NCBI GenBank assembly: GCA_001799675.1
Contig: MGTX01000001.1
Span: forward strand, 1,602-65,601
DNA: 64,000 nt
Reading direction: 5' to 3'
Source of the DNA: Elusimicrobia bacterium GWA2_66_18
GTDB lineage: Bacteria > Elusimicrobiota > Elusimicrobia > UBA1565 > UBA9628
Shown: piece after piece, positions 1 to 64,000 of the stretch
Layout: the number at the start of each line of letters is the position of its first letter
How positions within the stretch are numbered: position 1 is the stretch's first letter
The notes under the pieces: model-generated
Seen by the model: only the letters and a program-made list of their open reading frames with translations
Database searches by the model: none
Told to the model about the DNA's origin: nothing
Made by a program: the position numbers and the translations under genes

Positions 1-746
1 AGAAGGGCAAGACCTACCGTTACTACAAGTGCCTGGCGCAGAGAAACGGGATCTCCGCGCGGTGCTCGTTCGGGAGCGTCAACGCCGATAAGGTCGAGGA
101 ATACTTGATCGAGAAATTGGCGGCGGTGGGTTGGGACCGGGCGTTTTTGGAGAGGGTGACCCGTAAGGCCGATGTTCTTTCCAAGGCCTCGATCCGGCCG
201 CTCGAAAAGGAGAAGCGTGAGGTTGATGACCGGCTCCAGGGCGTTCTGCGGGAAATTCAGGGGCTCTTAAATCTGGCCAAGCAGGGCGGGGCGTCGCGTA
301 ATGCCGCCGAGGAAGTCGGCCGATTGGAAGAGACGAAGCGAACGCTCGAGGCCCACTCGGTCCAACTGGAGGCGCAGCTGGCCTTCAGGAAGCGCGTGGT
401 TTACGACGTTGATGTCGTGCAGGGGGCGCTACAGCGCTTCGCCCGATTCTTCAACAGGATTCCGCTATCGCTACAGGTTCAGATTATCGGGCTGCTGATT
501 CGGGAAGTGATGGTCCGCAAGGACGGGATCGATGTGAAGACGCACGAAATCGCCATCTCCGATTTCCAGCGGGCCCTCGGAGGAAAAAAAGCGGTCGCAT
601 TTGGCCCCCATCAGACATTAAGACGGCGGGAGGCAAATGCGACCGATACTTCAACCCATCCGCAGCCTGTCAAGGGAACAGCGGTGGTTAATTTGCGGCT
701 AAACTGGCGGGGCCGACGGGATTTGAACCCGCGATCTCCGCCTTGA
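1..746 (+). CDS. Large serine recombinase, C-terminal part (5' end lies outside the window; true stop uncertain)
   Basis: In-frame translation from window start gives KGKTYRYYKC...ISARCSF (zinc-ribbon-like region of large serine recombinases), then a coiled-coil and C-terminal tail. The ORF-track start at 105 is a TTG. The 3' end runs into the minus-strand tRNA-Asp. A poly-A run near 590 may hide a frameshift. Confidence 0.6.
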   Translation, partial: KGKTYRYYKCLAQRNGISARCSFGSVNADKVEEYLIEKLAAVGWDRAFLERVTRKADVLSKASIRPLEKEKREVDDRLQGVLREIQGLLNLAKQGGASRNAAEEVGRLEETKRTLEAHSVQLEAQLAFRKRVVYDVDVVQGALQRFARFFNRIPLSLQVQIIGLLIREVMVRKDGIDVKTHEIAISDFQRALGGKKAVAFGPHQTLRRREANATDTSTHPQPVKGTAVVNLRLNWRGRRDLNPRSPP

Positions 747-782
747 CAGGGCGGCGTGTTGGGCCAGCTACACCACGACCCC
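705..782 (-). tRNA. tRNA-Asp (anticodon GTC)
   Basis: The reverse complement folds as a cloverleaf: acceptor GGGGTCG/CGGCCCC, anticodon stem CCGCC/GGCGG with loop CTGTCAA (GTC), T-arm GCGGG-TTCAAAT-CCCGT, CCA encoded. Confidence 0.85.
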
Positions 783-1321
783 AGCCATGTTGAGTATATC
801 ACATTGTCGCGGGAATTTTCTTTCCGCCGATTCAACGGGTGCACCCACTGAAAGTGGCGCGCCTGACCGGGCTTGGCCTGCTTGCTTGATATAGCGCGGT
901 GGGTGGTGGCGGGGATTGGATCGCTCCGGGTGCGAGCGGCACCATAGGCGCCAGGCGAGCAGAGGAGTTCAATAATTTTTTTCACCATTCGCAATGTGTT
1001 TCCCTGGGAGGTGACGGTGGGATTTGAACTCCGGCACATTGAAATCGGTGGTTTTTTGCCGGCAGGAGGAGATAGCCTCAGTTACCACCAACTCGCCGTT
1101 GGTGATGCGTCCCCAAGTGAGAAACCAGTTCAGTGAAAAAGCAGGGAAAAGATATGCTTTTTCTGGCGCTGGAACAGGTTCGGGGAACTGGGCGGTGGTT
1201 TTGTGCCACTGTTGTTCCAGCCAGTTTATCGATAATTCTGCTACCACTGTTCGCTGACCGTGTTTCCCCCGGTTCCGGACAGTGGTCTTTTTTTGACTCC
1301 TCGGGCACTTTACGAATCGCT

Positions 1322-1903
1322 TTACGTTGACTTTACGCATTCTTCCCTCCCTAGTGTCTGCGCCAGAAGCTCCTTCAATCCCGTGACGGATAGCTCGTTG
1401 AAGTCCAGCTCCACTCGGTCTTTCCACCCGCGAATCCGACGGAGCACCCGAACAACCTTCATCCGCTGCTCCAAAGGCAGGCGCTTGGCGATTCGGCCGA
1501 TCCGCCTGAATACTTTTTGGGCCGAGTCCACGTCATAGCCAGCGTTCTCCAGGCGCCTGATTTCTTCCTCCAGCTTCGTCGTGTGGGACGAGAGCTTCCG
1601 CTCGATCAACTCCAGCCTGCGAATCTCCTCTTCAAGCGCTGCCGCCTTGCAACCTTCCCAGGCTTTCCGGAGATTGCCGAGCTCTTTTTGCGTTTTTGCT
1701 AGGTTTAGATCGAATTATTTTTTCTCCCCGACAAGACCGGCGATATTTCCTCTTGAATGCTTTTCCGTCTCCAGGACAAGACGCTCCAGGAAAGATTTAT
1801 CCCAACCGATCTTTTCCAGTTTTTGGAGAACCATCTCCTCGAGCGGTTCGGCCACGATACTGACGAAGTCGCAGGAAACGGCCGCCCCGTCGACCATGGA
1901 CAT
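1322..1903 (-). pseudogene. Serine recombinase remnant (C-terminal fragment split into two ORFs, catalytic N-domain absent)
   Basis: ORF 1715-1903 (..IGWDKSFLERLVLETEK..) and ORF 1322-1609 (..YDVDSAQKVFRRIGRIAKRLPLEQRMKVVRVLRRI..) are collinear with the C-terminal region of the plus-strand recombinase at the window start (VGWDRAFLERV.., ..DVDVVQGALQRFARFFNRIPLSLQVQIIGLLIREV). They are interrupted by stops, and there is no room for the N-terminal catalytic domain before tRNA-Val. Confidence 0.5.
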
Positions 1904-2132
1904 GCATCGGCGCGCTCGTGCCGGGCCTACTCGGCCATGAGCTCTTGCGCTTTATTGAAGGCGTCGAACTCGATGATAGGCTGATGCTGCCCCGGATACA
2001 CAGGATCGTGTTATAATGGGCCAAGGAGAATTCTCTATCGTAAAATATGGTCTAAGAAACTTCATTCTACAACTGGCGAAGGATTCCCTGTCGTTTTTTC
2101 CCGGACAGAAGTGATTTGATATCATAACAAAC

Positions 2133-2204
2133 GGGCCGTTAGCTCAGCGGTAGAGCGCCCGCCTTACACGCGGGATGCCGCAGGTTCGATCCCTGCACGG
2201 CCCA
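2133..2204 (+). tRNA. tRNA-Val (anticodon TAC)
   Basis: Acceptor GGGCCGT/ACGGCCC, anticodon stem CCCGC/GCGGG with loop CTTACAC, T-arm GCAGG-TTCGATC-CCTGC. CCA is not encoded. Confidence 0.85.
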
Positions 2205-2212
2205 CGCTTTTC

Positions 2213-4408
2213 ATGGCCTTCGAACAGTATCCAGCCGCGCGGCCGCTCGCCCCGGATGTTTGGGGAGGCATGGCCGCTGCCCTGGTGGCCATTCCTTCCG
2301 CAGTCGCCTTCGGCGTGGCCATACTCTCGCCGCTTGGGCCCGAGGCCGCGGCGCGCGGCGCCGCGGCGGGCCTGGCGGGCGCCGCGGCCCTGGGCCTCAT
2401 CACGCCGCTGACGCGCGGTAATCCCATCCTGATCTCGGCGCCGAGTGCCCCCGCCGCGGCGGTCATGGGCGCGCTCGCCGCTGAGTTGGCGGCGGCCGGC
2501 GACGCCGCGGGCCCGGGGAGGTTGTTTCTCGTGGCCCTCATCGCCGGGGTCCTCCAGATCCTCTTCGCGCTCTCGCGGGGAGGGCGGCTCATGAAGTACA
2601 TCCCTTATCCCGTGGTGAGCGGCTACCTCACGGGCGTGGGTGGTCTCATCCTGCTTAAGCAGTTGCCGTCCTTCCTGGGGCTGCCTCAGGGCTCGCGCCT
2701 GGTCCAAGTGTTGGAGCCTTCCCTGTGGCGCGCCGAGGCGCTGGGCGTCGGGTTCACGGCGGTCCTAGGCATGGCCCTCGCCCCGCGCCTGACGAAGCGC
2801 GTACCGGCTACCGTGGCGGGACTGACCGCGGGGATTCTCGCACACGTCCTCTTCGGCCTGCGGCGGCCGGAGATTTTGCAGGTCTGCGGCAACCCGCTCG
2901 TGGTCGGGGCCTTCACGGGGGCTCCGCTCCTGTCCGGCGCCGTGGAGCTCCTGCGGCAGGCCCTCTCGTTCGGGGCCGCGGACTGGAGTGCTGCGGCCAC
3001 GCCCGCTGCGACGCTCGCGATGCTCCTCTCCGTGGACGCGCTCAAGACCTGCGTCGTGACCGACGCGATGACCGGCTCGCGCCACGACGCAGATCGCGTC
3101 CTTGCGGGGCAGGGGGTAGGGAACCTCGTCACGGCCTTCCTGGGAGGCGTGCCCGGCTCGGGAACCATGGGGCCGACTTTGGTCAACGTCACGAGCGGCG
3201 GGACCACGCTTCGTTCGTCCTTGGCTGCGGGCGTCTTCGCCGCCGCGGCGCTTGTGGCCGGCCCCTGGTTTTTGCCGCGACTGCCGCTGGCCGCCCTCTC
3301 CGGCTTGATGGTCGTGGTCGCGGCCCGGATGGTGGACTGGGAGAGCCTGAGCCTCCTGCGCCGGGAGACCACGCGCTTCGATTTCGCGGTGGTCGCGGCG
3401 GTGGTCGTGACGGCCATGGGCATCGGGCTCGTCCAGGCGGCGGGCGTCGGCGTCGGCCTCTCCATACTCCTCTTCTTACGCGAGCAGACGCAGGGGGCGG
3501 TGGTGAGGCGCCTGGGCAACATCGCGCGGTGGCGTTCCAAGCAGGTCCGTCCGCCCGAGGAGAGCGCGGTCCTGGAGGCCGAGGGCGATAAGGTCGTGGT
3601 CGCGGAACTGCAGGGGCCACTCTTCTTTGGCACGGCCGACCAGTTCCTGCGCGAGTTGGAGAGTTGCCTGGCCCACGCCCGCTGGGCCGTGCTCGACTTG
3701 AGCCGCGTGCGCTCCGTGGACTTCACTGCGGCGCATCTCCTCGAGCGCGTGGCCCGCACCCTCGCCGCGCGCGGGGGACGCCTGGTTCTCTGCCGCGTGC
3801 CCGCGGCCTCGCCGACCGGTCAGGACCTCTCGCGCTACCTACGTCATCTGGGCCTGACGGCTGAGGGAGGCTCAGCCCTGATGATGGGCTCCCACGACGA
3901 GGGGCTGGAGTGGGCCGAGGAGCGCCTCCTCGAGGGCCGCCGGACTTCCCGCGCCCCGGACCGCCCCCTAGAGCTCGCCGAGTTTCCGCTCCTGCGCCGG
4001 CGCTCCGCGGACACGCTGGCCGCGCTCACGGCGGCTACCCGGGAGGTCAAGATCCCGGAGGACGGCAGCGTGTTCCGTGCCGGAGACGGGGGAGACGATC
4101 TCTTTCTCGTGCGCCGCGGGCAGGTGCGCGTGGTCCTGCCTCTGGCGGGCCAGGCTGGCCACCACCTGGCGACCTTCGGCCCGGGCGAATCCTTCGGGGA
4201 GGTCGCGTTCCTCGACGGGGGCGTGCGCACGGCCGACGCCGTGGCGCGCGGGGAATGCGAGCTCTACGCCGTTTCCCGCGCGCGCTTTGAGGAGGCGGCC
4301 GACATCCACCCCAAGCTGGCGCGTCAGGTTTTCAGCGACTTGGCGCGCCAGTTGGCCCTGAGGTTGAGGCAGGCCGACGCGGATCTGGGCGCTCTGAAGG
4401 AAAGCTAA
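2213..4408 (+). CDS. SulP-family anion transporter with C-terminal STAS and cyclic-nucleotide-binding (CAP_ED) domains
   Basis: The multi-TM N-terminal region has SulP hallmarks (..YIPYPVVSGYLTGVGGLILLKQLP..). A STAS-like region follows, then a CNB motif FGEVAFLDGGVRTADAVA. The gene starts 8 nt after tRNA-Val. Confidence 0.75.
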   Translation: MAFEQYPAARPLAPDVWGGMAAALVAIPSAVAFGVAILSPLGPEAAARGAAAGLAGAAALGLITPLTRGNPILISAPSAPAAAVMGALAAELAAAGDAAGPGRLFLVALIAGVLQILFALSRGGRLMKYIPYPVVSGYLTGVGGLILLKQLPSFLGLPQGSRLVQVLEPSLWRAEALGVGFTAVLGMALAPRLTKRVPATVAGLTAGILAHVLFGLRRPEILQVCGNPLVVGAFTGAPLLSGAVELLRQALSFGAADWSAAATPAATLAMLLSVDALKTCVVTDAMTGSRHDADRVLAGQGVGNLVTAFLGGVPGSGTMGPTLVNVTSGGTTLRSSLAAGVFAAAALVAGPWFLPRLPLAALSGLMVVVAARMVDWESLSLLRRETTRFDFAVVAAVVVTAMGIGLVQAAGVGVGLSILLFLREQTQGAVVRRLGNIARWRSKQVRPPEESAVLEAEGDKVVVAELQGPLFFGTADQFLRELESCLAHARWAVLDLSRVRSVDFTAAHLLERVARTLAARGGRLVLCRVPAASPTGQDLSRYLRHLGLTAEGGSALMMGSHDEGLEWAEERLLEGRRTSRAPDRPLELAEFPLLRRRSADTLAALTAATREVKIPEDGSVFRAGDGGDDLFLVRRGQVRVVLPLAGQAGHHLATFGPGESFGEVAFLDGGVRTADAVARGECELYAVSRARFEEAADIHPKLARQVFSDLARQLALRLRQADADLGALKES

Positions 4409-4438
4409 GGACGGAGGATCGAGGGGGCCGCAGCGACG

Positions 4439-4693
4439 CTACTGACCCTCGGGCTTGGCAGGGGGCGGGAGGGTCTTGCTGAGTGCCTCGAGGCGGGCTT
4501 TGGTTTCCTCCAGGTTCTTCTCGACGGAGGCGAGGAACTTCTTGGCGTAATGGCCCTGGATGTCGTCGGGCTGGTAGTAGGGGATCTCGAACTTCAGGCT
4601 CTCGCGCGTCTGTTCGAGACCCGCGACGAGGCGTTCGAGATACTCGGCCCGTTTGGCCGGATCCTGAGGCTCCATAAAATGATTATTCCACAT
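4439..4693 (-). CDS. Hypothetical small protein (the ORF-track N-terminus is IS-derived; a real start is probably an internal Met)
   Basis: The ORF 4439-4873 crosses the left IS boundary at 4721. Only the part outside the IS (..MWNNHFMEPQDPAKRAEYLERL..KTLPPPAKPEGQ) can be native. No recognisable family. Confidence 0.25.
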   Translation of the reverse strand: MWNNHFMEPQDPAKRAEYLERLVAGLEQTRESLKFEIPYYQPDDIQGHYAKKFLASVEKNLEETKARLEALSKTLPPPAKPEGQ

Positions 4694-4720
4694 CCAGGCG
4701 ATAACGTCAATCGACCAGGG

Positions 4721-6356
4721 CCCCCCCAATCCTCGGACAAGCCGTCCCGCTAAAAAATAAAATACCTCGCGTCCCGTCGGCAGGGAACCATCGGTGAAAA
4801 GCGTCAACTTTTCACCCGCGAGGTGAAAACATGATAGCGCAGCTTGGGTGCGGCTGGAAAGTCGAAAAAACAACCGAGAAGATGACGTCGTTCGCCGGCC
4901 TTCTGCTGCTGACGGAACTAGCCCACCGAAGCAAACTGATCCGAGGCCTGGACGCCGTGCCTGGGATATGGGAGCGCCAGGGAAAATATCGAACTTCGGA
5001 TTACGTGATGAGTCTGGCGTTGACGCTGATCGCTGGAGGCGAGAGCTTAGAGGACACGCGCCTTTTGCGCGAAGATGGCGGGCTGCAAGGCTGGCTGTGG
5101 GAAAACCTTTCCGCGCCCAACAGCCTGGGCGATTTCCTCAGGCGTCATGGCCAGCGCACAATCAGTCGCATGGGGCACGTCAACGCACGCCAAGTCCGGC
5201 GCTTGCTGGCCAAACAACGGCACGGCCACCTGACATTGGACATAGATTCCAGCCTTGTCGAAGCCGACAAGAAAGAGGCGCAGAAGACCTATCAGGGATT
5301 TGACGGCTACAATCCCCTGCTGGCCTGGCTCGATGAGCCGAACGTATTTCTATCGGGCGTATTTCGTCCCGGGAACAGTTCGCCGCAGTCGCACCTGAGA
5401 AGCTTGGTGGCGCAATGTCGGCGCCTGCTGCCGCGAGGCGTGAAACTACGTCTAAGGTCGGATAGCGCTGGCTACAACGCCGAGGTGCTCCGTTACTGCG
5501 ACAAGTATGGCATCGAGTTTTCGATCACGGCGGACCTGGACGTGGCGGTGATGGCGAGCATCGAGGCGATCCCCGATGAGAAATGGCAGCTGGTTGTCCG
5601 GGGCGAGGAGAGCTTCCTTTTGGCGGAGACGGTCCACGTCATGGGGCATCGCTCCAAGCACGAGCGCCTCCCTGCCTTTCGTTTGATCGTGACCAAGAAG
5701 CTGAGCGGGCAACTCGAACTATTTAAGGACCCTGTCAAGCACCGGGCGATCATTGCCGAACTACCCGAGAGCATGGGCGCGCTGGAAGTGCTGGATCATC
5801 ACAACGACCGCGGGCGCATGGAGAAGGCGATCGGCGAGCTCAAGGAAGGCTTCGGACTTGAGCGGCTTCCCTGCGGACAGTTGATGGCGAACGCGGCGTT
5901 TTTGCAAGTGTGCCTGATCGCCTACAACTTGGTGCAGACGTTCAAGTGCGTCGCGCTACCGAAGGGTTGGGAGAAGTTCGAAGTCAAGAATTTACGCTTC
6001 AGGTTGCTGTGCCGCGCGGCCAGGCTTGTGCGCCACGCAGGCTACGTCGTCACCAAGCTGCGGGATTTCGCCTTCTTCGATGTGTTCGAGCAAGCGCGCT
6101 GGGCCGTGATGAGTCCGACGCTCGCGCCCGCCTGTGAATAATCGTCCGCGCTAAGAGACGCGCCTGTGGACAGCGGGGACAACTACACCTGGACAGCCTG
6201 GCGTCATCCCGAATAACGTCCGGCCGGGTGTGTCGCAGGCCGACCTTGGCCAATCGGGAGGCCGAGACCCAAGCGGCCGCCCTGGCGGACCGCGTCCCGG
6301 ACGGATGTTATTCGGGATGCCGCCCGGGTTCAGAGCTTAGCCGAGGATTGGGGGGG
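4721..6356 (+). mobile_element. Insertion sequence, IS1380/IS4-like (about 1.64 kb) with perfect 16-bp terminal inverted repeats
   Basis: IRL CCCCCCCAATCCTCGG at 4721-4736 and its exact reverse complement CCGAGGATTGGGGGGG at 6341-6356 bracket a single DDE transposase ORF. No target-site duplication is visible in the flanks. Confidence 0.75.
4831..6141 (+). CDS. DDE transposase (IS1380/IS4-superfamily-like)
   Basis: 436 aa. Lies exactly between the 16-bp IRs. Contains conserved transposase-like blocks (..HLTLDIDSSLVEADKKEAQKTYQGFDGYNPL..). Confidence 0.7.
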   Translation: MIAQLGCGWKVEKTTEKMTSFAGLLLLTELAHRSKLIRGLDAVPGIWERQGKYRTSDYVMSLALTLIAGGESLEDTRLLREDGGLQGWLWENLSAPNSLGDFLRRHGQRTISRMGHVNARQVRRLLAKQRHGHLTLDIDSSLVEADKKEAQKTYQGFDGYNPLLAWLDEPNVFLSGVFRPGNSSPQSHLRSLVAQCRRLLPRGVKLRLRSDSAGYNAEVLRYCDKYGIEFSITADLDVAVMASIEAIPDEKWQLVVRGEESFLLAETVHVMGHRSKHERLPAFRLIVTKKLSGQLELFKDPVKHRAIIAELPESMGALEVLDHHNDRGRMEKAIGELKEGFGLERLPCGQLMANAAFLQVCLIAYNLVQTFKCVALPKGWEKFEVKNLRFRLLCRAARLVRHAGYVVTKLRDFAFFDVFEQARWAVMSPTLAPACE

Positions 6357-6358
6357 TA

Positions 6359-6715
6359 TTAGAGATAAGGGAGGTAATGGATGTCGCGCAGGTCGTAGGT
6401 CGCGCCCAGGTTGGCGGTGCGCTCGGCCTGCTTGAGAGCCTTGCGCAGGACGGAGACCTTCAGGGTCTTGTCGATGCGGATCGTCACAACCGCCAGCCCC
6501 TTGTCGAAGTCCACCGCGGCCTTCTCGACTTCGGGGATCGTCGACCATTGCGCGGAGATCGCGCGGGCGCAGATCGTGGACAGCATTCCCTGGATCTCTA
6601 TGGAATACCGGCCTGGGGGCAGTTTCGCATAGTCTTTGACGTCCGGGGCCGCGCCGACGGGTGCTGCAAGACAGGCGAACAACGCGAGGGCCGTGAGGTT
6701 CATCCCGCCTAGCAT
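6359..6715 (-). CDS. Secreted HMA-like (heavy-metal-associated fold, degenerate GMxxxxC) protein, hypothetical
   Basis: N-terminal signal peptide (MLGGMNLTALALFACLAAPVGAAP). The core ..YSIEIQGMLSTICARAI..VDFDKGLAVVTI.. resembles an HMA ferredoxin-like fold with a single Cys. The stop codon lies 2 nt from the IS right end. Confidence 0.4.
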   Translation of the reverse strand: MLGGMNLTALALFACLAAPVGAAPDVKDYAKLPPGRYSIEIQGMLSTICARAISAQWSTIPEVEKAAVDFDKGLAVVTIRIDKTLKVSVLRKALKQAERTANLGATYDLRDIHYLPYL

Positions 6716-6745
6716 AGCAGGCGCGCTGACTGCCGTCCATAGGAT

Positions 6746-8170
6746 TTGATAGACTCGCCTAATATGGACCTGTTTAGGCGGGCTTCGTGGGTCATGATTG
6801 CCGTCGGCTCCCTGCCGACGGGTCTGGCCGGGTGGTGGATCGGCGGCCGGGCCGGTTCTTCTTCACCCTGGATCCTGGCGACGGTCGCGTTCGCCGCGGT
6901 CGTCTCTTCCTTCGGCGCGGTTCTCCTCGTCTGGCGCTGGTTCGTCACGCCCCTTCGTGAACTCGAACGCGGCCTGGAGCGCTGGACTCGGGGGGACCTC
7001 TCCACGCCTCTTGACGAGTCACTGATGGCGGGGTGGCGGAGGCTGGCGCGGCAGTTCGCCCGCGCCCAGATGGACCTCCAGCGCAGCCTCGATGACGCGA
7101 AGTCCGAGTTGGCCATGGAGCGCGCACGTCTTCAGACGCTCGTCGAGAAGCTTCCGGACGCGCTCATCATGACCAACCTACGCGGCGAGGTGGCCTACTT
7201 TAACGGTCCGGCCATGCCCTTGCTCGGCGTCGGCCCGCAGGACGTACGCCCGGGCGGCCGCGCGTTGTTTATGCCCCTCCAGCCCGACCGCTGGCGCATG
7301 CAATTTCAGGCTCTTCTCAAGAAGCATTCCGGGGGGGAGGTCGTCGAGGTCCGCAGGGGCGAGGGGAGCATGGTTTCCTACCGCACGTCGGTCACCATGT
7401 TCAACGCCGCGTCCTCCGGCGATTTCGGCGTCCTTCTGATGCTCCGCGACGTGACGGCGGAACTTAAGCTTGACGCGTTGAAGGAGGATTTCTTCCAGTC
7501 CGCCGCCCACGACCTGCGGGCTCCTCTCTTCGCCATCCAGGGATATCTCCGGCTTCTGCGCAGATCCTTGACCCTGGACGCACGCCAGATCGCCTGGTTC
7601 GAGGCGGTGGAGCAGTCCTGCGATAAGCTCACCCTCCTCGTCAAGGACTCGCTCGACTCGGCTCGCATCGAGAACGGGCGGCTGAAACTGGCGCCTTCGC
7701 CGCTGGACCCGCGCGCCCTGATCCGGCGTACCGTACACCTCTTCGAACCGATGGCCGACGAACGGGGTGTCGCCCTGGAGTGCGTCCTATCGGAGTCGGC
7801 CCCCGCCTCCTTCGAGGCGGACGAGCGCCTCGTTGAGAGACTCCTCCACAACCTCCTGGCCAACGCCATCAAATTCACGCCCCGCGGGGGGCTGGTGCGC
7901 GTGTCGGCCGCCGGGGGTTCCGGCAGCGTCGAATTTGCGGTCACGGACACCGGTCCGGGCATCCCGGAGCACCTGCGCTCCGCCGTCTTCGAGAAGTTCC
8001 GTCAGTTGGACACCGCGGGTCCGCGCTCGGGCTTCGGCCTGGGGCTTGCCATCTGCGCCAAGATCGTGAAGCTGCACGGGGGGCTTATCTGGGTCGAGCC
8101 CGGTCCGGTCTCGGGCTCTTGCTTCATCGCCCGTCTGCCCCTGTCGCAGTCATCCAAGGAGGTCGTCTGA
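6746..8170 (+). CDS. Sensor histidine kinase (TM, PAS-like, HisKA, HATPase_c)
   Basis: H-box AAHDLRAPLFAIQGYLRLL. ATPase motifs ..LLHNLLANAIKFTPRGG.., ..DTGPGIPEHL.., ..GFGLGLAICAKIV... Confidence 0.85.
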   Translation: MIDSPNMDLFRRASWVMIAVGSLPTGLAGWWIGGRAGSSSPWILATVAFAAVVSSFGAVLLVWRWFVTPLRELERGLERWTRGDLSTPLDESLMAGWRRLARQFARAQMDLQRSLDDAKSELAMERARLQTLVEKLPDALIMTNLRGEVAYFNGPAMPLLGVGPQDVRPGGRALFMPLQPDRWRMQFQALLKKHSGGEVVEVRRGEGSMVSYRTSVTMFNAASSGDFGVLLMLRDVTAELKLDALKEDFFQSAAHDLRAPLFAIQGYLRLLRRSLTLDARQIAWFEAVEQSCDKLTLLVKDSLDSARIENGRLKLAPSPLDPRALIRRTVHLFEPMADERGVALECVLSESAPASFEADERLVERLLHNLLANAIKFTPRGGLVRVSAAGGSGSVEFAVTDTGPGIPEHLRSAVFEKFRQLDTAGPRSGFGLGLAICAKIVKLHGGLIWVEPGPVSGSCFIARLPLSQSSKEVV

Positions 8171-8171
8171 G

Positions 8172-8762
8172 ATGAGAACCGTTCCCGCCGCGCGCTGGCC
8201 CGTCCTCGTTGACTCCTTGCTTCCCGCGAGCCTCGCTGCCGACGCCCTTTCGGTCGTGACGGCGAGTCTGCTCGTCGCCGTGTGCGCCCAGTTCGAGTTC
8301 CGCCTGCCGTTTACTCCCGTACCGATCTCGGGGGGGACGCTGGGGGTCCTGTACGCGGGTGCCTTGCTGGGTTCTCGCCGGGGGGTCTCGGCCGTGGGAC
8401 TTTATCTCTTGGAAGGGGCGGCTGGGCTGCCCGTGTTCTCCGGCGGGGCGGGGGGGGCGCTACACTTCCTCGGACCCACGGGAGGCTACCTCCTGGGCTT
8501 CCCCCTGGGCGCCTTTCTGACGGGCCTCCTGGCGGAGCGGGGCTGGGACCGCACTCCGGCGCGCGCCTTTATCATGATGCTGGCGGGCAGCGTGCCGATC
8601 TTCGCGCTGGGTCTGCTGGGGCTGGCGCGCTTCGTGCCGGGTTCGACGCTCCTCGCTGCGGGTCTCTGGCCCTTCGTGCCGGGAGACTTAGTCAAGGCTG
8701 TGTTCTCCGCGGGCTTGCTGCCGGCTGGACGCCGTCTGCTCGGCTCGCCGCATCGGGGTTGA
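8172..8762 (+). CDS. bioY: Biotin transporter BioY
   Basis: 196 aa polytopic membrane protein with BioY-like ..LPFTPVPISGGTLGVLYAGALLG.. and a Gly-rich core. Starts 1 nt after the HK stop. Confidence 0.7.
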   Translation: MRTVPAARWPVLVDSLLPASLAADALSVVTASLLVAVCAQFEFRLPFTPVPISGGTLGVLYAGALLGSRRGVSAVGLYLLEGAAGLPVFSGGAGGALHFLGPTGGYLLGFPLGAFLTGLLAERGWDRTPARAFIMMLAGSVPIFALGLLGLARFVPGSTLLAAGLWPFVPGDLVKAVFSAGLLPAGRRLLGSPHRG

Positions 8763-8787
8763 CAGATTCGGACAGGTCCGCTACACT
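8759..8787 (+). promoter_or_regulatory. Sigma70-like promoter candidate (TTGACA-N17-TACACT)
   Basis: TTGACA at 8759-8764, 17-nt spacer, TACACT at 8782-8787. Lies 40 nt upstream of the CHASE2 kinase start. The same motif recurs at four other operon starts. Confidence 0.4.
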
Positions 8788-8828
8788 GAGCCCCGTCTTA
8801 CCTCTCTTCCAACAGTCTCTCGTTATTA

Positions 8829-11525
8829 ATGAAAGAAAAGCAAGGATTCCTACTCGACGCGGCTATCGGACTTGTCTTGACCCTCGTCGTGGCCGGGAGC
8901 TACCTGACCGGCGAGTCCTTCCTGGCCGGCGTCGAGTTTAAGGCCTACGACCTCCGCGCCAAGCTCCGCCAGACGCTGAAGTCCCCGGACGAGATCGTCC
9001 TCGTCACCATCGACGACGAGTCCATCGCCCAACTGGGACGGTGGCCCTGGCCGCGCACGCGCGTCGCGGCGGCCCTGGACCGCATCTCCGCGGCGGGCCC
9101 CAAGGTTATCGGGCTCAACGTCCTCTTCTCCGAGCCCGAGCAGAACCTGGGGCTCATCGAGGTCAAACGTCTGGAGGAGCGCTACCGGGAACTCCTGTCC
9201 GACAAGAAGGTCGTGCAGAAGGGCGCCGACTTCACCGTTGAGTTCGCTTCCGCCGCCGCGGCCCTGGATTCGGACTCCAAGCTCCTGGCCTCCATCCGCT
9301 CCGCCGGCGACGTGGTGATGCCGCTCTTCTTCGCGCCGAACACGACCCACTCCAAGGTCGTGCCTGCTCCCGCCGAGATATCCAGTTCCGCGGTTCACGC
9401 CCAAGTGTCCGCCGACGCGGGGGTGACGACCCTTGAGAAGATGATCCCTCCCGTGCCCGCCTTCGCCGAGGCGTCGGCGGGCCTCGGGCACTCCAACCTC
9501 TTCGTTGAGGGCGACGGCGTGTTCCGCAGGGACGCGCCGCTGGTGCTCTACGATGGGGCCCTCTATCCCTCCTATGCTCTGCGTCTGGCCATGGCCTACT
9601 ATGGCCTGTCGCCTGCGGATGTGAAGTTCGTGCCGGGAGTCGAGCTCGCGGCGGGCCCCCTGCGCATCCCGCTCGACGGCGACAGCATGATGGCGGTCAC
9701 CTTCCTCGGTCCGCCTACCGCCGACACCATCAAGCGCGCATCCTTCCAGGCGGTGATGGGCGGCAACGTCTCTCCCGACTTCTTCAAGGACCGCATCGTC
9801 CTCATCGGCCCGACCGCTCTCGGCGTGGGCAGCAACTACATGACCCCGGTCGCCGGGGAGTTCACGTCCGTGGAGGTCGTCGCGCACGAGATCGAGAACA
9901 TGCTCCATAATCGTTTCCTCACGCGTCCGCCCTGGGCGCAGCAGTTGGAGTGGGGGATGATCGCGGTCCTCGGCTTCTTCATCATGTTCGTTCTGCCGCG
10001 CCTGCGCGCCTTCTGGGGCCTCATCGTCAGCCTCATCCTGGCCCTGGCCGTGCTCGGCGCGGGCACCTACTTCTTCGCCGCGGCGGGGCAGTGGGTCAAG
10101 ATCGGCTATGCGCTGGCCCTCCTGACCGCCGGCTACCTAGTGGTGGTCTCCAAGAGCTTCCTCGTCACGGAGAAGGGCAAGGAACTCGTCGAGGCCTCGG
10201 CCATCGAGACGAACAAGATGCTGGGCCTTTCCTTCCAGGGGCAGGGAATGTTCGACTTGGCCTTCGAGAAGTTTCGTCTCTGCCCTCTCGACGACAACCT
10301 CAAGGACACGCTCTATAACCTGGCCCTCGACTTCGAGCGCAAGCGGCAGTTCTCCAAGGCTGCGGCCGTTCTCGACCACATCGCGGCCAAGGACCCGAAA
10401 TATAAAGACATCGCCGCGAAAGCGGCGATGCTCAAGGCCGCCTCCGAAGGGGCCGTCTTCGGCGGCGTGGGCGGGAGCAGGAAGGACGGCACCGTGTTGA
10501 TCGCCGGCGGCGCGACCAAGCCCACGCTCGGCCGCTACGAGATCGAGAAGGAATTGGGTCGGGGGGCCATGGGCGTAGTCTATCTCGGACGCGATCCGAA
10601 GATCAACCGCATGGTCGCCATCAAGACAATGATGCTCGAAGAAGGCGGTGATGGCGAGACGACCAAACAGGTCAAGGAGCGCTTCTTCCGCGAGGCCGAG
10701 TCGGCTGGCACGCTCAACCACCCGAATATCGTGCGCATCTTCGATGCCGGCGATGAGAACGAGGTGGCCTACATCGCCATGGAGCTTCTCGACGGTCACG
10801 ACCTAGTCAAGTACGGGACCAAGGAAGGACTCCTTCCTCTGGACAAGGCCCTCGAATATATGGCCACGGTCGCCGACGCGCTGGACTACGCCCACGCCCA
10901 GGGCATCGTGCACCGCGACATCAAGCCCGCAAACATCATGCTGCTCAAGGACGGCTCGATTCGGGTGGCCGACTTCGGCATCGCGCGTATCACCGCGTCC
11001 TCCAAAACCGCGACGGGCACGGTCATGGGCACGCCCTCGTACATGAGCCCCGAGCAGGTGGCGGGCAAGAAAGTCGACGGCCGCTCCGATCTCTTCTCCC
11101 TGAGCACCGCTCTCTTTGAGCTTGTCACCGGAGAGAAACCTTTCAAAGGCGGCGACGGCATCGGCACGCTCCTCTTCCAGATCGCCAACGACCCGCATCC
11201 GGACCCCGTCGCGCTCAAGCCCGGCCTGCCGGCTTCGTTGAAGGCCGTCATCGACAAGGGCCTCGCCAAGAACCCGGACCAGCGCTTCCAGCGCGGCTGC
11301 GAGATGGCCGCGGCGCTGCGCGCCGTGCTGGCCGAGTTGAAGGGGGGTGCTTCCGCCGAGACCGTCCCGAATCCGGACAAGACGGCCTCCATCGGCCCCG
11401 AGATCATCATCCCGGGCATCAACGATCTGCCCAAGCCCGCTGCGGAGGCCACGGTGCGCATCAAGCCGGCCCAGAGTCCTGACGAGACCGTCCGTCTCAC
11501 GCCGAACATTCAGGAGCCGATATGA
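8829..11525 (+). CDS. CHASE2 sensor-domain Ser/Thr protein kinase
   Basis: N-terminal CHASE2 (..LGRWPWPRTRVAAAL..), TM helices, then a Hanks kinase domain (GRGAMGVVYLG..AIK, HRDIKPANIML, DFGIAR, GTPSYMSPE). Confidence 0.85.
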   Translation: MKEKQGFLLDAAIGLVLTLVVAGSYLTGESFLAGVEFKAYDLRAKLRQTLKSPDEIVLVTIDDESIAQLGRWPWPRTRVAAALDRISAAGPKVIGLNVLFSEPEQNLGLIEVKRLEERYRELLSDKKVVQKGADFTVEFASAAAALDSDSKLLASIRSAGDVVMPLFFAPNTTHSKVVPAPAEISSSAVHAQVSADAGVTTLEKMIPPVPAFAEASAGLGHSNLFVEGDGVFRRDAPLVLYDGALYPSYALRLAMAYYGLSPADVKFVPGVELAAGPLRIPLDGDSMMAVTFLGPPTADTIKRASFQAVMGGNVSPDFFKDRIVLIGPTALGVGSNYMTPVAGEFTSVEVVAHEIENMLHNRFLTRPPWAQQLEWGMIAVLGFFIMFVLPRLRAFWGLIVSLILALAVLGAGTYFFAAAGQWVKIGYALALLTAGYLVVVSKSFLVTEKGKELVEASAIETNKMLGLSFQGQGMFDLAFEKFRLCPLDDNLKDTLYNLALDFERKRQFSKAAAVLDHIAAKDPKYKDIAAKAAMLKAASEGAVFGGVGGSRKDGTVLIAGGATKPTLGRYEIEKELGRGAMGVVYLGRDPKINRMVAIKTMMLEEGGDGETTKQVKERFFREAESAGTLNHPNIVRIFDAGDENEVAYIAMELLDGHDLVKYGTKEGLLPLDKALEYMATVADALDYAHAQGIVHRDIKPANIMLLKDGSIRVADFGIARITASSKTATGTVMGTPSYMSPEQVAGKKVDGRSDLFSLSTALFELVTGEKPFKGGDGIGTLLFQIANDPHPDPVALKPGLPASLKAVIDKGLAKNPDQRFQRGCEMAAALRAVLAELKGGASAETVPNPDKTASIGPEIIIPGINDLPKPAAEATVRIKPAQSPDETVRLTPNIQEPI

Positions 11526-12412
11526 GGACCCAGGACGGCATCGAGACCTCGGGCGCGACCGATCCCGGATGCGTGCGAAAGAACAATGAGGACAATTTCG
11601 CCATCGAGCCGGAACTGGGCCTGCTGATTGTGGCCGACGGCATGGGCGGTCACAACTCCGGCGAGGTCGCCAGCGGCCTCGCGACCAAGGAGATCGCCCA
11701 CTACGCTCGCCAGATGCTCGGAGGTGAGAAGGTGCTGGTCCCCGAGGGCGGCACGCCGGGGCTGTCCGCCCGCGGCCGTCAGCTCGAGCTCTTCGTGAAG
11801 AGCGCCAACACTATAATCTACGAGAGGGGCCGGAACTATCCCAAGGATGCCGGGATGGGCACCACGGTGGTCGCGGTGCTGCTTGACGCCAAGTCCATGA
11901 CCGTTGCGCACGTGGGAGACAGCAGACTCTACCTGTGGCGCCAAAGGGAATTATCCCAACTTACTGAGGACCATTCTCTCGTGGTCGAGATGGTCAAGCG
12001 GGGGCAGATGACGGCCGATGACGCGTTGCGCTCGCCCCAGCAGAATATGCTGACCCGCGCCCTTGGGGCCGAGGGGGAGGTCCAGGTGGACGTAGCGGAA
12101 CACCCGCTCCTGCCGGGAGACTTGGTCCTGCTGGCGACCGACGGCCTCGCCAAGATGGTGTCCGACGCGGAGGTCGCGCGTGTCATTGAGTCTGAGGGCG
12201 ATGTCCGGAAGATCGTGGCCGCGCTCATCGCCAGGTCCCGCGCTGCAGGTGGGGTCGACAACGTTACGGTGGTCGCCGCGCGCGTACCGGCGCGCTGCGA
12301 GGGCTGGGTTGAGGGCCTAGTCTCGCGGTTATTCGGGCGAAGATGGGAAGATGGGGTCAGGCTTTCAAATCTTTCAAATTCCAAAGGGAATTTGAAAGAT
12401 TTGAAAGCCTGA
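11522..12412 (+). CDS. PP2C-family Ser/Thr protein phosphatase
   Basis: ..NEDNFAI..LLIVADGMGGHNSGEVAS.., ..GTTVVAVLL.., DGL motifs. Start overlaps the kinase stop (ATGA). The 3' end runs through the long hairpin, so the true stop may be earlier. Confidence 0.8.
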   Translation: MRTQDGIETSGATDPGCVRKNNEDNFAIEPELGLLIVADGMGGHNSGEVASGLATKEIAHYARQMLGGEKVLVPEGGTPGLSARGRQLELFVKSANTIIYERGRNYPKDAGMGTTVVAVLLDAKSMTVAHVGDSRLYLWRQRELSQLTEDHSLVVEMVKRGQMTADDALRSPQQNMLTRALGAEGEVQVDVAEHPLLPGDLVLLATDGLAKMVSDAEVARVIESEGDVRKIVAALIARSRAAGGVDNVTVVAARVPARCEGWVEGLVSRLFGRRWEDGVRLSNLSNSKGNLKDLKA

Positions 12413-12416
12413 CCCC
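12353..12416 (+). repeat. Perfect 30-bp-stem/4-nt-loop inverted repeat (hairpin) between the PP2C and FHA genes
   Basis: GGGGTCAGGCTTTCAAATCTTTCAAATTCC aaag GGAATTTGAAAGATTTGAAAGCCTGACCCC. The arms are exact reverse complements. Each arm contains a direct CTTTCAAAT x2. An AGGAGA RBS and the FHA ATG follow 24 nt downstream. Confidence 0.9.
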
Positions 12417-12439
12417 ATCCACATCCACAGGAGAACGCG

Positions 12440-13168
12440 ATGCCGAAGCTCTTGCTGAAGTTCAACGCTGCGGTCATTAAGGAGATCCCTTTCGACAAGG
12501 ACTCCCTCAGCGTCGGGCGCAAGTCCGACAACGACATCGTCATCGACAACCCCGCCATCTCGGGACATCACTGCCGCATCGTCCGCCAAGGCGGGACCTC
12601 CTTCGTCGAGGACCTTGAATCCACCAACGGGACCTTCGTCAACGAGAGGCGCATCAAGCAGTCGGGCCTTCATCACAACGACGTGATCGGGCTCGCGAAG
12701 CATGCCCTCGTCTTCATTGAGGACGCTCCTCCACCCGAGGACGCTCCCGCCCCGGCCGCCGGGCCAGCCGGCGACGCGACGATGGTGATCTCTCCGCAGA
12801 AGCAGGCGGAACTGGTGGCGGCCTCCACCGGCTTGGCCAAGCCGGTCGGCCTGACGAAGACGGGCTGGCTGCGCGTGCTCAAGGGCGCCGTCGGTCCTTC
12901 CGAGCACGAGCTCAAGGGTATGTCCACATATATCGGCAAGTCCGACCGGGTGCAGATCCAGATCAAGGGCTCGGGCCTGTTCGGTTCGGCCCCCGAGGTT
13001 GCCGCCTCGGTGCACCGCAAACCCGAGGGCTTCGTGTTGGTGGCCGTGACGGGCGGCTATCCTGTCGTCAACGGCAGCAAGGTCGCCGGCTCCGTCGTCC
13101 TTAATGAGGGCGACATCATCGACTGCGGCGCGACGACCATGCAGTTCGAGCTGCGCGACGCGGCCTGA
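12440..13168 (+). CDS. Tandem-FHA-domain protein
   Basis: First FHA: ..SVGRKSDNDIVIDNPAISGHHCRIV..STNGTFVN.. (G-R, S-x-H, N-G). Pro/Ala linker. Second FHA-like: ..GKSDRVQIQ..SVHRKPEG..VVNGSKV..EGDIIDCGATTMQFEL. Confidence 0.75.
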   Translation: MPKLLLKFNAAVIKEIPFDKDSLSVGRKSDNDIVIDNPAISGHHCRIVRQGGTSFVEDLESTNGTFVNERRIKQSGLHHNDVIGLAKHALVFIEDAPPPEDAPAPAAGPAGDATMVISPQKQAELVAASTGLAKPVGLTKTGWLRVLKGAVGPSEHELKGMSTYIGKSDRVQIQIKGSGLFGSAPEVAASVHRKPEGFVLVAVTGGYPVVNGSKVAGSVVLNEGDIIDCGATTMQFELRDAA

Positions 13169-13270
13169 GCCTGAAGTAATTTTCATCATACCAGTTCCGA
13201 TGGGAACTCCACCGTATTGTTTGACCTGAATCAATTGTATCCGGACGGCTTGCGGGAGTAGAATAAGAGC

Positions 13271-15160
13271 ATGAGCGACATTTCCACTAAGCCCAAGCAG
13301 TCCACCTCGACTCAGATCGAAGTGATCGAATCCGCCGTGATCCGTTTCGCGGGAGATTCCGGCGACGGGATCCAGTTGACCGGATCCCAGTTCACGACGG
13401 CGACGGCTTTCGCCGGCAACGATCTCTCCACTTTCCCCGACTATCCTGCCGAGATCCGTGCCCCCGTGGGGACGGTCGCGGGCGTGTCCGGCTTCCAGAT
13501 CCAGTTCGCCTCGCGCGAGGTCCTCACCCCCGGCGACGCGCCGGACGTGCTGGTGGCGATGAACCCGGCCGCGCTCAAGGCCAACAGCAAGGACGTCAAG
13601 AAGGGCGGGATCCTCATCGTTAATAAGGACGCCTTCACCCCTATGAACCTTCAGAAGGCGGGCTATGAAAAGAACCCTCTCGAGGACGGTTCGCTCTCCG
13701 ACTGGCGCGTCATCCCCGTCGAACTCACTCGTCTGACCCGCAATGCGCTCGAAGGGCTGGGTCTGACGGCCGCGCAGACCGAGCGGTGCAAGAATTTCTT
13801 CGCGCTGGGCATTGCGTACTGGCTCTACGACCGGCCGCTGGAGGCCACCGTGCGCTGGATCGAGGGCAAGTTCAAGAAGAACCCCGTTTTCGTCGAGGCC
13901 AATAAGAAGGCCCTCCACGAGGGCAACAGCTACGCGGAGACCGCGGAGATATTCGGCCGGCACTACTGCGTGCGCAAAGCGCCCATCAAGCCCGGCGTCT
14001 ATCGCAACATCACCGGCAACGAGGCGTGCGCTCTCGGCCTCGTCGCGGCGTCTCAAGCGTCAGGACTGGCACTGTGGTACGGCTCCTACCCCATCACTCC
14101 GGCTTCGGACGTGCTGCATGAGTTGTCGAAGTGCAAGAACTTCGGAGTCAAGACCTTCCAGGCCGAAGATGAGATCGCGGCCATCGGCTCGGCCATCGGC
14201 GCGTCCTTCGCGGGACTGCTGGCGGCCACCGGGACCTCGGGTCCCGGCGTCGCCTTGAAGACCGAGGCCATCGGCCTGGCGGTCATGACGGAGCTGCCGT
14301 TGGTGATCCTCAACGTCCAACGCGGGGGACCCTCCACGGGCCTTCCGACCAAGACCGAGCAGTCGGACCTCTTCCAGGCGATCTACGGCCGCAACGGCGA
14401 CTGTCCCCTCCCGGTGCTGGCGGCCGCCACGCCCGGCGACTGCTTCGCCATGGCCTATGAGGCCTGCCGCCTGGCCATCAAGTACATGACCCCGGTCATC
14501 CTGCTGACCGACGGCTACTTGGCCAACGGTTCCGAGCCCTGGCTGGTTCCCGGCGCGGCGGCACTGCCGAAGTTCGAGAAGAGGACCTTGCTCTCGCCGG
14601 CGGAGTACAAGCCCTACCAGCGAGATCCGCAGACCCTGGCCCGCTCATGGGCCACCCCCGGCGCGAAGGCCTACGAGCATCGCCTGGGCGGACTTGAGAA
14701 GCAGGACGTGACGGGGACGATTTCCTACGACGGCGACAACCATGAGAAAATGGTCCGCCTGCGGGCCGCCAAGGTCAACAAGCTGACGCAGGACATCCCT
14801 CCCACCGAGATCCTCGGCGAGAAGAAGGGCCAAATCCTGCTCGTGGGCTGGGGCGGGACGTACGGCTCCATCACGGCGGCCGTTCAGAACCTGCAGAAGC
14901 GCGGCGAGAAGGTTTCCTCCATACACCTGCGCCATCTCAACCCGTTGCCGCCGGACCTGGGCGGCATCCTGTCCGGCTTCGAGCGCGTTCTGGTGCCGGA
15001 GCTCAACATGGGCCAGTTGCTCAAAGTCCTGAGGGCCGAGTATCTGGTCCCGGCGACCGGCTACAATAAGATCAAGGGACAGGCCTTCAAGGTCGTCGAG
15101 ATCGAGGAGGCCGTCGACGTAATTCTTGAGGATCTCAAGAAGAAGGGGGGGAAGAACTGA
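13271..15160 (+). CDS. korA: 2-oxoglutarate:ferredoxin oxidoreductase alpha subunit (KorA-type, fused gamma/alpha)
   Basis: 629 aa. ..GNEACALGLVAASQASGLALWYGSYPITPASD.. and ..GTSGPGVALKTEAIGLAVMTELPLVIL.. are typical of OFOR alpha subunits. Confidence 0.85.
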   Translation: MSDISTKPKQSTSTQIEVIESAVIRFAGDSGDGIQLTGSQFTTATAFAGNDLSTFPDYPAEIRAPVGTVAGVSGFQIQFASREVLTPGDAPDVLVAMNPAALKANSKDVKKGGILIVNKDAFTPMNLQKAGYEKNPLEDGSLSDWRVIPVELTRLTRNALEGLGLTAAQTERCKNFFALGIAYWLYDRPLEATVRWIEGKFKKNPVFVEANKKALHEGNSYAETAEIFGRHYCVRKAPIKPGVYRNITGNEACALGLVAASQASGLALWYGSYPITPASDVLHELSKCKNFGVKTFQAEDEIAAIGSAIGASFAGLLAATGTSGPGVALKTEAIGLAVMTELPLVILNVQRGGPSTGLPTKTEQSDLFQAIYGRNGDCPLPVLAAATPGDCFAMAYEACRLAIKYMTPVILLTDGYLANGSEPWLVPGAAALPKFEKRTLLSPAEYKPYQRDPQTLARSWATPGAKAYEHRLGGLEKQDVTGTISYDGDNHEKMVRLRAAKVNKLTQDIPPTEILGEKKGQILLVGWGGTYGSITAAVQNLQKRGEKVSSIHLRHLNPLPPDLGGILSGFERVLVPELNMGQLLKVLRAEYLVPATGYNKIKGQAFKVVEIEEAVDVILEDLKKKGGKN

Positions 15161-15161
15161 C

Positions 15162-16196
15162 ATGGCCGACACTCTAGACGAGATCGAGACCTTGCCCGGC
15201 TCCGGGCCCATGCTGCAGGCCAAGGACTTCAAGTCGGATCAGATGGTCCGCTGGTGCCCGGGTTGCGGCGACTTCGCCATTCTCTCCGCGGTCCAGAAGG
15301 TCCTGCCGACCCTCGGTATTCCGAAGGAGAAGATCGTGTTCGTGTCCGGCATCGGATGCTCCTCACGTTTTCCGTACTACATGAACACCTTCGGCTTCCA
15401 TACCATCCACGGCCGCGCCCTGACGGTCGCCACGGGCGTCAAATGCTCCAACCCGGACCTGCAGGTCTGGGTGGTGACCGGTGATGGAGACGGACTGTCC
15501 ATCGGAGGCAACCACCTCCTCCACGCCCTACGACGCAACGTCGACCTTAAGGTCCTCCTGTTCAACAACCGGATATACGGCCTGACCAAGGGCCAGTACT
15601 CGCCGACCTCGGAACTTGGCAAAAAGACGAAGTCCTCCCCCATGGGCACCATCGACATCCCCCTGAACCCGATTGCGGTGGCGTTGTCTTGCGAGGCGAG
15701 CTTCGTGGCGCGCGCGGTGGACACGGACCTTCCCTTCCTCTCGGAGGTTCTGACCCGTGCTGCCAAGCACAAGGGCTCCGCCTTCGTCGAGATCTTCCAG
15801 AACTGCATTGTCTTCAACGACGGCGCCTGGGACTCCGTGACGGCAAAGGGAGTGCGCGAGGAGAAGATGCTGAAACTCGCGCATGGCAAGCCGATGATCT
15901 TCGGCTCCAAGAAGGACAAGGGCATCCGTCTCAAGGGCCTCGAGCCAGAGGTCGTGACCTTCGATCCCGCCGTTGTTCCCAAGGACCTCCTCATCCACGA
16001 CGAGAAGGCGCCGTCGGCGACGCTGGCCGATATGCTCTCGCACATGAGAGAGCCCGTGCCGCAGGGAGTTTTCCGCGACGTTGCGCGCCCGACTCTCCAT
16101 GAGCTTATGGATGGGCAAATCGCGCAGGCCAAGACCGTGCCTCCCGATCTAGAGAAGCTTTTCAAGGGCCCAGAGGCGTGGACCGTCACGACCTAG
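15162..16196 (+). CDS. korB: 2-oxoglutarate:ferredoxin oxidoreductase beta subunit (TPP-binding)
   Basis: ..WCPGCGDFAILSAVQKVL..VSGIGCSSRFPYYMNTFGFHTIHGRAL..GDGDGLSIGGNHL.. ATG at 15162 directly after the korA stop. The ORF-track upstream extension is rejected. Confidence 0.85.
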   Translation: MADTLDEIETLPGSGPMLQAKDFKSDQMVRWCPGCGDFAILSAVQKVLPTLGIPKEKIVFVSGIGCSSRFPYYMNTFGFHTIHGRALTVATGVKCSNPDLQVWVVTGDGDGLSIGGNHLLHALRRNVDLKVLLFNNRIYGLTKGQYSPTSELGKKTKSSPMGTIDIPLNPIAVALSCEASFVARAVDTDLPFLSEVLTRAAKHKGSAFVEIFQNCIVFNDGAWDSVTAKGVREEKMLKLAHGKPMIFGSKKDKGIRLKGLEPEVVTFDPAVVPKDLLIHDEKAPSATLADMLSHMREPVPQGVFRDVARPTLHELMDGQIAQAKTVPPDLEKLFKGPEAWTVTT

Positions 16197-16209
16197 TTCC
16201 AGGAGAGAC

Positions 16210-17367
16210 ATGAAACTTCTCGAGTTCGAAGCGAAGGATATCCTGAAGGTCCGGGGCGTGCCGGTGCCCCCGAATGGCGGCGTCATCAAAAAGACCGTCC
16301 AACTGACCGCCGCGCTTAAGCGCGCGGGCCAGGCCCCCTGGGTGCTCAAGGCCCAGGTCCTGGCCGGCGGACGCGGCAAGGCCGGCGGCATCAAGCTCGC
16401 CAAGACCCCCAAAGAAGCTAAGGAATTCGCCAAAGTCATGCTCGGCATGGACCTGGCCACCCACCAGACCCACGGTCAGGCCATCAAGGTCAGGGAGCTT
16501 CTCATCGAGGGCGGCGTCAAGATCGAGCGCGAACTCTACTTCTCGGTGGTCCTGGACCGCAAGGCCGCGGCCCCGACCATCATCGCCTCGGCCCAGGGCG
16601 GCATGGAAATCGAGTCTCTGGCCGTCGAGCACCCAGAGTCCGTCATCCGTATGTCCGTGGACCCGAACGTCGGCCTGCGCGACTTCGCGGCGCGGCGCTT
16701 GGCCTTCGCCTTGGATGTCCCGATGGACCGCGTCGGCGAGTTCTGCCGCGTGGCCAAGGTCCTGGTCCAGTCGTTCATCGAGCTCGACTGCTCGCTGCTG
16801 GAGATCAACCCACTCATTCTCACACCCAAGGGCGTGATGGCCCTCGACGCCAAGATCATCATCGACGACAGCGCCCTCTTTCGCCACCCCGAGTTGGCCA
16901 AGACGGCGGACCATGAGGCCTCGGCGCTGGAAGTGGAGGCCAAGAAGGCCGACATCTCTTACGTGGGCCTCGACGGCAGCATCGGCTGCATGGTCAACGG
17001 TGCGGGCCTGGCCATGGGCACGATGGACACCATCGCGCTTGCCGGCGGCAGCCCCGCAAACTTCCTAGACGTCGGCGGCGGCGCCGACGAGGAGCGCGTC
17101 ACCCGCGCGCTGAAGATCATCCTGAAAGATAAGAAGGTCCGCGCCATCCTCATCAACATCTTCGGTGGGATCGTGAAGTGCGACATGATCGCCTCCGGAG
17201 TCGTGGCTGCGCTCAGGAAGATCAAGCTCCAGGTCCCTCTCGTGGTGAGACTTCAAGGCACCAATGTCGAGAAGGGCCAGGAGATCCTCGCCAAGTCGGG
17301 AATCCCCATCATTCAGGCGGATGATCTATGGACGGCGGCCCAGAAGGCGGTGGAGGCGGTGAAGTAA
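16210..17367 (+). CDS. sucC: Succinyl-CoA synthetase beta subunit
   Basis: [37 protein letters not shown].. is the canonical SucC N-terminus. Confidence 0.9.
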
Positions 17368-17368
17368 C

Positions 17369-18265
17369 ATGGCCATCATCCTCGATAAGGATTCGAAGAT
17401 CGTCGTCCAGGGCTTCACCGGTTCACAGGGCAGCTTCCACGCAAAGCAGTGCATGGATTATGGCTCACAGATCGTCGCCGGCGTGACCCCCGGCCGCGGC
17501 GGCCAGACCCACTTGGACCGGCCCGTGTTCAATACGGTCCACGATGCGGTGCGCAACACGGGCGCCTTCGTCTCGCTCATCTTCGTGCCGGCGCCGTTCG
17601 CCGCCGACTCGATCATGGAGGCCGTGGACGCCGGCTGCTCGACCATCATCAGCATCACCGAGGGCATCCCGGTCATCGATATGGCCAAGGTCAAGCGCTA
17701 TATCAATCAGCAAACCCTGTCTGGAAGAGAGATGACGCTGATCGGACCTAATTGCCCCGGCGTCATCACGCCCGGCCAGTGCAAGGCCGGCATCATGCCC
17801 GCATTCATCCACAAGCCCGGAACCATCGGCGTCATCTCGCGCTCCGGCACGCTGACCTATGAGGCCGTCGACCAACTCACTAAGCGAGGTCTGGGCCAGT
17901 CCACGGTCGTCGGCATCGGAGGCGACCCCATCGCAGGTTCGAACTTCTCCGACATCCTGGCCAAATTCGAGAAAGACGACGGCACCGACGCCATCGTCAT
18001 GATCGGCGAGATCGGAGGCTCGGCGGAAGAGGAAGCGGCCCGCTTCTTCAAGGAGAAGATGTCAAAGCCCGTCTTCGGCTTCATCGCCGGAAAGGCCGCC
18101 CCGGAGGGCCGCCGCATGGGCCATGCGGGCGCCATCATCGAGGGCGGCAGCGGCACCCACGCCTCCAAGATGAAGGCCATGCGCGAGGCCGGCATCATCA
18201 TGGTGGAGAACCTTTCCGAGATCGGCGAGACCGTCGCCAAATCCCGTCGCCCCTTGGCCGCCTAG
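17369..18265 (+). CDS. sucD: Succinyl-CoA synthetase alpha subunit
   Basis: ..[36 protein letters not shown].. with the catalytic His region ..[17 protein letters not shown]. Confidence 0.9.
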
Positions 18266-18903
18266 CGGCCCTGACTCTTCAGATATTTCTGGACTTCGGG
18301 GTTATTCTCGGCGCCCGGGGGCAGGTTCTTGAGCAGTTCCTGCATGTCCTGGCCGCCTTCCTGCCCCACGGGGGCGGTTTGCGGGCCGTTGCCGCCCTTG
18401 AAGCCGCTGAAGCCGCGGGTCGGTTGGAGCTTCGGAGCGGAGAAGTTCTTCTTGGTCTGTTTGGGCGTGGTCTTGGCCTTCACGGCGGGCGCGGGAGGCG
18501 GAGTCGGCGCGGGCGCCGCCGGGGTTTCAGCTTTGGGCGGTTCCGGGGCCTTGGCCTTCATGTCATCGGTCATCTTAATGAAGTCCAGGGAGGAGCCGGC
18601 GGGTGACTCTGCGCGGCCGGTCGCGCGGCGGGCGGACGAGGGGGCCGAGATGTTCGAGGGAACCGCGGTCTGAGAGGGCGTGATCTTGCGCTCGGAGCCT
18701 TCCCGGCGCTCAAAAAGGTCGTTGCGGCCGCTCGGGCCGCGGACGCTGCTTGCCTCGCTCCACTTGAGGTAGATGACGCCCATCAGTGGAAGGAGGAGGC
18801 AGACCGCGCCTCCGGCGAGCAGCCAGACGGTCCTCTTCTTGCGCGTCTGCTCGTGGTCATCCGGGGCAGGGGCGGCCATAGATGGGAGTGTATCAGGAGA
18901 CAC
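18262..18903 (-). CDS. Membrane-anchored Pro/Ala-rich low-complexity protein, hypothetical
   Basis: Single TM ([20 protein letters not shown]), then a PAPT/PEPP-rich tail. A true start may be an internal Met. Confidence 0.35.
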
Positions 18904-18930
18904 TGGGATTGTCCAGGGGTCCAGTGGGTC

Positions 18931-18958
18931 TTGACAAAAGCAACAATTCCGTTACACT
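18931..18958 (+). promoter_or_regulatory. Sigma70-like promoter candidate (TTGACA-N16-TACACT) upstream of the motor-like cluster
   Basis: TTGACA 18931-18936, 16-nt spacer, TACACT 18953-18958. About 170 nt upstream of the 19130 ORF. Confidence 0.35.
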
Positions 18959-19129
18959 CGTAGGGTAGCATCCTATCTGCGCTACAGGCCGGGTTTGGAT
19001 CAGGGGTTGGTGATCCAAGGGCACGGTTTGGGTCGTCGGTGCCGATAGGCGATAACGGCAAACTTGGCGCAAGCCAGGGGCGCAAAGCCATGACCCCCGG
19101 AGGGCCGGGGGCGTCAGGCTACCGAACAT

Positions 19130-20758
19130 ATGCCCGAAACTAAGGCGGGGGGCTTCGCCCCTGTGCGCGTTGCGCGCGCGTCGGCGCTCGTTGAGGCCGT
19201 CGCGCGCGCGTGTTTTTCTTTGGGGGCCCTTCTGGGGGCCCTCTGCTCACCAGTTTCGGCCCAGAGCGGCGGCCAGCCGGGCCAGTTCCTCAGCTATGGC
19301 GTCGGCGGCCGGGCGTTGGCCATGGGCGGCGCTTATTACGGTATCTCGGACGACGCTTCCGCCGCTTACTGGAACCCGGCCGGCCTGGCCCAGGTCCAGC
19401 GCAAGGAACTGACCACGATGCAGGCCACCCTCTTCCAGCAGACCAAGCTCACCTACTTAAGCTACGCCCACCCCACCAAGGGCGGATCCACCTTCGCCTT
19501 AAGCATGACCCAACTGGCCAACACCGGATTCGAGAAGGTGGACGTGATCTACAACCCGAACACGAACGAGCCCAAGACGGTCACCGCGAACGGATCCTTC
19601 AACGACGCTCAGCAGGCCATGTCCCTATCTTGGGCCAAGGGCGTGACCGAGACCATGCTCTTCGGCATGAGCGTCAAGCAGGTGACGCGCAAGCTGGCTG
19701 GTTCCTCGGACAACTTCAAGTCCCTGGACCTGGGCACGATGAAGACGATGGGGGCCTCCTATCGCCTCGGCCTCGGCATTCAGAACGTGTTCGCCATGCG
19801 CACCGGCGACACCGACGACAAGCTCCCCGTGACGATCAAGCTGGGCAATTCCCTGCGCCTCTTCAAGGAGCGTCTGACTCTCTCCGCCGATATCAATAAG
19901 GTCCTCAACGGCGATGTGGACATGCGCTTCGGCGGCGAGTACTGGATCGCGCGCTGGTTTGCCTTCCGTTTCGGATTGCTCGGCCTGCCCCGGATACAGG
20001 AGACCGACTTCGGCTTCGGGCTGAACTTCAAGAGCTTCAGCCTAGACATCGCGCAGGGCATACATGACCTCGGATCCAGCACGCGATTCTCCCTGTCCAT
20101 CCGCTTCGGCCAGTCGCGCACCGACCGCTCGACCGGCCAGGTCAAGAACTTCATCAAGCAGGGCATGGAGGCGTTCCAGGAAGGCAATTTCGCGCTTGCG
20201 GCGCAGAAGTTCAACCAGGCCCAGGATGCGGCTCCAGGAAATAAGCAGGTCGCGACCATGATCGCGCGCCTAAACAACGTGACGGGCTTTCTTCCCCAGG
20301 CGACCGGCGGCGAGGAGTCCCAGACCTTCGTGCGCAAAGGCGCGATCGCCTACGTGGACGGCCGCGACCTCAAGGTCGCGGTCAACTCCCTGCGTTACGC
20401 CTTCAATAAGAATCCTCGCGACGAGAAGCTCCTGGGCCTGCTGAATATGATCGAGAAGGAGGCCGGCGTGGCCGACGTCACGCGCCGTCTCGAGGGACCG
20501 GAGCAGTTCACCTGGATCGACCAGAAGGTCTTCGACGCTCGCCAGGCGGTCTACGACGGCCACTACGATTCCGCCGTGCGTCGCTCCCAGGACGTCCTGG
20601 ACCTTGAACCCAACAACGTGACCGCTCTTGAGATCATGGGCTCGGCCTTCTTCCTAATGGAGCAGAAGGACAAGGCCATGGCGGTCTGGCGGCGCGTGCT
20701 GGAGCTGGACCCCAGCAATCGCGCGGTGCGCGAGTTCATGCAGTCGGTCAGCCCGTGA
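19130..20758 (+). CDS. FadL/PorV-like outer-membrane beta-barrel domain fused to C-terminal TPR repeats
   Basis: Signal-like ..CFSLGALLGALCSPVSAQS. Hatch motif GGRALAMGGAYYGISDDASAAYWNPAGLA (compare FadL G-RA-SGE-AIADDAS--NPA-L). C-terminal barrel-like ..FSLSIRF. Then TPR-like helices to the end. Confidence 0.55.
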   Translation: MPETKAGGFAPVRVARASALVEAVARACFSLGALLGALCSPVSAQSGGQPGQFLSYGVGGRALAMGGAYYGISDDASAAYWNPAGLAQVQRKELTTMQATLFQQTKLTYLSYAHPTKGGSTFALSMTQLANTGFEKVDVIYNPNTNEPKTVTANGSFNDAQQAMSLSWAKGVTETMLFGMSVKQVTRKLAGSSDNFKSLDLGTMKTMGASYRLGLGIQNVFAMRTGDTDDKLPVTIKLGNSLRLFKERLTLSADINKVLNGDVDMRFGGEYWIARWFAFRFGLLGLPRIQETDFGFGLNFKSFSLDIAQGIHDLGSSTRFSLSIRFGQSRTDRSTGQVKNFIKQGMEAFQEGNFALAAQKFNQAQDAAPGNKQVATMIARLNNVTGFLPQATGGEESQTFVRKGAIAYVDGRDLKVAVNSLRYAFNKNPRDEKLLGLLNMIEKEAGVADVTRRLEGPEQFTWIDQKVFDARQAVYDGHYDSAVRRSQDVLDLEPNNVTALEIMGSAFFLMEQKDKAMAVWRRVLELDPSNRAVREFMQSVSP

Positions 20759-20787
20759 GCCCTCTCTGTCTAGGAGTCTTTCCTGTC

Positions 20788-20817
20788 TTGATTTCGTAAC
20801 AGTCTCCCCCTTACACT
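20788..20817 (+). promoter_or_regulatory. Promoter candidate (TTGATT-N18-TACACT)
   Basis: TTGATT 20788-20793, TACACT 20812-20817. Just upstream of the 20826 start. Confidence 0.3.
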
Positions 20818-20825
20818 TAATAGGA

Positions 20826-22835
20826 ATGCGTGCGTTCACCCTCGTGGCACTGTTCGCATGGCCGCCCTTCATCGGGGCGGCGGTCGCCGGCGTCGTCGCT
20901 CCCGACCTGGGACTGCTCCAAGAGCAGACGCGCATCAAGACGGAGTCGGAGTTGAAGATCCAGCGCGACGTTCTCGACCCCATCCTGGGCAAGGGGAGGA
21001 GCGCCTCCTTCGTGGACGTAGAGATGGAGGTGAAGGTCGAGAGCGAGGAGAAGACGAGTTCGGGCATGGGTCTGGCCGAGAAATACAAGGAGAAGGCCCC
21101 GGCGGTGCGCGGCGGCATGCAGACGACTTTCGTGCTCCCCGGCATCCCGAAGCCTAAGACCATCATCCAGGGTCCGCAGACACCGTTACGGCCGGAGCAG
21201 TCGCAGGCCCAGCAGGCCCAGCTGATCAAGGGTGTCCAGGAGGAGCGCTACGCGCTTAAGCCCGTCTTCAAACGCCTGCAGGTGACCGTGATGCACGATG
21301 ACGGCGTGCTCAAGGAGAAGGCGCAGGTGGAGTTGGTGCGCACGCGCATCGTAGAAGCGATGGGCCAGTACAGATTGACCCCGGACCAGGTCGCCTTCCG
21401 GCCGACCAAGTTCGACAAGCCCCCCCTGATGGACTGGAGGGAGGACTTTAAGAAGCCGTCCGTCTATCTGCCCCTTCTTTATGCTCTGCTGTTCCTTCTT
21501 TTCCTGTCCTTTCTATTCGGCCCGCTGGCTCGATTCTTCCGCCAGTATATTGCCGCCCTTAAAGAAGAGAAGCCTCCGTCCGAGGTCTCCGTCGACTCGG
21601 AGAACGAGGGATTAAACGAGGGGCAGGGAGAAGGCGGTGAGGACCATATATCGAAGGGCGCACTCGACATCATGCTGGGGCGAAAGCCGCCGGAACTGCC
21701 GCCGCCGCCCGAGGAGGATGAAGCCATGAAGAAATTCGAGCCGTTCACCTACATCAACGAGGAGAACTTCAAGCGCCTCGGCAACCTTTTCCTCGTGCGT
21801 CAAGACGAGCCGTGGCTGATCTGTGTGGTGCTGAGCTACCTCAAGCCCGAGCTCGCCCGTGCGACTCTGACCTCCTTGCCCATCGAGCTCCAGGCCAAGG
21901 TCGCCATCGAAGCGCTTAAGCTTCGCCAAGTCACCCGAGAGCAACTCATGGCCATCGACGCCGACATCAAGGAGAGCGTGGACTTCGTCGTGGGCGGCAT
22001 GGAGCGCCTCACCCGGATGCTTGACGAGGCCGACAGCCAGACGCGCTCCAATATTCTCGAATATTTCAAAAATGAAAAGCCCGAGGCGTATCAGCGCGTG
22101 CGCCTGTTTATTCTCATCTTCGAGGATATGGTCTCCTTCCCCGACCGAGACATGCAGACCATCGTGCGCGAGCTTAAGACCGAGACGATGGCCAAGGCCC
22201 TCCAGGGCGCTTCCCCCGATGTGGTCAACAAGTTCGTGAGCAATATGTCGGCGGGCGCCGCCTCCCTTCTCAAAGAATCCATCGAGTACGCTCAGGGCCT
22301 GACTGCGGCCCAAGTCGAGGAGGAGCGCACCAAGATCATGGAGGTCGTGAAGGCGCTCGAGAAGGAAGGTAAGGTCAACGTGCGCCAGAACCGTGCCGAG
22401 GCCTTCTCCGGTTTCCATGAGGAGGTCGCCAGCGAGCGAGGGGAACAATACGCACCCCGCACGCGCGCGGCCGAGCAGGCCGTGGCGCAACTGCTTGGCG
22501 GGCCGACCGCCGGGCCGGCCGCTGGGCCGGCCGCCGCGCCGGCCGCCGCGCCGGTCGCCGCGCCGGCGGTCGTCAACACGGCTCAGGCGCAGCAATATCT
22601 ACAGGCCGGCATTCAGTCCCATGACGCGGGACAGTTCCCGGAGGCCGTTCAATATCTCGAGTACGCTATTTCCCAGGACGCGGCTCTGTGGCAGGCCCGG
22701 CAGTATCTGGGGAACTGCTATGTGCAACTGGGGCGCACGACGGAAGCCATCGCCCAGTTCGAGCAGGTCCTCGCGTTCAATCCTGATCCGGGACTGCGGC
22801 AGTGGGTGGACGGCATGAAGACACAGACGGCTTGA
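20826..22835 (+). CDS. FliF-like (periplasmic ring-building-motif + TM) protein fused to a FliG-like middle/C-terminal torque domain and C-terminal TPRs
   Basis: N-terminal hydrophobic segment. Periplasmic region with a FliF/YscJ-like ..ELKIQRDVLDPILGKGRSASFVDVEMEV... TM helix LPLLYALLFLLFLSFLF. Cytoplasmic FliG signature ..LKTETMAKALQGASPDVVNKFVSNMSAGAASLLKESIEYAQGLTAAQVEEERTKIMEVVKALEKEGKV.. (compare FliG ..ALKG..FLSNMSQRAAEML.DLE.MGPVRLSDVEEAQKKIV..LAEEGKI). Ala/Pro linker, then TPR. Confidence 0.65.
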   Translation: MRAFTLVALFAWPPFIGAAVAGVVAPDLGLLQEQTRIKTESELKIQRDVLDPILGKGRSASFVDVEMEVKVESEEKTSSGMGLAEKYKEKAPAVRGGMQTTFVLPGIPKPKTIIQGPQTPLRPEQSQAQQAQLIKGVQEERYALKPVFKRLQVTVMHDDGVLKEKAQVELVRTRIVEAMGQYRLTPDQVAFRPTKFDKPPLMDWREDFKKPSVYLPLLYALLFLLFLSFLFGPLARFFRQYIAALKEEKPPSEVSVDSENEGLNEGQGEGGEDHISKGALDIMLGRKPPELPPPPEEDEAMKKFEPFTYINEENFKRLGNLFLVRQDEPWLICVVLSYLKPELARATLTSLPIELQAKVAIEALKLRQVTREQLMAIDADIKESVDFVVGGMERLTRMLDEADSQTRSNILEYFKNEKPEAYQRVRLFILIFEDMVSFPDRDMQTIVRELKTETMAKALQGASPDVVNKFVSNMSAGAASLLKESIEYAQGLTAAQVEEERTKIMEVVKALEKEGKVNVRQNRAEAFSGFHEEVASERGEQYAPRTRAAEQAVAQLLGGPTAGPAAGPAAAPAAAPVAAPAVVNTAQAQQYLQAGIQSHDAGQFPEAVQYLEYAISQDAALWQARQYLGNCYVQLGRTTEAIAQFEQVLAFNPDPGLRQWVDGMKTQTA

Positions 22836-22859
22836 CGAGACGACTCAGGAGAGACAACC

Positions 22860-25319
22860 ATGGCGCCTGAAGATCAGATTCCGCCGCCCCTGCCGCCTTC
22901 GGCCGGGCGGCCTCCGGTACCGCCGCCGCTGCCCGGCGCCGTCAAGCTGCCCGTGGCTCCGAAGCTGCCCGGGCGGCCGCCACTGCCCGGGATGGGACAG
23001 ATCGTTCCCCCGCTGCCCGGCGCTCGGGGCGCGCCGCCGCCGGCGCCTCCCTCCGGCTTTGGCGCGCAGGCGCGCGAGGCGGAGAAGGAGTCCGAGTCCA
23101 AGCTTGAGAAGGTCAAGGATGAGTACGAGAAGCGGATGTCCCAGCTGGAGCGGCGCCTTCAGGATGAACGCGAGAAGACGCTTGTCAACCAGATCAAGAG
23201 CCAGGAGGAGCAGGTCACGGCCGCCAAGGTCGAGGTCAGCCTAAAGGAACTTCAGGACCGGCTCCGTCGCGATCGTCGCGATCAGGACCAGGAGGAAGCG
23301 AAGGCCAAGCTCGAGAAGCGCGCCGAGGAGTTGGAGACGCGCCTGGCGCAGGAGCGAGAGACCTGGGTCGTCACCCTCAAGAACCAGCTTGCCGCCCGCG
23401 AGGGGCAGGATAAGGAGGTCGAAGTCCACTTTGCCATGCGCATCCAGGAGATGGAGCGCCGCTGGCTGGAAGAGAAGGCCAATTGGCAGCGGGTCGCCAT
23501 GGCCAAGGACGAGGAGATCCGCACCCTGCGTTCCCTGGCCGAGAAGCTCAAGGGCGCCGACACGGAGCTGTCGAAGATCTCCATGGAAAAGAAGATCCTC
23601 GATGAGAGGGTGACCGAGCTTTCGAAAGATCGAGCCGAGGCCTTGGCGCGCCTGCATAACGCCTCCGAGAGGGAGAATGAGTCCATCCAAATCAAGGCCG
23701 AACTTCTGCTTTCTCGCCAGCAGGCGGCGATGATCCAGGAGAGGCTCGAGCGCGATCTGGCGTCCCTGCGTTCCAGCGCTCGCGAACGCGAGGAGCGTCT
23801 GCTTGCCGACCAGGAGCGCCTCCAGCGCGATCTGGCCACGGTCAAACAGCGCTTCGATGCCGAGAAGGACTCCGAGTTGCGCCGCGTGAAGGTCGAGAAT
23901 GAGGCCGACCTGGCCCGGCACAAGGAGGCAGCGGAGCGCGCCAACGCCGAGCTTCAGCGCCTGCGCGCAGTCTGCGGGGCGCTCGAACAACAGGCCGCGT
24001 CATCCGTCGCCCAAATCAATGAACTTAAGAGTTCATCGGAGGAATTGAATAAGACCCAGGAATACTATAAGGCGGAGTTCGTGGTGCTCCAGCGCAAGTG
24101 GGTGGAGCGCGAGAAGGAGGTTCGTGCCGAGGTCGCGGAGCAGTCCCTTCAAAAGTGCGTCGAGAAGGACGCCGAGTTGCGGCGCGTGAAGATTGAGTAT
24201 GAGGCCGACCTGGCCCGGCACAAGGAGGCAGCGGAGCGCGCCGGCGTCGAGCTTCAGCGCCTGCGCGCAGTCTGCGGGGCGCTCGAACGGCAGGGCGCGT
24301 CCTCCCGCGCCCAACTCGATAAGCTCAAGCGTTCGTCGGCCGAATGGGAGAAGACCCAGGAGCGCTACAAGGCGGAGTTCGTGGTGCTCCAGCGCAAATG
24401 GGTGGAGCGCGAGAAGGAGATCCGCGCCGAGGCCGCGGAGAAGTCCCTGCAGATGCTCGAATCCGAGAAGACCCGGCTCAAGATCATGGCGCAGGCCGAG
24501 ATCAATGCGCGCGCGGCGAAGATCTCCGACCAACTGCGCAAGGAAACCGAATCCGCGAAGAGCCGACTCGAGGGAGATCTGCGCGTGGAGCTCGAAGGCG
24601 AGTTCCAGATCCGGCTCCAGGAACTGAAGGTCGAGAGAGAGGCGGTCCGGACGCAGCTCGAAAATGAAATCTCGCGCCTGCGGCGGGAGTCGGCCCAGAA
24701 GGAGGCGGCTTGGTCCGAAAGACTGCTCGCCAAGGAATCCGAGGTCATCGCCTCCCGGACCTGCGCAGACGAGGCTGCGAGGCGTCTGTCTCTTGAGGAG
24801 GAGTCTCGCCAGGCCGCAGACCGCAGGGCTTTCGAACTCGAAAAGTCGGTCCAGGACGCCCGGGAGCAGGGGACGGTCCTACAGAACTCCCTGCGGGCAT
24901 TGCGGCAGCGACTAGAGGAAGCGGAGGCGGGCACGGGACGTCTCGAGCGCGAGAAGACGGAGTTCGAACGTCTGTTCAGCGCGCAGTCGGCCCAGGCGCA
25001 GTGTGTTCAGGAGTCTCTGGAGCAGGCACGAACCCAGCTGGCGCGCGAGTCGCAAAGCGCCAAGATCGCGCAGAACGCGCTCGACCAAGCGGAGAAATCA
25101 CTTGGCTCCCTACGACAGGAACTGATCCTTAATACGCAGGCGCAGAAAACCGAGTTCGAACGGGCTCTTGCCCAGAAGGATCAAGAGATCTTGCAGCTGA
25201 TCGCGCAGGCGCGGGAGCTCCAACTCGGGCGCGAGCGGCTCGCGGCGGAGGCCGCGGGCAAGGCGCGAGAACAGGCGCAATCGAGCGCCTCGGACCTGCC
25301 GGAGCAGGGGGGCTCATGA
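22860..25319 (+). CDS. Giant coiled-coil protein with N-terminal polyproline (PPLPG x4) region
   Basis: 819 aa. The first ~60 aa are Pro-rich (PPPLPG, KLPG, PPLPG, PPLPG). The rest is E/R/K/L/Q-rich heptad coiled-coil with a 100-aa internal duplication. Confidence 0.6.
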   Translation: MAPEDQIPPPLPPSAGRPPVPPPLPGAVKLPVAPKLPGRPPLPGMGQIVPPLPGARGAPPPAPPSGFGAQAREAEKESESKLEKVKDEYEKRMSQLERRLQDEREKTLVNQIKSQEEQVTAAKVEVSLKELQDRLRRDRRDQDQEEAKAKLEKRAEELETRLAQERETWVVTLKNQLAAREGQDKEVEVHFAMRIQEMERRWLEEKANWQRVAMAKDEEIRTLRSLAEKLKGADTELSKISMEKKILDERVTELSKDRAEALARLHNASERENESIQIKAELLLSRQQAAMIQERLERDLASLRSSAREREERLLADQERLQRDLATVKQRFDAEKDSELRRVKVENEADLARHKEAAERANAELQRLRAVCGALEQQAASSVAQINELKSSSEELNKTQEYYKAEFVVLQRKWVEREKEVRAEVAEQSLQKCVEKDAELRRVKIEYEADLARHKEAAERAGVELQRLRAVCGALERQGASSRAQLDKLKRSSAEWEKTQERYKAEFVVLQRKWVEREKEIRAEAAEKSLQMLESEKTRLKIMAQAEINARAAKISDQLRKETESAKSRLEGDLRVELEGEFQIRLQELKVEREAVRTQLENEISRLRRESAQKEAAWSERLLAKESEVIASRTCADEAARRLSLEEESRQAADRRAFELEKSVQDAREQGTVLQNSLRALRQRLEEAEAGTGRLEREKTEFERLFSAQSAQAQCVQESLEQARTQLARESQSAKIAQNALDQAEKSLGSLRQELILNTQAQKTEFERALAQKDQEILQLIAQARELQLGRERLAAEAAGKAREQAQSSASDLPEQGGS
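23863..24462 (+). repeat. 300-bp tandem duplication (2 copies, ~85% identity) inside the coiled-coil gene
   Basis: The copies start with GAGAAGGAC(T/G)CCGAGTTGCG. Identical 40-50-bp blocks (GAGGCCGACCTGGCCCGGCACAAGGAGGCAGCGGAGCGCGCC; GAGCTTCAGCGCCTGCGCGCAGTCTGCGGGGCGCTCGAAC). They encode DSELRRVKVENEADLARHKEAAERA.. and DAELRRVKIEYEADLARHKEAAERA... Confidence 0.85.
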
Positions 25320-25540
25320 TTACGCTTCATAAGCTGAACGGCGCGGAGATCGTGGTCAACGCGGAGCTCATCGAGACCCTTGAGCCAGGGCCTCAGACCG
25401 TGGTGCATCTTGCGACCGGCAACAAGGTCCTCGTGGCGGAGAAAGCTGACGAGGTCGTGTCGAAAGTGGTGGAATACAGGAAAGCCGTCAACGCGTTGGG
25501 CAAGGCCGTCAACCCGATCGCGGGCTACGAGCGCGGTTAG
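25316..25540 (+). CDS. flbD: Flagellar FlbD-family protein
   Basis: 74 aa. MITLHKLNGAEIVVNAELIETLEPGPQTVVHLATGNKVLVAEKADEVVSKVVEYRK closely matches FlbD (MIKLTKLNG.EF.LN.D.IE.IE..PDTVI.L.NGKKY.V.ES.EEVV.KI.EYR). Overlaps the upstream stop (ATGA). Confidence 0.8.
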   Translation: MITLHKLNGAEIVVNAELIETLEPGPQTVVHLATGNKVLVAEKADEVVSKVVEYRKAVNALGKAVNPIAGYERG

Positions 25541-25560
25541 GCGCAGGAGAAGAACCCCTC

Positions 25561-26370
25561 ATGGACATCGCAACCATCGCCGGCATCTTCGTTTTTCTGG
25601 GGCTGACCGTCGCGTCGATCTACATAGGAGAAGGAGTGGCCGGCTTCAAGCCATTCCTGAACCTGGAGGCCCTGCTCATGGTCATGGGCGGGACCTTGTG
25701 CGCGACTCTGGTCAACTACCCGCTCTCCCAGGTCATCGGCGTGGGCAAGATCATCAAGAAGACCCTCCTGTCCCACGGCGAGGACAACTCGGACATCGTC
25801 GTGACCTTTGTCAACCTTGCGCAGAAGGCCAAGAAGGAGGGCTTTCTGTCCCTGCAGAGCGACATCAAGAACATCAAGAACGACTTCCTGCGCCGCGGCG
25901 TCCAGTTGGTCGTGGACGGCGCCGACCACGAATTCATCCGCAACATGCTCGAGACCGAGATTGGCTTCATCCGCGAGCGCCACAAGGGCGGCCAGGAGAT
26001 ACTCAACGCGATGGGCACCTATTCGCCCGCCTTCGGCATCATCGGCACCGTGCTGGGCATGATCTTGATGCTCTCCTCGATCGATGACGTCGCCGCGGTG
26101 CCGCGCCGCATGGCCCTGGCCCTGGCCGCCGCCTTCTACGGTCTAGGCTCGGGCTACCTCCTGTTCCTGCCGATGGGAGGCAAGCTGCGCCGCCGTTCGG
26201 AGGAGGAACTTCTGATCAAGGAGATCGTCATTCGCGGCGTCCTGCTCCTACAGAGCGGCGCCACGCCTTCGGTCGTGGAGGCGAACCTCAAGGCTTACCT
26301 GGCGCCTTCGGATCGGATCATCTTCAAGGGGGCGATTGCCCCGCCCCCCGCTGGAGGCGGGACCGCCTAA
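25561..26370 (+). CDS. motA: Flagellar stator protein MotA/PomA family
   Basis: Four-TM MotA/TolQ/ExbB topology. ..YSPAFGIIGTVLGMILMLSSIDD.. and ..ALAAAFYGLGSGYLLFLPMGGKL.. are typical MotA TM3/TM4 blocks. Confidence 0.85.
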   Translation: MDIATIAGIFVFLGLTVASIYIGEGVAGFKPFLNLEALLMVMGGTLCATLVNYPLSQVIGVGKIIKKTLLSHGEDNSDIVVTFVNLAQKAKKEGFLSLQSDIKNIKNDFLRRGVQLVVDGADHEFIRNMLETEIGFIRERHKGGQEILNAMGTYSPAFGIIGTVLGMILMLSSIDDVAAVPRRMALALAAAFYGLGSGYLLFLPMGGKLRRRSEEELLIKEIVIRGVLLLQSGATPSVVEANLKAYLAPSDRIIFKGAIAPPPAGGGTA

Positions 26371-26379
26371 GGTCCGCCT

Positions 26380-27123
26380 ATGCCCTTACGCGCTCCGCGG
26401 GGCTTCATCGACGAGTCGGACCCCAAGGTCTGTCAGATCGGCCATCCGGCTCCGCCCTGGCTCGTCAACTACGCCGACCTCATGACGGAGTTGGTCTGCT
26501 TCTTCGTCATCCTCTACGCCCTCTCCGCGGCCCTGAACAAGGACGTTCAAAAAGCCTCGAAGGACGTCAAGGAGATGATGGACAAGGGCGAGCTCAAGGG
26601 CGAGGTTAAGATCGACAAGGACGGCCTGAAGATCAGCATCGAGGAGCAGGGCATGGCCGGCTTTTTCGAGAGCGGCGCGGCGGAGCCGACCAAGGAGATG
26701 GATTCGAAGTTGATCCTGCTGGTTCCCTCCCTGCGCAAGCTGACCGAGGACCACGAACTCCTCGTCGAGGGGCACACGGACAACCAGGGCATCCACAACG
26801 CCTACTTCGACTCCAACTGGGAACTCTCCACCGCGCGCGCCACCAGCGTGGCGCGTCTGCTCATCGAGAAATACGGCATCCCCGGCGGCCACGTCGGCGC
26901 GGTGGGCTATAGCGACACGAGGCCGATCGTCGTCAACGATACGCCGGAAAATCGCACGAGAAACCGCCGCGTGGTCTTCTTCATCAAGAGCGCCTCCATC
27001 GGCAAGAAGGCAGCCGCGACCAAAGGGGGCGAGGGCAAGCCCGGTGCGGCCGCCGCGCCGCCCGCCCCGGCGGCCGGGGTCCCAGTCGAGCCGGCGCCTC
27101 AGGCGGCGCCGAAAAGCGGGTGA
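26380..27123 (+). CDS. motB: Flagellar stator protein MotB (OmpA-like peptidoglycan-binding C-domain)
   Basis: TM with the conserved Asp (WLVNYADLMTELVCFFVILYAL, compare MotB W.VTFADLMTLL..FF..LY). C-terminal OmpA-like ..LLVEGHTDNQG..YFDSNWELSTARATSVARLL..VGYSDTRPI..NRTRNRRVVFFI. Confidence 0.85.
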   Translation: MPLRAPRGFIDESDPKVCQIGHPAPPWLVNYADLMTELVCFFVILYALSAALNKDVQKASKDVKEMMDKGELKGEVKIDKDGLKISIEEQGMAGFFESGAAEPTKEMDSKLILLVPSLRKLTEDHELLVEGHTDNQGIHNAYFDSNWELSTARATSVARLLIEKYGIPGGHVGAVGYSDTRPIVVNDTPENRTRNRRVVFFIKSASIGKKAAATKGGEGKPGAAAAPPAPAAGVPVEPAPQAAPKSG

Positions 27124-27127
27124 TCAA

Positions 27128-27853
27128 ATGATAGAATACATCGTGAGCCGCCGCCTCATCTTTATCGTGATCCTGACAGCGTTTGCGGTCGCCTGCGGGC
27201 CTTCGAACAAGAACGTCGTGGTCGAGGACTTCGCCGAAGGCCGCGTGGTGGACTTGGCCATCACCGAGAAACTCACGGGCAACACGGAGTTCCTCCTTTT
27301 CTCGATGCCCAAGAAGACGCAGTTCCTGGACGGCTATGTCCAGGGCGTGATCACGGACTACAAGGACAACCCCATCCAGGGCGTGGTCGTGCGCGCGGTC
27401 GCCAGCGGCGAGAGTTCGGAGGAGGAGGGGGAGGCTCGTCCTTCCGGGTTTGCGACCAGTTCTTTCGACCCGGGCGTATCCGACACTAACGGCTTCTACC
27501 GCATCCGCTTCAGCCTGCCCATCTTGAGCAGGAAGGTGGATGTCCGCGGGCGCATGCTCTATAACCCGGGCTGGGAGCAGGAACGCGACAACCTGGGCAA
27601 GGCCTACGAGCCCCAGACCAAGCAGAGCCAGTTTCGCCTCTACTACGACCGCAAGAACGGTCGCATCATCTTCTCCGAGGGCGTGCGCAAGACCGTCGTG
27701 GCCGCCGTGACCGCCAAAGGCGTTCCGAAGTCCGTGCCCCTGCCCGGGGTCAAGCCCCCCGAAGAGGCCAAGCCCGCCGTGGACGCCGAGAAGGAGAAGA
27801 CCTCGGGCAAGGGAGACGACGACCTTTTCAAGGGGTTCGGCTTCGGCCAATGA
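27128..27853 (+). CDS. Lipoprotein, hypothetical (last gene of the mot-like cluster)
   Basis: Lipobox-like ..ILTAFAVACGPS. No family recognised. Starts 4 nt after the motB stop. Confidence 0.5.
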   Translation: MIEYIVSRRLIFIVILTAFAVACGPSNKNVVVEDFAEGRVVDLAITEKLTGNTEFLLFSMPKKTQFLDGYVQGVITDYKDNPIQGVVVRAVASGESSEEEGEARPSGFATSSFDPGVSDTNGFYRIRFSLPILSRKVDVRGRMLYNPGWEQERDNLGKAYEPQTKQSQFRLYYDRKNGRIIFSEGVRKTVVAAVTAKGVPKSVPLPGVKPPEEAKPAVDAEKEKTSGKGDDDLFKGFGFGQ

Positions 27854-29037
27854 CCTATCTCGACCACAACGCAACCACCCCGATCCGCCCCGAGGTCGTG
27901 GACGCGATGCTCCCCTGGCTGCGCGACGGCTACGGCAACCCGAGTTCCGTCTACGCCCTGGGCCAGAGCGCCCGCGCCGCCGTCGAGAACGCGCGCGAGC
28001 GAGTCGCCGCGCTTGTCGGCGCGCGGGACTCCTCCGAGATCGTCTTCACCTCCGGCGGCTCCGAGTCCGACGTGCTCGCCATCGCGGGCGGCGCCTGGCA
28101 GGCTCATGACGAGTCGAAGGGCAAGCGCCGCAAGGTCGTGACGAGCTGCATCGAGCACGACGCGGTCCGCCTGCTGTCCTCCCAGCTCCGGCGCCGCGGC
28201 TTCGAGGTGGCGCAGGCGGGCTGCGGCTCGGACGGCGTCGTCCTCGCCTCCGAGTTGGCGGGCAGAGTCGACGACGCCGCCGCCGTCGTCAGCCTCATGC
28301 ACGCCAACAACGAGACCGGCGTCCTCCAGCCCGTGACGCAGGCTGCGGCCGCCGCGCGCGCGCGCGGAGCGCTCAGCCACACCGACGCCGTCCAGTCCCT
28401 CGGTAAGCTCGCCGTCGACGTCAAGGCCCTGGGCGTGGACCTCCTCTCCCTCTCCGGACACAAGATCAACGCCCCCAAGGGAGTGGGCGCGCTCTTCGTC
28501 CGCCGCGGCGTGCGCCTCTCGCCGATTGTGACCGGTCACCAGGAGAAGAACCGCCGCGGCGGCACCGAGAACGTGGCCTCCATCGTGGCCCTCGGCCTGG
28601 CCTGCGAATTGGCCGCGCGGGAACTCTCCGAGGCCTCGGCCCGCGCGCTGGCCCTGCGCAAGCGCCTGGAAGCGGGGGTCCTTCTCATCCGAGGATCCCG
28701 GCTCAACGGGCACCCCGAGAATCGTCTTCCCACCACCGCGCACTTCAGCTTCGAGGGGATCGACGGCCACCACCTCGTGGTGGCCCTGGACCTGGAGGGC
28801 GTCTGCATCTCGAGCGGTCCCGCCTGTTCCTCGGGGGCTTCGACCCCCTCGCACGTCCTCGCCGCCATGGGCGTGGGCCCGAAACTGGCCGTCGGTTCCA
28901 TCCGCGTCTCGGTCGGCTGGGGCACGAGCGATGCCGACGTCGACCGCTTTCTCGCGACGCTGCCCAGCGCCGTCGAGCGCCTGAGAGAGATCGAGGGCGT
29001 TGCGCAGGGAAGTCACGCGGCGAGGAGAGCCGCGTGA
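27850..29037 (+). CDS. Cysteine desulfurase (NifS/IscS family, PLP-dependent)
   Basis: MTYLDHNATTPIRPEVVDAM..YGNPSSVYALG..ARERVAALVGA..EIVFTSGGSESD.. and ..SLSGHKINAPKGVGALFVR.. (PLP Lys region). Confidence 0.85.
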   Translation: MTYLDHNATTPIRPEVVDAMLPWLRDGYGNPSSVYALGQSARAAVENARERVAALVGARDSSEIVFTSGGSESDVLAIAGGAWQAHDESKGKRRKVVTSCIEHDAVRLLSSQLRRRGFEVAQAGCGSDGVVLASELAGRVDDAAAVVSLMHANNETGVLQPVTQAAAAARARGALSHTDAVQSLGKLAVDVKALGVDLLSLSGHKINAPKGVGALFVRRGVRLSPIVTGHQEKNRRGGTENVASIVALGLACELAARELSEASARALALRKRLEAGVLLIRGSRLNGHPENRLPTTAHFSFEGIDGHHLVVALDLEGVCISSGPACSSGASTPSHVLAAMGVGPKLAVGSIRVSVGWGTSDADVDRFLATLPSAVERLREIEGVAQGSHAARRAA

Positions 29038-30101
29038 CCCGGGTCCTGGCGGCGATGAGCGGCGGCGTGGACAGTTCCGTGGCCGCCGCCCTCCTCGTCG
29101 CGCGCGGCCATGAGGTCGTGGGAGTGACGATGAAGCTCCTGCCGCGCGCCGAGACGGGCTTCGGCTGTTGCGGTTCTCCCGCCGATGTGGAGGACGCCAA
29201 GCGCGTCTGCGACCGCCTCGGCATCTCCCATTACACGGCCGACATGTCCGAACTCTTCGAGTCCAAGGTCATCCGGCCCTTCGTGGAGGCATGGCTGTCC
29301 GCGCGCACGCCGAACCCCTGCGTCGAGTGCAACCGCTCGATCAAGTTCGGCCGCCTCCTGGGGCTCGCCGAGGCCTGGGGCTGCGACACGGTCGCCACCG
29401 GCCACTACGCGCGCGTGGAAGATGGACGCCTGCTCAAGGCCGCGGATCGAGACAAAGACCAGACCTATTTCCTGTACTCCCTGACCGCGCGGGAACTCCC
29501 GCGCGTCGACTTCCCCATCGGCGCCCTGTCCAAGTTCGAGGTCCGCGAGAAGGCGCGCGCTCTGGGACTGCGCGTGGCGGACAAGGCCGAGAGCCAGGAG
29601 ACCTGCTTCGTGCCCGCCCGCGACGTGCGCGGCTTCGTGGCCTCCCGCCCCGAGTCCGCAGGGGCGGCGGCTCTGCGCCCGGGAGAGATCCGCGATACCT
29701 CCGGCCGCGTGCGGGGCAGGCACTCCGGCCTGGCATCCTATACCGTCGGTCAGCGCAAGGGGCTGAGGCTCTCATCCTCCGAGCCTCTCTATGTCGTGCG
29801 CCTGGAGGCCGGGGAGAACGCACTGGTCGTCGGGGCGCAAGACGAGATATTCTCGGCCGGATTCGTCGCCGACGCCGTCACCTGGACCGGCGTTGCGCCC
29901 GAGGCAACGCGCCGAGCCGAGGTCCGCGTGCGTCACCGGCATCCGCCGGCTCCGGCGGAGCTGATTCCGCGCGCGGATGGAGCCGTCTCGGTCTTCTTCG
30001 ATTCTCCCCAGCGCGCTCCCGCGCCCGGGCAGGCGGCGGTGTTCTATGACGGCGACGAGGTGCTGGGCGGCGGGACCATCATCAACGGAGGTGCGTCATG
30101 A
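29034..30101 (+). CDS. mnmA: tRNA-specific 2-thiouridylase MnmA
   Basis: PP-loop ..VLAAMSGGVDSSVAA.., ..NPCVECNRSIKFGRLL.., ..TGHYARVEDGRLLKAADRDKDQTYFLY... GTG start overlaps the desulfurase stop. Confidence 0.85.
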   Translation: MTRVLAAMSGGVDSSVAAALLVARGHEVVGVTMKLLPRAETGFGCCGSPADVEDAKRVCDRLGISHYTADMSELFESKVIRPFVEAWLSARTPNPCVECNRSIKFGRLLGLAEAWGCDTVATGHYARVEDGRLLKAADRDKDQTYFLYSLTARELPRVDFPIGALSKFEVREKARALGLRVADKAESQETCFVPARDVRGFVASRPESAGAAALRPGEIRDTSGRVRGRHSGLASYTVGQRKGLRLSSSEPLYVVRLEAGENALVVGAQDEIFSAGFVADAVTWTGVAPEATRRAEVRVRHRHPPAPAELIPRADGAVSVFFDSPQRAPAPGQAAVFYDGDEVLGGGTIINGGAS

Positions 30102-30559
30102 GAAGGATCCGGGCACTGGCCATTTTAGCGGCGTCGATCTCCGGCTGCGCGGGCCTTTTTGCCAAGGACGAGGCCGCAGCCGATTTCGACAAGGAGACGA
30201 ACGCCGTCGAGGCTCGCATCAAGGAGGACCGGGTGCGCTCCGCCCTCGGCCGTTTTGAGGAGTCCATCGCCGACTTCTACAAGACCGAGAAGCGCATTCC
30301 CGAGAGGCTCGACCAACTGGTGCCTAAATATCTCGCCGAGGTTCCGTCCTTGGACCTTCCGGTCTGCGGGAGGGAGACGGAGAAGGTCCAGATCTACCCG
30401 GCGGATATCCTCCGCGGCGGCCAGGTGGACGGCTCCATGCTTAAGGGCACCGGCCGCTGGGGTTACGTCTACAATGATCACCAGGTCATCGTCTTCGTGG
30501 ATTGCCTGAAGGACTCCTCGCACGGCATCCCCTGGTATCAGGAGCGGGGCGTCTTCTAG
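30098..30559 (+). CDS. Lipoprotein, hypothetical
   Basis: Lipobox ..ILAASISGCAG. 153 aa. No family recognised. Confidence 0.45.
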   Translation: MRRIRALAILAASISGCAGLFAKDEAAADFDKETNAVEARIKEDRVRSALGRFEESIADFYKTEKRIPERLDQLVPKYLAEVPSLDLPVCGRETEKVQIYPADILRGGQVDGSMLKGTGRWGYVYNDHQVIVFVDCLKDSSHGIPWYQERGVF

Positions 30560-30570
30560 CCGTCCGGCGC

Positions 30571-31266
30571 CTACTTCGGCGGATGGCTGGTAAACCAGTC
30601 CGCGGCCAAGAGCGCCACCGTCTCGAGCGCGCCGGGCTCTTGGAAGAGATGCGTCGCTCCGGGGACGATCGCGAGTCGGTGCTCCGCGTTCAGGGCGCGG
30701 GCGGCCTCCTCGTTCATGGCGATGACCGGGGTGTCATTTCCCCCGACGATCAGCAGCGTCGGGGCCTTCACCCGGGGCAGCGCCTCCAGAGCCAGGTCGG
30801 GGCGGCCTCCGCGCGAGACCACGGCGAAGATCTCGTTTGGACGCGAGGCCGCGGCCGTCAAGGCCGCCGCCGCCCCCGTGCTGGCGCCGAAATAACCGAG
30901 GGCCAGAGGGCGGGTCTTCTCCCGGCTTTTCAGCCAATCCGAGACTCCCTCGAGGCGCCGCGCCAGGAACGGGATGTCGAAGCGCAGAGCGGCCGTCGCC
31001 GAGTCCGACGCCTCCTCCTCCGGCGTGAGGAGGTCGATGAGCAGGGTGGCCAGCCCCGCCTGATCCAGGGCTTCGGCCACGAAGCGGTTTCGCGGGCTCA
31101 GGCGGCTGCTGCCGCTGCCATGCGCGAAGAGCACAAGCGCCCCCGCTTGCGGCGGCAGGCGCATGTCTCCCGTCAGGTCTGCGCCCCCCGTCAGGATCGT
31201 CACGCGCATCGGTGGCGTCTTCACTCCGGTCATGAGTTCAGGGCTCCCTGGTAGGCTTTGTCGCAA
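30571..31266 (-). CDS. Dienelactone-hydrolase-family alpha/beta hydrolase
   Basis: ..ALVLFAHGSGSS..LGYFGASTGAAAAL..LLIVGGNDTPV..VPGATHLF.. (nucleophile elbow G-x-S-x-G and catalytic His region). Confidence 0.65.
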   Translation of the reverse strand: MRQSLPGSPELMTGVKTPPMRVTILTGGADLTGDMRLPPQAGALVLFAHGSGSSRLSPRNRFVAEALDQAGLATLLIDLLTPEEEASDSATAALRFDIPFLARRLEGVSDWLKSREKTRPLALGYFGASTGAAAALTAAASRPNEIFAVVSRGGRPDLALEALPRVKAPTLLIVGGNDTPVIAMNEEAARALNAEHRLAIVPGATHLFQEPGALETVALLAADWFTSHPPK

Positions 31267-31292
31267 CGGAAATACCCCGGAAGGGAAGGGCC

Positions 31293-32645
31293 TTAGTCGG
31301 TCGCGTAGTGCCTGCGAAAGGCGGCTTCGTCGGTTTCGGGGCAGGACCCGGCGGCGCGGCGGGCCAGGTGGGAGGCGAAGGCCGCTCCCAAGTGGGCCAG
31401 GGCGTGGAGCCGGCGCAGGCGGGGGCGGGCGCGCAGGAAGCGCTTCAAGGCCGGCGCGGGCTGGGGCCAGGGGGGGATCGCCGCGACCGGACGGCCGTCG
31501 AGCGTCGTCAGTTGCGTCGTCCCGTGCGCGGCCGCACCGAGCTTGCGGCAGGCCGCGTCGGTCGCGGCCTCCGCCATCAGCCGGTAGTCGGACATCTTGC
31601 CGCCGCCGATGGTGAGCAGTCCGGGGATGCCGTCGCGGAGTTCGTGGTCGAAGACCTCGAAATCGCGCGAGAGGAGATTCTCGGCGCCGGGCTGACCCAG
31701 GATGGGGCGAGAGCCCACGATGGTAGCGTCATGATGCCGCGGCCAGCGCGGGAAGTAGCGCCGGACCGAGCGCGTCAGGTAAGCGATCTCGTCGTCGGTG
31801 GTGCGCGCCTCGTCCGGGTCGTCCGGTCCGGGCAGGTCGGTCGGGCCCACCCAGGTTCCGAGCGGGGAGGGCACGACGAAGATGCAGCGGGAGCGGTCCT
31901 CGGCTTCCAGGAGCAGGCCGACCGGGCTCAAAGCCTGGTCGCGGTAAACGAGGTGGGTCCCCTTCATGAGGCGCAGAGGCAGGCTGGCTCCGGCCAGGCG
32001 CGCGACCTTGTCCACCCAGGGCCCGGCCGCGTTGACTGTGACCCGGCCGCGCAGGTTCCGGCCTCCGGCGCGCACGCCGATGACGCGCGCGCCCGCGCGC
32101 AGGACGGCCTCGGCGGGCGCGCCCAGCAGGATCTGGGCGCCGGCGGCCTTCGCCGACTCCAGGGTGCGCCGGGCCAGGTCTTCGGCGTCCACCCACCACT
32201 CATCGAAAGAGAGGGCGCCGATCAATCCCTCGGTCTTGATCCCGGGCACGAGCCGCGCGCAGGTCTCGGCGGATAGACGCAGATGCCGCCTCCCGTGCTT
32301 CATCGGTTGGAAACGGTCGTATTCCTCGAGGAGAGTCTCCACGGTCTCGAGCCCTCGCGCGTGGTCGCGGTACACGGGCCAGACGATGGGCAGACGCGTC
32401 AGAAGGTCGCCGGCCGTGCGCACGATATGCCCGCAATCCCAGCAAGTTTCGTGCGTGGTCAAACGGTCGTAGAGAAGGTAGCGCATGCCGCCGTGGATGA
32501 GGTGGGTGGAGGCGGCGGTGGTCCCGCAGCCGGGAGCGCCGCGCTCGACGAGGGCGACGGTGAGTCCGCGCAGGGCGGCGTCGCGCGCCACGCCCGCGCC
32601 CGTCACGCCGCCGCCGACGACGATGACGTCGAAGGGCGCGCTCAT
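31293..32645 (-). CDS. glpD: FAD-dependent glycerol-3-phosphate dehydrogenase (GlpD/GlpA type)
   Basis: MSAPFDVIVVGGGVTGAGVARDAALRGLTVALVE..TTAASTHLIHGGMRYL matches the GlpD N-terminal FAD fold. Start taken at Met38 of the ORF-track protein. Confidence 0.8.
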   Translation of the reverse strand: MSAPFDVIVVGGGVTGAGVARDAALRGLTVALVERGAPGCGTTAASTHLIHGGMRYLLYDRLTTHETCWDCGHIVRTAGDLLTRLPIVWPVYRDHARGLETVETLLEEYDRFQPMKHGRRHLRLSAETCARLVPGIKTEGLIGALSFDEWWVDAEDLARRTLESAKAAGAQILLGAPAEAVLRAGARVIGVRAGGRNLRGRVTVNAAGPWVDKVARLAGASLPLRLMKGTHLVYRDQALSPVGLLLEAEDRSRCIFVVPSPLGTWVGPTDLPGPDDPDEARTTDDEIAYLTRSVRRYFPRWPRHHDATIVGSRPILGQPGAENLLSRDFEVFDHELRDGIPGLLTIGGGKMSDYRLMAEAATDAACRKLGAAAHGTTQLTTLDGRPVAAIPPWPQPAPALKRFLRARPRLRRLHALAHLGAAFASHLARRAAGSCPETDEAAFRRHYATD

Positions 32646-32716
32646 CAGCGACAGTGTAGGCTTCCCATCGCGCCCCGTCAAGGAGCGTCCGGACAGGGAA
32701 ATGATAGAATCCGCCG

Positions 32717-34975
32717 ATGTCTCGGCCGCGGCTCTATTTCCTGGCGTTGCTCGCATCCGTCTTGACGTTCGCCGGGTCCTGGTCCTTGAGGAAGCTTCTC
32801 GATGGCCTGCCGCCCATCCAGGCGCTGGAGGAGTACAGCCCGTCGCTGACCACCCGGGTCTATGACATGAAGGGCGGAGTGATCGCCGAGTTCTCCATCG
32901 AGAAGCGCGCGCTCCTGCCTCTCTCGAAGATCCCCGTCGATCTCCAGAACGCCGTCATCGCGGTCGAGGACGACAACTTCTTCAAGCACTGGGGCATCTC
33001 GCCTAAGGGCATGGTGCGCTCGGCGGTGCGCAATTTCGTGGCCCGGCGCGTGGTCCAGGGCGCTTCAACCATCACCCAGCAGTTGGCCAAGCAGATATTC
33101 CTCAAGCCCGAGCGCAAGGTTTCCCGCAAGATCCGCGAGGTCCTGCTGGCGTTCGAGATCGAGGTGAACTTCTCCAAGACCGAGATCCTACAGCTCTACC
33201 TCAACCAGGTCTATTTCGGCGAAGGGGCCTACGGCGTCCAGGCCGCGGCGCGCAACTATTTCGGAAAGGAAGTCTCGGAGATGACGCTGGCCGACTGCGC
33301 GCTCCTGGCCGGTCTCGTGCGCGCGCCCCGCGCCAACTCGCCCTTCTTCCGCTCCGAGAACGCGCGCAAGCGCCGCGCCGTCGTCCTCCAGCGCATGCTG
33401 GACGAGGGTCTGATCACTGCCGCGGAGCGCGACGCGGCCAACGCCCAGCCCGTCCCGGTCTCCAAGCCCCTGGGTTTCGACACCCAGGCGCCTTACTTCG
33501 TGGAGCACATCCGCCGGCGCCTCGAGCAGAAGTACGGCACGGCCGCAGTCTGGCGCGGGGGCCTCAAAATCTACACCACCCTGGACCTGGAGGCGCAGAA
33601 GAAGGCCGAAGAGGTGATGCAGAAGGCGCTGGAGGAGTTCGACGTCAAAGCGCAAGCCGAGCATGAGAAGAAGATCCAGGAGCTCCAGGCCGGCGGCGAG
33701 CCCCTGCCGCCCGAGGTCTCCACGGCGCCGCTCTCCAATATCCAGGGCGCTTTCACCCTCATGGACGTCAAGAGCGGGGCCGTCCGCGCCATGATCGGCG
33801 GCCGCGACTCGCACTTCAACCGCGTGACCCAGGCTAAGCGCCAGCCCGGCTCCACCTTCAAACCCTTCGTCTGGGCCGCGGCGCTCAACTCCGGCATGAC
33901 CGCGGCGAGCCTGGTCGATGACGCGCCTCTGGCGTTCTATTTCGACGGCCGGGACTGGCGCCTCCTGGAAGGGGCGACAGACCAGTATTCCATCAACCTG
34001 GCCACCCAGCCCTTCGCCGCCTCGCCCGACTTCAAGATATGGGTCCCGAACAATTTCGACGGCAAGTTCCTGGGCCGCATCACCCTGCGCATGGCCCTGG
34101 CCCACTCGCGGAACATCTCCTCGATCAACCTCATCACCCAGGTCGGCCCCCCGATGGTCGTCGAGATCGCCCATCGCGCCGGCATTCGTTCGGACTTGGA
34201 GCCCGCGCCCGCCCTGGGCCTGGGCGCTTCCGTCGTCACGCCTCTCGAGATGACCAACGCCTTCGCCGCCTTCGCCAACGGCGGCATCGCGGTCACGCCC
34301 TACACCGTCGAGCGCGTCGAGGACTCCAGCGGCCGCGTGCTGGAGGGTCACCTGCCCTCCGACCGCGAGGCTATGTCGCCCCAGTTGGCCTACCTTACCG
34401 TCAACATGATGAAGGCCGTCGTGCAGAACGGCACGGGCACGTACGCCCGCAAGCTCAACCGCCCTCTCGCGGGCAAGACCGGCACCTCCAACGACAACCG
34501 CGACCTGTGGTTTATCGGCGTCACTCCGGATCTGGCGGCGGGCGCTTGGATGGGCTATGACGATTTCTCGTCGCTGGGCCGAAAGGACTGGACGGGAGGC
34601 TCGACCGTCCTGCCGTGGTGGACCGCCGTCATGGAGGATGTTCTCAAAGACGCGCCCAAGAGGGATTTCCCGGCGCCTCCCGGGATCGTCTTCGCGGCCA
34701 TCGACTCCGAGACGGGGCTCCTCTTCGGCCCGAACTGCCAAAAAAAGAACAAGCTCCTCGAGGCTTTCGCGGCCGGGACCGAGCCTAAACGCTATTGCGA
34801 CATCGACCATGCGCAGCCGGTCTCCCAACAGATGGAATCGGAGCCCGCGGCCGGCGCGACCGGCTCCGTATTGCCGTCGGCGGCCGGTGAGACGCCGCCG
34901 CCTCTTCCCAGCGAGGATGAGATCGAGGGCAAGCCGGCCCCCGCTGAGAGCGAGGAGTCGGCGGGACTCGAATGA
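32717..34975 (+). CDS. mrcA: Penicillin-binding protein 1A (bifunctional transglycosylase/transpeptidase)
   Basis: GT51 motifs ..AVIAVEDDNFFKHWGISPKG.., ..GASTITQQLAKQ... TP motifs ..SGSTFKPFVWAAAL.., ..SRN.., ..KTGTSND... Confidence 0.9.
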   Translation: MSRPRLYFLALLASVLTFAGSWSLRKLLDGLPPIQALEEYSPSLTTRVYDMKGGVIAEFSIEKRALLPLSKIPVDLQNAVIAVEDDNFFKHWGISPKGMVRSAVRNFVARRVVQGASTITQQLAKQIFLKPERKVSRKIREVLLAFEIEVNFSKTEILQLYLNQVYFGEGAYGVQAAARNYFGKEVSEMTLADCALLAGLVRAPRANSPFFRSENARKRRAVVLQRMLDEGLITAAERDAANAQPVPVSKPLGFDTQAPYFVEHIRRRLEQKYGTAAVWRGGLKIYTTLDLEAQKKAEEVMQKALEEFDVKAQAEHEKKIQELQAGGEPLPPEVSTAPLSNIQGAFTLMDVKSGAVRAMIGGRDSHFNRVTQAKRQPGSTFKPFVWAAALNSGMTAASLVDDAPLAFYFDGRDWRLLEGATDQYSINLATQPFAASPDFKIWVPNNFDGKFLGRITLRMALAHSRNISSINLITQVGPPMVVEIAHRAGIRSDLEPAPALGLGASVVTPLEMTNAFAAFANGGIAVTPYTVERVEDSSGRVLEGHLPSDREAMSPQLAYLTVNMMKAVVQNGTGTYARKLNRPLAGKTGTSNDNRDLWFIGVTPDLAAGAWMGYDDFSSLGRKDWTGGSTVLPWWTAVMEDVLKDAPKRDFPAPPGIVFAAIDSETGLLFGPNCQKKNKLLEAFAAGTEPKRYCDIDHAQPVSQQMESEPAAGATGSVLPSAAGETPPPLPSEDEIEGKPAPAESEESAGLE

Positions 34976-35882
34976 ACTTCCGGCGATCCGGCGACGAGGA
35001 TGAGGGCGGTCTGAGCCTGCGCGGGGGACTTCTCGTCGGGGCGGCGGCGGTGGCCATGATCGGGGCATGGATATGGCTGGCTCACCCCGGCGATGAGACG
35101 ATCTCCTCCCAGGGCTTCAACATGGGCATCGGCGGCCCCGCCCCGGCGCGGCCGCGGGACCTTCCCGCCGGCGCCGCGCCGGCTTTGACCCCGCGCGAGT
35201 CGGGAGACGTTTTGGCTATGATCCGCCGGGAGCCCTTGCCCGGCAACATCGAGCATTCCCCGTCCGGGCCCTCAGTCGATCCGGGATTCCTGACCAAGAC
35301 GACTCCCCCTGCCGCGGCCGGAGCGGCCACGCCCCCCTCCGCGCCCCGCTCCGCTCCGCCGGAGGCGGATAGGCACGCGCTGGCGGCGGCGGGGATTCCT
35401 ACCGATGCCAAGGGCCTGTCAAATCTCGGCGCCCAGAAGGGTCTGCTCTCGGCCGTGACCGCGAAGCTCCTCGATCACCCCGCGATCCTCAAGGCCGTCT
35501 TCAACAATAAGCTCGTCGTGGACGCCTTCATGAGCCGCGACGTCTCGCTCCGGAACTGCTCGGATTCCGGCGCGCTCAAGAGCTATCTTTCCGACCCCAA
35601 CTCCGCCGGCATGACTAAGGTCTTCCCGGTCCTCCAGGCGGCGCTCTCGAACCCGGCCTCGGCTGCGGCCTTGGCGGGAACGGAGATGGCCAAACGGGTG
35701 ACCGAGTGTCCGTCCGTGCGGGCTATGGCCAAGGATCCTTCGGCCTTCATGGCCGTGGCCGTTTCCAATCCGAAGGCGCTCCAACTACTCGCCGATCCGC
35801 GCCTGGCCCAGTCCTTGGCGGCTCATTCTGAGGCCTCGTCTTTGCTGAGCGGGGTGACCGCGTCGATGGGCGGGGCCGCCCC

Positions 35883-35892
<10 letters not shown>
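34972..35892 (+). CDS. Membrane-anchored Pro/Ala-rich hypothetical protein
   Basis: Single TM (LLVGAAAVAMIGAWIWLA), low-complexity linker, ~150-aa C-domain of unknown family. Start overlaps the PBP stop. Confidence 0.4.
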
Positions 35893-36947
<1,055 letters not shown>

Positions 36948-36993
36948 ATCTGGATTATCCAATTTAAATGGATAGAATAGACACGTGGCGGTC

Positions 36994-37890
36994 ATGAAGA
37001 TGGGCACGCGCGGTTCGCCTCTGGCCTTGGCGCAATCCGGCCAGGCGGCCCGCCGGCTCGAGGCGCTCAACCGCGGGCTCGTCATCGAGACCGTCGTCGT
37101 CAAGACGAGCGGCGATCTCTTCGGCGCGCCCCCGCCGGAGCAGGCGAAGAACCTTCCCCAGGGCGCCAAGGGCCTCTGGGTCAAGGAGATCGAGGAGGCC
37201 CTTCTCGACGGGAGCATCGACTTCGCGGCTCACAGCGCCAAGGACCTGCCCGCCCTCTTGGCTCCCGGGCTGTCCGTGGCGGCCTACCCCGAGCGCGAGG
37301 ACCCGCGCGACGCGCTGGTTGCCCGGGAGGGACTGGCCTGGGCGGTCCTGAAGGCGGGCATGAAGGTCGCGACCTCGTCGCTGCGTCGCCGGCTCATGCT
37401 CTCCGCCGCCGTGCCGGGCGTCCAACTCCAAGCCCTGCGAGGCAACGTGGACACGCGCCTGCGCAAGCTGCGCGAGGGCGAGTTCGACGCCATGGTCATC
37501 GCCGTCGCGGGCCTCAAGCGCCTCGGCCGCGGCGAGGTTCGCCACGAGCCCCTCGACCCCTCCGTGATGCTTCCCTCTCCCGCGCAGGGCTCGCTCGCCC
37601 TGGAGGTTCGTTCCGACCGCACGGACGTAGCCCGAATCGTCGGCGCCCTCGACCACCCGGCCACCCGGCTCTGCGTCGAGTTCGAGCGCGGCTTTTTGGG
37701 CGCGGTGGGCGGCGGCTGCGGCTCGCCGGTCGGCGCCTTCGCCCTCCCGCGGGGCGGCGGCGTGTTCCTCGAATGTTTCTTCGCCCGAGAGGGCGAGACG
37801 GCGGGCCGGCGCGTTCGCGGCCTCTGCGCGGATCCCGCCCGCCGCGAAGCCTTCGTCGCCGAGTTGGCCGCCCAAGCCCGCAAGGCATGA
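36994..37890 (+). CDS. hemC: Hydroxymethylbilane synthase (porphobilinogen deaminase)
   Basis: ..MGTRGSPLALAQ..VVVKTSGD..GKGLWVKEIEEALL..AAHSAKDLP.. The alternative GTG start at 36985 is also possible. Confidence 0.85.
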   Translation: MKMGTRGSPLALAQSGQAARRLEALNRGLVIETVVVKTSGDLFGAPPPEQAKNLPQGAKGLWVKEIEEALLDGSIDFAAHSAKDLPALLAPGLSVAAYPEREDPRDALVAREGLAWAVLKAGMKVATSSLRRRLMLSAAVPGVQLQALRGNVDTRLRKLREGEFDAMVIAVAGLKRLGRGEVRHEPLDPSVMLPSPAQGSLALEVRSDRTDVARIVGALDHPATRLCVEFERGFLGAVGGGCGSPVGAFALPRGGGVFLECFFAREGETAGRRVRGLCADPARREAFVAELAAQARKA

Positions 37891-40800
37891 CCGGGCGCGT
37901 GCTCGGCGCTCCCGGTTGCGGGGCGCGAGCCTTCCTCGCGCGGCGCATCCTCGCCGGTCGCGCGCCCGTCGGTCTCGAACCCCCCCGGGGACCCCTCGTC
38001 CTGGTCCTGCCGGACGCCGACGCCGTCGAGGACGTCGCCGACGCCGTCAAGGCGCTCCTGCCCCTCTTCGCGGGGCAGGCGGAGGTCTGCGCCGTCTTCG
38101 GCGACGACCCGCGCGAGCGCCTGGCGTCCTTGGAACTCCTGCGGGTCGGCGCGCGTTTGGCTCTGGCCACCGCCGAGGGCCTCGCCGCGCCCGCGCACCC
38201 GCCGTCCGACTTCTCCGCGCGCACGGTGCGCTTTCGCTGCGGCGACCGAAGTCCGCGCGACAGCACCATCGAAGCGCTCGCCGCCGCCGGATATCAGCGC
38301 GTGGATTTCGTCGAGAGCCCCGGCGAATACGCGGTGCGCGGCGCGGTCCTGGACTTTCACGCCCTGGAGCCGGCCGTCGCCTACCGCGTGCTCTACGATG
38401 AGGACCGGATCGCCTCGATTAGGCCCTTCGATCCCTTGTCGCAGGAGCCCGAGGCGGTGGTCGCCCTGGCGGTCGCGACCCCCGCGGAGGAGCCGGCCCA
38501 AGGGGGGCGCGTCGCGGACTGGCTCCGGGACGGGGCCCTCTGGCTCGTCTGCGAAGGCGTCGAGGTTCCGGTCCCCGAGGGCGCGCGCGTCCTGACTCTC
38601 GGCGGCCTCGTCGAGAGCGGCTCGGGCGATGCGGACTTCGGGGCTCGTCCCATCGGGCCTTTCGCCTGCGATCCGCGCAACGCCTGGGTCGAGATGCGCC
38701 GCGACGCCGAGGCGGGCCGCCGGGTCGTCCTCTTCAGCCTCAACGCGGGCGAGGACGCCCGCCTGCAGGAGCTCTTGGCCGCGGAGCTGCCCCACGGCGC
38801 GGCCCAGTTCCTGATCGGCCCCCTGCGCGAGGGCTTCCGGCTCGAGACCGAGGGCTTGGCGCTGTACACGACCTCCCAGATCTTCGAGCGCGATTGGCGC
38901 GGGGTCAGCCGTTGGAAGCGCTTCGCGGCCAAGGGCGCGCAGACCGTGCGCTGGCGCGAATTGCGCCAGGGAGACTACGTCGTCCATCAGGAATACGGCG
39001 TGGCGCGCTACTCGGGCATGGAGCCCGTTTCGGTGCCGGGCCATGGCGCGCAGGACTGCGTGAAGCTCGAGTTTCGCGGCTCGGATCGGCTGTACGTGCC
39101 GCTCACCGAGTTCGACCGCATCCAGAAATACGCGGGAGTGGAGGGCAAACGCCCGCGCCTGTCCAGCCTCGACACCCGCACCTGGGAGGAGGTCAAGCGG
39201 CAGGTCGTCGAGGGCGCGCGGGAGCTGGCCGAGGAACTCCTCAAGCTCCAGGCCAAGAGGAAGACGTGCGTCGGGCATGCCTTCGCGTCGGAGGGCATGA
39301 TGGAGCGCGAGTTCGCGGCCTCCTTCCCCTTCGAGCCGACCGAGGACCAGGCCCGCGCCATCCGCGAGACGCTGGAGGACATGACGTCTCCGCGCCCCAT
39401 GGACCGCCTCGTCGTCGGAGACGTGGGCTTCGGCAAGACCGAGGTCGCCATGCGCGCGGCCTTCAAGTGCGTGATGGGCCTTAAGCAGTGCGCCGTCCTC
39501 GCCCCCACGACCGTGCTCGCCGACCAGCACTTGCGCACCTTCACCAAGCGCATGGCGGGCTTCCCGGTCAAGCTCGCGATCATGACCCGCTTCCAGACCA
39601 AGGCGGAGCAGAACCGGACCCTGGCCGAGCTCAAGGCGGGCAAGGTGGACGTCGTGATCGGGACCGCGCGGCTCCTGCAGAAGGACGTGCGCTTCCACGA
39701 CCTGGGCCTGGTGGTCGTCGACGAAGAGCACCGTTTCGGCGTGGCGGACAAGGAACGCCTCAAGAAGGTCCGCATCAACGCCGACATCCTGTCGCTGTCG
39801 GCCACGCCCATCCCGCGCTCCCTCCACCAGGCGATGACGGGACTGCGCGGCATCTCGCTGATACAGACCGCGCCGACGGGCCGCCAGCCGATCGTGACCC
39901 GGGTGGGGCCCTGGGATGAGCGCGTGGTTTCGACGGCGCTCGCCGAGGAACTCGCGCGCGGCGGCCAGGCCTACTACGTGCACAACCGCGTGCGCTCCAT
40001 GGCCGACGCCCTGGAGACCGTCCAGCGCCTCTGCGGCGGCGCGCGGGTGGCCATGGTCCACGGCCGGATGCGCCCGCGCGAGATCGAGGCGGCCATGTGG
40101 GACTTCGCCCAGCGCAAGTCCGACGTGCTGTTGGCCTCCACCATCATCGAGTCGGGCCTCGACATCCCGACGGTGAACACCCTGCTCGTCGAGGACGCCC
40201 AGGACTTCGGCCTGGCCCAGCTCTATCAACTGCGCGGACGCATCGGCCGCGAACGCCAGCGCGCCTACTGCTGGCTCTTCCATCCGCCGCAAAGCGCCCT
40301 CAAGGACCTTCCCGAGGACGCGCGCAAGCGCCTGGAGGCGCTCAAGGAGTTCGGCTCGCTCGGCGCGGGAATCAAGCTTGCGATGCGGGATCTCGAGATC
40401 CGCGGAGCCGGGGACCTCCTCGGCGCCAAGCAGCACGGCTTCATGAACGCCGTCGGCGCGGATTACTACTCCCAGATATTGGAGAGCGAGATCGCGCGCC
40501 TGCGCGGCCAGGCCCCCGAGGACGACCGCGCCGTCTCCATCGACTTGCGTTTGCCGGCCTACATTCCCCAGGACTATCTGCCCGGGGAGATCGAAAGATT
40601 GAAAGTCTACAAGCGGGCGCTCAAGGCCGCTCCTGGAGAGGCCGAGTTGATTCTCGAGGAATTGGAGCGGCTGTCCGGGCCGGCGCCGCAGGCGGTGCGC
40701 AATCTCTTCGAGCTGATCTGCCTGCGCGCCGCCGCTCGGCGCGCGAAGATCGAGTCCATCGTGGAGTTGGAGAAGGCCGTGGAGATCCGGTTCCGGACGG

Positions 40801-40955
40801 ACGCGCCGCCGTCGCCGCAAGCGCTGGCCCGCTGGATGCAGGCCTTCGCCGGCCGCATCGCCTTCGTGCCCGACTCGATGGAAGGCGACGCGGTCAGATT
40901 GTCCCTCGACGACCGCGCCGCCGCGCAGGCCGTGCGGGAGTTCCTCGCCGCATGA
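37887..40955 (+). CDS. mfd: Transcription-repair coupling factor Mfd
   Basis: ..RYSGMEPVSVPGHGAQDCVKLEF..TEDQARAI..DRLVVGDVGFGKTEVAMRAAF..VLAPTTVLADQH..DLGLVVVDEEHRFGV.. (RecG-like helicase motifs) plus a TRG/C-terminal region. ATG overlaps the hemC stop. Confidence 0.9.
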   Translation: MTGRVLGAPGCGARAFLARRILAGRAPVGLEPPRGPLVLVLPDADAVEDVADAVKALLPLFAGQAEVCAVFGDDPRERLASLELLRVGARLALATAEGLAAPAHPPSDFSARTVRFRCGDRSPRDSTIEALAAAGYQRVDFVESPGEYAVRGAVLDFHALEPAVAYRVLYDEDRIASIRPFDPLSQEPEAVVALAVATPAEEPAQGGRVADWLRDGALWLVCEGVEVPVPEGARVLTLGGLVESGSGDADFGARPIGPFACDPRNAWVEMRRDAEAGRRVVLFSLNAGEDARLQELLAAELPHGAAQFLIGPLREGFRLETEGLALYTTSQIFERDWRGVSRWKRFAAKGAQTVRWRELRQGDYVVHQEYGVARYSGMEPVSVPGHGAQDCVKLEFRGSDRLYVPLTEFDRIQKYAGVEGKRPRLSSLDTRTWEEVKRQVVEGARELAEELLKLQAKRKTCVGHAFASEGMMEREFAASFPFEPTEDQARAIRETLEDMTSPRPMDRLVVGDVGFGKTEVAMRAAFKCVMGLKQCAVLAPTTVLADQHLRTFTKRMAGFPVKLAIMTRFQTKAEQNRTLAELKAGKVDVVIGTARLLQKDVRFHDLGLVVVDEEHRFGVADKERLKKVRINADILSLSATPIPRSLHQAMTGLRGISLIQTAPTGRQPIVTRVGPWDERVVSTALAEELARGGQAYYVHNRVRSMADALETVQRLCGGARVAMVHGRMRPREIEAAMWDFAQRKSDVLLASTIIESGLDIPTVNTLLVEDAQDFGLAQLYQLRGRIGRERQRAYCWLFHPPQSALKDLPEDARKRLEALKEFGSLGAGIKLAMRDLEIRGAGDLLGAKQHGFMNAVGADYYSQILESEIARLRGQAPEDDRAVSIDLRLPAYIPQDYLPGEIERLKVYKRALKAAPGEAELILEELERLSGPAPQAVRNLFELICLRAAARRAKIESIVELEKAVEIRFRTDAPPSPQALARWMQAFAGRIAFVPDSMEGDAVRLSLDDRAAAQAVREFLAA

Positions 40956-41812
40956 GCGTCTTTCATCTCGGAAATGATAAGATGGATCCGGTGAAAAAAG
41001 CCCTCTTTTTGGCGTCGTTGCTGCTTCTGGCCGCCTGCCGCGCGGAGAAGGACGCCGTGCTGGCTCGCGTCGGCAAGCTCAAGATCACGCAGTCCGAGTT
41101 CCAGCGCAAGATCGGCGAGGTCTCCCAGGGTTATCAGGATTATGTCCTGACCCCGAGCGGCCGCCGTCAATTCCTAGACGTGCTCGTGCGCGAGAAACTG
41201 GTGCTGGTCGCGGCCCAGCAGTCCGACGTGCCCCGTTCCGCGGACTTCCGCGCCCGGCTCGAGCAGCTGCGTCGCGACGAGGAGGCTCGGGTGCGCGAGG
41301 GCGGAGAGGCCCTGCTCACCATGATGTGGCTCGAGGACCTGCGCAAGCGAGGCTCCATCCACCCCTCCGATGATGAGGTTCGCGCCTATATGACGAAGTA
41401 TCCCGACGAGGTGGAGATACGACACATCCTGCTCGCTTCTCCCGAGAAGGCCGAGACGGTCGCCAAGCTCCTGCGCGGCGGAGCCAATTTCGCCAAGGTG
41501 GCGCAGAAGGAATCTTTGGACGCGGCCACCGCGTCGTCGGGAGGCCGCTTCCCGCCGTTGCTCTACGGAGAGATTCTCCCGGAGTTGGAGGAGGTCGTCT
41601 TGCGCATGCGCCAGGGAGAGATCGGGGGCCCGCTGAAGAGCAAGTTCGGCTACCACGTCCTGCGCAAGGACACCGAGCGCAAGCTCTCCTACGACAAAGA
41701 AGAGTCGCGCGAGCGGGTCGCGCGCCTGCTCGAGAAGCAGAAGTTGGACCGCTACCTTCAGCAAGTCCAGGAGAAGTTCCCGGTGGAGGTCATCGATGAA
41801 CAGTTCAAATAG
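40952..41812 (+). CDS. Parvulin-type peptidyl-prolyl isomerase (PpiC/PrsA-like lipoprotein)
   Basis: Lipobox ..LLLLAAC. PpiC domain ..RHILLASPEKAETVAKLLRGGANFAKVAQKES..GYHVL... The 285-aa N-terminal extension in the ORF track (overlapping mfd) is rejected. Confidence 0.7.
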   Translation: MSVFHLGNDKMDPVKKALFLASLLLLAACRAEKDAVLARVGKLKITQSEFQRKIGEVSQGYQDYVLTPSGRRQFLDVLVREKLVLVAAQQSDVPRSADFRARLEQLRRDEEARVREGGEALLTMMWLEDLRKRGSIHPSDDEVRAYMTKYPDEVEIRHILLASPEKAETVAKLLRGGANFAKVAQKESLDAATASSGGRFPPLLYGEILPELEEVVLRMRQGEIGGPLKSKFGYHVLRKDTERKLSYDKEESRERVARLLEKQKLDRYLQQVQEKFPVEVIDEQFK

Positions 41813-42920
41813 GGGCGAACGCGTCGCGGCGGTCCTGCTCATGCTGGCCGCGGCGTGCGGCACGGCGGCCGCCGCCGCCAAGACCAAGATGGAGGACACC
41901 GTCGCCGTCGTCAACGGGACCCCCATCCTCCTCAGCGAGTACCAGAAAGAGGCGTCCACCGCCCTCGACTACTGGTCCAAGACCAACCCCGCGGCCATGG
42001 CCGATCCCGTCAACGCGCGCAAGATCCGCGAGAACACGCTGGAGGAGCTGATCACCCGCGAATTGCTCGTCCAAGAGGGCCAGAAGCTGAAGCTGAAGGT
42101 CCGCGAGCGCGAAATCGAGAATGCCGTCGACGAGATCAAGGCGCGTTTCAAGAAGGACGAGACCGGCCGCCTTCTCACCGAAGCGCAGGCCGACGAGACC
42201 TTCCAACGGCAACTCCAGAACGAGGGACTGGACTTCGGCCGCTTCCGCGAGCGCCTGTCGCGCCAGATCCTGGCGCGCAAGGTCATCGACGAGCAGGTCA
42301 AGGCCCGGACCGCGCCTGCCGCCGAGAAGGAGGTCCGGGACTATTTCGAGAAGATCAAGTCCTACATCGCGTCCAAGAGCACCGAGGCGCCCAAGGGGTT
42401 GGACGAGGAGGAAGGGCTGGCCCTGCGCGAGGCGGCCGCCCAGGTCAAGACCATGAGCTCGGAGCGGGTGCGCGTCTACCGCATTCTCATCCGGGTCTCC
42501 GCGTCCGCCACCGACAACGAGCGCAAGCGAGCGCTCAAGACCGCCGCGGAGATCAAGAGGCGTCTCGACGGCGGCGAGGAATTCACCAAGGTCGCCAAGG
42601 AGGAGTCCGAGGAACCGGAAAGCGCGGCGCGAGGCGGAGACATCGGCTACGTCCTGCGCGGCGTCGCGCCGCCCGAGTTGGAGAAGGCCGTCTTCTCCAT
42701 GGGCGTCGGCGAAATCAGCGCTCCGATTGCGACCGAGGTCGGCTACCACATCGTCCGCGTGACCGAGAAGCGCGCGGACGAGACGCCGGACTTCGACCGC
42801 TTCAAGGACGATCTGGCCAATTTCCTCGGCAACGTGTCCTTTCAGAAGCGCCTGGAGTCTTTCGTGCAGGGCTTGCGCGAGAAGTCGGTCATTGAGCGCC
42901 ATCTCCCGACGACCCCTTAA
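41796..42920 (+). CDS. SurA-like chaperone/peptidyl-prolyl isomerase
   Basis: Lipoprotein-like N-terminus (LMLAAACG), SurA N-domain-like helices, parvulin domain ..YRILIRVSASATDNERKRAL..GGDIGYV..GYHIVRV... Confidence 0.7.
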   Translation: MNSSNRGERVAAVLLMLAAACGTAAAAAKTKMEDTVAVVNGTPILLSEYQKEASTALDYWSKTNPAAMADPVNARKIRENTLEELITRELLVQEGQKLKLKVREREIENAVDEIKARFKKDETGRLLTEAQADETFQRQLQNEGLDFGRFRERLSRQILARKVIDEQVKARTAPAAEKEVRDYFEKIKSYIASKSTEAPKGLDEEEGLALREAAAQVKTMSSERVRVYRILIRVSASATDNERKRALKTAAEIKRRLDGGEEFTKVAKEESEEPESAARGGDIGYVLRGVAPPELEKAVFSMGVGEISAPIATEVGYHIVRVTEKRADETPDFDRFKDDLANFLGNVSFQKRLESFVQGLREKSVIERHLPTTP

Positions 42921-43842
42921 GACCCTCGCCTTCACCTGCGGCGATCCCGCGGGCGTAGGGCCTCAGACGGTCATCGCCGCTCTGCGCGCCCGCGCCCTGC
43001 CCGCGGACGTGGCTCCGGTCTTGGTGGGCGAGAGCTCCGTCTGGCGCCGCGCCGGCTGGCGTTCCACCGACGGCCCCATCCGGGACACCTCGCTGGGCCT
43101 CAAGCCGCCTCCTCCGGGCGTGGCGGGCGCCGTCGGCGGACGCCTCTCCGCCGCCGCCTTCGAAGAAGCCCTGAGGCTCGTCGCCCAAGGGCTCGCGGCG
43201 GGGATCGTCACCGCGCCCATCTCCAAGGAGTCTTGGGCCGCGGCGGGCTATCCTTGGCGCGACCATACGCAGCGTTTGGAGGCCTGCGGGCAGGACGGCG
43301 CGGAGATGGTTCTCGGCGTGCCGTCGCGCGGGCTCTGGTGCGCGTTGGCGACGCGCCATTTGTCTCTCAAGGAGGCGGTCCGCCGCGTCGGCGCGCGAGA
43401 GATTTCGTCGGCCGCGCGCGCTCTGGCCTCGGCCCTGCGGCGGCTGGGCAAACCGCGCCCGCGCCTGGCCCTCTGCGCGCTGAACCCTCACGGCGGCGAG
43501 CAGGGGCTCATCGGCCGCGAGGAGGGGGAGAGGCTGGCTCCCGCGGCCGCGGCCCTGCGCCGCCGGGGACTGCTCCTCGACGGGCCCCTGCCCGCGGATT
43601 CGGCCTGGCGCCTGCACTGCGAAGGCGCCTACGACGGGCTGGTCTGTCTTTACCACGACCAGGCCCTGATTCCGCTGAAGGTCGCGGGCGGACTGGGGGG
43701 GGTCAATTGGACGATGGGCCCGCCCTTCGTGCGCGTGTCCGCCGCTCACGGCGCGGCCTGGGACGCGGCCCGTTTCGGGGTGGCGGATGCCTCCGGGATG
43801 ATCGAGGCCGCGCGTCTGGCGGCGCGGCTGCTCAGTCTTTGA
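42892..43842 (+). CDS. pdxA: 4-hydroxythreonine-4-phosphate dehydrogenase PdxA family
   Basis: ..LAFTCGDPAGVGPQ.., ..ALNPHGGEQG.., ..LYHDQALIPLK... Classic surA-pdxA synteny. The exact start codon is uncertain. Confidence 0.8.
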   Translation: MSAISRRPLKTLAFTCGDPAGVGPQTVIAALRARALPADVAPVLVGESSVWRRAGWRSTDGPIRDTSLGLKPPPPGVAGAVGGRLSAAAFEEALRLVAQGLAAGIVTAPISKESWAAAGYPWRDHTQRLEACGQDGAEMVLGVPSRGLWCALATRHLSLKEAVRRVGAREISSAARALASALRRLGKPRPRLALCALNPHGGEQGLIGREEGERLAPAAAALRRRGLLLDGPLPADSAWRLHCEGAYDGLVCLYHDQALIPLKVAGGLGGVNWTMGPPFVRVSAAHGAAWDAARFGVADASGMIEAARLAARLLSL

Positions 43843-43891
43843 CGGCGCAGCCCTTGGCCTTCAGCTTGCGGGCGAGGATGGACCGATTCCA

Positions 43892-43921
43892 TTGACAAAT
43901 CAAGGGGCGGGGGGATACACT
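43892..43921 (+). promoter_or_regulatory. Promoter candidate (TTGACA-N18-TACACT)
   Basis: TTGACA 43892-43897, TACACT 43916-43921. ATG of the TPR-kinase at 43928. Confidence 0.4.
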
Positions 43922-43927
43922 GCCGAG

Positions 43928-45544
43928 ATGAGCCGCGTCCCGCGCGCCCTTGCGTTGCTCCTGCTGTTTTGCGCCTCTTTTGCCTGCGTGGAAGAGGGGA
44001 ATGCGGGTGCAGACGCCGGCAAAGCGGCAGCCGCCGCCCCGGCGCAGGAGGCGGAGCGCTCCGCGCTCTTCGCCAAGGAGGCGGCCGACGCCCTGCGCGC
44101 GCAGGACTATCCCGCCGCCTATCAACAGGCCTCGCGCGCCATCGAGCTCAACGCGCGGAACGCCCAGGCGCTCAACTATCGCGCCGTGGCGCTGATCCAT
44201 CTCAATCGCCATCAAGAGGCCGTGCAGGACGCCGGCGCGGCGCTCATTCTCGCGCCGGGCAACGCGGCCATCCTGCAGACGCGCTCTCAAGCGTTATCCC
44301 ATCAAGGAAAGTACCAGGAAGGCCTCATGGATGCGGACGCGACGCTCCAGCGCGACGCGGCCAACGCCTTCGCCTATGAGAGCAAGGCCTTCGCCCTGGC
44401 CGGGCTCCATGAGAATTCGGCCGCGCTCGAGGCCCTGCGCAGCGCCGCCGGGATCGATCCTCGTTTCCAGGGGCGCCTGGAGCGGGCGTTGCAGTTGCCC
44501 CAGGACACAGACCTGACCCTCCTCTTCGATGACGGAGCGGCCGCCCCCGCTCAGGGCTTGAGTCCGAGACGCTTCGCGCGCCTGGCCGTGTTGACCGCGG
44601 TCGGGGGACTTCTCATCGCCCTCGCGGTCCTGCACATCGCGTCGGCCTCCTGGCGCGACCAGGTGCGCATGACCGTGCGCAGGGCGCTCGCACCCGCGGC
44701 CGACTCCGGGAACGCGCCGGCTCCGGGGGACGCCTTCTGGACCCAGTATGAGTTGGTCAAGGAGATCGGCCTGGGCGGGATGGGCGTCGTCTACGACGCC
44801 CGGGATCGCGCTCTCGAGCGCCGTGTGGCGGTCAAGAAGATGCGCGACGAGATCCGCCTGGACCCGCAGGAACGCCGGAGCTTCGTGCGCGAGGCCCGTC
44901 TCGTGGCCCAGCTTCACCACCCGGGGATCGCGGACATCTACGGCATCGTCGAGGACGGCCCCGATATCTATCTGGTCTTCGAGTTCGTCGAGGGGCGCAC
45001 ACTCCAGGACGCGCTGAAGTCCTCGGGGCCTTTGGAATTGACGCGGGCGCGGGCCATCCTCAAGGAGATGGCCGCCGCCGTCGAGCACGCCCACGAGCGC
45101 GGCGTCATCCACCGCGATCTCAAGCCCTCGAACGTGATGCTGACGCCCGAAGGCCGCGTGAAGGTCATGGACTTCGGCGTGGCGCGCCAGGCCAAGGACA
45201 CGCTGGCCAAGCTCTCCGGCGCCGACACCGTCGCGGGCACCCCGTCCTACATGGCGCCCGAGCAGGAGCAAGGCGCCGCGCGCAGGGAGTCCGACGTTTA
45301 CGCCCTGGGCGTATGCCTTTATGAGATGCTGACCGGTTCTCTTCCTTTCTCCGGCAGCGGCGCGGTCATGCTCCTTAATAAGCTCACCGGCAAGCACATC
45401 CCGCCCACCCAGCGGGCCCCCTGCCTGCCGCAGGCGTTGGACTTGCTCATGGCCGTCGCCCTGGCCCCCGACCCCGACCAGCGCTACAAGACTCCGGCCG
45501 AACTAGTCGCGGCCCTCGAAATCATTCCCGTCGCGCGCGCCTGA
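43928..45544 (+). CDS. TPR-repeat (periplasmic) transmembrane Ser/Thr protein kinase
   Basis: Signal peptide, TPR-like helices, TM (VLTAVGGLLIALAVL). Kinase: GLGGMGVVYDA..AVKKM, HRDLKPSNVML, DFGVAR, GTPSYMAPE. Confidence 0.85.
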   Translation: MSRVPRALALLLLFCASFACVEEGNAGADAGKAAAAAPAQEAERSALFAKEAADALRAQDYPAAYQQASRAIELNARNAQALNYRAVALIHLNRHQEAVQDAGAALILAPGNAAILQTRSQALSHQGKYQEGLMDADATLQRDAANAFAYESKAFALAGLHENSAALEALRSAAGIDPRFQGRLERALQLPQDTDLTLLFDDGAAAPAQGLSPRRFARLAVLTAVGGLLIALAVLHIASASWRDQVRMTVRRALAPAADSGNAPAPGDAFWTQYELVKEIGLGGMGVVYDARDRALERRVAVKKMRDEIRLDPQERRSFVREARLVAQLHHPGIADIYGIVEDGPDIYLVFEFVEGRTLQDALKSSGPLELTRARAILKEMAAAVEHAHERGVIHRDLKPSNVMLTPEGRVKVMDFGVARQAKDTLAKLSGADTVAGTPSYMAPEQEQGAARRESDVYALGVCLYEMLTGSLPFSGSGAVMLLNKLTGKHIPPTQRAPCLPQALDLLMAVALAPDPDQRYKTPAELVAALEIIPVARA

Positions 45545-45593
45545 GCCGCGCGGGGCCGATGGGTAAAAGCGCGGTAAAAGCAACTCGTTTGCC

Positions 45594-45622
45594 TTGACAA
45601 CTTCCGGGGGTCCCCTTACACT
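45594..45622 (+). promoter_or_regulatory. Promoter candidate (TTGACA-N17-TACACT)
   Basis: TTGACA 45594-45599, TACACT 45617-45622. ATG of the second TPR-kinase at 45630. Confidence 0.4.
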
Positions 45623-45629
45623 TGCGGAT

Positions 45630-48074
45630 ATGAGCCCCCTCTGCCTTCCCGCCTTCCTGCTGTCAGCCGTTCTCTGCGCGCCGTCCTTGGGGGGCCACGA
45701 CCATCATGGCGCGCCCATCGCCGCGCAGGACCAGGTGCCGGTGGAGGAGGCCCGGAGGCGGTGGCGCGCGGATGTCGAAAGTTTAAGCAAGCAGCATCCC
45801 TGGGGGGAGCGCTACTTCACTCAGATTCTCGACAAGCTGGAAGCGCGCCTTCAGAGGCAGGGGATCGCCACGGTCAACCGCGGAGAAATCGATATGGTCG
45901 GCGGCATGATCGAGCTTGAGATCGAGAAGCGCCGGCAGGAACGCGGGGCCAAGCTCCTCCCCGAGGACCAGCGCGCCGAGGCGCTGGCCCGCATCGAGGC
46001 GTCCTACAACGAGAAGATGAATAAATTCCCCGGCGGCAAGGTCATGGACGATCTCCATTCCGCCATCCACGACGCCTCCCGATTATTCCATCGCGGCCCC
46101 AGGCCCAATCCGGACATCCCGAGCGGTCTGCCCAGCGGCGGCCATCTCGACCACATGGCAGGCCAGTCGCCCGATGACCCGGATGTCGCGCGCCTGCAGG
46201 CTCAGCAGAAGCTGGCTTCCGGAGACCTCTCCGGGGCCCTGAAGGCCGCCGTGCGCGCCGTGGACCTGGGCGGCGGAGCCGAGGCGCTGGCCACGCGCGG
46301 CGATATCCTGTACCGGATGGGGGACTATCAGAAGGCGAACGATGACGCGCGCGCGGCTCTGCGACTGGACCCGGGCAACGCCGAGGCGATGTCTCTTGCC
46401 CATGCGACCGATGGGCGGGCCGGGGCCGCCGGCTCTTCGCCGGAACGTTTTTCCCTGGGGAGCGCCGCGTCCCGCGGGGAGGGCGGCTTTGCGCCGCGCG
46501 CCGGCCTTCCGGCGGGAGGAGATTCCTCGCGCCGTTCGGCCGAGCAGGCCGCGCGGCAGGGGGAGAACGCGTTCCGGTTGGGCGATAACGCGGGGGCGCT
46601 CTCCTATGCCAATCGCGGCCTCGAGCAGTCTCCGGGAGATCTTTATCTGTTGGCCCTGCGCGCCGCGATCTACTCGCGTCGGCGCGAGTACGACAAGGCG
46701 GAGGCGGACGCCAATCATGGGTTGGAGAAAGACTCCCAGAACCTGACGCTCCTGCGCGCCAAGGCCTTCGCCCAGAACCGGGGCAAGCGTTGGAAGGATG
46801 CCGTGGCGACTTCGAACCACCTGCTGGAGCTCAACCCCAACGACCCTTACGGCTACGCCTATCGCGCCCACGCTTACGCCGGTTTGGGCGAAAAGGACGC
46901 GATGATGGCCGACATCGAGCGCGCGGCCCGCTCCGATCCCCGGTTCGGCGACGCGGTCCGTCAAGCCGCCGGCCTCCAACTCCCTTCGGACGCCGATATT
47001 TTTTTCCTCTTTCCAGGAGAAACCGCGTCCGGCGCGACCGCGGCAGCCCCGGCCCCCTCGGGACGGGCCCGGAGTTTAGGTCTCCTGGCGGGAGCAAGCG
47101 CGCTCGGGGGACTTCTCCTCGCTTTAGGCCTGCTTCGGAGCGTGCTGGCGCCCCTCAAGGACCAAGTCGTCTCGGTCCTCACCCGGGTCACGCGCACCGG
47201 CCCTCAGGTGGGGGCGCTCCAGACGCCGGAACGGCTCCACGGATCCCTGCCGGGCCTAATCCGAGGGCAGTACGAGATTGCCCGCCAGATCGGCGCGGGC
47301 GGCATGGGCATGGTCTTCGAGGGCACGGACCGCTTCCTGGGCCGGCGCGTGGCCATCAAGAAGATGCGCGATGAGATCCGCCATGACGCGCGCGAGCGCG
47401 CCCGCTTCGTGACGGAGGCCAAGACCGTCGCGACCCTCCACCATCCCGGCATCGTGGACATCTACGCCATCGTCGAGGATGGAGAGGATATCTTCCTCGT
47501 CTTCGAGTATGTGGACGGCAAGACCGTGCACGAGTTGGTCCAGTCCCAAGGCGGTTTGGAGCCGGGCCAAGCCCTGCGCATCGTGCGCGAGGCGGCCTCC
47601 GCCCTGGAATACGCCCATTCGTGCGGGGTCATCCACCGCGATATGAAGCCCTCGAACGTGATGGTGGACTCCGCAGGTCGGGTCAAGGTCATGGACTTCG
47701 GCATCGCCCGAGCGGCCAAGGACGCCATGACCCGCTGCTCCGTCACCAGCACCGTCGTCGGCACCCCGCCCTACATGGCGCCCGAGCAGGAACAGGGACA
47801 GGTTCGCCGCGAGTCCGACGTCTACGCCCTGGCCGTTTGCGCTTACGAGATGCTGACCGGCAAGCTCCCCTTCATCGGCGTCGGCGCAGGCATGCTGCTC
47901 AACAAGATCAACATGAGCTACGTGCCGCCCGCGCGCCAGAAGCCGGGCTTGCCGCCGACCCTGGACGCGGTTTTCGAGCGGGCCTTCCAGGCCGATCCGG
48001 ATAAACGCTATCGCACCCCGGCCGCTTTCTCGGCGGCCATAGAGTCCGCCGTTCCGACGTCCGCCCGCGCCTGA
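45630..48074 (+). CDS. TPR-repeat transmembrane Ser/Thr protein kinase (paralog of the upstream gene)
   Basis: Same architecture as 43928-45544 with more TPRs. Kinase motifs GAGGMGMVFEG..AIKKM, HRDMKPSNVMV, DFGIAR, GTPPYMAPE. Confidence 0.85.
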   Translation: MSPLCLPAFLLSAVLCAPSLGGHDHHGAPIAAQDQVPVEEARRRWRADVESLSKQHPWGERYFTQILDKLEARLQRQGIATVNRGEIDMVGGMIELEIEKRRQERGAKLLPEDQRAEALARIEASYNEKMNKFPGGKVMDDLHSAIHDASRLFHRGPRPNPDIPSGLPSGGHLDHMAGQSPDDPDVARLQAQQKLASGDLSGALKAAVRAVDLGGGAEALATRGDILYRMGDYQKANDDARAALRLDPGNAEAMSLAHATDGRAGAAGSSPERFSLGSAASRGEGGFAPRAGLPAGGDSSRRSAEQAARQGENAFRLGDNAGALSYANRGLEQSPGDLYLLALRAAIYSRRREYDKAEADANHGLEKDSQNLTLLRAKAFAQNRGKRWKDAVATSNHLLELNPNDPYGYAYRAHAYAGLGEKDAMMADIERAARSDPRFGDAVRQAAGLQLPSDADIFFLFPGETASGATAAAPAPSGRARSLGLLAGASALGGLLLALGLLRSVLAPLKDQVVSVLTRVTRTGPQVGALQTPERLHGSLPGLIRGQYEIARQIGAGGMGMVFEGTDRFLGRRVAIKKMRDEIRHDARERARFVTEAKTVATLHHPGIVDIYAIVEDGEDIFLVFEYVDGKTVHELVQSQGGLEPGQALRIVREAASALEYAHSCGVIHRDMKPSNVMVDSAGRVKVMDFGIARAAKDAMTRCSVTSTVVGTPPYMAPEQEQGQVRRESDVYALAVCAYEMLTGKLPFIGVGAGMLLNKINMSYVPPARQKPGLPPTLDAVFERAFQADPDKRYRTPAAFSAAIESAVPTSARA

Positions 48075-48088
48075 ATTCCGAGAAGCCC

Positions 48089-48117
48089 TTGCCGACGGTC
48101 TCCAGGGCTGTTATACT
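48089..48117 (+). promoter_or_regulatory. Promoter candidate for ssrA (TTGCCG-N17-TATACT)
   Basis: TTGCCG 48089-48094, TATACT 48112-48117, about 9 nt before the tmRNA 5' end. Confidence 0.4.
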
Positions 48118-48126
48118 CTTTGTGTC

Positions 48127-48484
48127 GGGGGTGAATCAGCTTCGACAGATGTCGTTGAGCCGAAGGTCGCAGGCCTGGGTTGGTCAGGGCCCAGTCAAAA
48201 CCGGACCAAACAACAACTGCCAACACTCAGTTGGCTTGGGCCACTGCCTAACACGCAGTGAGCACACGCCGGTCCTCGACACCTGCTGGAGGGTCGCCGG
48301 CGTCAAGAGCAGGGTGCGGTCCTTCCCCGTGATCCCGTGGGCGGGGGGCCTAAGACCGAACGGGATTAGCCCGGGGAGCACGCGTCCGTCGGTTTTCCCC
48401 GGGCGAAATCAAGGACGGGCTAAGCCTGTAGTGACCCCGGTCGGCGCCGTTTGGACGCGGGTGCAAATCCCGCCACCTCCACCA
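48127..48484 (+). ncRNA. ssrA: tmRNA (SsrA)
   Basis: 5' GGGGGTG pairs with the 3' CACCTCC-A-CCA acceptor. The 3' tRNA-like T-arm is GGACGCGGGTGCAAATCCCGCC. An internal tag-like ORF ends ..GCC AAC ACT CAG TTG GCT TGG GCC ACT GCC TAA (..ANTQLAWATA*) at 48249-48251. Length 358 nt. Confidence 0.8.
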
Positions 48485-48489
48485 CTTTG

Positions 48490-49806
48490 ATGGGCGACTC
48501 GCGCGCGGTCACCCTGCTGGGTTCGTACGGGCTCTTCGCGGGGCTGGCATTACTAGTCGTCGCCCGCCCCGAGTATGGGCCCGCTGCTTTCCCGGCATTC
48601 GGGCTCACTCTCCTCTGGTCCGACTTCCGTCGGGACGCGGAGTCCCCGGTCGTCCTCGCCTTCCTCTCTACCCTGGTCGGCGGCGTGCTCGTCGCCCGCG
48701 CGGTCGAGCCGGTCGTCCACTTGGCGCTGGGCCTCGCAATCGCGGGTCTATGGACGCTGGCCGCTGGCTTGGCCGTCCATCGCAGCCGCCAGAACGCCGA
48801 CGAGCGCTCCCAACTCCTGGAGCAGATGTCCCTCCAGGACGCCATCCGCGACGACGACCGGGACCTGAGGTACTACCGCTCCTACGAGGAGACCGTGGGC
48901 TCGGAGACCCGCCTGCGCCGCGACATGGCGGACGCCGCCAAGAGCCTCTCGGGCACGCTCGACGCTGGGGAGGTCCAGACGCGGCTGATCTCGGTCCTGT
49001 CGGCGCGTTTTCCCGGCGCCCGCGTGGAGGTGACCGCCGGCGCGGCGCAAGACCCTCTCTTGTTGGCCGCCCAGCGCCGCCGCGGCCCAATCCTGATCAA
49101 GGACGCGCGCGCCGAGGCCCAGGTCGTTCCCGGGGCTCGTTTCGGCTCCGGCGTGGCCATCCCGATGAGGGTCATGCGTCACCCCGCGGGCTTCGTCAAG
49201 ATCGAGAGCGACAAGGCCGGCGCCTTCGGCCCCGACGACGTCAAGGCGGCCGACCTTTTCACGACCATGGCCGTGCTCAGCCTCGAGAACATCCAACTCT
49301 ACGAGAGCGTTCACCGCCAGGCGACGCACGACGCTCTGACCCAACTTTACAGCCACCGCGCCTTCCAGCAGCGCCTACAGGAGGAGATCCTGCGCTCGGG
49401 TCGCAGCCAGAGTCCCCTGTCTCTGATCATGTCCGACGTGGACCACTTTAAGATCTACAACGACCGCTACGGCCACCAGGCCGGGGACCTCCTGCTTAAA
49501 ACCCTAGCCGGGATCCTGGCCTCCTTCGCGCGCCCCGTGGATTTCGTGGCCCGCTACGGCGGCGAGGAGTTCGCTCTCATCCTGCCGAACTTCGTGCGCT
49601 CCGAGGCGGTCCAATTGGCGGAACGCCTGCGCGCGCGCGTGGCCGAGGAGCCTTTCGTCTTCCAGGGTCAGCCCACATGCGCGACCATGAGCTTCGGCGT
49701 GGCGTCCTTCCCGCAGGACGCCACGACGGCTTCTCAGATCGTGCGCTCCGCCGACGAGCGGCTCTATCGCGCCAAGGGCGGGGGGCGCAACCAGGTGGTC
49801 GGATGA
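48490..49806 (+). CDS. Membrane-anchored GAF-GGDEF diguanylate cyclase
   Basis: N-terminal TM helices and a GAF-like region. GGDEF domain: ..THDALTQLYSHRAF..IMSDVDHFKIYNDRYGHQAGD..ARYGGEEFALIL.. The start is taken after the tmRNA; the ORF-track upstream start lies inside ssrA. Confidence 0.8.
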   Translation: MGDSRAVTLLGSYGLFAGLALLVVARPEYGPAAFPAFGLTLLWSDFRRDAESPVVLAFLSTLVGGVLVARAVEPVVHLALGLAIAGLWTLAAGLAVHRSRQNADERSQLLEQMSLQDAIRDDDRDLRYYRSYEETVGSETRLRRDMADAAKSLSGTLDAGEVQTRLISVLSARFPGARVEVTAGAAQDPLLLAAQRRRGPILIKDARAEAQVVPGARFGSGVAIPMRVMRHPAGFVKIESDKAGAFGPDDVKAADLFTTMAVLSLENIQLYESVHRQATHDALTQLYSHRAFQQRLQEEILRSGRSQSPLSLIMSDVDHFKIYNDRYGHQAGDLLLKTLAGILASFARPVDFVARYGGEEFALILPNFVRSEAVQLAERLRARVAEEPFVFQGQPTCATMSFGVASFPQDATTASQIVRSADERLYRAKGGGRNQVVG

Positions 49807-51104
49807 GGCCGGAGTTGTTCGAGGCGGGAGCGGCCCTAGTCCCGGGGGTTGCACTCTGGCTGTCCTATCCGCGGCGGTCCTGGGCCGCGGCGGTCTGCCT
49901 CGGCGCGTCACTGGCCGTGGGCGGGGCCTTCCTCGCCGCGTGTCCTTCGTCTTCCCGGTCGGGCGCGGCCATGGCCGCGGGCGCGGCCGTCCTCGGCACG
50001 ATCCTAGCCTGGCGGCTCTGCCGTCGACGAGAGGCCGACTACGCGGCCGGGGCGGCGCGCCTCGAGGAGGTCCGCGTTCAGCGCGCCCGCTTCGGCTCGG
50101 AGTTGGCTCGCCTCAAGGAGAGAGGCCAGAGCGCCGAGCGCGAGCACCGCGAGACCATGGCCGTTTATGGCATGGTCAAGAGTCTGGCCGAGGCTCTGTC
50201 CTGGGAAGATGTCCGACCCCGCATCGAGGCCGCCATCGAACAGTACTTCGGAGCGGGCTCCGAGTACGCCGTCTATGTGTCAGGCCTGCGCGACGAGGGC
50301 GAGGTTCGCCCCCTGTGCCTGCGGGGATTGAAGTCCTCTCCGGGCTCGTCCTGGGCCACGCTGGGCCGCCTCCTCCAGGAACAGGGCGCGGCCCCCGCCG
50401 CGCCCAAGGTCTTCGAGCGGCCGGAGCGCGCCGTGGGGATGCCCATCCGCGAGGGCCAGGAACTGCTGGGCTACCTCTACGCGCGCGTGCCGGAGGCGGC
50501 CGCCTCGCAGGCGTGGCTGGTCAAGACCCAGGCCTTCGCCTCGGAGCTCATCGTGGCCTTCAAGCGCGTCAAGCTCTTCCAAGAGATGGAGCGCCTCTCC
50601 GAGTTGGACGGGCTGACGGGCGTGCGCCGCCGCGGCGCCTTCGACCGTCGCATCGCCGATGAGACCGTGCGCGCGAAGACCTTCAAGACCACTTTCGGGC
50701 TGATGCTCCTTGACATCGACCATTTCAAGAGCTTGAATGACCGCTACGGTCATCCGTTCGGCGACCAGGTCCTCAAGCGCATCGGCGCGGTGCTGGGCGC
50801 CACGGTCTACGACACCGACTTCGTGGCGCGCTACGGCGGCGAGGAGTTCGTGGTCCTCCTGCCGCGAGCCGAGTCCGAGGGAGCCCGGCGCAAGGCCGAG
50901 GCGATTCGGGACGCGATCGAGGCGGAGGTCTTCTCGATCGGCTTCGAGACCGTGCGCGTGACGGTCTCGATCGGTCTGGCGCACTTTCCGCGCGACGCGG
51001 CCACGCCGGAGGAACTGGTGGCGCAGGCCGACGGGGCCATGTACGCGGCGAAGTCCGGCGGACGCAATCGTGTCGTCGACTGCGAAGCCCTGCGCCGCCG
51101 TTAG
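49803..51104 (+). CDS. Membrane-anchored GGDEF diguanylate cyclase (second, overlapping start/stop)
   Basis: ..LDGLTGVRRRGAF..LLDIDHFKSLNDRYGHPFGD..ARYGGEEFVVLL... ATG at 49803 overlaps the upstream TGA. Confidence 0.8.
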   Translation: MRPELFEAGAALVPGVALWLSYPRRSWAAAVCLGASLAVGGAFLAACPSSSRSGAAMAAGAAVLGTILAWRLCRRREADYAAGAARLEEVRVQRARFGSELARLKERGQSAEREHRETMAVYGMVKSLAEALSWEDVRPRIEAAIEQYFGAGSEYAVYVSGLRDEGEVRPLCLRGLKSSPGSSWATLGRLLQEQGAAPAAPKVFERPERAVGMPIREGQELLGYLYARVPEAAASQAWLVKTQAFASELIVAFKRVKLFQEMERLSELDGLTGVRRRGAFDRRIADETVRAKTFKTTFGLMLLDIDHFKSLNDRYGHPFGDQVLKRIGAVLGATVYDTDFVARYGGEEFVVLLPRAESEGARRKAEAIRDAIEAEVFSIGFETVRVTVSIGLAHFPRDAATPEELVAQADGAMYAAKSGGRNRVVDCEALRRR

Positions 51105-51125
51105 CCGCATCCAAGGAGGATATCA

Positions 51126-52157
51126 ATGGACGAGACGAGCCAGAACCCCGCTCCCCCGCCCGAGGCGCACGCCGCCGGTCCTCGGAGGGTCAAGCGCCGT
51201 CTGATCACAGCGCTCCTGGCCCTGCACGCCGCCGCTCTACTGGCGGCCGGAGCCCTGGTCATGCGGGCCAAGTCGGAGTCCCCGAGGCTGGACGGCGAGA
51301 AAACCAAGGCCCTCCTGAACCTCACACCCTATGACACCGTGGGGTGGGTCGCCATCCGCGGCCCCATCATGGCCTCCGACTCGAGCAAGCCGTGGGGTCA
51401 CGGCGCGGAGCAGTGGTCTCGGCGCATCGAACAACTCGCCGAGACGAAGGGCGTCAAGGCCATCGTCTTGGACATCAACTCCCCGGGCGGCTCCGTCGGC
51501 GCGGTCCAGGAGATATATTCCCGCATCCTGCGAGTCAAGAAGGAGAAGAAGATCCCCTTCATCGCCCTCTTCGGCGACGTGGCGGCCTCGGGGGGGTACT
51601 ACATCGCCTCGGCCTGCGACAAGATCGTGGCCCATCCCGGAACGATTACGGGCTCCATCGGAGTCATCTTCTCGGTCTCCAACATGGAGGGGATATTCGC
51701 GAAGATAGGTTACAAGATGGACCCCATCAAATCCGGCAAGCACAAGGACATCGGCTCGCCCGCGCGAGCGATGACCATCGAGGAGCGCAAGATCCTCCAG
51801 GACCTCATCGACGACGCCTACGGCCAGTTCGTCCAGGCGGTCGCCGACGGCCGCAAGATGACAGTGGAGGAGGTCAAGCCTCTGGCCGACGGCCGCATCT
51901 ACTCCGGCAAGCAGGCGCTGGCCAACAGGCTTGTCGACCAAATCGGAGACTCCAAGGACGCTCTCATGCTCGCGGCCAAGCTGGGCGGCATCAAGGATGC
52001 GAAGCCGCGCGTGCGACGCGACGGCGAGAAATTCAGCGACCTCCTGGAGCTCCTCGAGTCCCGCGCGCGCCTCGTCCTGGGCGTGGGGCCTGTCAGCTTC
52101 CCCCTGTCCGGCGCCCTATCCGCGCACGGCATGATGTACCTCTGGTCGGGGTGGTGA
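51126..52157 (+). CDS. sppA: Signal peptide peptidase SppA (36K type)
   Basis: ..KAIVLDINSPGGSVGAVQEIY..FGDVAASGGYYIASACDKIVAHPGTITGSIGVI.. (S49 family Ser/Lys region). AGGAGG RBS. Confidence 0.85.
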   Translation: MDETSQNPAPPPEAHAAGPRRVKRRLITALLALHAAALLAAGALVMRAKSESPRLDGEKTKALLNLTPYDTVGWVAIRGPIMASDSSKPWGHGAEQWSRRIEQLAETKGVKAIVLDINSPGGSVGAVQEIYSRILRVKKEKKIPFIALFGDVAASGGYYIASACDKIVAHPGTITGSIGVIFSVSNMEGIFAKIGYKMDPIKSGKHKDIGSPARAMTIEERKILQDLIDDAYGQFVQAVADGRKMTVEEVKPLADGRIYSGKQALANRLVDQIGDSKDALMLAAKLGGIKDAKPRVRRDGEKFSDLLELLESRARLVLGVGPVSFPLSGALSAHGMMYLWSGW

Positions 52158-52158
52158 G

Positions 52159-52731
52159 ATGGACGTCCTGGAACTCCTCTATGATTATTTCGAGGACCGC
52201 GCCCGCGCGACGGCCCTCATACGCCGGCACCGGCCCTTCGTCCTGGGCCTGCTGGGCGCGCTGGCCGGAGGCTCCAGCCTCTTCTTCGCCGAGGCCCTGT
52301 CGGGGAAACTGACGCTGCTCTCCTTCTCCTGGCCTTCGTTCCTGCTGGCGCTGATGTGGCAGCTCACGATGCTTTTCTTCACGACCGCGCTCCTGCACCT
52401 CATCTTGGACCTGACCGGCGCGCGCGGCGGCGCGAGCGCGCTTTTCGTTCACTTGGGGCTTTCCGAACTGGCATGGCTGGCCGCCGTGCCCGCCGTCCTC
52501 ATCGCCCAGATCCTGGCCCCGCGTTCGCCCTGGCCCGTGCGCCTGACCTTCCTGGGCATCGGCCTGTGGTCCTGGGCCCTCAAGGCGCGGGCGATGCGCG
52601 ATGAGTACGCCGTCGGCGAGGCCCGGGCCTGGGTCACGTTGGGACTGCCCTACCTCGCGCTGGCGGCGCTGGCCGCCGTCACGACGACCCTGGCGCTGGC
52701 GGCCCTCCTGGTCAGGGCCTACTCCTCGTGA
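52159..52731 (+). CDS. Polytopic membrane protein, hypothetical
   Basis: Five predicted TM helices. No family recognised. Confidence 0.4.
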   Translation: MDVLELLYDYFEDRARATALIRRHRPFVLGLLGALAGGSSLFFAEALSGKLTLLSFSWPSFLLALMWQLTMLFFTTALLHLILDLTGARGGASALFVHLGLSELAWLAAVPAVLIAQILAPRSPWPVRLTFLGIGLWSWALKARAMRDEYAVGEARAWVTLGLPYLALAALAAVTTTLALAALLVRAYSS

Positions 52732-53456
52732 GTCCCAAGGAGCCGATTCCCGAGCGCTGGGAAGGCCTGCCCGTCGTGAACTCCGCGCGCATGCGCGCGC
52801 TCGATTTCGACGCGACCGCGCGCTTCTCCATCCCGGCCGCCGACCTCATGGAGAACGCCGGGCGCGCCGTGGCCAGGGAGACCCTCGCCTTCTTCAAGGA
52901 GCGCGGCGTCGAGCCGGCCCAGGCCAAGATCGTCATCTGCTGCGGGCGCGGGGCCAACGGCGGAGACGGTCTGGTCGCCGCGCGGTTCCTGCGCGAGGCG
53001 GGTGCGGGCGTGCTCGTCTTTCTTTGCCCGAGCAAGAAGGACGCGGGCTACCCCGAGCTCGTGCGCCTGAACCTCCAGAAGGCGTCCGCGGCGGGCGTCG
53101 AGCGGCGCGAGACCGGGCCCGAGTCGGGCCTGGCCGCGGCCCTGGCGTCTTGCGACGCGGTCCTCGACGCGCTCCTGGGCACCGGGTCCAGCGGCAAGCC
53201 CGCCGGCGCCATCCACCATATGATCCAAGAGATCAACCGCTCCAAGAAGCCCGTCGTGGCCGTGGACCTGCCCACGGGCCTTCATCCCGACACCGGCTAC
53301 CATAGCGGAGCCTATCTCACCGCCGACCTGACGCTGGCCCTGGGCCTGCCGAAGAAGGGGCTCTTGGCCCCGCACGCCAAGCGCTTCGTGGGGACGCTCA
53401 AGGTCCTCGACATCGGCTACCCGCCCGAACTCATCGAGGAGATCGCTCCCAAGTGA
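52728..53456 (+). CDS. nnrE: NAD(P)H-hydrate epimerase (YjeF N-terminal domain)
   Basis: ..IVICCGRGANGGDGLVAARFL..VDALLGTGSSGKP... Confidence 0.75.
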   Translation: MSPKEPIPERWEGLPVVNSARMRALDFDATARFSIPAADLMENAGRAVARETLAFFKERGVEPAQAKIVICCGRGANGGDGLVAARFLREAGAGVLVFLCPSKKDAGYPELVRLNLQKASAAGVERRETGPESGLAAALASCDAVLDALLGTGSSGKPAGAIHHMIQEINRSKKPVVAVDLPTGLHPDTGYHSGAYLTADLTLALGLPKKGLLAPHAKRFVGTLKVLDIGYPPELIEEIAPK

Positions 53457-54022
53457 GGCGCGCCGCCCTCGCCGCCCTCGCCCTGTTTGCGGCCTGCGGC
53501 CGCCCGAAGGGACCGTACGCCGTTTTCGAGACCTCCAAGGGACGCATCGTCGCGCGGCTTTATGCGTCCCGGGCGCCGAAGACGGTGGAGCACATGAGGG
53601 CGCTTGCCGAGGGGACCAAGCCCTGGAAGGATCCGAAGACGGGCCAAGCCGTCCTGCGCCCCCTCTACGACGGCACCGTCTTCCACCGCGTCGTGCCCGG
53701 CTTCATGATCCAAGGCGGCGACCCCGCCGGCACCGGCGAGGGCGACCCGGCCGCGCCGGCGCCCGACGAACCGAAGGGTTCCAAGTTCGACCGCGCGGGT
53801 CTGCTCGCCATGGCCAGTTGGGGGGCCGGGACCTCCCAGACGCAGTTCTTCATCACCTTGGGGCCGGCTCCCGATCTGGACGGCAAGTACACGCTCTTTG
53901 GCGAGGTGGTGGAGGGTCTGGATGTTGTTAAGTCCATCGCCGCCGTCCCGCGCGACACTGAGACCGGCAATGACCGTCCTTTCGACCCGCCGGTCCTCAA
54001 GCGCCTGCGGGTCGTCCCGTAG
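53453..54022 (+). CDS. Cyclophilin-type peptidyl-prolyl isomerase
   Basis: ..FHRVVPGFMIQGGDP..GLLAMASWGAGTSQTQFFITL..KYTLFGEVVEGLDVV... Confidence 0.85.
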   Translation: MRRAALAALALFAACGRPKGPYAVFETSKGRIVARLYASRAPKTVEHMRALAEGTKPWKDPKTGQAVLRPLYDGTVFHRVVPGFMIQGGDPAGTGEGDPAAPAPDEPKGSKFDRAGLLAMASWGAGTSQTQFFITLGPAPDLDGKYTLFGEVVEGLDVVKSIAAVPRDTETGNDRPFDPPVLKRLRVVP

Positions 54023-54043
54023 CATTCGATAGGAGGTCGTTTT

Positions 54044-54457
54044 ATGTCGATGCAGAAGCTGTCATGGGACCAAAGCTACAGCGTGGGGGTCGCGGAACTC
54101 GACTCGCATCATCAAGAACTCTTCAAGCTCCTGAATCATTTTCTCGATCTGGCCGGCAAGGACTACAAGTCCGAGGTCGTGACCGAAGCTCTCACCAAGA
54201 TGACTCAGTACGCTTGCCTTCATCTCGACCGGGAGGAGGAACTCCTGCGCGAGCATGGCTACCCGAATTTCGCCGGACACAAGGAACAGCATGCGCGGTA
54301 CAAGGCGAAGACGGTGGAGCTCTGCATGGGATTGATGGCGGGGAAGTCCGATACCCCCGCCGAGATCGGCTCGTTTCTGCGAGACTGGTGGAACGGCCAT
54401 GTGCTCAAGAACGACATGGAGTATAAGTCATTCCTCAACGAGAAAGGAGTGAGGTGA
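54044..54457 (+). CDS. Hemerythrin-like (bacteriohemerythrin) protein
   Basis: ..WDQSYSVGVAELDSHHQELF.., ..HF..EEELL.., ..HKEQH.. (His/Glu diiron ligand pattern). Confidence 0.7.
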   Translation: MSMQKLSWDQSYSVGVAELDSHHQELFKLLNHFLDLAGKDYKSEVVTEALTKMTQYACLHLDREEELLREHGYPNFAGHKEQHARYKAKTVELCMGLMAGKSDTPAEIGSFLRDWWNGHVLKNDMEYKSFLNEKGVR

Positions 54458-54463
54458 CGCGAC

Positions 54464-55201
54464 TTACGCGCGGCCCGTCGCAGATCTGACCTTCGCCGCG
54501 ATCTCGGCCAGACGCCCCTTGACGCCCGGAGCGCGCTTCTCCAGCAACGGCATGACCTCGCGGCGCACCCAGTTTCGCGCGAACCGGGGCTCGCGGTTGC
54601 TGAGGTCTTCGCGCGACTTAAGCCCATGGACCGAGAGGTAGGTCCGGACCTCCGCGCGCGTCAGAGGCAGGAGAGGCCGGATGAGTTCCACCCCGGGTCT
54701 TAGGGCGCGCCGCGGCGCGATCCCTCCGAGGCCTTCGAGGCTGGTGCCGCGCAGGAGATGGAGGATGACAGTCTCGGCTTGGTCATCGAGTTGATGGCCC
54801 GTGGCGACCGCCGAAAAGCGCCCGCGGCGCGCGCGCAAAGAGAGCAGGCGATATCGTTCCTTGCGGCCCGCTTCCTCGAGCCCGAGTCCCCTCGCCTTCG
54901 CCCGGGCCTTCACATCCGCATGGACCACCGAGACCGGCAGACCCAGCCGCGCGCCCAGTCCCACCACGCAGGCCGCGTCGCGGTCGGCGGCGCGCCCGCG
55001 CAGGCCGTGATGGACGTGGAGCAGGCGGACCGTCAGGCTCTTCTTGCGGGCCTGGACCGAGAGCCAGTGCGCCAGGCACACCGAGTCCGGGCCGCCGGAG
55101 ACCGCGGCCAGGACGCGTCCCCCCGGGGAGAGCAGGGCGTGGGTCTTCTCGAATGAAACCAGCTTCGACCAGATCCGGGCGGCGAATTCCTTGCGCCTCA
55201 T
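54464..55201 (-). CDS. tilS: tRNA(Ile)-lysidine synthetase (short form, PP-loop domain)
   Basis: ..VLAAVSGGPDSVCLAHWL.., ..ATGHQLDDQAETVILHLLRG... Confidence 0.75.
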   Translation of the reverse strand: MRRKEFAARIWSKLVSFEKTHALLSPGGRVLAAVSGGPDSVCLAHWLSVQARKKSLTVRLLHVHHGLRGRAADRDAACVVGLGARLGLPVSVVHADVKARAKARGLGLEEAGRKERYRLLSLRARRGRFSAVATGHQLDDQAETVILHLLRGTSLEGLGGIAPRRALRPGVELIRPLLPLTRAEVRTYLSVHGLKSREDLSNREPRFARNWVRREVMPLLEKRAPGVKGRLAEIAAKVRSATGRA

Positions 55202-55287
55202 CTTGGGTAATGTGCCTCTTAACGTTGGGAGGAAACAAGGGGGGCGACGCGCCCGCGTGCGGGCGCGAACTTGCTACACTCGCCCAC

Positions 55288-56217
55288 ATGACGCTCAGTC
55301 TCGTGGCGCTGGCCGTGCTGACGGCCGCCCCCGCGCCCGCCGCGGCGGATTCGCGCAGCGAGGAGGCCGTGCGCGAGTCGGTGCTGCGCCTGGCCGCCGG
55401 CGACGTGCCGGGATCGCTCACGCAGGCCCAGGCCGCGGTCGCGGCCGACCCGCGCAGCACGAAAGCGCTCCAGCAACTCGCCCGCGCGGCGGGAGCGGCG
55501 CTCGATTTCCCGGCGGCGGAGCAGGCCGCCGCCCGCGCCATGGAGATCGACGGCCCTACCCCGGCGCTCCTTTGCCTGCGCTCCGAGGCGAGGGCCGGCA
55601 ACGGCGATTACGCGGGAGCCCTAGCGGACGCGGAGCAGGCCGCCTCGATCAATCCGGCCAGCGCGAAGTCGGTCATGCGCCGCGCGGCGGCCAAGGAAGG
55701 CCTGGGCCGTCCTGCCGAGGAGTCCTTGGCCGACTACCGGCGGGCGGCCGAGTTGGACCCCGCCTACGCGCCGATGCGCGACGAGGCCCTCTTGCGTCTG
55801 GCGCCCGCGAGGCGTCCGCGCGGCGGGCTGGCCGGGCTGGCCCTCCTGGCGGTTTCAGGCGCGGCGGGCTGGGCCTGGGCGCGCCTGCGGCGCGCTCCCG
55901 AGCCCGAAGCGTGCGTCCCGGCGGCACGGCTGGTCTTGCCGGGGACGGGACGCTTGGAGCCGCGGCAGGCGCTGCGCGCCCTCGCGTCGGCGGCCGCGCA
56001 GGCCGAGGGGCCCGAGGATTCCTTCGTGCTGGCCCAGGACCTCTACGAGCGCCTGACCGGGCGCCGGCCTGCGCCGGGCGGCGGCGCGGCGGAACTTCCG
56101 ACGGCCATGGACGCTTTCTTCGAGAGGGCCCTCAACTGCGATCCGCAGCGGCGCTTCCGCAGCGGCGTCGAGCTTCTCGGCGCTTTCCGCAGCATTGTCG
56201 AACCGCCGATCGACTGA
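55288..56217 (+). CDS. TPR-TM protein with a truncated kinase C-lobe tail (pseudokinase remnant paralogous to the 43928/45630 kinases)
   Basis: Signal peptide plus TPRs plus TM (GLAGLALLAVSGAAGWAWA). The C-terminus ..LYERLTGRRPAPG..LPTAMDAFFERALNCDPQRRFRSGVELLGAF matches the kinase C-tails (..LDAVFERAFQADPDKRYRTPAAFSAAIE) but lacks catalytic motifs. Confidence 0.55.
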   Translation: MTLSLVALAVLTAAPAPAAADSRSEEAVRESVLRLAAGDVPGSLTQAQAAVAADPRSTKALQQLARAAGAALDFPAAEQAAARAMEIDGPTPALLCLRSEARAGNGDYAGALADAEQAASINPASAKSVMRRAAAKEGLGRPAEESLADYRRAAELDPAYAPMRDEALLRLAPARRPRGGLAGLALLAVSGAAGWAWARLRRAPEPEACVPAARLVLPGTGRLEPRQALRALASAAAQAEGPEDSFVLAQDLYERLTGRRPAPGGGAAELPTAMDAFFERALNCDPQRRFRSGVELLGAFRSIVEPPID

Positions 56218-56259
56218 TTTTTGATACGATTCGAATCCAGCGTCCTTCCGTAACGATTC

Positions 56260-56288
56260 TTGACGCCCGCCGACGGGAATTGATAATC
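56260..56288 (+). promoter_or_regulatory. Promoter candidate (TTGACG-N17-ATAATC)
   Basis: Upstream of the receiver gene. GGAGACT RBS before ATG 56308. Confidence 0.3.
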
Positions 56289-56307
56289 TCGACCGACAGG
56301 AGACTCT

Positions 56308-56685
56308 ATGGCAAAGAAAGTCCTCGTGATCGATGACGAGCCGGAAATGATCAACCTCGTCAAGTACACCTTGGCCGAGGCGGGCTTCGAGGTCCATTCC
56401 TGCGACAGCGGGCGCGAGGCCTGGGATGATATCATCAAGATCAAGCCCGACGTCCTAATACTCGACGTCATGCTTCCCGGCATCGACGGCTATTCGCTCC
56501 AGCTCAAGATCGCCGGGGACCCCGCGACCAAGACCATGCCCATCGTGGTCCTGACCGCGCTCGAGCCCGCCCGGACGCTCTTCCAGAAGTTTCCTCAGGT
56601 GGTCGGCTTCATTACGAAACCCTTCAAGCCCGAGGATCTGCTGCAAGCCGTCCAAAGCGCGGCCGAGCGCAGCGGCGGCTCTTAA
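56308..56685 (+). CDS. Single-domain response regulator (CheY-like receiver)
   Basis: ..KVLVIDDEPEM..KPDVLILDVMLPGIDG..PIVVLTA..KPF... Confidence 0.85.
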   Translation: MAKKVLVIDDEPEMINLVKYTLAEAGFEVHSCDSGREAWDDIIKIKPDVLILDVMLPGIDGYSLQLKIAGDPATKTMPIVVLTALEPARTLFQKFPQVVGFITKPFKPEDLLQAVQSAAERSGGS

Positions 56686-56707
56686 GCCGTCCGCGGGCCC
56701 TCGCTCC

Positions 56708-58009
56708 ATGTCCGATCAACCCTCCTACGACGCGATCGTAGTCGGGGCCGGCCCGGCCGGCCTGTCCGCCGCGATCGTGATGGCCCGCGCGGGCCTGAAA
56801 GTCGTCGTCCTCGAGCGGGGAGAGTATCCCGGCGCCAAGAACGTCCAGGGCGCGGTGCTGTACTCGAAGATGCTGCACGAGATCGTGCCCGAGTTCTGGA
56901 AGGGGGCCGATGCGCCCGTCGAGCGCCCGATCCTGGAGCAGAAGACCTGCATCATGACCGAGGACTCCTGCCTCACGGTCGGCTATAAATCCCAGAAATT
57001 CCTGGAAGGCATTCCGAACTGCTACACGATTATCCGCGTCCATTTCGACCAGTGGTACGCCAAGAAGGCCGAGGAGGCCGGCGCCGAGATATTCTGCGGC
57101 GTGATGGTCAGCGACGTGGTCAAGCAGGACGGACGGATCGCCGGCATCAAGACCTCCGACGGCGACGAACTGACCGCCCGCGTGGTCATCGCGTGCGACG
57201 GCGTCAACTCCATTATCGCGCAGAAGGCCGGCTTCCGCGCCGAGTTGAAGTCCTCCGAGGTCGCGCTCGGCGCCAAGGAGGTCATCGCTTTGGCCCCCGG
57301 CGTCATCGAGGACCGCTTCCAGCTCAATCCCGGCGAGGGGGCCACGATGGAGATGTTCGGCTCGATCTCGCTCGGAATGCTCGGCTACGCGTTCCTCTAC
57401 ACGAACCGGGAGTCGCTGTCGCTCGGCGTCGGCTGCAAGCTTTCCGACTACCAGAAGAAGGGACTGCGTCCCTGCGACCATCTCGAACACGTCAAGCAGC
57501 ATCCGCTGGTCAAGAAGCTGATCTCCGGCGGCAAGCTGCTCGAGTACTCCGCGCATCTGATCCCCGAAGGCGGTTACAAGTCCATGCCTCCCTTGGCGGC
57601 CGACGGCTTCCTGGTCGCGGGCGACGCGGCGCAGATGACCAACCCCGCCTACCGCGAGGGCTCGAACCTCGCGATGACCGCGGGCAGGCTCGCCGGCGAG
57701 ACCGTCATCGAGGCCAAGAAGAAGGGCGACTTTACGCAGGCGGCGCTCTCGGCGTACAAGAACAAGCTCGAGGCGTCCTACGTGCTCCGCGACATGGAGG
57801 ACATCATGGACCTCGAGGAGCACGTGGAAAACTCCCCGGGCTTCCTCGAGTTCTATCCGAAGCTGGCCTGCGAGCTGGCGCACCTGCGCTTCTCGGCCGA
57901 CGGCGCGCCCAAACGCGACCATTGGAAGAAGGCGATCGGCATGATCGGCCGGCGCGGTTTCCTGCGCGTCGCCAAGGACCTGTTTCCCTTGAGAAAGGTG
58001 GCCATCTAA
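56708..58009 (+). CDS. fixC: FixC-type FAD-dependent oxidoreductase (ETF-quinone-oxidoreductase-like)
   Basis: ..YDAIVVGAGPAGLSAAIVMARAGLKVVVLERGEYPGAKNVQG.., ..RVVIACDGVNS.., followed by a fixX-like gene. Confidence 0.8.
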   Translation: MSDQPSYDAIVVGAGPAGLSAAIVMARAGLKVVVLERGEYPGAKNVQGAVLYSKMLHEIVPEFWKGADAPVERPILEQKTCIMTEDSCLTVGYKSQKFLEGIPNCYTIIRVHFDQWYAKKAEEAGAEIFCGVMVSDVVKQDGRIAGIKTSDGDELTARVVIACDGVNSIIAQKAGFRAELKSSEVALGAKEVIALAPGVIEDRFQLNPGEGATMEMFGSISLGMLGYAFLYTNRESLSLGVGCKLSDYQKKGLRPCDHLEHVKQHPLVKKLISGGKLLEYSAHLIPEGGYKSMPPLAADGFLVAGDAAQMTNPAYREGSNLAMTAGRLAGETVIEAKKKGDFTQAALSAYKNKLEASYVLRDMEDIMDLEEHVENSPGFLEFYPKLACELAHLRFSADGAPKRDHWKKAIGMIGRRGFLRVAKDLFPLRKVAI

Positions 58010-58318
58010 ATGGATATCAAGATCGAGACGACCGTCGAGGCCAAGCTCGGCACTTTGGAGTGGAAGAGGCAGCCGGATGCGAACATCCTGCTGCGCGATG
58101 CGGGCGCGTCCGCCCCCTGCGCGACCAAGTGCGCGGCCAAGACCTGCACCACGGTCTGCCCGGCCAAGGTCTACGAGTGGGAGGGCGCCCACGGCAAGAT
58201 CGTCGTCAACTACGAGAACTGCATCGAATGCGGCGCCTGCCGCATGCTTTGCCCCTTCGACAACATCAACTGCGAGTGGCCCGGCGGCGGCATGGGCGTC
58301 AAGTACAAGTACGGCTGA
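58010..58318 (+). CDS. fixX: FixX ferredoxin-like protein
   Basis: 102 aa with CxxC..C and a 4Fe-4S-like CIECGACRMLCP motif. Confidence 0.75.
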   Translation: MDIKIETTVEAKLGTLEWKRQPDANILLRDAGASAPCATKCAAKTCTTVCPAKVYEWEGAHGKIVVNYENCIECGACRMLCPFDNINCEWPGGGMGVKYKYG

Positions 58319-58341
58319 GCGCCGGCTCGAGCCCGCTCAGC
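58314..58341. terminator. Possible bidirectional hairpin between convergent fixX and the His-rich microprotein gene
   Basis: GCTGAGCG..(palindromic GGCTCGAGCC loop region)..CGCTCAGC. No clear U-tract. Confidence 0.2.
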
Positions 58342-58549
58342 GCTTGGGTTGGTGAGGGTGGCGCCCGTGGTTGTCGTGATGCCCGTGGTCGCCGTGCTTG
58401 GAAGATTTTTTAGCCTTATGGCACGCGTAGTGGTGGCGGCAGAGCAGATAGACGACCGTGCACGCGGCCGCGATGACGCCGGCCAGCATGACCAGCGCCA
58501 GCAAGGAGTTGATGTCCTTTAATTCACGAGGCATCAGCGCGATGTTCAT
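58337..58549 (-). CDS. Small membrane protein with His-rich C-terminal tail (translationally coupled to the ABC ATPase)
   Basis: 70 aa. TM (LLALVMLAGVIAAACTVVYLL), then ..HHYACHKAKKSSKHGDHGHHDNHGRHPHQPKR. ATG overlaps the upstream TGA (ATGA). Confidence 0.45.
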   Translation of the reverse strand: MNIALMPRELKDINSLLALVMLAGVIAAACTVVYLLCRHHYACHKAKKSSKHGDHGHHDNHGRHPHQPKR

Positions 58550-59880
58550 TTCAGGTCCCTCACGGTGAGCAGACCCGAGTTCTCGTCATAGTCGAACAGC
58601 TTGCCGTAGCGCGCCCAGCGCACGAGGGTCTTGAAGACCTTCTCCGAGTTCTCGTGCGGCACCCGCAGGGCGATGGTCTCGAGCACGTCCGCGCGGTCGA
58701 CGGCGCGGTTCTCTCGACGCAAGGCGTAGTCGTGGACCTCGCGGAAGAGGCGCAAATCGAGCAGGGCCAAGCGCCAAACGGCCTTGCGCTCGGCGGGGGA
58801 GGCCTTCACGAACGCTCGGCCGCGCTCGGTCATGACCACGGTTTGCTTGGGCGTGTCCACGAAGGCCAGCAGTTCGGCGGCCTTGACCACGGTGATGACC
58901 TTGCCGAATTCCTGGTCGGTCTCGGCCGCGACGCGGAAAATATTGTCCTGGCCTCCGCGGGCGTCGAGATACTCGAGCAGGCCCGTGATCTCCGAGGTGG
59001 AGGCGTTCGGGAGGGGTTCGGCGTTGAGGGCGCGCACCGGGACCGTCTGGGCGGCAGGCGCCTCGGGCGTCGTAGTGGCCGGGACGGCCTCGTCCGGCAT
59101 CTCGGCGCCGGTGATGATCTCGTGAAGCCGGTCGACCAGGGCGAGGAAATCAGGGGCGCGGTAGTCGCGCGGGCGAGGGAGCTTGTTCTCCACGATGGTG
59201 CGAATCTTGCCGGGGTTGGCCGCCAGCACGACGATGCGGTCGGCCATGTAGACGACTTCCTTGATGTCGTGGCTGACCATGACGATGGAGGAGGGGTTGC
59301 GGTCGCGCGCGGCCCAGATGTCGAGGACCTCGGCGCGCAGGGACTCGGCGGTCAGGGCGTCGACCTGGCTGAAGGGCTCGTCGAGGAAGAGCATCTCGGG
59401 GTTGATGGAGAGCGCCCGCGCGATGCCGACGCGTTGCTTCATTCCGCCGGAGAGCTCGCGCGGGTAGGCGCCCTCGAAGCCGGCCAGACCGACGGTCTTG
59501 ATGGTGGCTTCAGCGCGCTTGGCCACTTCCTCCGGGGACAGGCCCAACGAGCGCAGGACCACGGAGACGTTCTCGCTGACCGTCATCCAGGGAAACAGGG
59601 CGAAGCTCTGGAAAACGATGCCGACTCCCGGGTTGAGACCCGTGAGGGGCCGGCCGTGGTAGAACACTTCGCCGCGCACGGGAGGCGTGAGCCCCGCCAG
59701 GGCGCGCAGGAGAGTGGATTTTCCGCAGCCGGAGGGACCGAGGAGCGCGATCACCTCGGCTGGACGCACCGCCAGGCTCACGTCCTGGAGCACGGTCAGG
59801 GGTTGGCCGTTGGGCTGGGGAAAAACCTGCCAGACCCCGCGGGCCTCGCAGAGGGTGGGCGTCGTGATGAGGGTCTCCAT
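58546..59880 (-). CDS. ABC transporter ATP-binding protein (NitT/TauT-like) with ~190-aa C-terminal extension
   Basis: Walker A GPSGCGKST, signature LSGGMKQR, Walker B LFLDEPFS, H-loop VSHD. The C-terminal 190 aa have no recognisable family. Confidence 0.8.
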   Translation of the reverse strand: METLITTPTLCEARGVWQVFPQPNGQPLTVLQDVSLAVRPAEVIALLGPSGCGKSTLLRALAGLTPPVRGEVFYHGRPLTGLNPGVGIVFQSFALFPWMTVSENVSVVLRSLGLSPEEVAKRAEATIKTVGLAGFEGAYPRELSGGMKQRVGIARALSINPEMLFLDEPFSQVDALTAESLRAEVLDIWAARDRNPSSIVMVSHDIKEVVYMADRIVVLAANPGKIRTIVENKLPRPRDYRAPDFLALVDRLHEIITGAEMPDEAVPATTTPEAPAAQTVPVRALNAEPLPNASTSEITGLLEYLDARGGQDNIFRVAAETDQEFGKVITVVKAAELLAFVDTPKQTVVMTERGRAFVKASPAERKAVWRLALLDLRLFREVHDYALRRENRAVDRADVLETIALRVPHENSEKVFKTLVRWARYGKLFDYDENSGLLTVRDLK

Positions 59881-59890
59881 GTCTCTCCTT

Positions 59891-61609
59891 TCAGCGGTTC
59901 AGCGAGAATCGGCGCTCGGCGAGCGCGTAGAGGCGGCGCCAGACCGCGCGGTTGAACAGGACGACGAGCGCGGACATCGTCACGACGCTCGCCGCCAGGG
60001 TGGGAAAGTCGGCCTTCTCGGCGGCGAGGCTGATCTGCGCGCCCAGTCCGTGGGCGGCCATGACCTCGCCTTTGAATGTGACATATTCGGCCACGATGCT
60101 GGCGTTCCAGGCTCCGCCTGCGGCCGTCACCCAGCCCGTCACCAGATAAGTGAAGACGGCGGGGCCGTACACGCCGCGCAAGCGCTCCCAACGGGTCAGT
60201 CGGTACGCTTTCGCGGCTTCCAGGAGGTCGGCGGGGATGGCCATGGCCCCGGCGATGACGTTGAAGAGGATGTACCACTGCGTGCCGAGGAGCATGAGAA
60301 GCACGCTGCCCCAGCCAAGGCCCACGCCCAGCGCGCGCAGGGCCGCGATGACCGCCGGGAAGAGCATGGGCGCCGGGAAGGAGGCCACGACCTGTACCAC
60401 CGGCTGGAACACCCGCGATAGGCGCGGCGACAGACCGATGGCCAGGCCCGCGGGGAGGGCCCAAAGCGTTCCCAGCATGGTCGAGAGGAGCACGCGGCCG
60501 AGAGTCCAGCCGGCCGAGCCGAGTATCGCTCTCCAGTGCAGGGCCGGGACCATGCGCAGGATCGCGCAGATCCTCCACACGCCCGCGCCCAGCAGCGCGA
60601 TCAGCAATAAGAAAAGCAGGCGCGAGACCCAGGCGGCCTTGCCCTCGCAGGCGGACGAGGATGAGGCGTCCGGCCGAGAGACGGGGTCCTTCGGGATGAG
60701 CCGCCGCAGGAACCGGAAGACGAGGGGCAGGAGTCCCGAGCGGCGCAGCAGGGAGAGAAACCAGGAGGTCGGCGTCTCGCGCGCGCCCGAGTCCTCGGCG
60801 CGGAACTTCTGCGCCCAGACCACCACCGGGCGCCAGAGGAGTTGGTCGAGGGCGACGATCATCAGGCTCATGGCCGCCGCGGCGAAGGCCATGGCGCGCA
60901 CGTCGCCCTTCGCGGTCGCGGCGGCCATGTAGGAGCCCAGCCCCGGCAGGCGGTAGTCCTTGTCGCCCAAGACGAAGCTCTCGCTGATCATCAGGAAAAA
61001 CCAGCCTCCCGCCATGCTCATCATGCTGTTCCAGATGAGGCTCATGGAGGAGTAAGGAAGCTCCAGGCGCAGGAAGCGGCGCTTCCAGTCGAAGCGGTAG
61101 ACTGTCGCGACCTCGACCAAATCGGGCGGCAGGGCCTTGAGGGACTGATAGAAGCTGAAGGTCATGTTCCAGGCCTGGCCGGTGAAGATCATCAGGACCG
61201 CGGCCAGTTCCAGGCCCATGTTGCTCGACGGAAACAGCATCACCAGGGCGAGGACCAAGCCGGGCATGAAGCCCAGGACCGGCACGCTCTGGAGGATATC
61301 GAGCAGGGGCACCAGGATTTTCTCGGCCAGGGCGTCCTTGGCCGCCCAATAGCCGTAGACCAGAGTGAACAGGAGCGAGAAGCAGTAGGCGATGATGCCG
61401 CGTGAGAGGGAGAAGAACGCGTACTTCGGCAAGGCCCAAGGCGAGAGTTGTATGTCCACGCTTGGTCTCAATTTGTGGGTCCATTCGCCGCCGAGCGAGA
61501 GGATTGCAAAGACGAGCCCGACGACGGAGCCCAGCAGCACGAGGTCCACGGCCGCGGCCATCGGGGCGCGGCGCCAACGCAGGAGCACTCGATAGAGGGA
61601 CGAAGTCAT
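59891..61609 (-). CDS. ABC transporter permease, two fused transmembrane domains (NitT/TauT-like)
   Basis: 572 aa, about 12 TM helices, internally duplicated, with a central loop. Confidence 0.7.
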   Translation of the reverse strand: MTSSLYRVLLRWRRAPMAAAVDLVLLGSVVGLVFAILSLGGEWTHKLRPSVDIQLSPWALPKYAFFSLSRGIIAYCFSLLFTLVYGYWAAKDALAEKILVPLLDILQSVPVLGFMPGLVLALVMLFPSSNMGLELAAVLMIFTGQAWNMTFSFYQSLKALPPDLVEVATVYRFDWKRRFLRLELPYSSMSLIWNSMMSMAGGWFFLMISESFVLGDKDYRLPGLGSYMAAATAKGDVRAMAFAAAAMSLMIVALDQLLWRPVVVWAQKFRAEDSGARETPTSWFLSLLRRSGLLPLVFRFLRRLIPKDPVSRPDASSSSACEGKAAWVSRLLFLLLIALLGAGVWRICAILRMVPALHWRAILGSAGWTLGRVLLSTMLGTLWALPAGLAIGLSPRLSRVFQPVVQVVASFPAPMLFPAVIAALRALGVGLGWGSVLLMLLGTQWYILFNVIAGAMAIPADLLEAAKAYRLTRWERLRGVYGPAVFTYLVTGWVTAAGGAWNASIVAEYVTFKGEVMAAHGLGAQISLAAEKADFPTLAASVVTMSALVVLFNRAVWRRLYALAERRFSLNR

Positions 61610-61610
61610 C

Positions 61611-62912
61611 TCAGAAGGAGTAGTTGATGTCCATGAAGACGGCGAGGCCTTCGCGGCCGACGCCGAAGTCGACGGATCCGACGACCTGGGGCTTGGCCAC
61701 GGCGCGCATGGCGGCGCCGACGACGGGGCGGACGTACTTCGCCGCGGCGCGTCCGGGGTTGTCGAAGGCCGTGCCCGCGCCGACGAAGGGGGCGAGTTGG
61801 AATTGGGTCGTGACCCCCGCCATCCGGCTTTCGAATAGATTGAAACGCTGCTCCATATTGACCGTTGCCACGCCTCGGTCGATGTAGCGCCCCTCGCCGT
61901 AGGCGCGCAGGTTGTATTTGCCGCCGAGCTTGGGCATGATCCAGAAGGGAGGCGTCGGGCCGAGGAGCTGCTCGTAGCGGGCTTGGACCGCGAAGACTCT
62001 GCCGTCGCCGGAGGACCAGGGCTTGTACCAGCGGGCGTCCAGGCCGTAGCGGCTGTAGTCGTAGGCGCTGGCGAAGCCGTGGAAGGCGCGCTCGGCGTAG
62101 ATCTGCGCGTAGGCGCCGCGGCTGGTGGTCACGCCGTGGTCGCGGGCGTCGTAGTCGAGACTGAGACGGTGTTCGTTGGTCTGCTGGCGGCCGCGCGCGA
62201 GCTGGGCCGGGTAGGCGGCGGTGAAGAGAGGCAGGTTCGGCAGGGGGCCGTCCAGGATACGGTCGGACTGGAGGTGCTCGGTCAGTCTTAATCGCCAGGC
62301 CGAGCCCTGGAGCAAGGGCATCCCGACGCCGGCTTTGTATTGGAAGTACTCTTCTTTGTAGTTGGCTTCGCCTTTCTTGGGCGCGTCGGGACCAAAGCCG
62401 TAGAAGCGTTGGCCCGCGTCCACATTGTACTGCAGGCGCGCGTAGACGTCGTAGTCGCTGCCGAGGATGCTGCCGTCTTCGTATTGGCCCAGGACCTCGC
62501 GCTCGTACTTGGACCAGGAGCCGCGCAGGGTGAGGCTGGCGTCTTCCTGAGGGTAATAATAATAGCGGTAGGTCGGAATGATGCTGAAGTTGTCGTTGTA
62601 GGTCAGCGAGGGGGCGTGGATCTGCTCGATGCGGTCGTCCTTTGCGCCTTGGATCACCCAAATGGGCATGACTCCCGCCGTGATGCCGCGGTTGGGGTCG
62701 GTGTCGATGATGGGAAGACGGATGAACATGCCGCGCCGCAGGGGCCGGATCATCCAGCGCACGATCCAGGGGGTCGCATCCTCCGCGGGGGCCTGCCGGA
62801 CTTCCTCGGGGAAGGCGCGGGAAGGCACGCTCTCCAAGTCCTTGGGCTCGTCGGCGCGGGCCGCCCCGCATGCGGCCGCTAAGAGGAAAGCGAGGACTGT
62901 TCGACGCAGCAT
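61611..62912 (-). CDS. Outer-membrane beta-barrel protein, hypothetical (first gene of the ABC operon)
   Basis: Signal peptide MLRRTVLAFLLAAACGAARA. Alternating amphipathic strands rich in Y/G. C-terminal ..INYSF aromatic terminus typical of OMPs. Confidence 0.5.
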   Translation of the reverse strand: MLRRTVLAFLLAAACGAARADEPKDLESVPSRAFPEEVRQAPAEDATPWIVRWMIRPLRRGMFIRLPIIDTDPNRGITAGVMPIWVIQGAKDDRIEQIHAPSLTYNDNFSIIPTYRYYYYPQEDASLTLRGSWSKYEREVLGQYEDGSILGSDYDVYARLQYNVDAGQRFYGFGPDAPKKGEANYKEEYFQYKAGVGMPLLQGSAWRLRLTEHLQSDRILDGPLPNLPLFTAAYPAQLARGRQQTNEHRLSLDYDARDHGVTTSRGAYAQIYAERAFHGFASAYDYSRYGLDARWYKPWSSGDGRVFAVQARYEQLLGPTPPFWIMPKLGGKYNLRAYGEGRYIDRGVATVNMEQRFNLFESRMAGVTTQFQLAPFVGAGTAFDNPGRAAAKYVRPVVGAAMRAVAKPQVVGSVDFGVGREGLAVFMDINYSF

Positions 62913-62936
62913 CGCGTCGAGTCTACCATTCCTTCC

Positions 62937-64000
62937 TCAGACGGGCAAACGGGCCAGGCTCCAGCGCGCCTGCTCGGAGAGAATCTTGTCGGGGTCGTCG
63001 GCGAAGAGCTCCAGAAGGGGGCGAAAGCGCGGCAGACCGGCGTTGCCCATCGCCAAGAGGACGTTGCGCAGGAGGCCTCTGCGCTTGGCCCGCGAGACGG
63101 GAAGATCACGGAAACGGCGGCGAAAAGATTCGGCGTCGAGTCCGGCCAGATACTCAAGAGGCATGACGAGAGGCTCGCTAGGCTCGGGCAGGCATCGACC
63201 GCGTTTTTCGAAGCGGTTCCAGGGGCAGACTTCCTGGCAGACGTCGCAGCCGAAGATCCGGTTGCCCACGCCGGGGCGCAGGGCTTCGGGAACGGGGCCG
63301 CGGTTCTCGATGGTGAGATAGGCGATGCACTTGGAGGCGTCGAGCACCCGCTCGCGCGCGAAGGCGTCCGTCGGACACGCGTCGAGACAGAGGCGGCAGG
63401 AGCCGCAATGGTCCGGCGCCGAGGAGTCGGCGGGAAGCTCGCGGTCCAGGGCCAGCCCCGCGATGAGGAAGTAGGTGCCCAGTCTCGGGGCGATGAGCAT
63501 AGCGCTCTTGCCCTGCCAACCCAGGCCCGCGGACAGGGCGTAGGAACGTTCCAGGAGCGGGCTGGTGTCGCAGAAGGGCAGGCCGTCGGTTTGGGGGACG
63601 ACGGTACGGACCCAGTCGAGAAGAGACGCCATCTTGGCCTTCAATAGAGGATGATAATCCTCGCGCGCCGCGTAGCGCGCCAAGACTCCCTCTCCGGGGG
63701 CCGCCGCGCCGCGTTCGTCCGCCCCACCGTAGGAGAAGCCGCACATCAGCACCGAGCGCGCGGAAGGCAGCCACGCGCGGATGTCGCGGCGGCAGGCCTC
63801 GTTGCGGGCCATGTAGTCCATGGTCGCGTTCATTCCCGCCGAGACCCACTCATCGTAGGCCTCGGAGCCGGCGGCCGGCGCGGCCGCGGCGATGCCCGCC
63901 AGGTCGGCTCCGTCTTCGAGGGCGCGGCTCTTGAGGGCGGCGGCGAGTTCGGCGGGGCTCAGGCGGTGCGCACGACTTTCAGGATCTTGAAGGAGCGGGG
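62937..64000 (-). CDS. queG: Epoxyqueuosine reductase QueG (N-terminus beyond window end)
   Basis: ..GARSVLMCGFSY.., Cys clusters ..CGSCRLCLDACPT.. and ..CDVCQEVCPWN... The frame stays open upstream of the track Met to the window edge (..LKSRALEDGADLAGIAAAAP..). Confidence 0.8.
   Translation of the reverse strand, partial: PLLQDPESRAHRLSPAELAAALKSRALEDGADLAGIAAAAPAAGSEAYDEWVSAGMNATMDYMARNEACRRDIRAWLPSARSVLMCGFSYGGADERGAAAPGEGVLARYAAREDYHPLLKAKMASLLDWVRTVVPQTDGLPFCDTSPLLERSYALSAGLGWQGKSAMLIAPRLGTYFLIAGLALDRELPADSSAPDHCGSCRLCLDACPTDAFARERVLDASKCIAYLTIENRGPVPEALRPGVGNRIFGCDVCQEVCPWNRFEKRGRCLPEPSEPLVMPLEYLAGLDAESFRRRFRDLPVSRAKRRGLLRNVLLAMGNAGLPRFRPLLELFADDPDKILSEQARWSLARLPV

What the first reader, a model, noticed from the sequence alone, without database searches (positions are those of the whole stretch)
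1..2205. Integration hotspot: serine recombinase abutting the 3' end of tRNA-Asp, plus a decayed second recombinase between tRNA-Asp and tRNA-Val
The window opens in the C-terminal half of a large serine recombinase. Its ORF runs into the 3' end of the minus-strand tRNA-Asp(GTC). This is the geometry expected for an integrative element (to the left, outside the window) inserted at the tRNA 3' end.

Between the two tRNAs, the opposite strand holds collinear but stop-interrupted pieces of another serine-recombinase C-terminus (IGWDKSFLERL..; ..VDSAQKVFRRIGRIAKRLPLEQRMKVVRVL..). The catalytic domain is gone, so this is a fossil of an earlier integration.

Serine (rather than tyrosine) recombinases targeting tRNA genes are comparatively unusual.
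Basis: partly seen in the sequence, partly recalled or inferred. Interest (0 to 1): 0.55.

Follow-up and report, generated by a model that had tools for sequence, protein, structure and literature searches.

The report
Serine-integrase prophage at tRNA-Asp end
In an uncultured groundwater Elusimicrobiota genome, a phage-like element sits at the last eight bases of the only tRNA-Asp gene, apparently placed there by a large serine recombinase whose attachment site lies inside its own gene, so insertion swaps the enzyme's tail; a decayed second copy lies beside it.

Summary
The window opens in codon 335 of a 581-aa large serine recombinase (LSR) with Resolvase, Recombinase and Zn_ribbon_recom domains. 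A phage terminase fragment lies upstream. The ORF overlaps 42 nt of the minus-strand tRNA-Asp(GTC) and stops at a TGA over the anticodon. The Asp-Val spacer holds a real LSR pseudogene (tblastn E 2e-29).

New here: comparison with relatives puts the element/host junction at AAAC|TGGCGGGG, the last 8 nt of the tRNA. A 95%-identical LSR on another Elusimicrobia contig has no tRNA. There the ORF runs through the same motif into a conserved ~95-aa extension (665 aa in all). The motif is flanked by inverted 9-bp arms, as in a serine-integrase attP. So attP seems to lie inside the LSR gene, and integration replaces the extension with a 14-aa tail read antisense through the tRNA. This parallels tyrosine-integrase phage Mx8 (IntP/IntX).

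At least six LSR lineages show the same junction. One genome has a 58-kb prophage bounded as the model predicts. Tyrosine-integrase elements and two other LSR types also sit at this tRNA, so it is a hotspot.

The fossil is in the unsplit, attP-like form on the 5' side of the tRNA. Its origin is unresolved. All evidence is comparative, from MAGs.

The parts
1..746 (+). C-terminal 247 codons of the 581-aa large serine recombinase. The gene starts 1000 nt upstream of the window, at G000:C1:602. The last 14 codons (705-746) are read antisense through tRNA-Asp.
681..704 (+). Element-side half-site (P arm) of the hybrid attachment site. It begins with the outer motif GCGGTGGTT and ends with ...CTAAAC.
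   Evidence: Nearly identical in G000, G009 and L056, while the DNA to its right differs. It is the inverted partner of AACCACCGC in the unsplit form.
705..712 (.). Common core TGGCGGGG, the complement of the tRNA's 3' CCCCGCCA. The predicted crossover is at the central CG (tRNA C72/G73).
705..782 (-). tRNA-Asp(GTC), intact and the only copy in the assembly.
744..746 (+). TGA stop of the prophage-form LSR, overlapping the anticodon (745-747).
835..965 (.). Dispersed short repeat with at least 8 further copies in G000, several at contig ends. It is the left edge of the ~1.3-kb block that relatives lack between the two tRNAs.
972..1223 (-). C-terminal extension module of the fossil LSR. It is an open frame within ORF 969-1427 and carries the family motif W..RI.NGE.VV and KFKS.
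1216..1249 (-). Fossil's own attP-like site: mutated core TGGCTGGA (1223-1216) and P arm (1249-1224), unsplit.
1340..1918 (-). Fossil LSR body (equivalent to residues ~340-544), with an in-frame TAA at 1715-1717 and a frameshift near 1330 relative to the extension.
   Evidence: intact relative P0004
1933..1998 (-). Frame-shifted fossil piece matching the end of the Recombinase domain (residues 273-294). Everything N-terminal to it is gone.
2003..2114 (.). 112-nt sequence that is multi-copy in related genomes G019 and G009 but single in G000. It is the right edge of the extra block.
2133..2205 (+). tRNA-Val(TAC), divergent from tRNA-Asp. The two are only ~70-110 nt apart in same-genus relatives.

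Best explanation
A temperate phage-like element is integrated at the extreme 3' end of the single tRNA-Asp(GTC) gene by its own large serine recombinase. The attachment site on the element (attP, about 56 bp) has inverted outer arms GCGGTGGTT / AACCACCGC. Its symmetry axis falls in TGG-CG-GGG, which lies inside the recombinase ORF at the codons for N-W-R-G.

In the unintegrated form the gene encodes about 620-665 aa, including a conserved ~95-aa C-terminal extension. A small conserved gene (the ORF160 family) follows, and its start overlaps the LSR stop.

Recombination with the identical 8-14 nt at the tRNA end restores the tRNA and splits the gene. The prophage copy keeps all canonical domains but ends in 14 codons read antisense through the tRNA, stopping at a TGA over the anticodon. 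The extension and ORF160 move to the far end of the prophage. Excision would rebuild the long gene.

Shown by comparison: the junction position, the two gene states, and the far-end extension in one 58-kb prophage. Inferred: that this LSR catalyses the reaction, the exact crossover dinucleotide, and any effect of the tail swap on activity or directionality.

The spacer copy is a dead paralogue: 5'-truncated, with one stop and at least two frameshifts. It is still in the unsplit configuration.
For: 1. LSR identity and a neighbouring terminase.
2. G000 and G009 have 97%-identical LSRs, while their host genes are only 67-76% identical. They match up to ...GCTAAAC with 1 mismatch in 70 nt. From nt 9 of the tRNA onward they differ by host-specific, compensatory acceptor-stem changes, so the mobile/host boundary is within the last 8 nt of the tRNA.
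3. L056 (LSR 95% identical) is identical through ...AAACTGGCGGGG and then continues as a 665-aa ORF instead of a tRNA. L059 (658 aa), G030 (617 aa) and P0001 (658 aa) do the same.
4. The same split junction and the same TGA stop occur in G009, G011, G025, L057, L062 and G041:C81, and in IMG/VR provirus L086, whose LSRs are 56-64% identical to the window's (97% for G009).
5. Dyad symmetry has its axis after TGGC in L056, L059 and L082 and in G011's proximal P arm paired with its distal P' arm, with 9 contiguous complementary outer bases. The arms co-vary between lineages.
6. G011 has a 58-kb prophage with repressor, helicase, primase, terminase and tail genes. It lies between LSR-core-tRNA at 31.6 kb and core-extension-ORF160 at 89.2-89.95 kb, in the same orientation.
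7. Orphan flank-core-extension junctions exist in G019:C347 and G002:C355.
8. The extension is protein-coding. dN/dS is 0.13, with 6/6/20 differences by codon position, between L059 and L082. The motif is conserved across 25 database relatives.
Against: - The far end of G000's own element is not in the assembly. C1 breaks in the terminase and no other extension copy exists in G000.
- G009, whose LSR is 97% identical, has no extension anywhere on its 95-kb contig.
- Several unsplit LSR genes sit beside host-like genes on chromosomal contigs. G030 is on a 346-kb contig 3 kb from tRNA-Asp, and G041:C39 is next to metal-resistance genes. This needs tandem arrays or another route of insertion.
- No circular contig was found.
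- Overall dyad symmetry is modest: 11-14 of 30 positions against a null of 7.9 +/- 2.5.
- In two IMG/VR proviruses the ORF160 homologue is at the far end, but no extension was detected beside it.
- All data come from MAGs or UViGs. There is no read-level evidence of excision.
Confidence: 0.68

Rival explanations
1. Secondary deletion. The element integrates elsewhere near tRNA-Asp with the long LSR gene intact, as in G030. The LSR-tRNA fusions are later deletions between a pseudo-site inside the LSR gene and the identical 8-14 nt at the tRNA end.
For: In G030 the intact 617-aa gene lies 3 kb from tRNA-Asp. Direct repeats of CGCCAGTTTTCTGGCGA sit at the tRNA end and in the gene, and recombination between them would give exactly the G000 form. 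Unsplit genes occur on chromosomal contigs.
Against: No alternative attP or att repeat was found. The site inside the gene has attP-like inverted arms. G011's 58-kb prophage has the extension and ORF160 at its far end in direct orientation, which a local deletion does not predict. The G030 layout is also what a decayed tandem array would leave, since only about 17 nt of a P arm remain at the tRNA.
Confidence: 0.15
2. The attachment site overlaps a dispensable 3' tail only by compaction. The extension has no role in recombination, and the tail swap is neutral.
For: The prophage form keeps the catalytic, recombinase, zinc-ribbon and coiled-coil regions. AlphaFold gives the extension pLDDT below 50 apart from one short hairpin. 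It has no Pfam hit.
Against: The extension is under purifying selection in one lineage (dN/dS 0.13). It has invariant W, I, G and E positions across distant relatives. The downstream ORF160 start overlaps the long gene's stop in every unsplit copy.
Confidence: 0.35
3. Another recombinase inserted the element. The candidate is the XerC-like tyrosine recombinase in the G009 and G041:C81 elements, and the LSR has a different job such as resolution or inversion.
For: A tyrosine recombinase gene lies about 10 kb from the LSR in G009 and G041:C81. Tyrosine-integrase elements do use this tRNA (G014, G022).
Against: The tyrosine-integrase elements leave a 48-49-nt tRNA repeat reaching the anticodon stem. 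The LSR elements share only the last 8 nt. The junction is inside the LSR ORF, at the same nucleotide in LSR lineages only 56-64% identical to the window's.
Confidence: 0.05
4. Origin of the spacer fossil. It is the middle junction of a former tandem array (LSR-N of one element joined at the core to the extension of the next), later moved or inverted. The alternative is a passenger fragment brought by other mobile DNA.
For: The fossil keeps its P arm, core and extension contiguous. A tandem array is the simplest way to hold an unsplit gene in a chromosome. The block is bounded by two dispersed repeats. A homologous fossil in G037, from another family of the same order, is 73-78% identical in DNA and is cut by IS4-type and ISAzo13-type insertions.
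Against: The fossil lies on the 5' side of tRNA-Asp, where no 3'-end integration can place it. The two bounding repeats are unrelated to each other. No other Asp-Val spacer examined holds an LSR remnant.
Confidence: 0.3

Closest known systems
Phage-type large serine recombinases (phiC31, Bxb1, A118, TP901-1 integrases)
   Same: Same three-domain architecture by HMM. Short attachment sites with partial dyad symmetry and a very short common core. Prophage context with terminase, repressor, primase and tail genes.
   Different: Known examples mostly target protein-coding genes, and their attP lies outside int. Here the target is the 3' end of a tRNA gene, and attP appears to lie about 95 codons before the end of the integrase ORF.
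Myxophage Mx8 integrase IntP/IntX (tyrosine recombinase)
   Same: attP lies inside the integrase coding sequence, and integration creates a recombinant gene with a new 3' end (review PMC6070905). From memory, not checked here: the Mx8 target also involves tRNA-Asp genes, and about 112 residues are replaced by 13.
   Different: Mx8 Int is a tyrosine recombinase with a different mechanism and different site architecture. Here the enzyme is a serine recombinase.
tRNA-targeting genomic islands with tyrosine integrases (Islander class)
   Same: The integrase gene sits next to the 3' end of a tRNA, the tRNA is kept intact after insertion, and one tRNA is used repeatedly as a hotspot. G014 and G022 carry such elements at the same tRNA.
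   Different: Those leave a displaced tRNA fragment of tens of nt (48-49 nt in G014). The LSR elements share only 8-14 nt. [quoted passage not shown]
Tycheposons of Prochlorococcus
   Same: These integrative elements at tRNA-associated islands include a minority (27 of 937) that carry a large serine recombinase (bioRxiv 10.1101/2020.12.28.424599).
   Different: They come from a different phylum. That text does not describe an attP inside the recombinase gene, and I did not check their exact junctions.

Membership tests
Large serine recombinase (serine integrase) | N-terminal resolvase-type catalytic domain with a nucleophilic serine | tested here: met
   PF00239 at 4e-30, residues 24-175. A YTRKS motif is near residue 30.
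Large serine recombinase (serine integrase) | Recombinase domain plus a zinc-ribbon domain | tested here: met
   PF07508 at 5e-14 and PF13408 at 1e-11; phrog_95 integrase at 1e-105.
Large serine recombinase (serine integrase) | Coiled-coil motif inserted in the zinc-ribbon domain | not tested
   Residues ~385-470 look helical and heptad-like by eye. No coiled-coil predictor was run.
Large serine recombinase (serine integrase) | Short (~40-60 bp) att sites with imperfect dyad symmetry around a 2-bp crossover | tested here: inconclusive
   The axis falls after TGGC in four lineages, with 9-bp complementary outer arms. Total symmetry is only 11-14 of 30, against a null of 7.9 +/- 2.5. The crossover was not observed.
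Large serine recombinase (serine integrase) | Catalyses attP x attB integration | not testable with these tools
   Needs a recombination assay.
tRNA-targeting integrative element (Islander signature) | Integrase-bearing element between an intact tRNA gene and a displaced fragment of that tRNA | tested here: not met
   G000 has no second copy of the tRNA-Asp 3' part. In G011 only the 9-nt core recurs at the far end. G014's tyrosine-integrase element does show the signature.
Mx8-type integrase remodelling | attP inside the integrase ORF, so that integration changes the C-terminus | tested here: met
   This rests on comparison only: a 665-aa unsplit gene (L056) against the 581-aa tRNA-fused gene (G000), 95% identical up to the core.
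Mx8-type integrase remodelling | Tyrosine recombinase chemistry | tested here: not met
   The enzyme is a serine recombinase.
Mx8-type integrase remodelling | The prophage form has altered activity or specificity | not testable with these tools
   Needs biochemistry or genetics.

The most novel reading that the evidence does not exclude
Integration reversibly remodels the serine integrase gene. The free element makes a long integrase whose conserved C-terminal extension, with the translationally coupled ORF160 protein, tunes integration. The prophage makes a tail-swapped integrase uncoupled from ORF160. The DNA state of the element would then set the enzyme form and bias direction or stability. 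This would be a serine-recombinase counterpart of Mx8 IntP/IntX, using a tRNA gene's antisense strand to supply the new tail and the stop codon.
Probability: 0.3. Interest if true: 0.75.

Novelty: new variant of a known kind. Interest (0 to 1): 0.6.

Why it matters
Serine integrases are the main enzymes used for programmable large-DNA insertion, and their direction is normally set by separate directionality factors. A natural family whose attachment site sits inside the integrase gene would add a built-in way of coupling the enzyme's form to the integration state.

It would also add tRNA 3' ends to the target range of serine integrases, which a standard resource described as not known to target tRNA genes (PMC4383910).

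The precise, testable attP and attB sequences could be tried directly as a new orthogonal integrase system.

For genome annotation, 'truncated' LSR genes running into tRNAs, and orphan ~100-aa ORFs carrying the W..RI.NGE.VV motif, are two halves of one gene and mark prophage ends.

Tried and rejected
- Repeat of the tRNA-Asp 3' end in G000: none beyond chance 13-15-mers. The C13 hit is tRNA-Glu.
- Rest of G000's element: the terminase N-terminus is absent from the assembly. C11 and C9, which match DNA beyond the element in G009, carry fatty-acid and metal-resistance genes plus only a 52-69-aa ORF160 fragment. There is no extension and no core.
- Rfam on 1-6500: only the two tRNAs. The conserved 230-nt 'segment' is therefore read as coding, not RNA.
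- The tRNA-like motif at 1007-1029 has no parent tRNA in G000. It encodes the family's KFKS motif.
- Circularity of G041 contigs C126 and C39: no terminal overlap.
- Sequencing runs: only Logan contigs were available. They show two ~90%-identical LSR variants in the source groundwater sample and many foreign tRNA-Asp flanks, but nothing decisive on attP or attB.
- AlphaFold2 of LSR residues 470-665 with a 16-row alignment: mean pLDDT 53, with the extension below 50 apart from a short hairpin. It was not used for fold search.
- Pfam on the extension and on three ORF160-family proteins: no hits.
- The word-indexed homologue search found only 2 proteins. The exhaustive search found 25, mostly 50-183-aa ORFs.
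- IMG/VR proviruses G042 and G043: ORF160 is at the far end, but no extension was detected next to it.
- The repeats at 835-965 and 2003-2114 are not inverted or direct copies of each other.
- Other Asp-Val spacers (G025, L062, G011, G009, L057) hold no LSR remnant.
Full report
**What is in the window**

ARAGORN places tRNA-Asp(GTC) at 705-782 on the minus strand and tRNA-Val(TAC) at 2133-2205 on the plus strand. Rfam finds nothing else in 1-6500. The open frame 3..746 (+) overlaps the 3' 42 nt of tRNA-Asp. Its TGA at 744-746 covers two bases of the anticodon (745-747).

The window is G000:C1:1602-65601, in a 34-contig, 2.79-Mb assembly that is 94.7% complete. Only 1601 nt lie upstream. They complete the gene (C1:602-2347, 581 aa). 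Before it come a 60-aa ORF and the C-terminus of a terminase large subunit, where the contig ends.

The 581-aa protein scores Pfam Resolvase 4e-30, Recombinase 5e-14 and Zn_ribbon_recom 1e-11, and PHROG integrase phrog_95 1e-105. The upstream fragment scores phrog_38 terminase 2e-10. This is the only tRNA-Asp among 44 tRNAs. G+C is about 0.60 over the element part, 0.50-0.60 in the spacer and 0.70-0.79 in the host gene after tRNA-Val. Record titles of related contigs name Elusimicrobiota MAGs, mostly from groundwater.

**The second recombinase**

tblastn of the intact LSR against the spacer gives 30% identity over 205 aa (E 2e-29) on the minus strand at window 1340-1918, with one in-frame TAA at 1715-1717. 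A frame-shifted piece at 1933-1998 matches residues 273-294. Nothing N-terminal to residue 273 remains.

A database relative (P0004) reads continuously where the fossil changes frame near 1330, so the fossil also carries a frameshift there. It is a pseudogene.

**Where the mobile DNA ends**

G009, from the same genus, has an LSR 97% identical to the window's, in the same position beside tRNA-Asp. Its tRNA-Val is about 90 nt beyond, and its host genes are only 67-76% identical to G000's.

The 70 nt left of the tRNA differ at one position between G000 and G009. The tRNA itself differs at several positions from nt 9 of its 3' end onward, and the acceptor-stem changes are matched on the 5' strand. 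So the tRNA body belongs to each host. The boundary lies in or next to the last 8 nt, at AAAC|TGGCGGGG.

**A second state of the same gene**

Contig JACQPG010000158.1 (locus L056) carries an LSR 95% identical to the window's, and no tRNA. It is identical through ...AAACTGGCGGGG and then diverges completely. There the ORF continues for about 95 more codons, to 665 aa.

The same holds for L059 (61% identical, 658 aa), G030 (57%, 617 aa) and P0001 from a Rhodocyclales MAG (658 aa).

The added part has no Pfam match, but it is conserved. An exhaustive HMMER search finds 25 relatives, and the alignment has invariant W, I, G and E positions in a W..RI.NGE.VV motif. Between L059 and a paralogue (L082), dN/dS is 0.13, with 6/6/20 differences by codon position. 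Orphan or fossil copies give 0.6-1.15.

In every unsplit copy a small conserved gene (ORF160 family, 142-160 aa, no Pfam hit) starts on the LSR stop.

**The site looks like a serine-integrase attP**

In L056 the core is flanked by GCGGTGGTT on the left and AACCACCGC on the right, 56 bp end to end. Scanning all axes, the axis after TGGC gives 9 contiguous complementary outer bases in L056. The same axis scores among the best in L059 and L082 and in G011 when its tRNA-proximal arm is paired with its distal arm. The arm sequences change together between lineages, for example GGTAGTAGAAT with ATTTTACCACC in L059.

Total symmetry is modest, at 11-14 of 30 positions against a null of 7.9 +/- 2.5. 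I therefore treat the crossover, predicted at the CG corresponding to tRNA C72/G73, as an inference.

**Both junctions of integrated elements**

The LSR-core-tRNA junction, always ending at the same anticodon TGA, recurs in G009, G011, G025, L057, L062 and G041:C81, and in IMG/VR provirus L086 (52 kb). These LSRs are 56-64% identical to the window's, apart from G009's at 97%.

G011 has the core followed by an extension and an ORF160 homologue at C110:89.2-89.95 kb. That is 58 kb from the LSR-tRNA junction and in the same orientation. In between lie a CI/LexA-like repressor, helicase, primase, methyltransferase, terminase and tail genes, none with a G000 counterpart except the terminase and the repressor.

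G019:C347 and G002:C355 carry orphan junctions. There the extension is joined at TGGCGGGG to the flank typical of the tyrosine-integrase elements of this tRNA. attP-, attB-, attL- and attR-type sequences are thus all represented, though in different genomes.

**Hotspot**

Among relatives, tRNA-Asp is flanked by the following:
- this LSR family;
- two other LSR types about 31% identical to it (G020 and G004, both confirmed by Pfam);
- tyrosine integrases (G014 and G022; Phage_integrase 9e-32), which leave a 48-49-nt tRNA repeat 17.7 kb away in G014;
- plain terminators and host genes (G006 and G007).

One MAG (G041) holds five paralogues of the family in split, unsplit and broken states.

**What does not fit cleanly**

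- G000's far junction is not assembled.
- G009 has no extension on its 95-kb contig. It has only ORF160 homologues at 90.1 and 95.1-95.5 kb.
- Unsplit genes lie on chromosomal contigs. G030's is 3 kb from tRNA-Asp, where about 17 nt of a P arm remain at the tRNA. G041:C39's is next to genes 82-87% identical to G000 host genes. A tandem array would create such unsplit chimeric genes at its middle junction, but that is an inference.
- Two IMG/VR proviruses have ORF160 at the far end without a detectable extension.
- No circular contig was seen.
- Only Logan contigs of the source runs could be laid. They show two ~90%-identical LSR variants in the sample, which probably explains the contig break, but nothing on excision.

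**The fossil's configuration**

Downstream of the fossil body, on the same strand, lie its own P arm (1249-1224), a mutated core TGGCTGGA (1223-1216) and an open extension (1223-972). The extension is 71-77% identical in protein to L056's. So the fossil is unsplit.

It lies on the 5' side of tRNA-Asp, inside a ~1.3-kb block (about 835-2130) that same-genus relatives lack. The block is bounded by two unrelated dispersed repeats.

A homologous fossil in G037, a different family of the same order, is 73-78% identical in DNA. It is cut by IS4-type and ISAzo13-type insertions. How the G000 copy arrived is unresolved. It is not evidence of an earlier integration into this tRNA's 3' end.

The tRNA-like 11-mer at 1007-1029 is part of the extension's conserved KFKS codons, not a local tRNA duplicate.

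**Comparison with the literature**

- A genomic-island survey finds tyrosine integrases by far the most prevalent at tRNA genes (PMC10484663).
- Tycheposons include 27 of 937 elements with a large serine recombinase (bioRxiv 10.1101/2020.12.28.424599).
- An attP inside the integrase ORF, with a new 3' end after integration, is described for the tyrosine integrase of phage Mx8 (review PMC6070905).
- A phrase search for such an arrangement in serine integrases returned only a synthetic design. That is weak evidence of absence.

**Verdict**

The best reading is an LSR prophage at the last 8 nt of tRNA-Asp, with attP inside the integrase gene, so that integration swaps the enzyme's C-terminus (confidence about 0.68). 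Whether the swap matters functionally is open (about 0.3 for a regulatory role). This is a new variant of a known kind.

Noticed in passing
window 835-965: Short dispersed repeat (~80-130 nt) with at least 8 further copies in G000 (C13, C14, C15, C27, C29, C31 and the end of C1). Several lie at contig ends, and some form inverted pairs (C14:38545-38757). It looks like a REP- or MITE-type element that breaks the assembly.
   Followed up: partly
window 2003-2114: 112-nt sequence directly upstream of tRNA-Val. It is single-copy in G000 but multi-copy and contig-terminal in relatives G019 and G009, and it contains a TATAAT-like box.
   Followed up: partly
window 4721-6356: IS with an intact 436-aa DDE transposase (Pfam DDE_Tnp_1_4, 3e-46) and 22-nt terminal inverted repeats, beside the SulP gene.
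   Followed up: partly
G000:C9:18829-19035 (outside the window): A 52-69-aa fragment of the ORF160-family gene, about 1.2 kb from a CzcA-type efflux gene. In G041:C39 an intact LSR-ORF146 pair lies in the same neighbourhood. This suggests a second, decayed element site near metal-resistance genes.
   Followed up: partly
L043 (G014:C7:90501-110400) 1371-1489 and 19153-19301: The tyrosine-integrase element at tRNA-Asp is flanked by a repeat of the 48-49-nt tRNA 3' part plus at least 70 nt of identical flank. This suggests tandem related elements.
   Followed up: no
L078-L082 (G041 contigs C126, C39, C124, C81, C111): One groundwater Elusimicrobia MAG carries five paralogues of this LSR family. 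Two are unsplit and intact, one is unsplit with a frameshifted extension, one is fused to tRNA-Asp at a contig end, and one is fragmentary.
   Followed up: partly
L090 (IMGVR_UViG_3300010352_002123) last 40 nt; L088/L089/L064: Related LSRs (54-56% identical) run into 3' ends of other tRNA-like sequences (TGGCGCCCTCTACGGGATTC and TGGCGCGGTCAAGGGGATTCGAAC). The clade may have retargeted to other tRNAs.
   Followed up: no
L009 898-1159 and 1858-2209 (G000:C1), runs X2/X3: The source groundwater sample holds two LSR variants about 90% identical at similar depth. This is a likely cause of the contig break in the element.
   Followed up: no
L050 (G037:C76) 1-1400: A homologue of the window's fossil LSR is fused in frame to an IS4-type transposase fragment at its 5' side. 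At its P arm it is cut by an ISAzo13-type IS.
   Followed up: partly

Follow-up and report, generated by a model that had tools for sequence, protein, structure and literature searches.

To our knowledge, the flagellar rotor (FliF and FliG) and stator (MotAB) have been studied only within flagella that are built around a type III export apparatus. FliF rings comprise about 33-34 subunits and carry inner rings formed by RBM1 and RBM2, and the gene order flbD-motA-motB occurs in spirochaete flagellar operons. Non-flagellated bacteria may retain orphan flagellar genes, such as the chlamydial FliF, FlhA and FliI, which belong to the export apparatus. The RBM fold (alpha-beta-beta-alpha-beta) with an inserted beta hairpin is also found in SpoIIIAG and in the injectisome proteins SctJ and SctD, static scaffolds of secretion or feeding channels that work with neither FliG nor a stator. 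A covalent link between FliF and FliG is known from engineered or spontaneous fusions in Salmonella and Vibrio, which form MS-ring-like rings (PMC10941966; PDB 8z4d, 8z4g); in these laboratory fusions both proteins are full-length and part of a complete flagellum. In the Elusimicrobiota, a survey published as a preprint in 2022 reported that most free-living members lack structural flagellar genes yet keep motAB, flbD and fliG, in a role it called enigmatic, and that a few members have complete flagella. The co-occurrence of these genes has thus not gone entirely unnoticed, having been mentioned once before.

In the uncultured Elusimicrobia bacterium GWA2_66_18, a cluster of seven genes (g1-g7; Table 1) within a 64-kb stretch of DNA, hereafter the window, combines such torque-generating parts with an outer-membrane barrel. 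Whereas the chlamydial orphans are likewise a flagellar subset kept without a flagellum but consist of export genes, the export genes are missing here and the torque-generating parts are kept. The original prediction described seven co-directional, tightly packed genes at 19130-27853, and an ORF check confirmed this layout with all reading frames intact. The gaps measure 67 nt (g1-g2), 24 nt (g2-g3), 20 nt (g4-g5), 9 nt (g5-g6) and 4 nt (g6-g7), g3 and g4 overlap by 4 nt, and the stop codon of g7 overlaps the start of the next gene. The divergent membrane protein encoded upstream of g1 matches no Pfam family and is a possible accessory component of the cluster.

Table 1. Features of the g1-g7 cluster and its upstream region, in window coordinates
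Feature	Position	Strand	Remarks
213-aa single-pass Pro/Ala-rich membrane protein	18262..18903	-	Divergent from g1; kept directly upstream in 32 related loci
Promoter-like site TTGACA-16-TACACT	18931..18958	+	~170 nt upstream of g1; consensus scan 10/12; pattern match only
g1, PorV/PorQ-family (FadL-like) outer-membrane barrel with C-terminal periplasmic TPR	19130..20758	+	
g2, TM1-FliF RBM3/beta-collar-TM2-disordered acidic linker-FliG_M-FliG_C-Pro/Ala linker-TPR	20826..22835	+	
g2, periplasmic FliF-like ring-building domain (residues 28-195)	20907..21410	+	
g2, cytoplasmic FliG middle and C-terminal (torque-helix) domains (residues 305-523)	21738..22394	+	
g2, C-terminal cytoplasmic TPR domain	22578..22829	+	Pfam TPR_19/TPR_2/TPR_1; AF2 pLDDT >90
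g3, 819-aa cytoplasmic coiled-coil protein with Pro-rich N-terminus	22860..25319	+	
g4, FlbD (SwrD-type small stator-associated protein)	25316..25540	+	Pfam FlbD 2.1e-22
g5, flagellar-type MotA (PomA/MotP-like)	25561..26370	+	
g6, MotB with plug, TM Asp33 and OmpA-type peptidoglycan-binding domain	26380..27123	+	
g7, lipoprotein, transthyretin/carboxypeptidase-regulatory-like beta-sandwich	27128..27853	+	

The central component of the cluster is the g2 product (669 aa), whose hydrophobic segments at residues 3-26 and 210-239 give it the two-TM topology of FliF, with the FliG part on the cytoplasmic side. Pfam detects FliG_C (1.3e-23), FliG_M (1.3e-7) and TPR repeats, and residues 305-523 match the T. 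maritima FliG_MC structure 1lkv at 2.4e-29. The FliG-like assignment therefore stands for the middle and C-terminal domains; FliG_N is absent, and a weak Pfam FliG_N match falls inside the M/C region. The FliF-like assignment had been made by eye and was the weakest claim of the original prediction, but now has three independent lines of support: a fold search, Pfam matches in relatives and an N-terminal profile. In AF2 models of moderate quality (pLDDT 67.8 and 59.7), the periplasmic domain shows the RBM3 alpha-beta-beta-alpha-beta fold (helix 28-54, strands 59-78 and 137-157, helix 165-182, strand 189-195), with a beta-collar hairpin interrupting the fold and the two TM helices on either side. 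Foldseek aligns g2 to the RBM3/collar of Salmonella FliF (6scn, 6sd1, 7d84, 8ftf) with probability 1.0 and E-values of 2.5e-4 to 1e-3 (about 3e-4) over about 180 columns. Pfam YscJ_FliF_C matches 11 of 28 family members (best 4e-10), and a profile of the N-terminal 250 residues finds FliF (1.8e-5) and SpoIIIAG (9e-4) in the PDB, aligning to Salmonella FliF residues 239-292 and 358-442. The FliF-like part covers RBM3, the beta-collar and the two TM helices only: about 170 residues lie in the periplasm, and no region of the sequence or model corresponds to RBM1 or RBM2. All full-length g2 relatives carry the same FliF-FliG fusion rather than ordinary separate FliF and FliG proteins. In contrast to the Salmonella and Vibrio proteins, g2 is a naturally occurring fusion and has neither RBM1/2 nor the FliF C-tail nor FliG_N.

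The stator genes are of the flagellar type. Over its full length, the g5 product aligns to stator structures from C. sporogenes, B. subtilis and Vibrio with E-values between 4.6e-53 and 1e-43, the best being that for C. sporogenes MotA (6ysf/8ucs) over residues 2-255. It further matches Pfam MotA_ExbB (1.6e-27) and, along its length, the NCBIfam MotP, PomA and MotA models (about 1e-61 to 1e-64), and has four TM-like segments with TM3 Pro156 and TM4 Pro204 present in 63 of 63 sequences. The g6 product contains MotB_plug (9.3e-12) and OmpA (1.2e-14) domains, and its membrane-embedded Asp33 is found in 60/60 orthologues, as anticipated for a MotA/MotB pair with the conserved TM aspartate. Both proteins show the defining features of flagellar-type stators (the 'FIT' group of PMC12505986), which for MotA include an expanded cytoplasmic torque-generating domain, and their NCBIfam scores lie under the equivalog cut-offs, so that the stator is a divergent member. 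MotA is the most conserved protein of the cluster (69-92% identity, mostly 72-91%), compared with 43-88% for FlbD and 39-80% for g2.

The interface between rotor and stator has changed more. In the flagellar motor, E. coli MotA R90 and E98 face FliG D288/D289 and R281 (PMC7564593; PMC12505986). Here, the R90 equivalent is Lys in 59/61 sequences and the D288 equivalent in the g2 torque helix is Glu in 80/80, which keeps this charge pair as Lys/Glu. The pair E98/R281 is lost on both sides (Gln in 49/61 and Gly in 79/80, respectively), and the D289 equivalent is Ser, Ile, Ala or Thr. As four of the five classical FliG charges (the K264, R281, D289 and R297 equivalents) are not conserved, the g2-stator interface differs from the flagellar one. 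The charges of the torque helix are conserved only in part. The FliG Gly-Gly linker and ARM architecture are retained, and the FliM-binding EHPQ (EHPQR motif) has become [DE][DE]PW, the Trp being present in 76/80 sequences. This motif, Gly477 and LPGxPxPK are newly arisen, family-specific invariant motifs; the last lies at the tip of the collar-like hairpin, where L104, P105, G106 and P108 are invariant or nearly so.

The g1 product has one N-terminal hydrophobic signal segment and a barrel at residues about 52-326. It scores above the cut-off of the NCBIfam PorV/PorQ family (1.4e-29; 103.8 bits, cut-off 90) and under the PorV/PorQ equivalog cut-offs; Pfam adds UPF0164 and C-terminal TPR matches, and the FadL/Toluene_X match is sub-threshold. 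The barrel-TPR call is thereby upheld. A g1 homologue from a related locus (L004) reaches 160.8 bits against NCBIfam PorV_fam. The g3 product consists for 67% of E/K/R/Q/L/A, with 37% Pro in its first 70 residues, has no TM segment and matches no Pfam or NCBIfam family; residues 120-240 form its most conserved block, and the protein of this genome contains a 100-aa tandem duplication. The last gene, g7, encodes a lipoprotein as predicted, with a lipobox (...AVAC) and, at its C-terminal end, the conserved motif FKGFGFGQ. The gene is confined to the core clade, and its product matched no family in profile searches. A GTG start at 27044 was considered for g7, and the ATG at 27128, giving 241 aa, is the most likely start.

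The gene set is conserved well beyond this genome. Among related loci at the species level that are long enough to be compared, 41/49 keep the order g1-g7 with varying flanks, so that the proposed neighbourhood check came out in favour of the original reading. In 78 genome loci, every taxonomically informative record title reads Elusimicrobia, and the FliF-FliG fusion was found in the genome survey only in Elusimicrobia-titled or unclassified MAGs. A trio of PorV-TPR, FliF-FliG-TPR and coiled-coil genes persists in more distant clades: where the locus extends far enough, g1 is almost always the immediate upstream neighbour of g2, and in every clade g2 is followed by a gene for a large coiled-coil protein. 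MotAB are adjacent to the trio in some of these and absent within 10 kb in three distant-clade loci. The gene directly upstream of PorV-TPR in a sister clade encodes a giant protein (at least 6952 aa) with a T9SS type A sorting domain at its end, and such a giant neighbour is present in 13/13 sister-clade loci with upstream DNA. Two other distant loci have CTD cargo genes with PorV- or PorP-type barrels near the cluster. These neighbours hint at a role in surface-protein handling.

The likeness to the T9SS and Bacteroidota gliding machinery (the 5:2 motor GldLM, the GldKN ring, the barrels PorV/PorP/SprF and CTD cargo, for instance SprB) lies in an ion-driven 5:2-type inner-membrane motor combined with a FadL-like PorV-family barrel, next to genes for giant or CTD-bearing surface proteins in the sister clades. 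However, the motor here would be MotAB acting on a FliG ring rather than GldLM, and the link to the T9SS is by neighbourhood, in distant clades only; Pfam scans of the window found no SprA/Sov, PorK/N or PorL/M (GldLM) genes and no CTD-bearing cargo. To the flagellar motor core, the cluster is related by homologous FliF RBM3/collar, FliG_M/FliG_C, MotA, MotB (plug, Asp and OmpA domain) and FlbD, by the same membrane topology and by the retained MotA-FliG charge pair. It differs from the flagellum in lacking the export apparatus, rod, hook, filament, FliM/FliN, FliG_N and FliF RBM1/2, in joining FliF and FliG in one polypeptide with an added TPR, in the replacement of the EHPQR motif and of four of the five torque-helix charges, and in its partners, a PorV-like barrel, a coiled-coil protein and a lipoprotein.

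We read the operon as a stand-alone, exapted and export-less rotor-stator motor that goes back to the flagellar basal body and is coupled to the outer membrane, with a probability of roughly 60%. The MotAB-powered, envelope-spanning machine that was originally proposed gains support from the profile assignments, the fusion, the gene order and the window scan. In this model, g2 would assemble into an inner-membrane ring via its RBM3/beta-collar. This ring would resemble the S-ring portion of an MS-ring and would have no RBM1/2 layers, in which the export gate is housed. The covalent fusion would place a FliG_MC ring under the membrane, making FliG_N and FliM/FliN dispensable. MotA5B2-type stators, helped by FlbD and anchored to peptidoglycan by MotB, would be turned by ion flow via the conserved Asp channel and push on the FliG_C torque helix, mainly through the pair MotA Lys91/FliG-like Glu484. 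The turning or stepping ring may transmit work into the periplasm via the collar and its LPGxPxPK tip, the likely receiver being the periplasmic TPR of the g1 barrel, which presupposes a g1-g2 contact. A scaffold or anchor in place of the lower C-ring is probably provided by g3, the Pro-rich coiled-coil protein, together with the g2 cytoplasmic TPR, with which it is presumably in contact. As its output, the motor may move or handle surface proteins to which the PorV-like barrel binds. A bolder version, in which a FliF-FliG ring spun by MotAB without secretion apparatus or axle works as an undescribed, self-contained rotary machine on a PorV-like barrel carrying surface proteins of the CTD type or of giant size, is put forward tentatively, at less than even odds. 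The cluster has no axle gene, and a spinning ring would have an odd load in a barrel that sits in the outer membrane; both points speak against a spinning-ring reading. The altered charge interface, the replaced FliM-binding motif, the three distant-clade loci with no MotAB within 10 kb, the complete flagella of a few Elusimicrobiota and the moderate AF2 models likewise weigh against the motor reading.

The same parts could also act as a non-rotary, Ton/Tol-like energiser, in which MotAB pulls or twists the FliG-like domain and changes the periplasmic conformation of g2 without a continuously rotating ring, and g2 opens or loads the g1 barrel via the TPR domain of g1, so that hydrophobic substrates are taken up or cargo is released. 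We consider this unlikely, even though g1, the partner at the outer membrane, is a member of the FadL/PorV superfamily, genes for an axle or bushing are missing, most torque-helix charges are lost, MotAB are not always adjacent in distant clades, and the 5:2 motors ExbBD and TolQR energise outer-membrane processes, as outlined in PMC9389320. Against it, the g2 periplasmic domain is specifically the ring-building RBM3/collar known from FliF and SpoIIIAG, whose large rings contain about 30 or more subunits each, the stator is flagellar-type (plug and peptidoglycan-anchoring OmpA domain) rather than TolR/ExbD-like, and the FliG Gly-Gly linker and ARM architecture are kept.

Pfam scans across the whole window, covering about 47 ORFs (the seven cluster genes and about 40 further), found no export, rod, hook or filament gene (flhA/B, fliPQR, fliI, flgB-G, flgE, fliC), no fliM or fliN and no identifiable FliM/N replacement, in agreement with the earlier claim that other flagellar genes are missing from the 64 kb. 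No flagellar-apparatus gene is annotated in the 10-kb flanks of seven related loci; the sole flagellar-named match there, a FlgD Ig-like domain protein, lies upstream of g1 in one locus (L083). A flagellar regulon is probably absent genome-wide, as judged from the phylum-wide survey of the 2022 preprint, this genome having been read over the 64 kb of the window. These observations weigh on the idea that the operon supplies extra stators and a specialised rotor or collar part to a genuine flagellum encoded elsewhere. Such an accessory or alternative motor module would fit the complete flagellar sets of a few Elusimicrobiota and the spirochaete-like flbD-motA-motB order, and its flagellar genes would have to lie beyond the 64 kb covered here and the 10-kb flanks covered elsewhere. 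It is nevertheless improbable, as most free-living Elusimicrobiota have these genes without structural flagellar proteins (2022 preprint) and the proteins that invariably accompany the operon's motor parts, a PorV-like barrel and a coiled-coil protein, are not flagellar. Furthermore, lacking RBM1/2, FliG_N and the FliM-binding motif, g2 could not replace or dock onto a normal MS/C-ring.

Finally, a decaying, functionless remnant of a lost flagellum, as might be suspected from the apparent loss of flagella in most lineages of the phylum (2022 preprint) and the degradation of several canonical FliG residues, is effectively refuted by the intact frames, the conserved gene order, the invariant ion-path residues, a highly conserved MotA across lineages with changed flanking genes and the new invariant motifs, and the domain fusions and new gene neighbourhood speak for a gain of function, not decay.

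That the operon keeps only the torque-generating parts of the flagellum, tied to an outer-membrane barrel, suggests an uncharacterised rotary envelope machine. If the motor works, it would be a minimal natural rotor-stator system of perhaps five to seven proteins, suited to structural and single-molecule torque studies, and its reduced charge interface of one Lys-Glu pair bears on which stator-rotor contacts are truly required. It would also be a direct test case for modular flagellar evolution and for whether rotation is separable from secretion. Should the self-contained rotary machine prove true, it would show that the flagellar rotor-stator module is able to persist and evolve without the type III export core, and a phylum thought largely non-motile would possess a flagellum-derived engine for gliding-like surface-protein movement or secretion. 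A working motor could explain movement or surface-protein handling in flagellum-less Elusimicrobiota, including the magnetotactic ones whose motility has been called enigmatic.

The seven genes at 19130-27853, named g1 to g7 in order, are as tightly packed as the original prediction had described them: ORF calling places them 4 to 67 nt apart or with 4-nt overlaps, a pattern match to a sigma-70-like promoter lies about 170 nt upstream of the cluster, and no convincing terminator was seen inside it. The start of g7 was moved from 27044 to 27128, yielding a protein with a lipobox. Of the FadL-like outer-membrane (OM) barrel-TPR protein predicted for g1, the barrel and the TPR part stand, but the profile match to FadL/Toluene_X is only sub-threshold and the barrel belongs to the PorV/PorQ family. 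PDB sequence searches with g1 and FlbD returned TPR or spurious repeat matches only.

Genes of the cluster with their profile matches, and regions with T9SS-type C-terminal sorting domain (CTD) cargo in two distant loci
Feature	Position	Strand	Product and matches
213-aa membrane protein	18262-18903	-	single-pass, Pro/Ala-rich, no known family
g1	19130-20758	+	542 aa; PorV/PorQ-family barrel (NCBIfam 1.4e-29, above cut-off) plus C-terminal TPR
g2	20826-22835	+	669 aa; FliG_M 1.3e-7, FliG_C 1.3e-23, C-terminal TPR
g3	22860-25319	+	819 aa; no family in profile searches
g4	25316-25540	+	74 aa; FlbD 2.1e-22
g5	25561-26370	+	269 aa; MotA, full-length to MotP/PomA/MotA models (about 1e-61 to 1e-64)
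g6	26380-27123	+	247 aa; MotB plug plus OmpA domain
g7	27128-27853	+	241 aa; lipobox; no family in profile searches
CTD cargo/barrel and Roadblock/LC7 regions	L003 1-5327 and 15798-16145		
CTD cargo/barrel region	L085 1-2632		

The g3 protein contains no transmembrane (TM) segments, consists for 67% of E, K, R, Q, L and A, and is 37% proline over residues 1-70. Its residues 336-535 (window 23865-24464) form a 100-aa tandem duplication with 77% identical copies, present as a single copy in orthologues. A fold search with g7 gave only a generic transthyretin/carboxypeptidase-regulatory beta-sandwich, which carries little functional information; its highly conserved C-terminal DLFKGFGFGQ motif, behind a disordered Pro/Lys-rich linker, could be a docking peptide for a barrel or a TPR domain. 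The gene of the 213-aa membrane protein is divergent from g1, is kept at this position in 32 related loci and may encode an eighth component.

The FliF-like N-terminus of g2 was the least secure claim of the original prediction, and initial profile searches of the window protein gave no assignment for its first 300 residues. Hydrophobic segments lie at residues 3-26 and 210-239 with about 180 residues between them, a two-segment FliF-type topology that places the FliG part in the cytoplasm. The AlphaFold2 model (62 homologues; pLDDT 67.8 overall, 70-95 in the periplasmic elements and the FliG/TPR parts) contains, in order, a helix (28-54), a long hairpin (59-78), a disordered insert, strands (137-157), a helix (165-182) and a strand (189-195); as modelled, the periplasmic fold is an alpha-beta-beta-alpha-beta ring-building motif split by the hairpin. 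Foldseek matched this model best to FliG_MC in the PDB (4fhr, 1.3e-10) and next to the Salmonella and Vibrio MS-ring RBM3, one of the three ring-building domains of FliF (RBM1 to RBM3), with its inserted beta-collar hairpin (6scn, 6sd1, 6sd3, 7d84, 8ftf, 8z4d; E 2.5e-4 to 3e-3, probability 1.0, about 180 aligned columns). A profile of the full-length g2 alignment was dominated by TPR matches in the PDB; repeated with the N-terminal 250 residues alone, the search yielded FliF (1.8e-5), covering Salmonella FliF residues 239-292 and 358-442, which are both halves of RBM3, with SpoIIIAG (9e-4) as the only other non-marginal match. Among 28 divergent members of the family, 11 score with Pfam YscJ_FliF_C (best 4.2e-10). 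Because topology, model, Foldseek and sequence tests all agree, g2 is identified as a naturally occurring fusion of the form FliF(RBM3 + collar + TM2)-FliG(M + C)-TPR, in which a FliF-type periplasmic ring-building domain is joined covalently across the membrane to FliG torque domains; RBM1/RBM2 and FliG_N are absent. The nearest precedents are laboratory FliF-FliG fusions, which still form rings (PMC10941966; PDB 8z4d).

Searched as a single sequence against 1.84 billion representatives, g2 residues 1-300 returned 78 clusters only. Most of the roughly 30 long matches measure 600-705 aa. Of the 28 sequences taken from them into the alignment (the g2 of the window included), 27 contain both FliG_M and FliG_C, so that the orthologues are not ordinary FliF plus FliG. 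NCBI DCZ01_10510, annotated 'MAG TPA: hypothetical protein' [Elusimicrobia bacterium], matches g2 with 100% identity, and the window is part of a metagenome-assembled genome of Elusimicrobia.

The g5 MotA aligns end to end with stators of known structure from Clostridium sporogenes (4.6e-53), B. subtilis and Vibrio. A Tol/Exb-type stator was rejected, MotA/B being clearly of the flagellar type. The predicted TM Asp of MotB corresponds to the channel residue Asp33, which is invariant among the 60-63 orthologues surveyed, as are Pro156 and Pro204 in TM3 and TM4 of MotA; because of this invariance, the stator should be able to conduct ions. Judged by its sequence, it is an intact, flagellar-type, peptidoglycan-anchored and plug-gated stator accompanied by FlbD. 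The torque domain predicted in g2 was likewise recovered, by FliG_C and by a match to T. maritima FliG_MC (2.4e-29) that retains the Gly-Gly linker, while the FliM-binding EHPQ is replaced by a family-conserved [DE][DE]PW (Trp in 76/80). In E. coli, the charge pairs are those of MotA R90 with FliG D288/D289 and of MotA E98 with FliG R281 (PMC7564593, PMC12505986). The R90 equivalent (Lys91) is Lys in 59/61 sequences and the D288 equivalent (Glu484 of g2) is Glu in 80/80. At the R281 position Gly is found in 79/80, and at the E98 position Gln in 49/61 and Glu in 12; the equivalents of D289, R297 and K264 are almost all uncharged (Glu in 4/80 at D289, Lys in 4/80 at K264). One complementary MotA-FliG pair is thus strictly conserved and the second is gone from both partners, a pattern that a remodelled, still interacting interface would produce; a decaying interface is unlikely because the remaining pair is conserved.

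These parts are bona fide homologues of the flagellar rotor-stator core, and the same working principle is proposed for them. The g2 protein would assemble into an S-ring-like ring bearing a crown of FliG_MC, and MotA pentamers turning about MotB dimers would push this ring via Lys91-Glu484. The covalent fusion would dispense with FliG_N and the FliF tail, and the loss of RBM1/2 fits the lack of an export gate. A cytoplasmic TPR and a coiled-coil partner (Pro-rich in the window) always come with the rotor parts and would stand in for FliM/FliN as a scaffold. An OM barrel with periplasmic TPR is encoded with the motor genes in almost every locus reaching far enough upstream, and the collar, with an invariant LPGxPxPK at its tip, would hand the work to this TPR domain. 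We rate the system as the principle of the flagellar motor transferred to a setting that is non-flagellar, export-less and coupled to the OM, and put the probability that it will turn out to be a machine of a new kind at about one in three. An energiser of the barrel that is non-rotary and Ton/Tol-like would fit both the lack of an axle and the reduction in charges; it leaves the ring-building domain and the flagellar-type stator unexplained and is considered unlikely.

The absence of other flagellar genes, as predicted, was borne out by Pfam scans of about 40 further ORFs across the rest of the 64 kb, which hold metabolic, signalling and cell-wall genes. At 8829-13168 and 43892-48074 there are many signalling genes of eukaryote-like type (consecutive genes for a CHASE2-Ser/Thr kinase, PP2C phosphatase and FHA protein; two tandem TPR-Ser/Thr kinases), and the same PP2C-FHA pair lies ahead of the cluster in the related locus L002. 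Two adjacent GGDEF diguanylate cyclase genes, one with a GAF domain, occupy 48451-51104, and an IS element transposase (DDE_Tnp_1_4, 3e-46) lies at 4831-6141, about 13 kb upstream of the cluster. A 2022 preprint about magnetotactic Elusimicrobiota (10.1101/2022.07.08.499144), which includes a survey of KEGG motility genes, states that complete flagellar gene sets are limited to a few members of the phylum, and that most free-living members retain motAB, flbD and fliG although structural flagellar genes are missing. On the basis of this preprint, the operon-bearing genomes would be without flagella; our own scan covers the 64-kb window. That the operon serves as an accessory module to a real flagellum whose genes lie elsewhere in the genome is quite improbable, as the survey argues against it, g2 is without docking features and its operon partners are non-flagellar. 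Compared with the flagellum, the cluster is without export apparatus, axial parts, FliM/N, FliG_N and RBM1/2, and an ordinary flagellar operon was rejected; compared with the T9SS, it contains the PorV-family barrel alone, and it is assigned to neither system. The preprint is silent on the fusion, the FliF module, the operon and the PorV-like partner. Full-text searches for the system itself, for FliG/MotAB outside flagella and for T9SS in Elusimicrobia found nothing beyond it, and two recent evolutionary studies (on MotAB and on the ancestral flagellum) do not mention Elusimicrobia. The original view that no described system matches is upheld in that the full-text searches turned up no description, but the preprint does cover Elusimicrobiota motility genes.

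A survey of one genome per GTDB species found 78 loci, one of them on a complete 3.8-Mb chromosome (CP096137.1); it is biased to close relatives of the window (the core clade) because the core-clade alignment A1 was the query, the diverse alignments having too little conservation in any one stretch. The record titles of sixty-nine loci name Elusimicrobia, Elusimicrobiota, Elusimicrobiales or Elusimicrobiaceae or, in one case, Candidatus Endomicrobium; the other nine read just 'bacterium'. The gene neighbourhood proved conserved, with all seven genes in window order in 41 of the 49 loci of sufficient length; three lack g7 alone and five are distant-clade loci fetched separately (L003, L004, L083-L085). 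Flanks vary by lineage, sucCD and iscS-mnmA adjoining in close relatives only, and g7 is confined to the core clade. Conservation is highest in MotA (69-92% identity, mostly 72-91%, versus 39-80% for g2). A dead, pseudogenised relic of a flagellum is contradicted by the conservation data and was rejected as hardly credible. Cluster records from the distant clades are labelled 'bacterium' or, once, 'Elusimicrobiota'; one family member (P0175/P0204) lies on a 4.9-kb contig binned as 'Thermoprotei archaeon', very probably the wrong bin, as this protein shows the complete bacterial architecture.

In distant clades, where g2 is 24-30% identical, the conserved unit is a trio in which the FliF-FliG-TPR fusion is accompanied by a PorV/UPF0164-TPR barrel and by a coiled-coil or TPR protein of large size (830-1634 aa). 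FlbD-MotAB follows downstream in one clade and MotAB without FlbD in another; three distant-clade loci have no stator within 10 kb of the trio. In a sister clade (L004 1-7919, and L086-L103), a protein of at least 6952 aa carries an fn3 domain and terminates in a T9SS type A sorting domain (TIGR04183, above cut-off). In all 13 of the sister-clade loci with upstream sequence, the gene of this giant protein is the immediate upstream neighbour of PorV-TPR, which makes it the best lead to what the machine does. Two other distant loci carry CTD cargo genes and paired PorV- or PorP/SprF-type barrels a few kb from the cluster. In L003, a Roadblock/LC7 (MglB-like) gene lies downstream of the coiled-coil gene. 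Since such genes adjoin the cluster and PorV-family barrels of the T9SS bind sorting domains of this kind (PMC5562754), the machine may move, secrete or anchor large surface proteins; this link is one of gene neighbourhood in the distant and sister clades, and is not seen in the window's own clade. Such handling of surface proteins would make it functionally analogous to gliding and secretion powered by GldLM.

What makes the proposed machine interesting is that it would be a natural rotor-stator of minimal size, bears on the separability of rotation and secretion in flagellar evolution and may account for motility or surface biology of a poorly known phylum.

Follow-up and report, generated by a model that had tools for sequence, protein, structure and literature searches.

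A natural FliF-FliG fusion protein encoded with its own MotAB stator in a conserved gene cluster of Elusimicrobiota: a candidate rotor without a flagellum

Investigating a stretch of 64,000 nucleotides from Elusimicrobia bacterium GWA2_66_18 (referred to as the window), we found an ATG-to-stop open reading frame at exactly 20826..22835 of the plus strand, whose product of 669 amino acids (aa) joins a FliF-like domain (RBM3), a transmembrane (TM) helix, the middle and C-terminal domains of FliG and a TPR domain in one polypeptide. It is the second of seven plus-strand genes: an outer-membrane PorV/PorQ-family beta-barrel with a C-terminal TPR (542 aa; 19130..20758), the fusion, a cytoplasmic coiled-coil protein with a proline-rich N-terminus (819 aa; 22860..25319), a small protein of the FlbD/SwrD family (74 aa; 25316..25540), the stator subunits MotA (269 aa; 25561..26370) and MotB (247 aa; 26380..27123), and a conserved lipoprotein (241 aa; 27128..27853). 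The spacing between these genes ranges from -4 to 67 bp, and a single promoter-like site lies upstream (TTGACA-16-TACACT, 18931..18958, plus strand), a candidate by consensus match only and the sole sigma-70-like match on this strand between 18200 and 30300; a terminator scan performed no better than on shuffled sequence. Of the 54 Elusimicrobiota loci fetched, about 40 contain all seven genes in this order, contig ends interrupting most of the others, and the synteny persists where the fusion proteins share only 40-60% identity. The dN/dS of the fusion is 0.08-0.19 overall, all domains being constrained; the seven-gene cluster is conserved under purifying selection across Elusimicrobiota. At least 435 homologs of the fusion with the same length and architecture and an intact reading frame are found in independent assemblies, and the fusion is therefore no assembly artefact.

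The barrel protein matches the NCBIfam family PorV_fam (NF033709; E 1.4e-29, score 103.8 bits, cutoff 90) and falls short of the cutoffs of the specific PorV and PorQ equivalogs; according to Pfam, its N-terminal part is UPF0164/FadL-like and its TPR lies at aa 470-537, and in almost every locus its gene immediately precedes that of the fusion. The coiled-coil protein has neither a Pfam match nor a TM segment; its first 75 aa contain 35% Pro, 48 loci share two conserved blocks (aa ~120-240 and ~450-540), and the proline-rich plus coiled-coil design is present even at a locus that is 26% identical (L055). The start of the FlbD/SwrD-family gene overlaps the stop of the coiled-coil gene (ATGA); its product matches Pfam FlbD (PF06289) with 78.9 bits against a gathering cutoff of 24.7 (E 2.1e-22), and the gene was found upstream of motA in about 45 loci, directly preceding the stator genes as in operons of Bacillus and spirochetes. 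FlbD/SwrD is associated with torque, and a contact with MotA has been predicted for it (PMC13232269). The lipoprotein is a beta-sandwich ending in an invariant D-x-F-K-G-F-G-F tail.

Two hydrophobic segments stand out in the fusion in a Kyte-Doolittle analysis, aa 6-24 and aa 213-231. The former belongs to an N-terminal segment (aa 1-24; 20826..20897) of low pLDDT, which may be a signal peptide or a signal anchor; the latter lies in a TM helix at aa ~211-238 (21456..21539), supported by the predicted structure and by hydrophobicity, with an invariant FLFGPL motif, and is the equivalent of TM2 of FliF. Since R/R/K follows this second segment, the C-terminus is cytoplasmic. A linker at aa 521-590 (31% Ala, 10% Pro) leads to the C-terminal cytoplasmic TPR domain (aa 584-657; 22575..22796), where Pfam places TPR_19 and TPR_2 at aa 600-655 (E 6e-9 and 1e-7) besides TPR_CcmH_CycH; a TPR was found in 28 of 32 divergent family members, and this extension sets the fusion apart from FliG. 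A reading made from the sequence alone had proposed a natural FliF-FliG chimera with an N-terminal hydrophobic segment, one TM helix, an added Ala/Pro linker and a TPR tail, and this proposal has withstood all tests run.

Between the two hydrophobic segments lies a periplasmic domain resembling the RBM3/collar ring-building motif of FliF (aa 28-193; 20907..21404), in which the block ELKIQRDVLDPILGKGRSASFVDVEMEV was found at aa 43-70. Its predicted monomer structure shows the alpha-beta-beta-alpha-beta fold of a ring-building motif with two long strands, and the S-ring of PDB 8z4d matches this part by fold. Relatives of the fusion pass the Pfam model for RBM3 plus beta-collar (YscJ_FliF_C, PF08345), two of them (P0170 and P0215) with precomputed matches. 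A diverse profile of 32 members is co-linear with E. coli FliF 236-432 (hhalign, probability 54%, 19.9 bits), which in a one-sequence test is supportive, though not decisive alone; a shallow N-terminal profile of 18 sequences reached a probability of only 4% against the same protein. The 18-sequence HMM of the N-terminal region, searched against all PDB sequences, returned no FliF, just TM-helix noise at E ~1, and an N-terminal profile searched against 1.84 billion representatives reached no canonical FliF of ~550 aa. The assignment to FliF is thus carried by the predicted fold and by Pfam matches in relatives. No PF01514 match could be detected in aa 1-245 even at E up to 10; the FliF/YscJ ring-building likeness seen in the sequence-only reading accordingly holds for RBM3/collar and TM2, and does not extend to RBM1 and RBM2.

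With FliF, the fusion has the RBM3 fold followed by a TM helix with a cytoplasmic C-terminus in common, but it lacks RBM1 and RBM2, which in FliF surround the export gate, and its periplasmic part comprises only ~190 aa instead of ~400 aa. The C-terminal FliG_N-binding peptide of FliF is replaced by a covalent linker to FliG_M, and in the position of TM1 there may be a cleavable signal peptide. At its tip, the long hairpin forms a loop (aa 79-138, GMGLAEKYKEK...VLPGIPKPKTI...QAQQAQ; 21060..21239), which is shorter than in FliF and strongly conserved: it remains structurally unpredicted (pLDDT <50), but contains many invariant columns, with L104, P105 and P108 nearly invariant in the 32 divergent members and a dN/dS of 0.08-0.41.

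On the cytoplasmic side, aa 305-523 match FliG-MC of Thermotoga maritima (PDB 1lkv; phmmer E 2.4e-29). Pfam recognises FliG_M at aa 323-384 (E 1.3e-7) in the middle ARM_M domain (21738..21980) and FliG_C at aa 415-518 (E 1.3e-23, 83.7 bits against a cutoff of 23.3) in the C-terminal domain (22068..22385), which includes the torque helix (aa 473-493, NMSAGAASLLKESIEYAQGLT) and the block KFVSNMSAGAASLLKESIEYAQGLTAAQVEEERTKIMEVVKALEKEGKV at aa 469-517; the expected FliG_C domain is thus present. PDB 1qc7 also matches FliG_C (E 2.5e-15), and 8z4d matches the FliG part by sequence. A MgtE-N-domain transporter regulator was considered and rejected: the MgtE_N match, located within FliG_C, reaches 19.4 bits where the cutoff is 25.9, and Pfam finds no CBS or MgtE domain in the protein.

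With FliG of T. maritima (1lkv) and E. coli (b1939) the fusion shares the middle and C-terminal ARM domains, the Gly-Gly linker, an MFxF-like motif ('LIFED'), the NMS motif and the torque helix. Judged by its sequence, however, it is no canonical FliG. The NCBIfam model TIGR00207 yields 102.9 bits, below the equivalog cutoff of 226.7, and covers only model positions 112-329 of 338. FliG_N is absent, as the match begins at model position 112 and the region upstream of aa 305 consists of TM helix and linker; a weak Pfam FliG_N match (E 0.0011, aa 334-412) overlaps FliG_M and was dismissed as ARM-repeat self-similarity. In place of the FliM-binding EHPQR motif (E. coli E125, H126, P127, Q128 and R160) the fusion carries D327, E328, P329, W330 and E362, the family form being D/E-E-P-W...E, in which all 50 orthologs have W330 and E362. 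Among the five charges of the E. coli torque helix, K264, R281, D289 and R297 are replaced by Q, G, S and T, respectively; D288 alone is retained, in the form of E484. The description of a near-canonical FliG C-domain made earlier consequently stands for the fold and the NMS motif, but not for the charges. No other features of the fusion are as strictly conserved as the FliG_C torque helix and E484, the latter being invariant in 50 orthologs and in the 32 divergent members down to 18% identity.

The stator genes are of the flagellar kind. MotA, identified by PDB matches to MotA and PomA (Clostridium sporogenes MotA 8ucs/6ysf, E 4.6e-53; PomA, E 1.4e-43), has the long cytoplasmic insertion of the flagellar type, and the equivalents of the E. 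coli residues P173 and P222 (P156 and P204) are present in all 43 orthologs. MotB contains MotB_plug (E 9.3e-12) and the OmpA-like peptidoglycan-binding domain (E 1.2e-14) according to Pfam, matches the NCBIfam MotD/MotB model (E 2.4e-39), and keeps the equivalent of the proton-binding Asp of E. coli, D32 (D33), in 43 of 43 orthologs; the residues of the proton path are thus intact. With FlbD upstream, a flagellar-type MotA, and a MotB with plug, D32 equivalent and OmpA-like domain, the stator part of the cluster thus resembles MotAB/PomAB systems; it differs from these in that the proteins score below the cutoff of all NCBIfam equivalogs and that MotA lacks the acidic residue equivalent to E98. 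R90 of E. coli corresponds to K91, and positions 91/92 are basic in 43/43. The complementary charge pair is lost on both sides: the position of MotA E98 (here Q99) is Q in 40 and E in 3 of the 43 orthologs, D101 two positions on being conserved, and the position of FliG R281 is G in 50/50. Since four of the five FliG charges and MotA E98 are missing, the canonical electrostatic interface cannot be assumed. Co-variation of charges among exceptional loci is anecdotal, L053 being in agreement with it and L051 and L052 not. In L055 and L056, two very divergent relatives, the DNA retrieved contains no motAB, so a dedicated stator may not be needed by the fusion in every case.

Several known systems invite comparison. 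PflA and PflB of Campylobacter and Helicobacter are periplasmic TPR scaffolds of high-torque flagellar motors; compared by description only, they and the cluster have in common a periplasmic TPR domain encoded alongside stator and rotor, which in the cluster, unlike in PflA/PflB, is fused to an outer-membrane barrel of the PorV/PorQ family. GldLM/PorLM in type IX secretion (T9SS) and gliding, and Agl-Glt of Myxococcus, are likewise envelope-spanning systems in which a 5:2 ion-driven motor powers a process at the outer membrane or surface, and the cluster encodes a PorV/PorQ-family barrel; the motor of the cluster, however, is a true flagellar-type MotAB, which would act on a FliG domain, and not GldLM or AglRQS. 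Among the window ORFs scanned there is no GldK/N, SprA, Glt or further T9SS component, and our literature search found no report of T9SS in Elusimicrobia. One distant relative of the fusion is flanked by genes for T9SS-type cargo and PorV. Engineered FliF-FliG fusions are able to form rings (PMC10941966, PMC11481574). In such Salmonella/Vibrio constructs (PDB 8z4d), MS-ring and rotor proteins are covalently joined 1:1, as in the protein described here; those, however, are full-length laboratory constructs inside a complete flagellum, whereas the present fusion is natural, trimmed (without RBM1/2 and FliG_N) and has no other flagellar genes alongside.

What kind of machine, then, could be built from these parts? 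The operon combining the fusion with MotAB in these uncultured Elusimicrobiota points to a proton-driven motor, probably a flagellum-independent one, and we regard it as rather probable that the fusion is the rotor subunit of a machine derived from the flagellar motor which operates without export apparatus, rod, hook or filament. No other flagellar gene was found among 41 ORFs scanned in the 64-kb window (most large ones included), nor in the 8-10 kb flanks of related loci inspected. An ordinary flagellum encoded elsewhere, to which the fusion would contribute an accessory or paralogous rotor part in the manner of spirochete FliG1/FliG2, has in its favour that a few Elusimicrobiota genomes encode complete flagella (10.1101/2022.07.08.499144) and that FlbD-MotA-MotB is a typical fragment of a flagellar operon. 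Such a part, however, would have neither FliG_N for FliF nor EHPQR for FliM, and no RBM1/RBM2 to cradle an export gate; the sole MotAB of the cluster is dedicated to it, and most free-living Elusimicrobiota, according to a preprint of 2022, possess motAB, flbD and fliG without flagellar structural proteins, a distribution it called 'unclear' and 'enigmatic' (10.1101/2022.07.08.499144; its supplements hold no per-genome flagellar gene table). Together with the lack of other flagellar genes in the window ORFs scanned and the flanks inspected, this renders an accessory role quite improbable. Partial flagellar gene sets are common in non-motile bacteria and have sometimes been read as remnants (PMC12199754), and the cluster might in principle be a relic of leftover genes, accidentally fused and decaying or functionless; the low dN/dS in every domain, the frame intact in at least 435 homologs, the seven-gene synteny, the invariant catalytic residues of the stator and the addition and conservation of lineage-specific partners (PorV-TPR, coiled-coil protein, lipoprotein) speak against it, selection and synteny effectively refuting an explanation to which we give hardly any credence.

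A more serious rival, albeit still an unlikely one, holds that no ring rotates at all and that the fusion is an energy transducer or anchor, which recruits MotAB and passes conformational work driven by the proton-motive force to the PorV-like/TPR protein, as TonB and TolA do with ExbBD and TolQR. A single-pass protein whose periplasmic domain could reach an outer-membrane partner, in an operon with an outer-membrane barrel and a lipoprotein, would suit this role, the canonical torque-interface charges are mostly lost, and related 5:2 motors do drive non-flagellar envelope processes (PMC12505986). TonB and TolA, however, contact their motors via a TM helix and not via a cytoplasmic FliG_C domain; the periplasmic domain has specifically the RBM3 fold of FliF ring-building, MotA is of the flagellar and not of the ExbB/TolQ type, and the strictest conservation is found precisely in the torque helix and E484. 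Zorya-like anti-phage defence on a MotAB-like motor was rejected on the basis of PADLOC and genomic context, and its likelihood is practically nil: MotB does match the ZorB models of PADLOC (best E 1e-18) and a long coiled-coil protein is encoded beside the motor, but there are no matches to ZorA, ZorC, ZorD or ZorE, the six other proteins have no PADLOC match, MotA is not ZorA-like and lacks the tail, the flagellar MotD/MotB model fits MotB far better, and the chromosomal position among housekeeping genes is fixed in many genomes, unlike that of a defence island.

If the fusion is read as a rotor, its RBM3-like domains would assemble within the inner membrane into a ring resembling the S-ring, FliF itself forming rings of about 33-34 subunits. 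Through the covalent attachment of FliG, a ring of FliG_MC would lie under the membrane at a ratio of 1:1; the contact between FliG_N and FliF would be unnecessary, and FliM/FliN would not be recruited, since the EHPQR motif is gone. Peptidoglycan-anchored MotA5B2 units may push the FliG_C torque helix across a reduced charge interface, K91/K92 of MotA facing E484 of the rotor, and the ring would therefore turn, probably in one direction only. The ring could be coupled to the outer membrane by the conserved loop that caps the periplasmic hairpin, together with the lipoprotein and the PorV-like protein's periplasmic TPR. The cytoplasmic TPR and the proline-rich coiled-coil protein may scaffold or regulate the ring. 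As output, our best guess is a process at the outer membrane or cell surface, for instance movement of the gliding type or surface-protein handling. Taken as a whole, a new envelope-spanning rotary machine, in which a self-sufficient RBM3-FliG ring is turned by MotAB and transmits torque through the collar loop to barrel/TPR and lipoprotein, powering surface motility or surface-protein handling without a flagellum, is put forward as a possibility, and tentatively.

In the literature we found no description of this fusion or of the seven-gene cluster, and nothing specific on natural FliF-FliG fusions or on non-flagellar FliG-MotAB systems. In a survey from 2025, 11% of the non-motile species had rotor proteins but no filaments, and alternative functions were suggested as a possibility (PMC12199754). 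For the question of rotor genes without a flagellum the present locus offers a concrete, testable object, in which a trimmed FliF-FliG fusion of natural origin is encoded together with a stator, FlbD and outer-membrane partners of its own and is conserved throughout a phylum. The proposed machine, if it exists, would amount to 'half a motor' found in nature and serving its own function, whether as a streamlined derivative of the flagellar motor core or as its living analogue. As a minimal rotor, consisting of one polypeptide plus MotAB, it would be attractive for structural and single-molecule work, and if the fusion does rotate, the rotor-stator core would be detachable from type III export and axial structures and re-usable, which bears on the evolution of the flagellar motor.

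The gene at 20826..22835 on the forward strand is an open reading frame of 669 amino acids with exact boundaries from ATG to stop, and it contains both peptides quoted in the sequence-only reading, which had described its product as a natural FliF-FliG chimera with a TPR tail. A database entry for an identical protein reads 'hypothetical protein DCZ01_10510 [Elusimicrobia bacterium]', and at least 435 homologs of equal length and domain content come from independent assemblies (nearly all carry the name 'TPR repeat protein' or 'FliG C-terminal domain-containing protein' or are called hypothetical); the fusion therefore is a real gene and did not arise by misassembly or a frameshift error. By hydropathy, aa 6-24 and aa 213-231 are hydrophobic, and as the second segment is directly followed by R/R/K, everything downstream of it is placed in the cytoplasm.

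This cytoplasmic part is matched in Pfam by FliG_M (aa 323-384, E 1.3e-7), FliG_C (aa 415-518, E 1.3e-23) and TPR models (aa 584-655), and a phmmer search of PDB sequences aligned aa 305-523 with FliG-MC of T. maritima (1lkv, E 2.4e-29), many further FliG structures coming next; both results bear out the FliG-like domain of the sequence-only reading. The alternative named there, MgtE_N, scored 19.4 bits in Pfam, below the cutoff of 25.9, with a match falling within FliG_C. The NCBIfam fliG equivalog scored 102.9 against a cutoff of 226.7 and covers model positions 112-329 only, which indicates that FliG_N is missing; the fusion is no ordinary FliG. For residue mapping, E. coli K-12 fliF, fliG, motA and motB (sequences fetched) served as references, aligned with 50 fusion orthologs and 43 cognate MotA/MotB proteins. 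The FliM-binding EHPQR motif (E125, H126, P127, Q128 and R160 in E. coli numbering) is replaced by D327-E328-P329-W330...E362, W330 and E362 being kept in 50/50 orthologs. The charges K264, R281, D288, D289 and R297 of the torque helix, the charged helix of the FliG C-domain, correspond to Q460, G477, E484, S485 and T493; G477 and E484 are each found in 50/50 orthologs, and across 32 divergent fusion members (identity down to 18%) only E484 and one other residue are invariant. The fusion thus shares the fold and the NMS motif with FliG, whereas FliG_N, EHPQR and most torque-helix charges differ or are absent, and the C-domain is "near-canonical", as it had been called, in fold and motif but not in its charge pattern (K264/R281/D289/R297 to Q/G/S/T).

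As to the FliF part, Pfam searches with the full-length protein gave no match to FliF models; with aa 1-245 alone, YscJ_FliF_C (PF08345, the RBM3/S-ring region) was obtained at E 0.073 over profile positions 1-145 of 147, and a family HMM of the N-terminal domain built from 18 sequences did not find FliF among PDB sequences. An AlphaFold2 model from the same 18-sequence alignment (core pLDDT 88-95) predicts a helix (aa 28-54), a long strand (aa 59-75), a segment without predicted structure (aa 79-138), a second long strand (aa 140-157), a helix (aa 165-178), a strand (aa 189-193) and the TM helix (aa 211-248). When this model was compared with the PDB by Foldseek, the top 18 matches were 18 FliF chains (E 7.8e-6 to 3.7e-3), all of the RBM3/collar S-ring from Salmonella and Vibrio plus one FliF-YlxF model, and the next match followed at E 0.057. 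When 1.84 billion representatives were searched exhaustively with a profile, only 123 relatives of the domain were recovered, about 35 of them full-length proteins of 600-705 aa. A set of 32 divergent members of full length (18-58% identity) showed FliG_M in 30, FliG_C in 29 and TPR in 28, and 11 of them reached YscJ_FliF_C individually at E <=0.001 (best 6.6e-12). An HMM of these 32 N-terminal domains is co-linear with E. coli FliF 236-432 (19.9 bits in a one-sequence test), and hhalign of the 32-member profile against E. coli FliF gave a probability of 54% for the beta2-alpha2-beta3 part. Fold, transitive sequence evidence and topology thus concur: the N-terminal module is a homolog of FliF RBM3/collar plus TM2. 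The FliF-like periplasmic/TM module suggested before is in this respect upheld, but RBM1/RBM2 of FliF (PF01514) are absent, no Pfam match to them being obtained in aa 1-245.

The fusion is the second of seven closely packed genes (gaps of 67, 24, -4, 20, 9 and 4 bp), upstream of which a promoter-like site (18931-18958) is the sole one on the forward strand in 12 kb. It is preceded by the gene for an outer-membrane barrel of the PorV/PorQ family that has a TPR domain at its C-terminus (PorV_fam, 103.8 bits; cutoff 90) and followed by those for a cytoplasmic coiled-coil protein of 819 aa with a proline-rich N-terminus, FlbD/SwrD (E 2.1e-22), MotA (matching C. sporogenes MotA at E 4.6e-53 and PomA at E 1.4e-43), MotB with plug and OmpA-like domain, and a lipoprotein of 241 aa (27128-27853) with homologs from Elusimicrobia only. 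A pattern of the N-terminal domain occurred at 51 loci in 185,579 species genomes, every one metagenome-assembled and nearly all labelled Elusimicrobia/Elusimicrobiota, two megabase-scale assemblies among them. By tblastn, about 40 of 54 fetched Elusimicrobiota loci keep all seven genes in order, with fusion identity down to ~40%; in most of the remaining loci the cluster is cut off by contig ends. MotA is the best-conserved gene (75-91% wherever the order is kept). The 41 scanned ORFs of the 64-kb window, most large ones included, have housekeeping and signalling functions, with no further flagellar genes among them.

Within the coiled-coil gene, ~100 aa are tandemly duplicated (23892-24494, aa ~345-545; copies ~78% identical), a duplication absent from nearly all of 48 orthologs. 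The lipoprotein ends in an invariant D-x-F-K-G-F-G-F (tail ~27824-27850), and F-[KERS]-G-F-[GD]-[FL] is found in the hairpin loop of stand-alone secreted RBM3-like domains of 160-240 aa (P0158, P0159, P0167, P0171, P0188), which are without TM helix and FliG; the motif may serve as a short peptide that docks to the ring or its TPR partner.

The proton-path residues of the stator are intact: MotB D33 (D32 in E. coli) and MotA P156/P204 (P173/P222) occur in 43/43 orthologs. MotA K91, at the position of E. coli R90, is basic in 43/43, K92 is likewise basic, D101 is conserved, and Q99 at the E98 position is Q in 40 and E in 3. The pair of basic stator (K91/K92) and acidic rotor (E484) residues is thus kept on both partners, and the complementary pair of MotA E98 with FliG R281/R297/K264 is lost from both, a pattern expected if MotA and FliG_C were partners that simplified their interface together, as we infer. 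Of the few exceptional loci, L053 is consistent with this pattern (MotA R/E occurs there together with K on the rotor at the K264 position), but L051 and L052 are not. L053, from a divergent Elusimicrobia member, encodes two fusion paralogs (L053:1172-2983 and L053:7938-9914): one form, of 603 aa, has no TPR (YscJ_FliF_C E 7.4e-6, FliG_M, FliG_C) and is immediately followed by its own motA-motB, and the TPR form stands a few kb downstream within a PorV-TPR trio; the canonical R and E are at the R90/E98 positions of MotA, and the K is in the TPR form.

Further afield in the window, a SulP-family anion transporter of 731 aa is fused to STAS and cyclic-nucleotide-binding domains (2213-4408), and a DDE transposase (4831-6141; DDE_Tnp_1_4, E 3e-46) probably marks an insertion sequence, GC falling to 0.62 around it from 0.70 in the 2-kb block before and being 0.66 in the block after. 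At 8829-13168, ~6-10 kb ahead of the cluster, stand genes for a CHASE2-Ser/Thr kinase, a PP2C phosphatase and a protein with an FHA domain; the related locus L002 keeps them at that position, and L003 does so in part, with 2-oxoacid:ferredoxin oxidoreductase and succinyl-CoA synthetase genes in between. Directly upstream of the cluster, a minus-strand ORF (18262-18903, 213 aa) has no Pfam or NCBIfam match, and L002 and L003 have, at the corresponding position, a gene of like size and orientation without Pfam match. Two neighbouring Ser/Thr protein kinases with TPR (550 and 826 aa) occupy 43892-48074, followed by a tmRNA gene (48127-48484, tag peptide ANTQLAWATA); tRNA-Asp lies at 705-782 (-) and tRNA-Val at 2133-2205 (+).

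The best-supported reading is that the fusion and MotAB form a flagellar-motor-derived rotor-stator module that works without type III export, rod, hook and filament; there is a substantial, though less than even, chance that it represents a separate kind of machine. RBM3 is the part of FliF that forms the ring. Since engineered FliF-FliG fusions also assemble rings (PMC10941966, PMC11481574), the RBM3-like domains may build an S-ring-like ring, and FliG_MC, through its covalent attachment, would make up a 1:1 ring below the membrane, with MotB-anchored MotA5B2 units pushing on the torque helix, possibly assisted by FlbD (FlbD/SwrD is a torque-related factor with predicted MotA contact; PMC13232269). 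The covalent FliF-FliG link would account for the loss of FliG_N, and the lack of FliM/FliN for that of EHPQR; the latter suggests a motor without switching. The conserved aa 79-138 loop is a candidate for outer-membrane coupling, as are the lipoprotein and the TPR domain that the PorV-like barrel has in the periplasm; the cytoplasmic TPR of the fusion and the Pro-rich coiled-coil protein may act as scaffold or regulator. Two very divergent relatives give hints of a surface function. In L055 (26% identical; L055:1-5327 and L055:15798-16145), the PorV-TPR/fusion/coiled-coil trio has as neighbours two PorV genes, a pair of proteins whose C-terminal sorting domains are of the T9SS type (Por_Secre_tail/CHU_C) and a Roadblock/LC7 (MglB-like) protein; in L056 (L056:1-8182) the trio is preceded by a giant protein of >3,500 aa. 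No motAB was found within the DNA retrieved for either locus.

Among other explanations, a non-rotary energy transducer of the TonB/TolA type appears unlikely. That the fusion serves a normal flagellum as an accessory rotor is less probable still, as FliG_N, EHPQR and RBM1/2 are all missing from the fusion and the literature speaks against it. A decaying evolutionary relic is rejected because the gene is constrained throughout: whole-gene dN/dS is 0.08-0.19 (Nei-Gojobori, seven orthologs; approximate, dS being near saturation) and stays below ~0.4 in every domain, including the aa 79-138 loop and both linkers. The chance that the cluster is a Zorya-like defence system is negligible, this having been rejected with PADLOC.

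Free-living Elusimicrobiota without flagellar structural genes have been reported to carry motAB, flbD and fliG homologues, whose role was called unclear and enigmatic in one paragraph of a preprint from 2022 (10.1101/2022.07.08.499144), and a 2025 MotAB phylogeny makes no mention of the fusion system (PMC12505986). No description of the FliF-FliG fusion, the trimmed architecture or the seven-gene cluster was found in the literature; the module builds on the known flagellar rotor-stator core.
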